Assembly: GCF_001194135.2 (NCBI RefSeq)
Contig: NC_069005.1
Span: forward strand, 20,389,652-20,429,952
Source: Octopus bimaculoides
Lineage: Eukaryota
Direction: 5' to 3'
DNA: 40,301 nucleotides
The notes beneath the pieces were generated by a model. It did not search any database. It saw nothing but the letters and a program-made list of their open reading frames with translations, and was not told the origin of the DNA. Positions 1 to 40,301 of this stretch are shown here, piece by piece (positions within the stretch are counted from its first letter, which is position 1; the number at the start of each line of letters is the position of its first letter). A program made the position numbers and the translations under genes.

Positions 1-232
1 GGCACATAAAAGACACCATTTCGAGCGTGGCCGTTTTCGTGCGGGTGACACGTAAAAGCACCCACTACACTCTCTGAGTGGTTGGCGTTAGGAAGGGCAT
101 CCAACTGTAGAAACTCTGCCAAATCAGACTGGAGCCTGGTGTTGCCATCCGGTTTCACCAGTCCTCAGTCAAATCGTCCAACCCATGCTAGCATGGAAAG
201 CGGACGTTAAACGATGATGATGATGATGATGA
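1..232 (+). mobile_element. RTE-LINE 3' tail / SINE-like copy ending in (GAT)n
   Basis: Motif GTTAGGAAGGGCATCC...CATGCTAGCATGGAAAGCGGACGTTAAAC followed by (GAT)n. The same tail ends the RTE ORF2 copy at 24770-26459. Confidence 0.85.
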
Positions 233-519
233 TATCTGCATGTGTGTGCATATATGTGTGAAAATTTTGATTTAATTCCCTTTTGTACTATTTACATCTT
301 TACAAGTATATGTATAAGTTTACGCGTATGTGTATGTGTACATGCGTGTGTGAGCACTAATATGTGTATATTTGTGAATGTGTATGTACATACATAAATA
401 TATGCCATTATAATCAATGTTACCATTTAACTAATTAAACTGTTTAGTGTGCATATGTGAATATGAACACTAATAAGTGTATATGTATGTACATGTATGT
501 GCATATATATATATATATC

Positions 520-845
520 AGCATCAGCATCGTTTAGCGTCCGCTTTCCATGCTAACATGGGTTGGACGATTTGACTGAGGACTGGTGAAACCAGATGGC
601 TACACCAGGCTCCAATCTGATTTGGCAGAGTTTCTACAGCTGGATGCCCTTCCTAACGCCAACCACTCAGAGAGTGTAGTGGGTGCTTTTTACGTGCCAC
701 CGGCATGAAGGCCAGTCAGGCGGTAGTGGCAACGACCACGCTCAAGATGGTGTATTTTATGTGCCACCTGCACAAGATCCAGTCCAGGGGCACTGGCAAC
801 GAACTCGCTCGAAAATCCTACAAAGGCCAGTCAGGCGGAACAGTG
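520..845 (-). mobile_element. RTE-LINE 3' tail copy (antisense)
   Basis: Near-identical reverse complement of 1-232 (CGTCCGCTTTCCATGC...GGATGCCCTTCCTAACGCCAACCACTCAGAGAG). Confidence 0.85.
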
Positions 846-872
846 ATATATCTTAGGTGTTAAAACATAAGA

Positions 873-882
873 NNNNNNNNNN
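873..882. other. Assembly gap (10 N)
   Basis: Run of N. Confidence 1.
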
Positions 883-1453
883 CATTATTTCACTTAAACT
901 TACATTTACAACCAACTGTTTATATGTGTGCACTCTCATGTGCTTATATTTATTTATATCATCATACTTATGTAAATATAATTTCAACAGATTCATACGG
1001 GGAAAAAACTTAACACGATTCTCCCTCCTCTTAAATTACATTAGCTTTAAACTGATAATAAAATTTTAACCAATTATTCATAATAAAAATCTAATAAACC
1101 ATTAATCCTATCCAATTTCACTTGAAATGCCATCGGGTTTGAAAAATATTTAAAATCACACCAACCAATTGAATTTAACTGATCAAAAGGGATCTATATC
1201 ACTTTTTTTTTTTAGGGGTGATGAATAATTAATAGTGTAAACATTTACGTGTGTGTATGTATGTATGTATATATTTGTAGGTGTATATGTGTATGTATGT
1301 GTATATATATATGTGTGTGTGTGTGTATATATGCATATATATGCATGCATAGGTGTAAGTACAGGTGTGACGATATTTTGTGCATATATATGTGAATGCG
1401 TGCAAATGTATATAACTAATTGAGAATGTCCCCCCCCCAGCATGTGTGTATGT

Positions 1454-2007
1454 NNNNNNNNNNNNNNNNNNNNNNNNNNNNNNNNNNNNNNNNNNNNNNN
1501 NNNNNNNNNNNNNNNNNNNNNNNNNNNNNNNNNNNNNNNNNNNNNNNNNNNNNNNNNNNNNNNNNNNNNNNNNNNNNNNNNNNNNNNNNNNNNNNNNNNN
1601 NNNNNNNNNNNNNNNNNNNNNNNNNNNNNNNNNNNNNNNNNNNNNNNNNNNNNNNNNNNNNNNNNNNNNNNNNNNNNNNNNNNNNNNNNNNNNNNNNNNN
1701 NNNNNNNNNNNNNNNNNNNNNNNNNNNNNNNNNNNNNNNNNNNNNNNNNNNNNNNNNNNNNNNNNNNNNNNNNNNNNNNNNNNNNNNNNNNNNNNNNNNN
1801 NNNNNNNNNNNNNNNNNNNNNNNNNNNNNNNNNNNNNNNNNNNNNNNNNNNNNNNNNNNNNNNNNNNNNNNNNNNNNNNNNNNNNNNNNNNNNNNNNNNN
1901 NNNNNNNNNNNNNNNNNNNNNNNNNNNNNNNNNNNNNNNNNNNNNNNNNNNNNNNNNNNNNNNNNNNNNNNNNNNNNNNNNNNNNNNNNNNNNNNNNNNN
2001 NNNNNNN
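1454..2007. other. Assembly gap (about 554 N) flanked by (TG)/(TA) microsatellite
   Basis: Run of N. ORF-track entries spanning it are artefacts. Confidence 1.
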
Positions 2008-2628
2008 ATATATATATATATATATATATACTGAATTAACAGATGAATGTATGATTGCAAGATGTATTTTTATATATAGATAAGTTTGGTCAATTTTGTA
2101 TATAACCTACAAATGTAATTTAATTCCTCACCTCATTCATATACTTTATTTACATTGTAATTTACTCTTTAATTTCTATTTATTTAATATCCATTACCCT
2201 AATTATATTTGCATACTATATCTTACCCACTACTAACCTGTAACCGCCTCACCTAGACACATACATTACTAATCATATTCAATCTACCATGTTGATTAAA
2301 AAAACTAACACAAATTATTAAAGAGTATATTTTTCCTCCCTCTGAAGAGATTAAGCTCAGAAGCATGATTTTATACTTATTTAACCTCACTTAACTTAAT
2401 TGAAACTGCCGTAAGGGATAATGATCGATTTTTTGCTGATAATAAACTCTTATTAACTTCAATCTCTCCATTTTCTTATTCTTCATTTGCATGATTATAA
2501 ACCATGGTTTACATATAAACCTGTTATTTTTATGGATTTAATCCTCTCCTCAAAATATTAGGTACTGAACCAGTATTTCCTTGGATGATACAATCCCTTC
2601 ATGAGGCCAACATAACCTCTGTTTGAAT

Positions 2629-2629
<1 letters not shown>

Positions 2630-2672
<43 letters not shown>

Positions 2673-2700
2673 CATATGCACACACACATACATACATACA
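2630..2700. repeat. (TG)n/(TA)n/(CATA)n microsatellite
   Basis: Direct reading. Similar tracts at 1245-1350, 2990-3095, 17158-17196, 21210-21257, 26459-26487 and 38440-38500. Confidence 0.95.
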
Positions 2701-2998
2701 GAGGCATGGATAGGTACTTTGAGCCAGTGTATTCTACTATAGCCCAAGGCTGATGCAAAGCCATGTGAGGAGAATTGGTAGAAAGACACTGATACAAGTC
2801 TAACATATGTATGTAGGAATGTACATGTGTGTATGTGAGAGAGAGAGAGTAAATGCATATGGTAGTGTTTATTGCCACTGTAACATGGGTGCTCTTTAGG
2901 ATCTGATGATACTGTTATTTTAATCCCAGGAAGACATCTCTTCCAGCTGGTTATCCAGTGCACTTTTGCACTCAATATTCATTGCAAGTGTGTGTGTG

Positions 2999-3033
<35 letters not shown>

Positions 3034-3054
3034 AAGTATATACATATGTATGTA

Positions 3055-3085
<31 letters not shown>

Positions 3086-3677
3086 AGCTATATATATGCT
3101 ACACGGATGATATTTTCAATCAAGACATTGCACCTGTATCTGTTTCTGTGTATGTGCATATATTTACTCTCTTGTTGACTTTGATCAATGGTTTCACCCA
3201 TTATTTTGATGCACAATTTTCTATCATTAATAACACTATTGATGTTTTTAACAATACGAGTATCCTAGTTTTATGATAAAATATAGAGAATTTTGCAACT
3301 GAACTGGTCTGATGAGTTTCAGAGTTAACAGGTAACAAAAAGAACTGATGTCAATTACCTTTTAACATAATTAAATATTCAAGGTTACAAGAAAAAAGAA
3401 AAAGATATTGCTAGTGTCATTATTTGAAATTAGCCCTTGCCAAGTTAACTGGTGGAACTTGTTTTTCTATGAAAGAAAACGAAGCTAGTAACAGTCCTTG
3501 AAGTTTTTATTTCTTAATAAAAAACATTTGCAGTGTCTCAGCATGGTCACAGTTATTAAACTGTGTAAAGCAAGCAAAAGAAAGATTTAACTTTATCAGG
3601 GCATAGGTAAAAAGTATGAATATTAAATAAAAAAAAATATGCAGATGTTAAATTTTACCAGTCTACTGATTTTAAAA

Positions 3678-3887
3678 GAGGGTGCTGAAAAGTTCCCGGT
3701 TTTAAGGGTGTCATAAAAAGGCCTGTTTGGAGGTCCAACCTTCTGAGTTCTTTTGCAGGGCTTAGAAAAATTAAAAGACCACTGCAATGAGTGAGAATCT
3801 GAGAGGGGAATATGTTGAATAAAATTATAATTAACTGATCCTCCTGTAATTTCTTTCATTCAAAGTGAGGAACTTTTCAGCACCCCC
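3678..3887 (+). mobile_element. Mariner-derived MITE
   Basis: TIRs GAGGGTGCTGAAAAGTTCC...GGAACTTTTCAGCACCC. The interior keeps a degenerate transposase C-terminus (GLEKLKDHCN...GEYVE*). A second copy lies in opposite orientation at 29878-30097. Confidence 0.8.
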
Positions 3888-4130
3888 ACCCCTCATAAGC
3901 ATCAACCATATTAAAATGACAGCAATCTGTAATGAAGGCTGCAAATGTTATTTGAGTTGTTGTTCCACCTCTTTCTAAAGTATAAAACAAAATTAAAAAT
4001 GAGTTATGTGGTTGTTAAGCACTATGACAGTCCTGATGAGTAGAACTATGATCAAAGACATTCCAGCTATGACCATCCCACCTTCCTTTTACAAACATCT
4101 AAATCTGTTCTCTTCACCACAAGGTTCAAT

Positions 4131-4577
4131 CCTTGATGTGGTGTGATGGCCCTGAGAGCTATACTAGCAGTGAGAAAGTCCCTAGAAAGCCTCCAATGTT
4201 AGGTCAAAGGATAGAGGCTAGACTAATAAAGATCACCTCTTCCTTGAGGTAAAAATAGGTTTGCGTAAAGCCGACACCTCCACATAGAAATAAAGTTACA
4301 AAAACATTGATGACAACTGAAAAACCAACAAGACCTGAGAGAGGAAAGCCTTTGCTCAGGGAAACATATGACACAGTGAACCCTCAGGGGGGGATAGAAA
4401 AGAAGATGCTCTAAAAATGTCTGGAGGGAGGATTCTGAGGCTGGATACTGAAGCCAAACTGAAAAAGTGGGGATCCAACTGGAGAGAAGCAGAGAAGGAC
4501 AGCCCTGAGTTGAGAATAATAGAAAAAAGTCATTGATGGCCTATGCTGCATAGGGAGCAAAAGGCTTCAGTAAGTAA
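4131..4577 (+). mobile_element. Internally deleted (bipartite) RTE-type element: 5' UTR joined to ORF2 end with (AGTA)n tail
   Basis: 5' part GATGGCCCTGAGAGCTATACTAGC...GGTCAAAGGATAGAGGCTAGACTAA resembles RTE 5' UTRs. The 3' part reads ...VIDGLCCIGSKRL then AGTAAGTAA. Confidence 0.6.
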
Positions 4578-4919
4578 ATTTGCACAATCTAAAGTATCAT
4601 TAAATCTTTTCTTTTTCTAAGGTGCTAAGGTGTAATTTGAAGGTGATTTGGCTGCTATTTCTAGCAAGCCAAGGGATCATTAGACACTTTCCTCATTGTC
4701 TGATAAAAGATAGATTGTGTGTGCCATGAGGATGAGAGTGACTTCAGAAGTTTCGGAGAGTAGGGACCAACTGCTTTAAGTGGTGAAGGAGGATGTGAAT
4801 CCAAGTGTTTGTACCACCACAGACTACCTATTCAGGAAGTAAATGGGTATAGTGTACCCAAACATTTGGGTAGCCACACCTACCTACTGTTCTTTCTCTC
4901 TCTCTCTCTCACCAAAATA

Positions 4920-5120
4920 CAATCATCATCATCATCATTTAACGCCTCTTTTCCATGCTGGCATGGGTTGGATGGTTTGACAGGAGCTGACCAACAGAAG
5001 GGCTGTTCAAGCTCTATGTCTGTTTTGACACGGTTTCTATGGCTGGATGCCCTCCCTAATGCCAACCACTTTACAGAGTGTACTGGGTGCTTTTATATGG
5101 CACCAGCACTTACAAGCCTA
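4920..5120 (-). mobile_element. RTE-LINE 3' tail copy
   Basis: (ATC)n then CCATGCTGGCATGGG...CTGGATGCCCTCCCTAATGCCAACCAC. Confidence 0.8.
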
Positions 5121-5350
5121 CAAGATTAGGGATGCTCAGCTGGAGAGGGTTGCAAAGGACAAGCCTGTATGTAGAGGAAAGATATACACTGAACTAAGGG
5201 AAATAATTAAAATGAACCAATGACATAAATAAACTACAAGGTGATGTATTGAATGATGCCCACAGACATTTCAATTGAAGTTTCTCTTAGTTGGAGAAAG
5301 AAAACAAAAGCCTGGTGGTAACTGTTAGTAATGCTCTAAAAGGAAGGGAA

Positions 5351-5800
5351 GGCGCAGAAGTGGCTGTGTGGTAAGTAGCTTGCTTATCAACCACATGGTT
5401 CTGGGTTCAGTCCCACTGCATGGCATCTTGGGCAAGTGTCTTCTACTATAGCCTTGGGCCGACCAAAGCCTTGTGAGTGGATTTGGTAGACAGAAACTGA
5501 AAGAAGCCGGCGAGCTGGCAGAAACATTAGCACGCCGGGCGAAATGCTCAGTGGTATATGTATATATATATGTGTGCGTGTGTGTGTGTGTTTGTGTGTC
5601 TGTGTTTGTTCCCCTAGCATTGCTTGACAACCGATGCTGGTGTGTTTATGTCCCCATAACTTAGCGGTTTGGCAAAACGAAACCGATAGAATAAGTACTA
5701 GGCTTACAAAGAATAAGTCCCGGGGTTGATTAGCTCGACTAAAGGCGGTGCTCCAGTATGACCACAGTCAAATGACTGAAACAAGTAAAAGAGTAAAAGA
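5351..5800 (+). mobile_element. tRNA-derived SINE family 1 (octopus OR-like), full length, with a family-2 head fragment at about 5505-5553
   Basis: A-box-like TGGCTGTGTGG, B-box-like GGTTCAGTCCC, central microsatellite, tail GGCGGTGCTCCAG...GAAACAAGTAAAAGAG. Confidence 0.85.
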
Positions 5801-5905
5801 GAGAGTAAGCTAGCTTAAGTTTGGTTCTGTTGATGATTTCAGAACGACACACATCTCCACAGTTGTCCATTGCATGCAAGCAAGGATTAGACTTCCCTTA
5901 ATCAG

Positions 5906-6117
5906 TCTTTTACTTGTTTCAGTCATTTGACTGTGGCCATGCTGGGGCACTGCCTTGAAGGGTTTTAGTTGAAGAAATCGACCATGACATTTTTTTAAAG
6001 CCCAGTACTTATTCTATCAGTCTGTTTTGCCGAACCACTAAGTTACAGGGATGTAAACACACCAACACTCATTATCAAGCAATGGTTGGTGGACAGACAC
6101 AAAGACACACACATATA
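5906..6117 (-). mobile_element. SINE family 1, 3' half
   Basis: TTTTACTTGTTTCAGTCATTTGACTGTGGCCATGCTGG is the reverse complement of the tail at 5745-5800. Confidence 0.8.
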
Positions 6118-7250
6118 TCACCATCATCATCATTGTTTAATATCCGCCTTCCATGCTGGCATGGGTGGGACCGTTTGACAGGAGCCTGCTAGGCAGAAGC
6201 CTGCTAGGCAGAAGCCTGCTAGGCAGAAGCCTGCTAGGCAGAAGCCTGCTAGGCAGAAGCCTGCTAGGCAGAAGCCTGCTAGGCAGAAGCCTGCACCAGA
6301 CTTCTGTGTCTGTTTTGACAGAGTTTTTATGGCTGGATGCCCTTCCTAACACCAACCACCCAGCAGAGTGGACTGAGTGCTTTTTACATGGCACAAGCAC
6401 AGGTGAAGTCATTTTTGGTAAGGATTTTACAACTGGATGCCCTTCCAAACTCCAGCCACTTTACAGAGTGGACTGGATGCTTAAGTGGCACCTGCACTGG
6501 AAGGGTCACCAAGTAACTTGCAAGACAAAAATCTTTTGAGAGGGGGAAGGGGCATTGGAGGAGGTAATCTTATGTCAGATGATGGAAGGTTATATTGAGA
6601 CAGAAACAGGTGTCTTGCTGTAGAGGAGGTACAAGGTTACCTGTCCAGAGAGAGAGAGAGAGAGAGAGAGAGATCAGGAATGAGGACAGAAACAGGTTTT
6701 CTGCCATAGAAGAGATACATGGCTACCCGAGGGAGGAGCAGGAGATAGAAAGAAAGAGAGAGTGGGAGACAGCAGTATAGAGATGGTGGCAAAATGCCAG
6801 GCATGCTCATAAGGGATGGGGGATCAGAATATAAATGGGATGGTTGAGTAAAGCAAGAGAGAGATAGATAGTGGCAAGCACCAGGTCATATCCTTGAGGT
6901 TCAAAGGTCATCATATAAGTGACAGGACATTGTCAAAGGAGCATGAGTAGAGAGTGGGGGAGGGGAATGCAGTGAATGGTGAAAACCTGGGTATAGGGGG
7001 AGGGGCAGAGGCTACCAGATAGCAATGATACAGAGAAACAGGGCCATGGGGACAGGATTGGGGAGTGAGAGTTAAGCATAATACATGAAGGAGGAAATGT
7101 GAAGGAAAGATGAAGAGATGTGGGGGTAGGGTGTGTGAAAAGTTTTGTTATGTGTGAGTGGAACACACAATGCTTCTAGAACTCAGTTTCACTGAAGTGG
7201 GCAGGTCTTCTCAAGAACCTCACATCACCAGACATCTCAGTCCATGGGGC
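6118..7250 (-). mobile_element. RTE-LINE 3' region with long pyrimidine-rich UTR
   Basis: (ATC)n tail at 6120, CTGGATGCCCTTCC motif twice (about 6333 and 6433), GGTCTTCTCAAG ORF-end motif at about 7204-7215. Confidence 0.6.
6183..6294. repeat. Perfect 15-bp minisatellite (AGCCTGCTAGGCAGA)x7.5
   Basis: Direct reading. Lies inside the RTE tail. Confidence 0.97.
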
Positions 7251-7345
7251 GGTGCCTTGAAGACAAATTAACCCCAGTACTTAGTTTTTAAGTCAGGCAC
7301 TTATTCTATCAGTCTCTTTTACATCACCGTAACTTAGCTGTTTGG
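7247..7345 (-). mobile_element. SINE family 1, 3' fragment
   Basis: GGCGGTGCCTTGAAG...CCCCAGTACTTA...ACTTATTCTATCAGTCTC. Confidence 0.65.
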
Positions 7346-7567
7346 CAAAAAGAGACCGGTAGAGTAAGATATTGATGCTATTCTGTTTGCAGTGGATGAT
7401 GTTTGTTTCCCACACAAACAAAAGTTCCAGTAACAGTTTGGCAATGCATGTGAAGTCATGAATTAAATATCTTACTTGAAAACAAGGGTTGACGTAACGA
7501 AGGGCATCTGGCCATAAGATACTACCCCAGTCAGTCTCATCTTCAAGTGAGCAAGGTAAAAGATGCA

Positions 7568-7945
7568 AAAACAATATAACAGTTAAGAAGTTCCCTTTAC
7601 AACCACGTGGTTTCAGGTTGAGTCTCACAGCACAGCACCTTGAGCAAGTGTCTTCTACTATAGCCCTGGGCCAACCAGTGCCTTGTGAGTGAATTTGTTA
7701 GCTGGAAATTGTGTGGAAGTCAATCGTATACATGTGTATATCTTTAGTCTGTGTTTGTTACATCACTACCACCTCTTGACAACCAGTGTTGGTTTGCCTA
7801 TGTTCCTCTAATTCAGAAATCCAGCAGTGGAGACTGCTAAAGTAATTACTAAACTTAAAGTACTGAGGTCAATTGGTTCAAGAAACCCTTCAAGACAATG
7901 CCTGATAATGGCTGCAGTCCAATGACCGAAAAAAGGAAAAGATAC
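7568..7945 (+). mobile_element. SINE family 1, diverged full-length copy
   Basis: GAGCAAGTGTCTTCTACTATAGCCCTGGGCC...GCTGCAGTCCAATGACCGAAA. Confidence 0.75.
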
Positions 7946-8430
7946 ACATGAAATCTTTTATTACATAACCTAAATAAATCCTTGGATCCTCCCCAATGAG
8001 AGGACATCACATTTATAACGCAGACTAAACTACATAAAAGAAAAAAAAACAAAACAGAACACAAGCCTCCTTTTCAGGGTTAGAAATTATTTCTGTTTCT
8101 GTACAGCTGCTGATTCTCACAGTTTATAAGCCACAAGCATCTCCTACTGCTACAGTACTCCCCTCGTATCTGGAACACAGCAGCAGCTGGTACAAACATA
8201 CACACAAAAACAGTAGACAGAATAATTTTGTGGTATAAACACGACTACTGAATAACTGCTTAAAACTTATGATATATTGATGGAATAATGAGCAGTGTAA
8301 CAAATTATATATAGATATCTCAACTGTGATATAACTATGTAACAAGTGTGTGATATACGAGGGGCATTCATTAAAGATTTCCCCTGAACCACTTCCCAAG
8401 GACTGGGATAAACGAAACTTGGCATAAGTT

Positions 8431-9441
8431 TTAGTCCTCCTCTACATAGCCACCACCAATGGTGACACACTTCTCTCATTGTTTTATGTAGCTGTGAAAA
8501 CCTCATCTGTAGAAGTCTGTAGATTGCACCTGGAGCCAAGACTTTACCTCGGAAATAAGTTCATCATCATCCGAAAAGTGCTTTCCCTTTAAAAAAGACT
8601 TCATGGTTGGAAAGAGGTGGAAGTCAGATGGTGGTGCAAGGTCGGAAGAGTAAGGGGGATCAGGAAGCATTTCATAACCACAGGAGTGTGCTTTCATCTG
8701 GGCAACATATGCATTGTAAACTGGGGCGTTGTCTTAAATGTGGCGGACTCCTTTAGTCAACATGTCACACTTCTCTGCTTTGATGGTGTCCTGCAATTTC
8801 TGCAGCAGAGAAGCATAATATGCCCCATTAATTGTGGTGCCCTTTGCAAGAAAATCCATCATCACTACTCCACTGAGGGTTGGCCATAAGCCTTCTTTGG
8901 AGATGGTGAATTATCATGCTTCCATTGCTTCTATTGGACTTTAGTCTCAGGATCATAGTGATGGAATCAGGTTTCATCCTGTGTTTTAAGCTTGCTGAAA
9001 AAGTCTTCTTTGTTTTCTCGACACATTGCCAAAAGGGCCTGGCAGCAATTGACTTGTTTCTGCTTCAGAAAAGGGGTGAGCATCTGGGGAATCCAGCGTG
9101 CAGACAACTTCTGCATGTGCAAATGATCACGAATGATTTTTTTCCATGCACCCTACACATATCTTCACTTCTTGGATTAATTGCTGAATGTGGTGATCCT
9201 CCAAAATGTCAGCTTCCACTTTATGGACATTGTCATCATCAATGGCAGAATGTTGTTGTCCAGGAATAGGAGCAATTTTCATCGATGTCTGACCACATTT
9301 GAACTGGCAATGCCAGTGCTTGACTATATTGTATGATGGTGTATCACCACCATAAATTTCTTTCATCTCAATCAAAAGTTTTTGGTGTACAACCTTCAAG
9401 TATAAGAACCTGATCACTGATCTGCATTCAACTGCTTCCAT
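8431..9441 (-). pseudogene. Mariner transposase pseudogene (stops and frameshifts)
   Basis: N-terminal HTH region MEAVECRSVIRFLYLK, WIPQML (WVPHEL-like), QDET, DNAP, PPYSSDLAPPSDFHLF (YSPDLAP-like), C-terminus GGYVEED*. Confidence 0.92.
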
Positions 9442-9455
9442 TATAACACCCTAGT

Positions 9456-9675
9456 AAGGCAGCAAGCTGACAGAGTAGTTAGCACGCCTGGAAAAAATGC
9501 TTAGGGGCATTTTGTCTGCCTTTATGTTCTGAGTTCAAATTCCACTGAGGTCAACTTTGCCTTTCATCCTTTCAGGGTCAATAAATTAAGTACCAGTGAA
9601 ACACTAGGGTCGGTGAAATTGACTATCCCCTCCCCTAAATTTCAGGCGTTGTGCCTATAGTAGAAAGGATTATAA
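9456..9675 (+). mobile_element. tRNA-derived SINE family 2 (octopus OK-like) nested in mariner
   Basis: Head AAGGCAGCAAGCTGACAGAG, B-box GAGTTCAAATTCC, tail GTGCCTATAGTAGAAAGGATTATTA. Confidence 0.85.
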
Positions 9676-9959
9676 TACCTTAGTCCACTTCAGAAGCCGT
9701 AAAAGACAAACAAATATTAGTGAAAAACTGCAATTTACAATGTGACATGTAGGGACAGGCATGATTATACCTGTACAATTTCTGTTTCCTGCAATAACTG
9801 GAAGTGAGTCACCCCTTGTAGCTACATATACTAGAACTACAAAACACATTACATGTTACAGGTATGGAGTAGCTATGTGACATGGTAAGCAGTAGGGGAG
9901 TGTGTAGCAAAAGTATAGTAGTTAGGGTAAGGATGGAGTAGAAAAAATTCAAGGGAATT

Positions 9960-10390
9960 ATCATTGCTAGCAACAAAATGTTTACTTGGCAACCCTCATT
10001 AGTACCAGTGTCACAAAGAAAAAGCACCCCGCACATACTGTAAAGTAGTTGATGTAAACCTTGCAGCTTGTCAGGTCCTCTGAAATTATCCAGCCCATGC
10101 CAGCATGGAAAGTGGACAATAAATGATGATGATGATGATTTGTGTACAAAATGTGATGTTAAATGGTAATGAAATATAGGTGCTGAACATGGAAGATATG
10201 CAAAGCTGGAACAAAATGCGGTAAGCATGTGCTGTTGGATGAATAATGTTAGTGTGCCTGAATGACAAAGCACAAATGAGCTGAGAGAAAAATTTGGGGT
10301 TTTTAAAGGAATTACATGTGTGCAAGAGAAGAGATTATACTGGTACAAACATGTAATGTGTATCAAAGTTCACAGTTGGATAAGTGCAAA
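9960..10390 (+). mobile_element. RTE 3' tail followed by an RTE ORF2 C-terminal fragment
   Basis: CCCATGCCAGCATGGAAAG...(GAT)n at 10095-10140, then sequence similar to 25620-25820 (NELREKFG...QEKRLYWYKHVM). Confidence 0.65.
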
Positions 10391-10804
10391 CGTTGGTGTA
10401 ACCATGATGTTCCAGTGATCTGATGAGCAAGCTTTCTTCATCTACATTGATTTGTGAATATACAATTGTATAATGCAGCATAGCATGCATATTAATGCAA
10501 ACATGTAAACAACCTTATTCCACACTAAAATTGTTACTACATGAAGAAGGCTGCAAAATGGCTTTAATCCTAAAGATGTCAAGTGGTTAAATATATTCAT
10601 TTCTCATATCTCCTGACTTTTTACGGTTTATATACACTTCCTCATAAAGTAATTTCTTGATTGGATTTTCTGGATTTTAGCTGCATAGACACTCTGCATT
10701 ACACTTCTCTGTATTGGATGACTATGTGGTCTGTTAACCATGTCCTTTGGAAGAGCTTTCTATGATAGCCATACAACTCTTGGAATCCACATCTATATAT
10801 TTCT

Positions 10805-11718
10805 ATATATATGTATCTTCTATGGTTTAACTTTTACTGAGGTCATGCTGGAACACCACCTTTCAGTGTGATTGGGTTTTTTCCCTGTACTGTTTCTGGT
10901 GAAGTAGTGTGTTGGACAGAGTAGCTCTTCTTTGTGCTTCCTGCTGCAATGTAGGTTCCTCTGATATTTCAGATAAAAAATTTCTCCAGATGCTCTTTGA
11001 AGACTTCCACATCTGTACCTTCAAAATCTCTCAAGTTGTTTGGCAGAATGTTGAATAGCTGTGGGCCCTTGAAACCCAAGCTGTTACAGTACTGGATCCT
11101 TAATCTAGATGGAAAATGCAAGATATTTGGTATTATGCAGTCTGGTAGTAGATATAGCTTTTGATTTCGAAGTTGAGAGCTAGACCTTCCAGGATCTGTA
11201 TATCACTGCATATCTTTCATGCCCCCTCCCCAGAATAGAGCTTCAGTTCTTGTAGCCTCTCTCAGTAGCTCATCTGTTTTCCTGAGTCAATCTTCTTTGT
11301 GTGGTGGCACTTTATTGCCTCAAGTTCTGCCACCAGTTTGATACTGTGGTTACCACAGTTGGGAGCAGTAATCCAGATGACTGAGAATGAAAGTTCTCCA
11401 TAGGAGTAGCATGGTATCCATTTTTCTTGGTTCTGAATGATCCCAGAATCCATACAGCTACTCACCTGGAGAGTGTTACCATCTAGGTAATATGCACATG
11501 GAATGTTGCATAATTACTCATGTGGATTCCCAGGTCACACACCAACTCTGACTCTGGGATTGCACTACCCTCTGGTCCTGTGTATTCCAGCTGCAGTCTT
11601 TGTGGGCCAATAGTGAAGTGCTTGAAATTTCTCAGTTTTGAACTGCATGTTCTTTTCATCAGCCCATTTTCAGGTTGCATTCAGGTTGTTTTGCAGTTTT
11701 ATTGTGACAGTAGGAGGA
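10805..11718 (-). mobile_element. CR1/L2-clade LINE, 5'-truncated ORF2 end plus 3' UTR (copy A)
   Basis: VCDLGIHMS, KLVAELEAIKCHHTKKIDSGKQMSY (ELE.IQR.FTK.I), VFKEHL.KFLSEISEEP, SNTLLHQ then stop. Confidence 0.85.
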
Positions 11719-11719
11719 T

Positions 11720-12360
11720 TAGATAACTGAGATAACTGAGATAGGTTTTGGCCAGTATAGGCCCAGGTCATGTCTAACTTAATAGCACCATCTAGTGAAG
11801 TCTTTTAGATTGTAATTCACAACTTAGTCATATATGGGACACCATGGCCCACTCTAGCAAAGAGTTATTATTGTTGGAGACATATCCAGATTAGGAGGTT
11901 GGTCTGAGATTTTTTGAAGAAATTTATCCAGAGAACTTTTGAATTTTCAGGTATCTGTTTCTGTTTTGATTATTTTGGTATAATATTAAAGAGAGCTGGA
12001 CTGGTTGAGGTAAAGTAGTTGTGTCATAATGTTATGTGTCTTGAGTTCGATTTTTGTAGTGGGTGGATTTTAAAATTGATGCCAACATCATTTGTGCAAT
12101 ATTGATGGAATATTTTCCACATCACACAAATGATGTACCACTCACAGTGGTATTGGAGAGAGTAGAGATTGAGTTTTTTTTAGTCGACCCCTATAGTCAA
12201 TTGACTCATTCTGGCAGTTACTACATCTGGCCCTTTTTCTCGGTTGTCTTCATTCAGTCTTGTCACCAGATAGTAGAAGAGCAGGAAGAGAGAGTGAGTG
12301 TAGTTGTTGTGCAATACTACCTCACCTTAAAAATCTTGCAGTGCAGCTTTACTTTTTCTT
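11720..12360 (-). mobile_element. CR1/L2-clade LINE 3' end (copy B, different family) with 9-bp tandem tail
   Basis: MSQLTYRGRLKKLNLYSLQ...WKIFH, FKSSLDKFLQKISDQP. Tail (CTCAGTTAT)n at about 11720-11745. Confidence 0.8.
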
Positions 12361-12404
12361 TTCATTGGAAGTTTTGTGGCAATGACAACAGAGGCATAAG
12401 CTGA

Positions 12405-12620
12405 AAGCTCTCAGTCACAAACTCACACACAAGCTAGCTCAGGGTATTTGACTGTTGCTTGATAAACAGCTGTTCAGTCTAAGAGACCAACAGAATATGT
12501 ACCAGGCTTAAAGAAAAATAAACAAGTACTGGGGTTGATTCATTCAACTAAAAATTCTTCCAGGCAGTGCCCCAGTATGGCCACTGTCTAATGAATAGAA
12601 CAAGTAAAAGATAAAAGATA
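12405..12620 (+). mobile_element. SINE family 1, 3' half
   Basis: GGGGTTGATTCATTC...GGCAGTGCCCCAGTATGGCC...CAAGTAAAAGATAAAAGA. Confidence 0.7.
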
Positions 12621-13489
12621 TTTATGTATGTATTGCTATATATATGTATGTATATCTCCGGATAATTAACATGTACTTTTCCTTAAAGGTATGTCAACTT
12701 CGGAGAATTCTTGATTATTGAAATTATGTCACCGAGCTGGTCTTAATTGCTATTTGGTAATTATGGCATATCCTTTAGAAGCAAAGACAATTTTAATAGA
12801 ACCAAGAATTTATGTTGTAGAGTATTTGCTATACCTGTATTTGTCTGTGTTGTTCCAATACATGCCACTCACAACTCTAAATTATTTCTCTCAGCTCATT
12901 TTGCTTAATGAATGCAAATCAGCTTGACTATAAATGTTTTCTGGGGTTTTTTTTCCATACAAATCTAAGTCCATTGGCTACCAGAGATAAGTTTGGGCAA
13001 CTGATGCACTGATGACACTTATTGAGGCAGAAACGGGTCTAGGACTGTCTTCTTATCTCTAGATAAGCCTTGTTGTGCTGACAATAAGATGGAAGCAGGG
13101 AAAATAATTCTAGTGTTGGTTGCCTGGCTAACTATGCAGCTTTCCAGCAAAAAAACAAGGTGCTTGGTATTGACAATGGGAGCCAACTTGAAGTGAGACT
13201 AAGGGGAAAGAGAAGTTACACTGAAGCTTTAGTATGCAGCAATTGCTTTTAAACCCATTGAAGAAGACCACATTGGCAACAAAATAAAATGTGTTTGCAT
13301 ATGTTTGTGTTGTGTGTGAGTAGTTTTTATTTTTATACACACACACAGACACACATCCAAGATGTCAACGTTGATATTTTTACAGAAATAGAATGTATAG
13401 ATGTACCAAATGATACAATACTCTTCAGCAGACTACAATATTAATTGCAAATTTAAACTTTGAATTCACATTCGTCCTCAAAAAGGTTA

Positions 13490-14030
13490 TTGTTTGGAGT
13501 TGTAAATGAATGGAACAGTCTGGAGGAACATGGGATGAATTATGTGGAGCATTTAAGAATTTTCTTTGTATCCAACAATGTGGAAGGCAATAAGAAATAC
13601 TATTGTCTATGGTTGATAAACAATTCTTTAATTCTTTAAGGTCTATCCTATAATAAACTGGGTGAAAAAAATATTTTTATGAACTCTGTCAGCTCATGGA
13701 GAAACATGTTCACCCTGTTCCTAATGTAATTCATGAGCAGTTTTTGTTATATTCTTTCAGAACATGTAAGGCTACCCACAAGATGAATCTGAAAATTCAT
13801 TCATAAACTGCCAGAGAAATGTGAATGCTTCTGTTGTGGAAACACCAACCATCTTACTAATGTGTGTTCTTTCAAAAATAGGGGAGGTTTTGTGCACAAA
13901 CACGTTGGACATACTCATTGCAGATGTAGGCAATTCAGTGAGAAAAGGAAGGATGTCAGAAAGATCTGTAGTAAATAACATGGATGAGAAGGAAGATGGC
14001 TGTTGGACATTGTCACAGCTGTATTGACAA
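13490..14030 (+). mobile_element. Ty3/Gypsy gag relic (capsid N-terminus and CCHC zinc knuckle)
   Basis: Frameshifted NYVEHL..FFVSNNVEGNKK, YELCQLMEKHVHPVPNVIHEQF, and CFCCGNTNHLTNVC (CX2CX4HX4C). Confidence 0.75.
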
Positions 14031-14124
14031 TTTTATCCCGCCACCTGATGTTAAGAATTTTTCACAGGCATGTTAGATGAAAGTAGTTAAGCTTTTGGCA
14101 TGTTACAACAACTTTGTATTTGTC

Positions 14125-16400
14125 AAGTTTTATTTTTATAGTCAGACCAGGTCTTTAACACACATTGTTATGAAGATATCCAAATGCAAAGCTGATTTTT
14201 GCTATACTTGTGTCCACTTCATTATCAATGTAAAGACTGATTGACAGTGGTTCAATGTAAGGTTTTCCTGGAGTGGGTTGTTAGATGACTCCAGTGTGTT
14301 TGATAGTGATTGTGAAACTGAAGCTATCACAAGCTGAAGCAAAGCTGTCTAAGTTCTGTTGAAGATTTGCTTTCAGAACACAATCATCCACAAAAAGGAA
14401 CTCCTTTGTGGTAGTGATCCTGGTTTCAGTCTCAGCTTTTTGGTAGCTGGTGATAAAAAGACCACCATCTTAGCTGTATCTGATGAGATGCCAAGTGTTT
14501 CACGGGAGAATACATCATGAAACACTGCACTAAACATCAAGCTGAAAAACAGAAGTGCCAGAATGCAACCTTGTTTCACACCATTGGTTATTGTGAAAAG
14601 TGCTGAGAATTTTCCATCATTCAAGACACGAGCTTGCACACCATCTTGAAATTTATATGTCATATTAATGAACTTGTCTGCTTACAGTATCAAAAGCCTA
14701 GACCAGATTGATGAATATAGTGTAGAGATCTTGATTTTGTTCCTGACATTTTTATTGAAGCTGTCATGCAACAAGGATCATGTCCATGGTCCCACAAGAT
14801 TCTTGGAAACCACATTGACAGTTGGGAAGAAGCCCAGATTCAAGATGTTTGAGTCAATTGAGCAGGACTTGCATTAGGATTTTTCCTGCAAATGGCATGA
14901 GTGATATGTCCCTGTAGTTGTTACAATGAAGGCCATTTTCTTTTCTTTTATAGAGGTGTATGATGCAGACATCTTTGAATTCTTATAGAATTTGTTTGTG
15001 CTCCAACATTGTAGCAAACAGTGCAAATAGTTTATCCTGTATTCTCTGTCCACCATGTTTGTAGATCTCAGCAGGAATTGTATCAGACCCAGCAACTTTA
15101 CCATCGGTCAGTCATTTAAAAGTCAATTGAAAATCTCATCAAGTGTATGTGGGTCACTTAAATGATAGTGGATACATGAGGTAGCTGGTTTACTGCCTCT
15201 ACAATTATATGAAAGGGGTAATTCAAGAAAGAATCAAATTGTTCTGCCCATTGCCTTAATATCAGTGATTTCTTTGTTAGGTGACAGTTCTTTTTTTTTT
15301 TACCATTTCATAGTAGCCTTTAATGTCTTATCTCAAGCAGGTTGTGCATTTCCCTAGCTCATTGCTGAATTCACTCATTTTCCATAGTTCTGAGTTCTTT
15401 CTACAGTAGATGACAATAACTTATATAGGCTGATTCATTTCCTTGTGTGTTGTTTGCAAGAAACTTTTGGTGTAATTATTTCTTCCTGTTTAACAACTCT
15501 GCTATTTCATCATCATTCTCATAAAACCAGCCTTGATGTTTATGTTCTATTTCCCTTAACACTTCGAGTGAGGATACATAGTGTCTTGGAATTTGACCCA
15601 CTTATCCTCAATGGAAAGATCCAAGTTATCTAATGAGCAGATTACTGTATCTTCAAGCTTAGTCTGCTTATCCTTGGATCTAAGTTTGTTGAGGTTCAGA
15701 GCAGTTTTTGTTTGTTTATCTTGTGGTCATCTGCTCTTCTCTATTTCGAGTTTGCACTTGATTAACAATAGGTGGTGGTTGGTCCGGCAATTGATACCAC
15801 ACAAAGGCTTGGCAACATATATGTTGTATCAATCTTTCTGATGAGAAATGATGTAGACAGTCAAATGCCAGTGTTTAAAGCAGGGGTGCATCTAAGACAT
15901 GCAGTTCTTAGGAAGGGAGTTTTAAAGTGGTGTTCATCAAGAATAACTGGTTCACAGTACAAAACTGGGGTAAAAGTTTACCCCTGGAATCACAGTTGCC
16001 AATGCCATTAGTTCTTAACACACTCTGCCATGTCCTGTGATCAGTCCTGGCACTGGTAAGATGAGTTTTTCTATTTGAGGAATGGCTGAAATTAGTGATG
16101 ACAGACCTTTGCAGAACTTCATGTTGGATGTTTGGTCAAGGGTCATCATAAGGGCACAGCAGCTTACAAGGTTGACAAAACTGTCTTATTGATAATCTCA
16201 TAATCCTAAGCTAATCATTCATGGCTTTTGGGAGACTTTTTGCTTGGCTATTTTTAACAGCAAAAGCTACACCAGCTTTGCACTTGTCATCTTTATCCAT
16301 CCCTGACCAGTAGAATGTGTAGCCTGCCCCATTTACCTTCAGCTGCCCAATTTCTGGTAGTTTGTTTTACTGAGAGCAGCTATGTCAATATTAATCCTCA
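14125..16400 (-). mobile_element. RTE (BovB-like) LINE ORF2 relic: AP endonuclease through RT
   Basis: RINIDIAALS...GAGYTFYWSG (endonuclease, about 16270-16400), DGVQARVLNDG...TNGVKQGCILA (RT), QPTPGKPYIEP...IDNEVDTSIAK. Many disablements. Confidence 0.88.
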
Positions 16401-16700
16401 TTATCATTTAATGTTTGTTTTCCATGCTGGCATGGGTCAGATAGCTTGGTAGGAGTTGGTAAGGCCAAGGGCCGCACCAGGTTCCATAGTCTGTTTTGAC
16501 TTGGTTTCTACAGCTTGATGCCCTTCCTAATGTCAATCACTTTACAGAGTGTACTGGGTGCTTTTTACATGACATCATCACCAGTACTTTTTGCATGGTA
16601 CCAGCACCAGTGCTTTGTACTTCAATAATTATTTACTGGCAAGGGCTGATCTTCTTGCAGCTCTATCTATTGTGCTGTTGTCAAGTAAAGTGCATACATT
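16400..16700 (-). mobile_element. RTE 3' tail copy
   Basis: TTTTCCATGCTGGCATGGG...GATGCCCTTCCTAATGTCAATCAC. Confidence 0.75.
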
Positions 16701-16949
16701 CCATGCACCAAGCTTTAGTGGTATACGTCATGTCCTAATATCATGACTGCAATATTAGGATTCCATCAGCCATGATCTGTTGACCAGGAAGGAATGAAGC
16801 AGCAATTTTTGAAAGGACACTTTTTGTCACCTTTTTCTTGTTCTAGTGAGTTGAGAATAGTGTGTTCTTGAATAGGATTGCTCAGAAACACCAACACTAG
16901 TTGTCAAGCAGTGGTGGGGAACAGACATGAACACACACATATACATATA

Positions 16950-17040
16950 TATATAAAAGAGACCACTAAGTGGACTGGTAATGTGCTAGAACATTCCAGT
17001 GACCCACATTAGCAGTCCACTTAGTGGTCTCTTTTATATA
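16950..17040. repeat. Near-perfect inverted repeat, 36-bp arms, 19-nt spacer
   Basis: TATATAAAAGAGACCACTAAGTGGACTGGTAATGTG versus CACATTAGCAGTCCACTTAGTGGTCTCTTTTATATA, 1 mismatch. Confidence 0.95.
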
Positions 17041-17156
17041 CACATATACTATAATCCTTTTGAGATCTCAGAAAATTTTTTCTGAATCTTCTGATTCTTT
17101 TAATGTGCTGGTTTCCTGGTATTAAATTGATATTAATTAATATAAAATGTTTACCC

Positions 17157-17199
<43 letters not shown>

Positions 17200-17456
17200 T
17201 AACAGTAGAGGTACAGGTGTCAATTCATTACAGCTGTTACTAATGACTCCTTTAATTGATTAATGAAATCATTACATCATTGTAAATCAAAATGGTTTAA
17301 CATAGATTTAAATCTATGGAGCAAAACATTTACAGTGATTCTGCAACTATTTCAGTTGACAATGGATTTACCATATGTACTAATTACAGGAGGGTAACGA
17401 TAAGACATTAAGTATTAAATATAAGGTAAATAATTAAAAATTATTTGAAATATATA

Positions 17457-19112
17457 ACGAACTAGCAGAGATACCCGGCGTTGCCCGTGTTACATGCAAT
17501 GGAAGAATTAGACTTTTCTGTTATATTTTCTCTAATGTACTGGAATACCTATAATTCGATTCCCTCTTTACACACCGTAAAAAAATTCTAATCATGACAC
17601 ATGTATCCCATACTACTGATCTTTATGCGCAGATACCAAAATTCCAGTCTTATGGAACCTGTTAAAACGGTTTTGCTCCTGAAAAATAAGAGGTCATGGA
17701 GCTCTAAAATGTGGGAGTTAAGGCCCCTATTGGGGGTGGGTGTCTTAATGTCAACCAGAGAAGTTGAATTGTTGAGAATCTTTTTGACTTGGGTGTTATA
17801 TCTATTGTTTGAATTTCTTTGAAATAGGAAATATATGTATGTTCACTGGGTTTGTAAAAGAGAGCAAAGCTACAGGAAACCAAAAGACAGAAGATCACAA
17901 TAAGCAATCAGCTACCCTACCCTAGTCGTTACTACTCCCCAACGTAGAATTCCTCATCATACAGGTGACAGGCACAGCCATAACATGCATTATGGATCTA
18001 TAACAATTGGAAAGGTGTGACCCAACTGAAATAAACATTAACAACTGTGTGACATGAGGGCTAAGGGGAAATGAAAGTGTCACCTCTGGAGTTTGCAACT
18101 GACCACTATACCAATAGGTAACTGGACAGAATAAATTTACAATCTATAAATGTCTTTGAATAACCAGTCACTCATCTGGGAATGCCTTGAAATCAATGTT
18201 ACCACTTGAGGACTATGTGTGACCCAGTGATAATAAAAAGACTCAAAGGAGGTCTGGAAGGAAATAACGTTACTCAACACTTTGCAACTGAATCAGTGGA
18301 AGCCTCTCATTTACTTGACAATTTATGCACCACATTGCAGAAATCACAATGTAAGTATATCTCAAAGCAAACTCTTACACTGTTGTACCATTGAATTACA
18401 AATAATGCTCATCTTTTGTGCTCAGGTAACTCTACAGCTTCGAAGAGCACAACTGTATTCATTTTTGCTTAGATAAAATGACAAAATTGTGGGTGTTAAG
18501 TCCCCATGAAGAGGTCTTTCTAACTTCTAAGAAGATGAAATTTTAGAAATATTACTTCATTTGTGTCTAATATCTATGGTTAAAATTTCATCAACAGCAA
18601 AAATATATGAATTTTCATGGGGGTTATGGCCCTTATGCATAGAATATAATTACCAAATTTCAGAAAAATCCATTCAGTACTTTTGATCTAGTTTTGGATC
18701 ATAAAAAACAACTAAATTTTAGGAGTTAAGGCCCCCATTAGGGGTCTTACAATCCTCATGAGAAGAGGAAAGTTTGAAAATACATCCTGATGTGTGTCAA
18801 TTATCCATGGTTGAAATTTCATCAACATTGAAAATTTATGAATTTTCATGGGGGTTCTGCCCCCTTTAAGCTATCTCAAATTCAAACCAAACATATTGCA
18901 TTATACCTGCCCTTACGCATTGAATCTAAGTTCCAAATATCATAAGCATCCATTCAGTAATTTTGGTCCATGAAATTGTATGAAACACACAGCATTACCC
19001 TTCTCCCTAAGCTTGGATTTTGTGTTCCAAATTTCATTAGGATTGGTGCAGTAGTTTTCGAATGTATAAGTAACACACAAACACACATAAAGACATTGAC
19101 TTTTATATAATA
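17457..19112 (+). mobile_element. Helentron/Helitron-associated non-autonomous element (HINE/DINE-1-like) with internal repeats of about 230 bp
   Basis: 5' ACTAGCAGAGATACCCGGCGTTGCCCG. 3' CCAAATTTCAT...GTAGTTTT...ACACACAAACACAC...TTTTATATAATA. Repeated GTTAAGGCCCC and AAATTTCATCAAC...GAATTTTCATGGGG blocks. Confidence 0.65.
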
Positions 19113-19134
19113 CATATGAATATACACATATAAA

Positions 19135-21030
19135 ACTCTGATTTTCTTAAGGGAGAATAATATGCTATATTTATGTAAAAGGGGGGAAATTTTTATCCAA
19201 TATCACCAGAGATTTTCCACACAGATTAGTAGTTATTGTGCAATGGAAAGGCAGATTATACCAGATTACATCACCTTTCTTAGTATTCCTATTTTTCAGT
19301 AAGTGGTCCCTATCAGCCCTTGTTACCTTTTGAACTCCCTGATAGGCCCTTATTTATGGTATTACCATAAGTATTTCCCTTATTGTAAGTATTGAACAAA
19401 TTCCTCCCATCTAGATCTTTACTTATAGTATGCATACCAGACATTCTTCTACCCTTAGCACCCATTCCATTATTGCTATAATTCTGGCCCATAATTCCAA
19501 TAAGACATCTTAACCCATCCCTACAAGATCTATCTGCTAGGTTAGTTGCTCACTTGGCTCTATATTCATTTTTATTATGTTCAGCAGATTCAGTTGGATT
19601 TTAAGAATTACTAGTACAGTCAATATTCATAAGTTCCTTATTAATAATGTTCGATTTAGTCTTAATTATCTGACTATTAAGTTGTTATTATAGTCTTTCA
19701 AACTTTGAGTTTTGAAGAATAATATCCTGTTTGTATCCTGTCTGAGAGCAGAGTTATAAAAGTGTGAGTAGCTGATAATAGTGTAATTCTTTTCGAAATT
19801 CCCTTTATGACTAATACACTAGTGGGGTTATTTGAGGATCTATTCACATACTGGGTAACTTCCTCCAGTTTTCTATATGGATAATATAAACCAGAATTCA
19901 GATGAAATGTAACATCTAAGAAATTTACTATTTTTGTGTTGCATTCAGAAGTGAGCCCTAAGTTAAAGGTTTTGAAAAATTTCCTAATTTTTTCCCAAGT
20001 TCTTTCTATGACAACCTTACTATTATTTGGCATAATAAATAACAAGTCATCCCTATATAACAAGTCATCCCTATATAGACCACCCCACAGACCAGGGAAC
20101 TCCCTACCAAGACAGTGTAGGAGGTAGGCACCAACTAAATCTGTAACCTGGGCTGAGTCGCTTTAACCCATGATAATATCAAAATTATCAGGAGTGTTGC
20201 TTCTCGTCCACAGTTTACCTTCAAATTCAATAATGATTTTCTTAGTTAAAAGAATTATATCTATTTTATCCCTAGTCGAAGGAGAGAAATCCTTATAAAA
20301 AAACAGGGCCGTATTAAGGAGAATAGGGTAAATACTAGAACAGTAAGTGTTTATGTCAAATTGAATGAAAGAATACTTACTTAAATTGCTAATTGAGGTA
20401 AACCAGTGTGCTATTTCTGTCAGTATTACACCATAATTTAAGAAATAATTTTGGAATTAAAAGAGATATAACACTATCCAGAATGGATGTATAAAGCCGA
20501 CCAATATCAGATCTAGTAAGACATAGAAGCCTAACAGAAGGATTATCCTGAAAATTCTTTTTATGGTCCTTGAGGTTGATTTTAGGTTCACATAGCTTGA
20601 TGGGTTCCATTCAGTCCACCAAGTTAAGGTCCATCATAATTTTTTTTAGCTTCTGAGATAATCTTAAAGGGGTTAGCCTTCTATAAGTACTGTAGTCTAA
20701 TCTAAATAAGTTCCCTGTCTTATCTGCTGGCACAGGCAATCCTAGTTTATTCCTAAATGATTTCATAAAGTCTTGTATTTTCATCAGATATGGGTTCCTA
20801 CTAAGTGGGTTACTCATCTATATTTCATTCACCTGTCTTGGAATCTGTCCTTCGTAAATATTATGGACCATATATCTAATATAATGTACATGTCTGAACA
20901 GCTCAAGAGCAGATTTCTTTACCCAGTTGGGGCTAATTGTCTACATACACTGCAAGAATATCATTTGACCAGTACTTATGTACCAAGTTTGATATTTACA
21001 TAATACTGTTGTGTGTGTATATTATTCCTA
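19135..21030 (-). mobile_element. Penelope-like element (PLE) RT relic, truncated before any GIY-YIG domain
   Basis: VPADKTGN, LKDHKKNF..PSVRLL, QFDI, FDIIMG*SDSAQVTDLVG, GLYRDD, VNFLDVTF.L..G.YYPYRK, SSNNP, linker VIWYNLPF...KNFPP. Confidence 0.88.
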
Positions 21031-21208
21031 CCTAAGGAGGTGCCTCAATTTAAGTACCTAATTCAACTGAATCTTATATATATACACACACACATATACA
21101 TATATATATTCAGATGAATATGGTACTTAAGTTGAGGCACCAGAATTTAGTACGGTATTATCCATACAATTTCAAAATAAGGTGATTATAATCAAAATAT
21201 TTTGATTT

Positions 21209-21256
<48 letters not shown>

Positions 21257-21257
<1 letters not shown>

Positions 21258-21410
21258 GATGGGTTCTTTTCAGTTTCTGTCTACCAAATCCACTCACAAG
21301 GCTTTAGTCAGCTCAAGGCTATAATAGAAGATACCCTAGCTGCCATGTCTTGGGGACTGAAGCCGGAACTATGTAGTTGGGAAGCATGCTTCTTCACGTA
21401 GCCACGCTTG
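21257..21410 (-). mobile_element. SINE family 1, 5' half
   Basis: CAGTTTCTGTCTACCAAATCCACTCACAAGGC...GGGACTGAAGCCGGAAC. Confidence 0.8.
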
Positions 21411-22122
21411 GGGATGCATTTTGAAACATATGAAATGCTTTCAAAATGTCATTATTTGGTTTGAATTCAATATTACAAATTATATATCTATCTATATACA
21501 CACACACATACATAAGCAACTATCTACCTATATACACATGTTTAAATATTTTACTTTTATACACACTCACATCGTATTTACTGGAGTACAATGCCATCTT
21601 ATAAATTGTGCAATCCTTACTTTTTCACCTTAACATCAATAATATATTTTAGTTTTTTTTTCTTCTACACTCGAGTATAATGCTACCCCTCTGTTTTGTA
21701 CTAAATTTCTCGCCTCACACAAAAGTAAATATGGTATCTATTTTCCAAAATGATTTGTGTTGACAAAATAGTTAGAGCATTACTAAGATAAAATATTTTG
21801 TGGTATTATCGCTCTGAGTGGATTGATTTCAAATCTTGCTGAGATCAACTTAACATTTCATCCACTCCAGAATCAATTTAATCATCTATATCCCTTCCCT
21901 CACAAATGTGTTGTACCTGCGATAGAAATGATTATCATTGTCATTAACGATCCTTTATCCTTCCATCGTTAATTAAAAAAAATAAGGTACTTAATAAAGT
22001 ACTAAGGTCTGTTTAGAACGACATTACTTGTTTCTTTTAGAACTATTGGAAATCGTTTAAAAATTTATAATAGCAATAAATTTAGTTTTAAATATTAGTA
22101 AAAAAAAAAAAAAGTTTCTTAC

Positions 22123-22231
22123 CTAAAAATTTGACGATGTGTCGGCTGGCCCGAAGAAGTTGGATAACTTCTATGTGGCCTTGGTCAGTAATTGCAGGGA
22201 ATAAATACGTGGAATCACCGAAAAATGTCAT
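22123..22231 (-). CDS. GLTP: Glycolipid transfer protein (GLTP-domain) gene, first coding exon (36 aa plus 1 nt, phase 1)
   Basis: MTFFGDSTYLFPAITDQGHIEVIQLLRASRHIVKFL resembles GLTP/FAPP2 GLTP-domain N-termini (TFF..., I..FL.A...IV..LD). Acceptor CTCTTCGTTACCAG|A-ATG and strong donor TTAG|GTAAGA. The phase-1 intron falls just before the conserved Asp, as I recall for human GLTP exon 1. Orthology (GLTP versus PLEKHA8-type) rests on one exon plus synteny. Confidence 0.8.
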
Positions 22232-22358
22232 TCTGGTAACGAAGAGCTGTCGTTGTTTGTATTGTTAAGTCATATGTATATATTCACACCTATATATGTA
22301 TAAACCTCCTCTCCCTCTCTATGTATGTATGTGTGTGTGTCTATATATATAGTCTTAC

Positions 22359-22705
22359 AGTATATTACTGGTTATAGCATGTAAACTGGTCAGAATGTTA
22401 TACACACCGTGATTTTTCGTCCTAATAATCTTCTGGTTTTTGCCTTCTTTGAAATATGTTTTTCGGATTGTTAATCACAATAGACATGGGTGGTTTGGGT
22501 TTTTGTCTACCTTTTCTATCTCTCCAGATTTCTTTGCCGACTTGTGGCTACGTTTCTTAGTTTTACTGGAGTTCCGACTGAGCACAGAGTCTGTTTGTTC
22601 GTAGTCTTGAAGTTTTTTTGTTTTTTTTTCTATCTATTATTTATTTTGTACTTTTCTCGTCTCGTCCGTCTGATTCGGCTTTTAACCAATACGGTAGACA
22701 ACTGC
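22359..22705 (-). other. Probable non-coding first exon of the GLTP-like gene
   Basis: Donor ATACT|GTAAGA at 22359, with an alternative AAG|GTAGAC at 22511. CpG-retaining unique sequence and an Inr-like GGCAGTTG near 22705. The TSS is not determinable. Confidence 0.5.
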
Positions 22706-23050
22706 CTGTGAAAGCATAATAGATAAAAGAATGTAAAGTAGTTATATATATCAAATGATAAATATGGTATACAACGTACTACTACTATCTATTAAGAAAA
22801 AGAGAACTCGATACTTATATTGATAAAAAGTTTAGTGGGATTTGGCACCTCACAAGTGACACTTATTCATCCCAGATGGGAATCTCCGGGCGATAATTAT
22901 ATATATATATAAATTAAGCGCTAAGCTAATACATTTGTTAAAACTTGTCCCCCGCGCGTAGTCTTCTTTGTGCTTATTACCATGTGTTGCGAGATAAATG
23001 GATGGTGTGTATAATAAGCCCACGTTAAAGTCGTGGGCCAGTCTGTCTTA
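22700..23050 (-). promoter_or_regulatory. Putative GLTP proximal promoter region
   Basis: TE-free sequence with retained CpGs (CCCGCGCGTAG, CCCACG...CGTGGG) directly upstream of the inferred first exon. Confidence 0.4.
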
Positions 23051-24091
23051 TGGGTTGTATTAAGAACTTACTCCAGCTGTGTTCTTCCTTTTTTTAAATT
23101 AAAGATGAAGTATGCATTTTAAGGAAATGTGGCTGCTATTTCTAACATGTCAAGTGACAAGCAGAGACATCTACGTTACCTTGAGGGTGTGTGTATATGA
23201 AATTCTACACGCTTATATTATACAAAGAGTAACTGTTGGAGTATATTAAGGTAGCCAGATGTAAACATGTCAGAACAATGTAGATAGACTGGGCGTGTGT
23301 GTACGTATGTATGAAGACAGAAAAACAGACGGATAGATAAACAGATAGGTAGGTAGACAAAGATAGTTAATAAAACAATTAGACAGATACAAATAAGTAG
23401 GCAGACACAGATCGATGTTTACTTAATGCTTCCTTAATATTTTGCCAACCTGTTTTACAAAGTATCCCTGAAGGGGTTTGGTATCTGATAGGACAGCACC
23501 AAATCACATGAAACATTATCCGAATATATCCAATGTGTTAACCTACGTTTGAAACAAAGGAAGATATTCACAGAAATAGTAATACAAAATAACGTAAACG
23601 AGAGAAGGGGAATACCTCTTTCGTGAAAGAATGGGTTGTAAAAATGGGTGGTGCCGGTTCGTAAGGGTTAAAAGGAGGAAGAGGAGAAAAGTGAAAGAAA
23701 GGGAGATATAGTAAAATAACAATGGGAGAAAGAGAGAGAAAGTAAACTTATACAGTTAAGGAGTGAGGGAAGAGTAACAGGCATTTAGATATACCAATAT
23801 AATAAGGATGGATGGGAAGCAGAGATAGAAGCAAAGGAAATAAGAGAGTAAGAGGTGAAATTAAAATATAAATAGGCACAGTGGGAGAAGAGAGTAGCTA
23901 TAACAGCTTTAATAGACGAGACAAGAAGAATGGAATATATATTGGAGAGCTTTACAGCCTCTAAAGTTACATACATACATACAACAAGAGGATGGAATTA
24001 ACAGGTTTTACAAATACATTTGTTTCAGTGCAGTGTGGTAACAGCCGCAAGTTGCTGAGTTTTTCCGTCTCATACTATTTATCGGTTACCA

Positions 24092-24424
24092 TTTACTTGA
24101 TTCAGTCATTAGACTACAGTCGTGCTGGGTCAACGCCGTGATGAACTTTAAGTCGAATGAATCGACCCAGTATTAATTTTTAAAAAGACTGGTACTTATT
24201 TTATTGCTTTCTTTTTCGCCGAACCGCTATGTTACGGGGACGTAAATAAACCAACACCGGTTGCCAACCGGTGATGGGGACAAAAACACGCACACATATA
24301 TCGATTACGGGCTTCTTTTAGTTTCCGTCTACCAAATCCACTGACAAGGTGTTAAGCAGTGGAACTGAACCTGGAACCATGCAGTTGGGATGTAAGCTTC
24401 TTACCACACAGCCATGACTGCGTT
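24092..24424 (-). mobile_element. SINE family 1, full-length CpG-retaining copy
   Basis: GCCGAACCGCTATGTTACGGGGACG...GTTTCCGTCTACCAAATCCAC...CTTACCACACAGCC. Confidence 0.85.
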
Positions 24425-24769
24425 TATTGCATAAACTATTTCATAAATAATTACATAAATAGATATGATCCAGCACCGGCTGTGTGCCAATACATCATCA
24501 GGTTGGTTGCTTTTTAAAGCACTGAATAAATTAATAAATAAATTCATATATTGTTATATTTTGGGATGGTCGGTTTTTTACTAGTCAAATAAATACACGT
24601 TCTTCACTCGTTTCTTTATTGTTCTTATTTTATCTTAAGTCCATCGTCTGGAAATCTTTCGTCACACCTGTAAACTCTTCAGCAACTCTTCCATCCCACG
24701 TGTCTCCTTCTGTTCTGTTTATCCATTCTGTCTTTTTATGATGTATATCCTTATCTGCACTGATGCTAC

Positions 24770-26452
24770 ATTTCTGGTAAGACACCTGCAGGAGAAATTC
24801 CTAGCCAAAGATAAACCTCTGTACATGGCTTTCGTTAACATGGAGAAAGCCTTTGATAGAGTACCCCGATCCCTTATCTGGTGATCAATGTAGAAACTAG
24901 AGATAGATGAGTGGTTGGTGAGAGCTGTACAAGCCATGTAAAGGGATGCTGTCAGTAAGGTGAGGGTTGGCAACGAGTATAGTGAAGAATTCTAGGTAGA
25001 TGTTTGGGTTCACCAAGGATCAGTCCTCAGCCTTCTCTTGTTCATCATAGTCCTCCCGGCAATAATGGAGGAATTCCAGACAGGCTGCCTCTGGGAGCTC
25101 CTCTATGCTGACGACCTTGCTCTAATAGCTGAATCACTACTTGAACTAGAGGAAAGGTTTCAAGTGTGGAAGCAAGGTCTAAAATCAGAGGAACTTGGAG
25201 TCAATCTAGCAAAAAACCAAAGTCTTAGTAAGTAAGAAGCAGACAAATCATAAATCCCTTCAGGTATGGCCCTACTCAATCTGCAGAAAAGTAGGTAGAA
25301 ACTCCATAAGATGTACCCGGTGTAAGCTATGGACTGAGAAGATAGTTTTTGTGTGTGGCAGATGCACAGGGACAATAAATACCAAAGATATACAGGAAAC
25401 AGATTCCATCACATGCCAGAGTGAAAAACTAGTAGTTGATAGCTTCCATTACATAAGTGATCAAGTCAGTAGCGGAGATGGATACTGTGAGAGTGTGGCT
25501 GCTAGAATAAGAATAGGGTGGATAAAGTTCAGAGAGCTCCTACCTCTGCTGGTAACAAAGGGCCTCTTGCTCAGAGTGAAAGGTAGACTGTATGATGCCT
25601 GTGTACGAACAACCATGTTACATAGCAGTGAAACATGGGCTGTGACTGCCGAGGACATGCATAGGCTTGAAAGAAATGGTGCTAGTATGCTCTGCTGGAT
25701 GGGTAATGTCAGTGTACATGACAGAGTGCAAGCACCCTGAGAGAAAAGTTGGACATAAGAAACATCAAATGTGCAAGAGAGACAACTGCACTGGTATGGT
25801 CATGTGTTGCATATGGATGAGGACAGCTGTGTGGAGAAGTGTCACACCCTAACAGTAGAGGGCGCCTGTGGAAGAGATAGACCCAGAAAGACCTGGGATG
25901 AAGTGGTGAAGCACGAACTTTAAATGTTGGGCTTCACAGAGACAATGACAAGTGACCGATACGTTTGGAGATGTGCTGTGCTTCAGGAGACCTGGATAGC
26001 TAAGTGAGATCGTATCTGTGGCCAATGCCAGTGTTGCATAAGTGGCCCATTTAAAAGTACCCTTCAATCGCTGGGCAATATGCTGTGCTTGAGAAGACCT
26101 GCTGAGTCAAGTGAAATTGTTGTCGTGGCCAATGCCAATGCCATGTGACTGGCACCATTCGAAGTGACCGATGCCCATACTGCTTGACTAGCTCCCATGC
26201 TGTCAGCATGTCAAAAGCACTATTCGAGTGTGGTCATTGTTAGTACCACCTGATTAACTCCTGTGTGGGTAGCACGTAAAAAGCACCTACTACACTCTCA
26301 GAGTGGTTGGCGTTAGGAAGGGCATCCAGCTATAGAAAACTCGCCAGAACTGATTGGAGCCTGGCACAGCCTTCTGGCTTGCCAGTCCTCAGTCAAACTG
26401 TTCACCCCATGCTAGTATGGAAAGCGGATGTTAAACGATGATGATGGTGATG

Positions 26453-26459
<7 letters not shown>
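24770..26459 (+). mobile_element. 5'-truncated RTE LINE (RT, C-terminus and 3' UTR with (GAT)n tail)
   Basis: YMAFVNMEKAFDRVPR, HQGSVLS, WELLYADDLALIAES, KGRLYDACVRTTMLHSSETWA. Premature stops. Tail at 26436-26459. Confidence 0.93.
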
Positions 26460-26486
<27 letters not shown>

Positions 26487-26525
26487 AGTAAAAAGTAGCA
26501 AAATTTGAAACACTTTATTATTATT

Positions 26526-26610
26526 AAGGTGGCAAGCTGGCAGAAACCTTAGCATGCCAAGCAAGATGCTTAGCTGCATTTTGTCTGTTTTTACATTCTG
26601 AGTTCAAACC
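26526..26610 (+). mobile_element. SINE family 2 head fragment
   Basis: AAGGTGGCAAGCTGGCAGAAACCTTAGC...GAGTTCAAA. Confidence 0.75.
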
Positions 26611-26619
26611 TTCATTGAC

Positions 26620-27002
26620 TTTTTAAAGATCCACTAGGAAAGTGAGGGTGGAATGGAAAGTTCTCCATGCCAGTGAATTTGTTAAAAGATGGGTAACTGT
26701 GGGAAAATGGTTAGAGTAAATGGGCCTGTAGATTGGAGAGCATGAGAAAGGCCTCAGGCTTTTGGTGGTTGGGGGTAATCCTGGATCTGTGAGCCTCCTT
26801 GATTGGCCCTCGGTGGAGTTTATCCTGTATAAGGAGGACTGCACTATTCATGTTATCATACTTTGTATACTGTGTATACTTTTATTGCATTTCACTGCTT
26901 TTCCCATTTCTTTCTTATCCTTTATACAAATCCCCACACAAATTGTCATCTGTCCTAGTGATAACCCTACTTCTTCTGAGGCCCTTGTGGGTAATAAAAG
27001 AA

Positions 27003-27003
<1 letters not shown>
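26620..27003 (+). mobile_element. Unclassified non-LTR 3' end with AATAAA and (TTA)n tail
   Basis: Shares GGGTAATCCT.GATCT...CCTTGATTGGC...GGACTGCA and the terminal AATAAAAGAAAT with 31560-31830. Confidence 0.5.
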
Positions 27004-27035
<32 letters not shown>

Positions 27036-27577
27036 GAGTGAGAGAGCAGTGCATGCTGTCAAAGTGATTCTGAGGTCAAATATACGAAGCCCAGTATATC
27101 TATCATGACTAACTGTCTGATAGGGATACACCAGGCACAACCATATGTGCGCGACATGGTGATCTTATATCAAGATTAACAGCACATGACCTTGCAGGTG
27201 GGGCCCAGTTAGAATTTTCTTCAGGTTGAGTAACCCATCCCACCCAAAAGATCCCTGAATAAGGTTTGTTTAAGGGTGAACAAAACACCCATGTTTCCAG
27301 AGGTAAATTATTCAAACCCCAAAGACTTCCTCTCAACACATGGCTACAATGTTCCCCTACTTCTTCTGCTCATGATCAGAGATGCACATATCGTCAGCCA
27401 CTAAGGAATATGCTCAACTGGTTATGGTCAAACAACTGACAAGCAAATCTGCAGTGTTGAGCAGAATATTTGCTGTAACCCATCTTTTATACCAAGACAA
27501 AACAATGTACATGATAACACTTCCAATCAGTGAAGACCAGAAGCCATGAGAGGCACTGCCTGGTACTGCATCAGGGC

Positions 27578-27582
<5 letters not shown>
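27036..27582. mobile_element. Unclassified interspersed element of about 545 bp embedded in (TTA)n
   Basis: Sharp boundaries with (TTA)n on both sides and no convincing ORF. The mobile-element call is inferred from this context. Confidence 0.5.
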
Positions 27583-27607
<25 letters not shown>

Positions 27608-27608
<1 letters not shown>

Positions 27609-28320
27609 GAAGCCAGTGAGCTGGTAGAATCGTTGGCATGCTGGACGAAATGCTTAGCAGTATTTTGCCTGTCACTATGTTACTGAATTCAAATTCTGCT
27701 GAGGTCGACTTTGCCTTTTCATTAAGTAGCAGTGAAACACTGGGGTCAATGTAATCAGCTAACACCCTCCCGCAAAATTTCAGGCCTTGTGCCTTTAGTA
27801 GAAAGGCTTATTATTATAAAGGCAGCGAGCTGGCAGAATCGTTAGCATGCCAGGCAAAATGCTTAGTGGCATTTCGTTTGTCCTTATGTTCTGAGTTCTT
27901 ATGTTCTAAGCACGCCAAGCAAAATGTTTAGTGGTATTTCATCTGTCCTTATGCGCTGCGGTCGACTTTGCCTTTTATCCTTTCAGGGTTGATAATTAAG
28001 TACCAGTTGAACGTTAGGCTTGATGCAAATGACTTACTCCTCCCTCGAAATTGCTAGCCTTATGCCAACATTTGAAACCATTATTATTATTATTATTATT
28101 AACAATAGTAATGGTAACAAACTTATTTGTTTATTTACTAGGTTTAACAACAATTTCGACCTGGCAGAATTATTAGGGCATCGGATAAAATGTCTTGCGG
28201 TATTTGTTTTGACTCTTTACATTCCGAGTTCAAACTCTATCGAGGTCACATTTGCATATCATCCTCTCAGGGTTAATAAAGTAAAGTCCCATTCAAGTCC
28301 TGGGGTCGAAAATTGTTGTT
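27608..28320 (+). mobile_element. Cluster of about four SINE family 2 copies/fragments separated by (TTA)n
   Basis: Repeated head GAGCTGGCAGAATCGTTAGC and body GAGGTCGACTTTGCC at about 27610, 27820, 27910 and 28155. Confidence 0.8.
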
Positions 28321-28349
28321 GGCTTTGTACCTCATCTCAACTAAACAAC

Positions 28350-28563
28350 ATTAACACGTCCGTAATCAAGTCGTTCGTCTGAGTTCCTCGGCCATCATTA
28401 TTTGACAATAATGTCTGGAGTTGAATATAATGTTGACTGTTGCTAACCAACTCAAACATTAATTTTCGTGTTTTTGAACAAATAATTTCTGAAGTTACGT
28501 CAACAGTTTATTTAAAAACTTGACAGAAATTTTAAAAAGAACGAGCGCAAAACACGATTCTAG
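28350..28563 (+). other. Probable non-coding first exon of TCHP
   Basis: CpG-retaining unique sequence ending in a consensus donor TAG|GTAAGT at 28563, with no ATG-initiated frame reaching the donor. Start position is approximate. Confidence 0.55.
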
Positions 28564-28620
28564 GTAAGTTACAAAAAGGATATTTATATCTTAATATTAT
28601 TCCTCGAAGATTTTATACTG

Positions 28621-28812
28621 ATTTCAAATTTTGACACAAGGCCAGTAATTTCGGAGGAGGGAACAAGTCGGTTACAACGATCCCCAGTGTTCATCTGGTA
28701 CTTATTTTATTGACTTCGAAAGGATGAAAGGAAAAGTTGACCTCGGCGGAATTTGACGGAATCAGACGTCAAGACGGACGAAATGTCGCTCAGCATTTTG
28801 TCCGGCCGCTTT
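28621..28812 (-). mobile_element. SINE family 2, CpG-retaining copy
   Basis: TTTCAAATTTTGACACAAGGCCAG...GACCTCGGCGGAATTTG...GACGGACGAAATG. Confidence 0.8.
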
Positions 28813-29168
28813 AAACTCTAAGTTTTCATGTTAAACACAACAAAAGACAAAAGGTATGTTATTAAGATAACGGCAGTTATAAATTATATTGTTACAGAAA
28901 TTTGTTCAAACTAGTGATGGTTTGAGGCTGACATTCAGTTAATAAAGTTCGTTTAACTTCGAGCCAACGTTGATTATCCACAGCTACGATCATCCCGTCT
29001 TATTACAGGTATCTTGGACAACGTTATTAACCTATAGTTTCCTTATTTAAGGTAGTTGGGAGTGAGTTGAGACATTCAGCTGCTATTTTTGGAATCTCGG
29101 AAACGATGTAGAGGTCATTCGTGAGTAATTTGCTGCTTGTTCAAATTGTTAGAAATATATCTCTGCAA

Positions 29169-29471
29169 CAGATGTTCTCAGCCGTTTTTTCATTATCTAT
29201 GGACCCCTTTGATTACTATTTTATTCTAGTGGACCCTCGTAGTCATTCAATGTTTAAAAACTAGTTCTATAGAAACTCCTTTCAAAATTCCTATTTTGTT
29301 TCTCACATATTAAAACTTGAACTATAGCTGTTTCTTGCAACACATACCAGTACATACATCTAAAGCAAATTTTTTTCAGGGGCCTTGAAAATACTATTGT
29401 AGATCCCCAATTTACTATTTTGTTGCGTCGACCCCCACGAAATCCATATGGACTCCGGTTGAGAACCACTG
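29169..29471. mobile_element. hAT (Charlie-like) MITE
   Basis: TIRs CAGATGTTCTCAGCC and GGTTGAGAACCACTG. The 8-bp flanks CTCTGCAA and CTCTATGC share only CTCT, so the TSD is degraded. Confidence 0.7.
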
Positions 29472-29694
29472 CTCTATGCATCATGACTTACTTGAGGCAT
29501 ACCTATACAAGTTGTGGCCCTCTCCGTTTTTGTATCCTCATGACTTTCAGAAAAAAAAATGGATATTTATTAATGAAATTTTCTACAAATACCTTTCAGA
29601 TAGTGTAGATTACGATTATATCGGAATTTGGTATGGAACAAAAAAATGGTTGGTACCGAACGCATGCATACTGACATATGTCATATATATATAT

Positions 29695-29865
29695 TGATTT
29701 CAATTTTTGGCACATGGTCAGCAATTCTGGGGGAGGGTATAAGTCGATTACATCAACCCTAGTGCTCAGCTGGTACCTTTTTTATCGACCCTAGTGGCAT
29801 TTGGACACTGAACATACAGACGGACGAAATGTTGCTGTGCTAACAATTCTGCCAGCTCGCCGACC
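29695..29865 (-). mobile_element. SINE family 2 copy
   Basis: TTTCAATTTTTGGCACATGGTCAGC...TTCTGCCAGCTCGCCG. A further fragment lies at about 30100-30205. Confidence 0.75.
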
Positions 29866-29877
29866 TCACATCACATA

Positions 29878-30097
29878 TACGAAGGGGTGCTGAAAAGTTC
29901 TTGACTTTGGATAAAAGAAAATACAGGAAGATCAGTTAATTATGATTTTATTCAACATATTCCCGTCTTAGATTCACACACTTATTGCAGTGGTCCTTTA
30001 GTTTTTCTAAGCCCTGTAAAAGAACTCGGAAGGTTGGTTCTCCAACCAAGCCTTTTGTGATACCCATAATGCTAGGAACTTTTTAGCACCTCCTTGT
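29878..30097 (-). mobile_element. Mariner-derived MITE (same family as 3678-3887)
   Basis: TA CGAAGGGGTGCTGAAAAGTTC...GGAACTTTTTAGCACC. The interior is the reverse complement of the first copy. Confidence 0.82.
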
Positions 30098-30387
30098 TTA
30101 TTGATTTCAAATTTTGACACAAGGCTAGCAATTCGGGGGGGAGGGGCATAAATAAATTACATCCACCCTAGTGTCTAGTTGGTACTTATTTTATCGACCA
30201 TGAAAGGGTGACTGTGATTTTTTGGGGGGCTTTCCACAAATAATCCTCAATGGTCTCCTTTTAGAAATTTTTTCTTTGTTTCAATTATATTTTTATGTTT
30301 TGTTATTTTTCTTGTTTACATGTTTTTTTATGCAATCCCACAATGTATCATCCTACACAATCCTCAATATGTTTGTTAATGCTTCTG

Positions 30388-30431
<44 letters not shown>

Positions 30432-30434
30432 GTT

Positions 30435-30650
30435 GAGTAGGTAGAATCAATAGTGAGTCGAATGAAATTCTTAGTAGTATTTCTCCCAGCTCTTTACATT
30501 CTGGGTCCAAATTTGAGCTCAACTTTGCTTTTCCTCCTTTCAGGGTCAATAAAATAAAGTACCAGTTGAGCACTGGGGTTGATGTAATCAACTTATCCCT
30601 TCCCTTAAGATTGCTGGCCTTGTGCCTACAGTAGAAAAGATTATTATTAT
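30435..30650 (+). mobile_element. SINE family 2 copy between (TTA)n tracts
   Basis: CAACTTTGCTTTTCCTCCTTTCAGGGTCAATAAAATAAAGTACCAG...GTAGAAAAGATTATTA. Confidence 0.78.
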
Positions 30651-30652
30651 TA

Positions 30653-30654
<2 letters not shown>

Positions 30655-30710
<56 letters not shown>
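30655..30710. repeat. (CT)n microsatellite
   Basis: Direct reading. Confidence 0.95.
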
Positions 30711-30714
<4 letters not shown>

Positions 30715-31050
30715 CCACCCTGGTCACTCTCACTTGATCTTCTGTAGTGTAAGTAGCCTGGTAGTTCTACAAGGGGAAACTATTCTGGCCCCTTCTCTCA
30801 TACTTTTAACCTCTTGTCTTTTTCCTTCTCGTCTTCCATCTCTACAGAGGAAATCTTAGTCTTGCAAGCTGCATGGTGACCTCATCAGTGCTGTCACAAA
30901 AAAAGAAGCACCTTGTACATGTAAAGTGTGGAGGAGCATCTAGTTAAAACAATGTACAATGCTAAAGCAGATGTTGAAGTATGATGCAGTCTTTGGAGGC
31001 TACTGGATCCTGTCAGACCCTCCAGTCCATTCCAGCATGGAACATGAACG
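30711..31050 (+). mobile_element. Diverged RTE-type 3' UTR/tail
   Basis: GTCTTGCAAG...GGTGACC and CCATTCCAGCATGGAACATGAACGTT, similar to the reverse complement of 6120-6530. Confidence 0.5.
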
Positions 31051-31054
31051 TTCA

Positions 31055-31425
31055 ATAATCCTTTCTACTATGGGCACAAAGTCTGATATTTTGGGGGAGG
31101 AGGTAGTTGATTACATTGACACCAGTACTCAACTGGTACTTATTTTATTGACTCCCTGAAAGGGTGAAAGGCAAAGTTGACCTTGGTAGAATTTGAACTC
31201 AGAACGTGAAGACGGACAACATGCTGCCTTAATGGACGCCTTAATAATAAGAATAATGATGAAGTGCAAGGTTAGAAATTTGGTGGGAAGGGGGCAGTCA
31301 GTTATACTGACTTCAGTATTTGACTGGTATCTTATTTTGTTGACCCTGGAAGGGTGAAAGCAAAGTTGAAGCTAGTTGGATTTGAAATCAAAACATAGAG
31401 AGCCTTAATTTAAATACTGCGAGGA
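31055..31425 (-). mobile_element. Two SINE family 2 copies
   Basis: GAAAGGGTGAAAGGCAAAGTTGACCTTGG...AATTTGAACTCAGAAC twice. Further fragments at about 32350-32660. Confidence 0.75.
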
Positions 31426-31559
31426 ATTTTGCATCATGTTTAAGGTTTATAATTTTGGCATGACAAAAAATATTCAGAGAGAACATGGTTAATGGAATTA
31501 ACTGATACTATGAACCTATTCTAAGCATGCAGCTTTAGATTGAAGAACAACAGTTGGTG

Positions 31560-31830
31560 AGAACTTGTGCTCCTGGTTGTCAGGGTAATCCTAGATCTTG
31601 TGGTAGTTCCTTGATTGGCTCTAGTTGGAGGTTCTCTTCCCTCAAGTAGGACTGCATCATAGAATGGGGTCACATATTTGGTATACTTTATGTATTTTAT
31701 GCCTCGTTTCCCCCCTCTTTCTCCCCCCCCCTATCTTTTATTTAACCCCTCCCCCACGCATGTGAAAATTACTGTCTTTGTAATATCACTCATCTGATAT
31801 CCCTGCTGTAAATAAAAGAAATAATCATCA
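31560..31830 (+). mobile_element. Unclassified non-LTR 3' end related to 26620-27003
   Basis: Shared motifs. Ends in AATAAAAGAAAT followed by (CAT)/(CAC)/(CCT) triplet repeats. Confidence 0.45.
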
Positions 31831-32839
31831 TCTTTATCACCACCACTACCACCACCACCATCCTCCTCCTCCTCCTCCTCATCATCACCATCATCATCAT
31901 CATCAATGATAATGATAATGGGATTTTGTGGGTCGAAATGATCAAAAAGCAACAAAATATATGAAATTGTAGGACAGATGTTTCAATGGTTGCTAAACCA
32001 CAAATACATGTTGGATGTATTGTTCTAAAATATGGGGCAGAGCAGCTGACCGCACAAGTTCTATAAATACATACAAAGTGTATATAGGCACCTCAGCAAA
32101 CACATTACATCTGACACAAAAGCCAATCTAGCTAATAGATATAGAAATAAGACAATTTTTCTTTCTAAATAATAGTTTTCAAACCCACTAAATTGGCACA
32201 GAAGTTGAGTGCTAATGTATTTAATACAGGGAACATTAGCTAAAAATAATTGTTGATAGATAGATAGGTAAGATAGATAGAGAGATAAGATTGATAAATA
32301 GATTGATGGATAAAGAGTTGGGCAAGCAGTCAGTGGTTAGCCAACTAAATTGATCCTGGTTCTTCATTAGTATTTTACTTTATTGGCCCTGGAAACATGC
32401 AAAGCAAAGTTGAGGCCTTGGTGGGATTTGAACTCAGAACATAAAGAGATTGAAGAAATACTGTAATGCTTTTTGTTCAGCACTCTAACAATTCTTCTTA
32501 CATAAGTGCAAGGCCAGAACTTTTGTGGGATTTTTGGTGGGATTGTTGAATTCATTAACCCTGGTATTTGGCTGGTACTTTATTTTATTGATCCCAGGAA
32601 AACGAGGTCTAAAGAAGACATCAGCAATGTTTGAAATGAGAAACCTCAAAGCATTTTATCTGTTGTTGTTGCCCCCTTATGTCTACCATTAACCAGATTT
32701 TAGATGAGCCTTCTACTTACATACTTGACCTGTTAGAAATAACAACCAAATTGCCCTCAAATCACATCCCACAGCTGTGATTTTCAACCTTTTTTGTAAG
32801 GGGCTAAAAGTGTTATGACACACCATCAGCTTTTTAAAA

Positions 32840-33090
32840 GTTTTCATCATCATCACACATCCATTTTCCATGCTGGCATGAGTTGGTCAGTTTGACAGGA
32901 GGTGGCTAGCCAGAGAACTTTACCAAGTTACAGTATCTGCTTTGGAATGGTTTTCATACTAGGATGCCCTTCTTAACACTACTCATTTTACAGTGTGTAC
33001 TGGGTGCTTTTTATGTAGCACCAGCACCAGTGAGGTTACCTAGTAACTTGCAAGTCAGGACCCTTCAACTGAGGTGGTACAGTATTGAGG
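32840..33090 (-). mobile_element. RTE 3' tail copy
   Basis: CCATGCTGGCATGAG...GGATGCCCTTCTTAACAC...GTAACTTGCAAG. Confidence 0.75.
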
Positions 33091-33808
33091 GAAGTGACTA
33101 TGCTTTTTAAAAAGTTTTATTATATAAAAACCAAAACAAAAATTAAAACTGCTTTTAAACGAAGACAGGCGTATGCATTGCACTTTGCTGCAAAGGATTG
33201 CACATGCAGTTCAAGTTTTCTAAATGTCTTGACATTTTCTGACTCCTCACAACTGTATAGCATACAACTATACCACAGTACAGTAGAGAAGATCTTTCAG
33301 AAAAAAACCAGGACAATAGTGTTTATATTTTACAAAAAGTAAACTGAAATGAACATGGCTGGAATACTCTTGATAATCGGACAAATAATAACATCACTAT
33401 TCTAAACATTAATGGTAATAACAATGATGGTCGCTCTTGTTATTTTGATGGATGAGTGTTTGAAAGAGAGAATTTAAAGAAAAAAGTGGGGAAAAAGAGA
33501 AAACTTTTAAAAAGAAAAGCCCAGAAGAAGCTGCATCCATTTGTGATGGATGCGTGAATGTGATTTGAATCTAGGTATGGATTTTGCTATGAAGTTGCAA
33601 CGGGGACACTAATGATTTTGATTTTGTCTGTCCTTTGTGAAAGTCATTGCCTAGATTGAACTGCATGGCATAAAATGTGTCATGATGCATTGAAACATTT
33701 TGGATAATAATAACAATAATAATAGCAAAAGCACTCGGAGAGTGCAAACCTCTGCCAAGGTAATACCATGACACTCTCAACAATTAGCCAGAGATGATTT
33801 TTAAAATG

Positions 33809-34343
33809 GACAAGTGACCAGGACCTTTGGAGATATGCTGTACTTGAGAAGACCTGGCAAGCCAAGTGAGACCATAACTGTGGCCTATACCAGTGCAGCA
33901 TAACCGGCCCGTTTAAGAGTACCCTTCAATCATTGGACAATAAACTGCGCTTGCGAAGACCTGTTGAGGCAAGTGAAGTCATTGTTGTGGCCGATGACAG
34001 TACTGCCTGATTGGTACCTATGCCAGTGGAACGTTAAAAGCACCATTTGAGCATGATTGCTGCCAGGGCTACCTGACTGGCTCCTGAGCCGGTGGCACAT
34101 AAAAAACACCATTTGAGTGTGGTTGTTGCCAGTACTGCCTGACTGGCCCTTGTGCTGGTGGCACGTAAAAGCACCCACTATACTCTTGGAGTGGTTAGTG
34201 TTAGGAAGGGCATCCAGCTGTAGAAACTTTGCCAGATCAGATTGGAGCCTGGTGCAGCCTTCTGGTTCACCAGCCCTCAGTCTAACTGTCCAACCCATGC
34301 CAGCATGGAAAGCGGACATTAAACAATGATGATGATGATGATG
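33809..34343 (+). mobile_element. RTE 3' end (ORF end plus UTR plus (GAT)n) inserted in the HINE
   Basis: Matches 25950-26459 (GCTGTACTTGAGAAGACC...GGAAGGGCATCCAGC...(GAT)n). Confidence 0.88.
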
Positions 34344-34509
34344 GTGAGAATATCTGAAATAAACTCGACTGCTCCCACAGGCGAGAATACTAAAAATGAA
34401 CCCAACTGCCCTGAAAAATTAAGTGAGAAAACCGGAAAAACAATCCAGAATCCTTGTCTGGTACCTGATCAATCCCAATGGTAGTCATGGAATGTGAAGG
34501 TGGATGTGT

Positions 34510-34760
34510 GAGCTATGTTTGTAATGCTGTGTGTGTGTCATCTGCAGTGGGAACAGGGACAGTTTTCTCTATGAAGGCCTTTTTTAATCTATCCACTGAT
34601 ATAGTGTCTTTATGACCATTAAGGTCTATAATGAAAAATTTACCTATTTGTGAAAGAAAACAGAAAGGACCTGCATACAGTGTTGTTAATGGAGGTTTAA
34701 CAACATCGTTGCGCACAAAAATGTAAGTCCAAGTAGTAAAGCTTCTTTCAAGGCAGAGCT
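34510..34760 (-). mobile_element. Ty3/Gypsy integrase C-terminal (GPY/F) fragment
   Basis: YIFVRNDVVKPPLTTLYAGPF...GHKDTISVDRLKKAF matches the pattern VFVR.D....PL...Y.GPF...DTVS.DRLKPA. Confidence 0.8.
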
Positions 34761-35320
34761 AGAAATGCAATTGTCAAGTAGGAAAGAGGTTTTAAACAGC
34801 AGCGAAATATTCAAAATTGGTAAAATTAAAAATTGTTGAGGATAAATTAAATTTATTGTTACTGGATATGTTAGTGTTATTTCATTTCTGAATGGTTTTG
34901 TCTATGTAGTTCAATTTCTTTATCCATCAGTTTCTACTAAGCTAGAGACATGAGTAAAATTAAGAGAAACAACAATAAAACTTTGGAAACAGCAACGCCG
35001 CCATGATTTATGTGGAAACCATGAACGTGCTTTCAAGGGAGATAATCAGAGAAAGACTTGAAAGTGAACATAAGATTGTAATACTTCATGTAAAGTAAAT
35101 CTAACAAATAATCCAGAATCCTTGTCTGGTACTGGATTGATCCCAAATTCTAATCAGTTTGTGCCAGTCATGAGGCCAAACATTCCTGAAAGTTTCATCC
35201 GAATCCATCCAGCGGTTTTTGAGATATCTTGTCCATGGACAAACAAACAAACACAACTGAAAACAATGTCTCCACCTTCGCTAAGGCTGAGGTAATAATA
35301 ATAGTAAACACTACAAAATT

Positions 35321-35372
35321 ATGTTCATACCAGTAAACAAGTATGTTCATACCTGTTTACTGGTATGAACAT
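35321..35372. repeat. Fold-back inverted repeat, 25-bp arms, 2-nt loop
   Basis: ATGTTCATACCAGTAAACAAGTATG-TT-CATACCTGTTTACTGGTATGAACAT, 1 mismatch. Confidence 0.95.
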
Positions 35373-35905
35373 CATCCTGAGCCAGTCGTTGAAAGTAAAA
35401 ATGTCACTGTCCTCTGAGATTTTCCAATCAACACTGACAGAACAATCCAGGCTAATCGACTAGACATAGTTATTAAGAACAAGGAAGAAAATACTTGTAG
35501 ACTAATAGATGTAAGTGTTTCCTCTGATAAAAATATATCTGTAAAGGAATTTAACAAATTAAGTAACTATAAGGACCTGGAAATTGAAATACAAAAGATG
35601 TGACATCTTAAAGCAAGAACTGTTTCTGTTATGCCCTAGGTATGAAGAAAAAGGGATATCCGAAACATCTAGATAAAATCCCAGGAGAACCATGTCTTAG
35701 TGAAATGCAAAAGATTGTGCTGACAAGTACTGCCCACATCCTTAGAAAAACCCTATCAATTTAAATGTCTGTGTTACATGAAGATATTTCACTACTGCCC
35801 CTGCCACTCCTCAAGCTTTCAGTCATACTGTAGCATCTTTTCTTCACTCACCCTAGGATGCTGGGTGAGTCTCGGCAAGTAATTGTAACAAACATGCAGA
35901 TTATA
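35360..35905 (+). mobile_element. R4/Dong-clade non-LTR retrotransposon 3' end (restriction-like endonuclease)
   Basis: WYEHHPEPVVES..VL*DFPINTDRTIQANRLDIVI...IDVSV..D.NI..KE..K..YKDLEIEI...QKIVLTSTAHILRKTL* (stop about 35763). 3' UTR hairpin at 35846-35870. Ends at TAA repeats. Confidence 0.88.
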
Positions 35906-35909
35906 TTAA

Positions 35910-37047
35910 TAATCCTTTCTAGTATAGGCACAAGGCCTGAAATCTGGGGGCAAGGAACTAGTCAATTATATCAACCCCAGTACTCAACTGGTACTTATGT
36001 TTTCAACCCCAAAAGGAGAAAAGGTAAACTTGAACTCAGAATATAAAGCTGGACAAAATACTGCCAAATTTTTTGCCAGGCATGCTAACGATTCTGCCAG
36101 CTCACTGTCATGTACAATAACAAAGGATTTCAAATTTTGGCACAAGGCCAGCAGGTTCAGGAAGGGAATAAGTCAGTTACATCAACACTAGTGCTCTCTA
36201 TTGGTACTTAATTTATCGACCCTGAAAGGGTGGAAGGCTAAGTCAACCTTGGCAGAATTTGAACTAAGAACGTAAAGACAGACAAGGCAATGAGCAGGTA
36301 GAATCATTAGCATGCCATATAATAATAATATAATAATAATAATAATAATAATAATCCTTTCTGTTATAGGCACAAGGCCTGAAATTTTGGAGGCGGGGTC
36401 TAGTCGATTACATGGATCCCAGTACACAATTGGTACGTGCTTTTTGATCCTGAAAGGATGAAAAGCAAAGGTGGTCTCAGCAGAATTTGAACTCAGAACA
36501 AAATACCTCTAAGCATTTTGTTCAGTGTACTAATGATTTTGCCAGCTTGCTGCCTTAATAATAATGATAATAATAATAATAATAATAATGATAATAATAA
36601 TGGTTTCAAATTTTGGCACAGGGCAAGCTGTTTTTGAGAGTTGGGGGAAGCCGGTTACATTGACACCGGTTTTTCACTTGGACTTTATTTTTATTGACCC
36701 CAAAAGGATGTAAGGCAAAGTTAACCTTGGCAGAATTTGAACTCAGAATGAAAAGACTGGTGAAATGCTGCTAAGTATTTTACCCAGCATGTTAATGATT
36801 CTGCCATCTGACTGCCTTAATAATAATAATAATAATTCTTTCTAATATAGGCACAAGGCCTGAAATATGAGGTGAGGGGTTAGTAGATTACATCAACCCC
36901 AGTGTTTAACTGGTGCTTATTTTATCAACCCTGAAAGGATGAAAGGCAAAGTTGACATCTGCAGAATTTGAACTCAGAACATAAATATGTATGAAAAACC
37001 ACTAAGTAGTTTGTCCGTTGTGCTAATGATTCTGCCAGATCATTGCC

Positions 37048-37090
<43 letters not shown>

Positions 37091-37095
37091 TAATC
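35910..37095 (-). mobile_element. Array of five SINE family 2 copies interleaved with (TAA)n
   Basis: Copies at about 35910-36107, 36125-36290, 36355-36556, 36603-36817 and 36838-37050. Confidence 0.88.
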
Positions 37096-37262
37096 TGTTA
37101 ACATTGTAGGAAGATGTTTGATAATATATGTGTGCAAACCATTCAATACCATTTTTTTTTCTACAGCATCAGTGAAAAAAAGAAAGAAACCCCTTGTGTC
37201 TGTTTTCTACTTTTCTCAGTTGGTGTCATTCCAATTTAACCCATTAAACTAGTCAATCAACC

Positions 37263-37456
37263 ATGGCACTTCCTACACTGTCTAGCCGCTCATGGCCTGC
37301 CCTACAGAACATCTATATGTACACATGGAATCAACGAAGATGTCGAAATGAAGATATGAGACAAAGCTGTTTAAATACAGACCGTTTTTTCCAGACAGGA
37401 AGGTTAAAAGCTGAAAAAATGCAAAAATGGACTTCTGATAAGTATTACCGTAAAAG
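37263..37456 (+). CDS. TCHP: Trichoplein keratin filament-binding protein, first coding exon (64 aa plus 2 nt, phase 2); exon starts at 37220
   Basis: MALPTLSSRSW...MRQ...RFFQ...K...WTSDKYYRK-S aligns to the human TCHP N-terminus as recalled (MALPTLPSYW...LRQ...RYFR...K...WSS..SYQRS) with a 2-aa offset. Acceptor TTTTCTACTTTTCTCAG|, in-frame upstream TAA, Kozak ACCATGG, donor AAG|GTAGAA. Confidence 0.85.
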
Positions 37457-37984
37457 GTAGAATTACCTGTTTGCAAAAAAAACTTAATGCTTGACTAACA
37501 AAAGCTGTCCCCAACCACCCATTCCTCTATGTCCTCACCCACCCGCCAGCACACTAACCTTTCTCTTTTATTTTCATTTCTTATTCTTGGCGCTTTAAAA
37601 TAAAAAAAAAAAAATGCATGGAATTCATCATGGGACAGTAATGTAACTCCTAAATGCAAAATTTCTGGCTTATGTAAATAAGGCTTTGAATTGAATGCTG
37701 GGAATTAGTTTGACATTGCCTGTAACTAACATTTGCTTCCATAGGAGCAGTGGTTCTTTATCTCCTCTCAAAGCGCAGTTCCCCATTTCACTGTATGCCC
37801 CCTCCACCACTCCCCTTGAATTTTGCAACTGCTCTCCTGCCCTTCCCTGAATAATTTTCCTGAAACTCAAAATTTAATTTTGTGCTTTGGCTTCAGTCAT
37901 GTTTCTGCTCAATTAATAACACAATGTCTTATATTCTAATCCGTTCAAAGATTTCTATTTTTGAAAATGTGTTTAAAATATAAA

Positions 37985-38160
37985 GCATGCCTGTGTTGTT
38001 AAGAAGCTTACTTTGTAAACTTGTAGTTTCAGGTTCAGTCCCACTGCATGACACCTTGGGCAAGTGTCTTTTGGGTCAACTAATATCTCGTATGTAAATC
38101 TGGTAGATAGAAGCCTGTTGTATGTACACGCACACGTGCGTGCACACACAGGCATCCACT
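37985..38160 (+). mobile_element. SINE family 1, 5' part, diverged
   Basis: AGGTTCAGTCCCACTGCATGACACCTTGGGCAAGTGTCTT. Confidence 0.75.
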
Positions 38161-38440
38161 GCATTATCACTACCTCAGCTTACAGAATTTCGTGCTTATG
38201 GAAATTATAAAGTATGACCATTAATTTTGGGATCCTGTATGTAATTTCACTTTTACAGAAACGGGTATTGCATAGTTTTAAATTGTTAACAATTTAAAAC
38301 TATACTCCCATCTTAGCTCATTGGTCATTAGCGTTTTAATTAAGGTCAAAGTTAATAGTTAATGATTTGGAAAACTATCTGCAAGTTACTCACATGCATG
38401 CACACAAATACGCATGTTTATATTTTGTACATAATGTGAG

Positions 38441-38501
<61 letters not shown>

Positions 38502-38514
38502 GTTTATACATATA

Positions 38515-39536
38515 CGAATGACAGGGATCTTCTCTATGTGGCTGGTGACTTCAATGGACATGTTGGACAACATGCAGGGGGCTTCCATGGTTTTGGTTCC
38601 CGCAATGGGGAGGAAACCAGGCTGCTGGAGTTCTGTGATGCAAATGATCTTATGGTTTGCAATACTAACTTCAGGAAACCTGCCAGTCACCTACCGATCT
38701 GGTAGACACACTAGCCAAATTGACTACATCCTTGCCAGAAAAAGGGAAAGATGGCTGCTTATAAATGCCAAAACCTTCCCAGGCGAAGAATATACCCCAC
38801 AACATAGACTAGTAGTTAACAACTTCAGGATCAGGGCTAAATGGATACCCAGAAGATGACAGCATGGAGGAGAAGGGTCTGGAAGCTTAAAGATCCTGCA
38901 AATGGACAGAGATTTAGAGACATATTACTTGAAGCTTTTGACGAAATAGAGGAGGATATAGTATCACATGATGTGAAGACATCTAGAGGTTTCTACAGAA
39001 CAACCTGCTGAGGGCCACTGACCAGATCTATAGATGGTGCAAAGTCCCCTCTCGATCCAAGGTAACGTGGTGGTGGAACAATGGGTTGACAGGGCTATCA
39101 GACAAAACAAAGAGGCTTGGAGGGACTGGAAGAACGGTGGTAGCAGGGAATTGTATCAGACTGCCAGAAGGGAAGGTAAGCGACAGGTTTATTTAGCCAG
39201 ATGGGAAGCTGATAAGAAAAAATTTGCCAATGTTCTGTGCCGTGAGGACCAATGACTTGAGGTATTTCGTGTTGCAAGACAGTGTGTGAGACAGAATTGT
39301 GATGTCGTGGGAGAGAAATGTGTCCGCATGAATAATGGTTCACTTGCATTAAATGAGGCTGCAAAGAGAGGGGTTTGGAGATGCCACTATGAAAGGTTGC
39401 TAAATAAAGAGAATGAATGGGAGAAAGAGAGTCTGCTGAATGCCAACCCAACAGAGGGACCAGCTATCCAAATTGACAGTACTTTGGTAGATAAAGCAGT
39501 TAAGGGTATGCAGACGGGGAAAGCCCCTGACCCATC
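38515..39536 (+). mobile_element. RTE LINE internal fragment (endonuclease C-half to start of RT)
   Basis: VAGDFNGHVG, LLEFCDANDLMVCNTNFRK, TYRSG..TSQIDYIL, QHRLVV, KAVKGMQTGKAPDPS. Frameshifted. Confidence 0.9.
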
Positions 39537-40243
39537 GTACTCCAAAGGTAAAGGTGATTATGACACTAATACATATAATTATAATAATAACAATATTAAT
39601 TGAGGTTATAAACTCAAAAAAAGTGAAATACCTCTGAATAAATAATGTACTCCAAACAATAAAAAGTAAACAAAACTGCTACAAATAATTGTAGTATAAA
39701 TAAACATTTTAAAACCTTGATTCAACTGTAATACTAGTAAAGGTGATTATAAAACTAGAATTTAATTCGACTTAAAAAGGAACACCATGACCTTCAGCTG
39801 AATACCAATGCAGGAAGCTTGTTTGAATTAGTTCACTTTGAAAATGTCGTAAGTGATGGACCTTTGATGAAATTGCAATGACTAGGATGCATAATTACAT
39901 ATAGAGCAATGTGCAGTTGCTGCAGTAGAAACATATGTTGATCATTGTTATATATACTGTAGAAAATTTTTTAATAAAAAAGTCTTGGATGTGAATAAAT
40001 CTCCACTCTCCTCTTGGTTTTCAATAATATACATATGTATGTATTTGTATCTATATATATATATATATATATATAATTATAAAATCTGGTAATTAGTCAT
40101 ATATTAATTAATATCGATTAATTATCAGGAGGCCAGCGCATCTAAAGAATCAAAGAGATTCAGAAATATTATCTGCAATCTCAGGGGATTAAGGTACATT
40201 TTAAAAAAATAACGTCGACCACTAACGTGGACAATTAATGCGC

Positions 40244-40301
40244 TAGAAATAGATCACAGCTTGTGTCTATTAAGATAGACACAAGATGTGATCTATTTCT
40301 A
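40244..40301. repeat. Near-perfect palindrome, arms at least 27 bp, 4-nt loop, reaching the window edge
   Basis: TAGAAATAGATCACAGCTTGTGTCTAT-TAAG-ATAGACACAAGATGTGATCTATTTCTA, 1 mismatch. Confidence 0.95.

Follow-up and report, generated by a model that had tools for sequence, protein, structure and literature searches.

A head-to-head GLTP-TCHP gene pair in Octopus bimaculoides that is probably shared with vertebrates

GLTP encodes a cytosolic glycolipid transfer protein, and TCHP encodes trichoplein, a coiled-coil centriole and cilium regulator with a coiled-coil TPH (trichohyalin-plectin-homology) domain, PF13868. A stretch of 40,301 nucleotides from Octopus bimaculoides (contig NC_069005.1, positions 20,389,652 to 20,429,952; the window, at its full length) was proposed, from a sequence-only reading, to carry the first coding exons of both genes in divergent orientation, as in human. 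The locus thus raises the question of whether the two exons are correctly named, whether octopus and vertebrates inherited their arrangement from a shared ancestor and, if so, what has held it together. The features of the window are as follows (positions are those of the window).

1..22122, minus strand: GLTP intron 1, the 22 kb nearest exon 1; TE-rich and depleted of CpG (o/e 0.16)
21800..24500, no strand assigned: CpG-preserved zone A, where o/e runs at about 0.7-1.7 (median over the window, 0.2)
22123..22231, minus strand: GLTP first coding exon, ATG at 22231, 36 codons plus 1 nt
24600..27600, no strand assigned: CpG-poor block between the CpG-preserved zones, o/e 0.24, partly TE-derived
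27800..29200, plus strand: CpG-preserved zone B, o/e 1.0-1.5, highest of the window
28564..37166, plus strand: putative TCHP 5'-UTR intron, with many SINE copies, CpG-depleted from ~29.7 kb (o/e 0.25)
37263..37456, plus strand: very probable TCHP first coding exon (MALPTL...YYRK plus AG), ATG at 37263
37457..40301, plus strand: start of the next TCHP intron, holding LINE endonuclease/RT-like fragments

Identity of the two first coding exons

All 36 residues encoded by the minus-strand exon were identical to residues 1-36 of the annotated O. bimaculoides glycolipid transfer protein (its NCBI name), a protein of 206 aa with a PF08718 domain; a stand-alone GLTP was taken to lack a PH domain and to measure about 206-209 aa. 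The window was itself 100% identical to chromosome CM046625.1 of GCA_001194135.2 over positions 2008-32231. When the octopus protein was compared with solved structures (PDB, phmmer), human GLTP was the best match (4e-28, 102 bits), while PLEKHA8/FAPP2 (8e-19, 72 bits) and CPTP/GLTPD1 (5e-9) scored lower, a 30-bit margin for GLTP over PLEKHA8 in a comparison that covers the paralogues with a solved structure, which GLTPD2 lacks. Judged from these matches, the exon at 22123..22231 is that of GLTP, as first named, and the PLEKHA8 alternative fails. Within the window it was found by tblastn with invertebrate GLTPs only (E 1e-7), these having been taken from a representative-library search, whereas a separate search with human GLTP listed vertebrates only; human GLTP matched neither this nor any other GLTP exon in the window. 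A PDB search with the exon peptide alone gave only ankyrin/armadillo matches to a 'GH.EV..LL' motif, which were rejected as artefacts with per-domain E-values of about 10^2-10^4, their whole-sequence E-values being small because many insignificant repeat matches were summed. In an alignment of 27 GLTPs, D49, N53, W93 and H137 (octopus numbering) were invariant, and octopus K56 aligned with human K55. If, as we take it, the sugar headgroup is bound in human GLTP by D48, N52, K55, W96 and H140, then on this alignment all five glycolipid headgroup-binding residues are retained in octopus GLTP.

The GLTP first coding exon is 109 nt long and ends in phase 1 at 22123, followed by GT at 22122-22121 (donor TTAG/GTAAGA, the slash marking the splice site). 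The intron that it opens has a total length of 28.3 kb, with exon 2 placed beyond the window start by tblastn of the annotated GLTP on the genome, and it includes an assembly gap (Ns) at 1454-2007. Its phase and position (G/GTAAG) fall in the same alignment column in gar, skate, reedfish and octopus, and intron read-through ORFs gave the same position in another cephalopod. The proposal that this intron lies in phase 1 before the same Asp as in human thus holds, in the comparison with the fishes, as to phase and position and is wrong as to the residue, since the split codon is Glu (G/AA) in octopus and Asp (G/AC) in the fishes.

The plus-strand exon, of 194 nt, has its start codon in the context aaccATGg and ends in phase 2 at 37456, with GT at 37457-37458 and the donor AAAG/GTAGAA. 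All 1328 stop-to-stop ORFs in the window were screened (hmmsearch) with a profile built from four first-coding-exon peptides of vertebrate TCHP, and the ORF at 37263-37456 was its top match (E 2.6e-5; runner-up, E 0.18), with an alignment spanning the whole profile from Met1 to the donor. Human TCHP also matched the exon (tblastn, E 0.004). Identity to the vertebrate exons is ~30%; the first six residues, MALPTL, are the same in gar and reedfish, and presumably open human TCHP as well. In the three fishes (gar, skate and reedfish) the corresponding exon is 191 nt long, and there as in octopus the intron (AG/GT, phase 2) follows 8 residues past a conserved Trp, which agrees with the earlier claim that the exon ends in phase 2 at a conserved position. 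With the end-to-end profile match and the conserved phase and position of the intron, 37263-37456 is very probably the start of TCHP, the name it had been given; the remainder of the gene, with its TPH-domain exons, would lie outside the window.

The rival reading, in which no TCHP lies here and the 64-codon ORF arose by chance or is the relic of a dead gene, has to be set against this assignment. It draws on the word-indexed search of a 5.8-billion-sequence protein collection, in which no candidate shared three 5-mers with the 64-aa peptide, on the absence of any Pfam or PDB match for the exon, on the only moderate donor (AAG/GTAGAA), and on the finding that tblastn with human TCHP gave no credible further TCHP exon within the window. 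However, the ORF leads the vertebrate profile by four orders of magnitude among 1328 ORFs, aligns from Met1 to the splice donor with the same phase, begins with MALPTL as in gar, reedfish and presumably human, and lies at the place and on the strand predicted by vertebrate synteny; a relic, moreover, should have become unrecognisable after >500 million years without selection. We consider this reading very improbable. Pfam also gave no match to the GLTP exon peptide searched alone. Octopus GLTP is present in the 5.8-billion-sequence collection. That the first coding exon of TCHP seems to be missing in the public protein sets that were searched may indicate an incomplete octopus annotation.

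The spacer and its putative promoters

The start codons of the two octopus genes are 15,031 bp apart. It had been stated that no other gene lies between them, and this was borne out by the public annotation, which shows no gene within 10 kb upstream of GLTP, and by the ORFs between the two exons, which gave a reverse-transcriptase fragment only. Local repeats make up at least 37% of the spacer in addition to this fragment, in keeping with the transposable-element turnover that had been described for it. The fragment is a LINE reverse-transcriptase (RVT_1) match at 25038-25235; a repeat at 25845-26494 has up to 47 local copies, and a SINE array occupies 35900-37094 within the putative TCHP 5'-UTR intron, for which candidate acceptors before the coding exon end at 37166 (ttttttttctacag) or 37219. 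Past the first coding exon, the next TCHP intron contains an Exo_endo_phos_2 match at 38367-38705. Ten further ORFs of the window gave no match in Pfam.

The twelve sub-windows with the highest CpG o/e along the 40-kb stretch all lie in zones A and B. Zone A spans GLTP exon 1 and ~2.3 kb upstream, and includes a CpG-retaining SINE copy at 24092-24422. In octopus methylomes, one gene class has methylated gene bodies and unmethylated TSSs (PMC9476566), and because of this published pattern we infer that zone A is the unmethylated promoter and 5'-UTR region of GLTP. Zone B would contain a first, non-coding exon of TCHP together with the putative TSS, with a candidate donor CTAG/GTAAGT (exon end at 28563) and alternative GT donors at ~28853 and ~29121. 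As CpG depletion is also present downstream of GLTP and one intronic SINE copy retains its CpGs, CpG o/e serves merely as a rough guide to transcription units. Mapping methylation history through the CpGs that SINE copies keep was rejected, since the copies were too few and the intronic one retains its CpGs.

Between the two putative promoter islands, which lie ~4-6 kb from each other, there is CpG-poor and partly TE-derived sequence of at least 3 kb, which argues that the spacing itself is unconstrained and that insertions are tolerated. The figure of 5.6 kb between the putative TSSs, given by the sequence-only reading, is only indirectly supported, through the two CpG-preserved islands. Among octopus, gar, skate and reedfish, CpG-rich sequence is continuous over the spacer in gar only, where the spacer is 2.2 kb. 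Footprinting of the promoter region between octopus and another cephalopod found conservation limited to the coding exon, with no conserved non-coding elements.

Origin and retention of the arrangement

In human, GLTP and TCHP are, as we assume, divergent on opposite strands. They were found head-to-head in gar, reedfish and skate, with ATG-to-ATG distances of 2.2, 3.1 and 9.0 kb respectively, and the neighbour of skate GLTP carries the PF13868 TPH domain. Thus the head-to-head layout proposed for octopus was recovered in three distant fishes. CpG-island positions in skate and reedfish suggest a like layout, with the TCHP start codon in an exon further downstream. The adjacency of the human genes is matched by the human-template set of TRPV4 neighbours, in which GLTP is listed adjoining TCHP; the same study located all ten genes of the set in that region in the other gnathostomes that it covered (PMC9664204). 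The comparison of the pair covers vertebrates and one cephalopod. A metagenome scan for invertebrate GLTP gave 17 loci, none with TCHP, most of them on contigs of 1-5 kb and one on a longer contig. In a third cephalopod, a 36-kb contig carries GLTP exons 2-5, without exon 1 and without TCHP. The supplements of Robert 2022 name neither GLTP nor TCHP.

For ~2-3×10^4 genes, the chance that a specified gene is the immediate divergent upstream neighbour of another can be estimated at ~2-3×10^-5. Independent head-to-head juxtaposition in the cephalopod and vertebrate lineages, for which nothing positive speaks, would have to overcome this chance of ~10^-5 per gene, as well as the ~0.015 conserved pairs per genome seen in randomised gene orders (Irimia et al. 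2012, PMC3514665), and is highly improbable on the two lineages compared. From sequence and layout, shared ancestry of the octopus and vertebrate pairs is far more likely than chance, the case for survival since the protostome-deuterostome split being built on two lineages and this probability argument.

Why the pair has survived is more evenly contested. The explanation that we favour, to which as a whole we give about an even chance, is that of an ancestral divergent pair with its own promoter islands, retained through cis-regulatory constraint. The window would hold the 5' ends of two unrelated genes, GLTP (minus strand) and TCHP (plus strand), transcribed divergently in an arrangement already present in the last ancestor that octopus shares with vertebrates; the identity of the genes, their 5'-5' orientation and the position and phase of the intron next to each first coding exon would have been retained since that ancestor. 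Each gene would have its own unmethylated promoter island, at ~21.8-24.5 kb and ~27.8-29.2 kb, with the TCHP start codon located in a downstream exon. Retention may be explained by a short, promoter-dense spacer in which breakpoints would hurt one or both promoters, a cis-regulatory constraint typical of conserved 5'-5' pairs, for which no functional kinship of the proteins would be needed. A regulatory constraint shared by GLTP and TCHP, as the sequence-only reading had suggested, is a conjecture.

Neutral survival, in which the genes were ancestral neighbours between which no rearrangement happened to fall and their linkage is not under selection, is a serious contender, if one to which we give somewhat less than an even chance. 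The 15 kb octopus spacer, with its repeats and LINE fragment, implies that spacer content and length can vary freely; the CpG islands are two distinct ones; the literature searched linked GLTP and TCHP neither by function nor by co-expression; and with thousands of ancestral adjacencies, some survivors would be expected. On the other hand, large-scale genome reorganisation has been published for coleoid cephalopods, so that the pairs that survive it should be enriched for constrained ones, and the orientation has been kept as well as the linkage, a signature of co-regulation according to Irimia et al. (PMC3514665). A stronger version of the constraint explanation, that the genes form a bilaterian-wide, perhaps eumetazoan-wide, obligate 5'-5' unit whose two promoters share regulatory input, coupling a glycolipid-transfer gene with a cilium/centriole regulator, and one of the few ancestral adjacencies to resist coleoid reshuffling, seems unlikely.

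Should the pair hold in more phyla, it would offer a well-resolved ancient 5'-5' example with its exon, phase and promoter-island architecture mapped, and would be one of few to have survived cephalopod genome reorganisation. GLTP-TCHP would then be a handy test of whether selection holds such survivors together.

Comparison with known gene pairs and blocks

A classical bidirectional promoter has its TSSs on opposite strands within <1 kb, and the octopus pair does not fall in this class because its putative promoters are 4-6 kb apart. Genomic regulatory blocks, in which a developmental gene is kept linked to bystanders, resemble the pair in that linkage would be kept by cis-regulatory elements; unlike such blocks, the pair includes no developmental transcription factor, and no conserved non-coding elements were found between octopus and the other cephalopod. 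The vertebrate TRPV4 block (…FAM222A-GLTP-TCHP-GIT2…) likewise has GLTP adjoining TCHP, whereas the octopus window contains no TRPV4 or GIT2 homologue; the description of that block covers vertebrates only, without orientation or invertebrates (PMC9664204). Among cephalopods, a PF08718 gene belongs to a Euprymna cluster common to Octopus and Callistoctopus, its neighbour being without a Pfam hit (Schmidbaur et al. 2022, PMC9023564). That cluster is of a novel, cephalopod-only type, unlike the GLTP-TCHP pair, and comes from a method that needs at least three genes (PMC9023564).

The closest likeness is to conserved ancestral microsyntenic pairs (CAMPs), 54.8% of which are 5'-5' in human (Irimia et al. 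2012, Genome Res 22:2356, PMC3514665). As in HSPE1-HSPD1, two unrelated genes would have stayed neighbours for >600 million years with their 5'-5' orientation kept. CAMPs are defined over four lineages, whereas GLTP-TCHP is seen in two, vertebrates and a cephalopod, and the putative octopus TSSs are separated by kilobases, not by <1 kb. GLTP-TCHP opens no new kind of biology; it is a new case of a known type, the ancient 5'-5' microsyntenic pair, real but fairly ordinary.

The two first coding exons

Both first coding exons have exactly the limits given by a sequence-only reading, which had claimed a conserved head-to-head pair of the glycolipid transfer protein (GLTP) and trichoplein (TCHP) genes.

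22231 to 22123, minus strand: GLTP first coding exon, an open reading frame from its ATG, followed by GTAAGA
1 to 22122, minus strand: part of GLTP intron 1, which occupies the whole of this interval
37263 to 37456, plus strand: very probable TCHP first coding exon, an open reading frame from its ATG, followed by GTAGAA

As read from the open reading frame, the GLTP exon is 109 nt long (36 codons plus one base), and all 36 residues are identical to residues 1-36 of P0271, annotated as 'glycolipid transfer protein [Octopus bimaculoides]' (206 aa, PF08718). The window was 100% identical to chromosome CM046625.1 of GCA_001194135.2, where the gene spans 40.6 kb with six coding exons. As intron 1 measures 28.3 kb in total, window positions 1-22122 are entirely intronic and exon 2 lies beyond the window. 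This intron contains an assembly gap (a run of Ns) at 1454-2007, whose flanks, 36-235 and 511-709, are copies of one repeat and 93% identical.

The exon was not detected in the window by tblastn with a human GLTP query (identical in sequence to PDB 1SWX), and its peptide alone was recognised neither by Pfam nor by a PDB search. Ankyrin/armadillo motif matches in the latter were rejected as spurious; whole-sequence E-values of the peptide against designed repeat proteins were misleadingly small because phmmer sums many insignificant repeat matches. The stretch 'DQGHIEVIQLL', within residues 8-29, resembles the ankyrin-repeat motif 'GH.EVV.LL'. A vertebrate GLTP query of a 50%-identity representative library retrieved many GLTPs from invertebrates, each some 200 aa long. 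One of these, P0172, aligned to the octopus exon from its own residue 1 (E 1e-7, 48% identity), P0235 and P0215 likewise matched from their first residue, and the N-terminus MTxFF was common to many of those found. Among solved structures, P0271 was closest to human and bovine GLTP (4e-28), followed by PLEKHA8 (8e-19) and CPTP (5e-9), and this ranking excludes PLEKHA8, the alternative identity that the sequence-only reading had named for the minus-strand exon. The sugar-binding residues of human GLTP were conserved in the alignment.

GLTP intron 1 is in phase 1 and falls in one alignment column in octopus and three fishes (gar, skate and reedfish). The conserved phase and position claimed for it thus stood, but not the claim that it precedes the same Asp, as the split codon is G/AA (Glu) in octopus versus G/AC (Asp) in the fishes. 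P0273 and P0274, open reading frames on genomic contigs of another cephalopod, read through this intron, which lies there where it does in octopus.

The plus-strand exon is 194 nt long (64 codons plus two bases), starts in a good context (aaccATGg), and is preceded by a polypyrimidine tract and AG, with a candidate acceptor ending at 37166 and a second candidate at 37219. Its peptide gave no candidate in a word-indexed collection of 5.8 billion protein sequences that includes octopus GLTP, none of which had as many as three 5-mers in common with it, and it had no Pfam or PDB match. The exon is therefore present in no protein of the collections searched, and public gene sets may lack the octopus TCHP N-terminus or model it wrongly. 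By tblastn, a human TCHP query matched it over residues 1-62 (E 0.004), with MALPTL in common. We then built an exon-1 profile from human and from the gar, skate and reedfish genomic loci and searched all 1328 open reading frames of the window. The best was that at 37263-37456 (E 2.6e-5; runner-up E 0.18), and its alignment takes in profile positions 1-63, starting with the initiator Met and reaching the final codon ahead of the donor. Each of the three fishes has an exon of 191 nt, against 194 nt in octopus; in all four it ends in AG/GT in phase 2, with eight residues from a conserved Trp to the intron. On this comparison with vertebrates, we are confident that the exon is that of TCHP, as the sequence-only reading had proposed. 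No second TCHP exon was found in the window by tblastn. The intron that follows holds a LINE endonuclease-like open reading frame (Exo_endo_phos_2, E 0.002) with adjoining RT-linker-like frames, at 38367-38859 and 39049-39603.

The spacer and its putative promoters

The start codons of the two octopus genes are 15,031 bp apart, which corrects the spacing given earlier between transcription start sites that had themselves been predicted. Sequence with further copies in a local octopus stretch of only about 68 kb makes up at least 37% of the spacer, and public annotation has no gene call within 10 kb upstream of GLTP. A 66-bp tandem repeat (34022-34170; 2.3 copies, 79% match) lies inside a multi-copy element at 33809-34353.

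24738 to 25740: reverse-transcriptase fragment (RVT_1 match at 25038-25235)
21.8 to 24.5 kb: CpG-preserved zone A, covering GLTP exon 1 and sequence upstream of it
27.8 to 29.2 kb: CpG-preserved zone B, holding the window maximum

The window as a whole has a median CpG observed/expected of 0.2, and GLTP intron 1 a value of 0.16, against 0.7-1.7 over the two zones, which contain all twelve of the highest 400-bp windows and are also prominent across the 60-kb GLTP locus. Methylation in octopus falls mainly on gene bodies where expression is constitutive, and one large gene class has unmethylated start sites (PMC9476566). From this published pattern, zones A and B are putatively two unmethylated promoter islands, a reading weakened by CpG depletion that continues downstream of GLTP as well. 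Old SINE copies at 24092-24422 and 28607-28806 (about 72-79% mutual identity) keep many CpGs inside the zones, and copies of the 28607 type at 29690-37017 have mostly lost them; the pattern is not clean, since a copy lying in a 3' intron of GLTP (about 46.6 kb of the octopus GLTP locus) also keeps its CpGs.

Zone B includes unique sequence ending CTAG/GTAAGT, a candidate exon end at 28563, among other donor sites; it would fit a non-coding first exon of TCHP, guessed earlier to lie near 28.4 kb. In another cephalopod, transcripts (L006-L008) and genomic contigs gave a GLTP mRNA whose first exon is non-coding, with a 937-nt intron between it and the exon bearing the ATG.

386 to 525 and 1463 to 2020 of L003 (Logan contig ERR12921337_236201): GLTP 5' region of this other cephalopod

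Because GLTP starts with a non-coding exon there, the octopus start site may lie further upstream than 22.7 kb. In skate and reedfish, a distinct CpG island precedes the TCHP start codon by 1-2.5 kb; the gar spacer is CpG-rich from end to end.

The pair in vertebrates and its retention

The head-to-head pair was found again in vertebrates. In spotted gar, the GLTP ATG lies at 10001 (plus strand) and the TCHP ATG at 7833 (minus strand) of the locus, 2.2 kb apart; the start codons are 3.1 kb apart in reedfish and 9.0 kb in thorny skate, where the GLTP neighbour is annotated PF13868 TPH. The gar and reedfish TCHP products have no Pfam match on record. The sequence-only reading gives human GLTP and TCHP as divergent. 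In a TRPV4 survey with the human region as template, GLTP adjoins TCHP among ten neighbours, and the corresponding region of the other gnathostomes surveyed contained all ten (PMC9664204).

Gene identity, divergent orientation and flanking intron phases are thus all conserved between octopus and vertebrates. By our own estimate, the chance of one specified gene being the immediate divergent upstream neighbour is about 2-3×10^-5 (for 2-3×10^4 genes), and randomising the order of genes yielded about 0.015 conserved pairs in each genome (PMC3514665). Chance adjacency being so improbable, shared ancestry is by far the best reading for the two lineages sampled, and a spurious TCHP exon and convergence are jointly left with only a small share of the probability.

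Why the pair persisted is more evenly poised. The spacer probably holds two distinct promoter islands with a few kb between them, and the TCHP start codon probably lies in the second exon. We conjecture, at about an even chance, that the pair was kept by constraint, in that breakpoints in such promoter-dense sequence would damage expression. This is the favoured explanation for 5'-5' pairs, which make up 54.8% of conserved pairs in human (PMC3514665). Against strict constraint, the spacer extends over several kb, the islands are separated by sequence that is CpG-poor and in part TE-derived for at least 3 kb, and no functional link between the GLTP and TCHP proteins appeared in the literature searched. 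Neutral survival of an ancestral pair, without constraint, is a serious contender, if somewhat short of an even chance.

Relation to known conserved pairs

Outside vertebrates, the pair was nowhere mentioned in the literature searched; the most relevant list of such pairs, Supplemental Table S2 in Irimia et al., may already include it. Euprymna cluster 4415 (Lachesis_group1:126741768-127087329) includes a GLTP-domain gene among seven genes, found in cephalopods only: RRM, TPR, TPR, beta-CASP, a gene with no Pfam domain, GLTP and B3/4 (PMC9023564, Supplementary file 3). The no-Pfam gene adjoining GLTP could be TCHP, which is suggestive. On the 26.5-kb metagenome contig Ga0114919_10000693, two GLTP-like genes without introns lie tail-to-tail, at 1052-1576 (plus strand) and 2185-1709 (minus strand), 24-27% identical to human GLTP; the contig is probably of protist or fungal origin and has no bearing on the pair.

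Conserved ancestral microsyntenic pairs are formally defined by linkage in at least four lineages (PMC3514665), whereas GLTP-TCHP linkage was seen in the two lineages reached. The pair belongs, with them, to the known phenomenon of ancient microsynteny.
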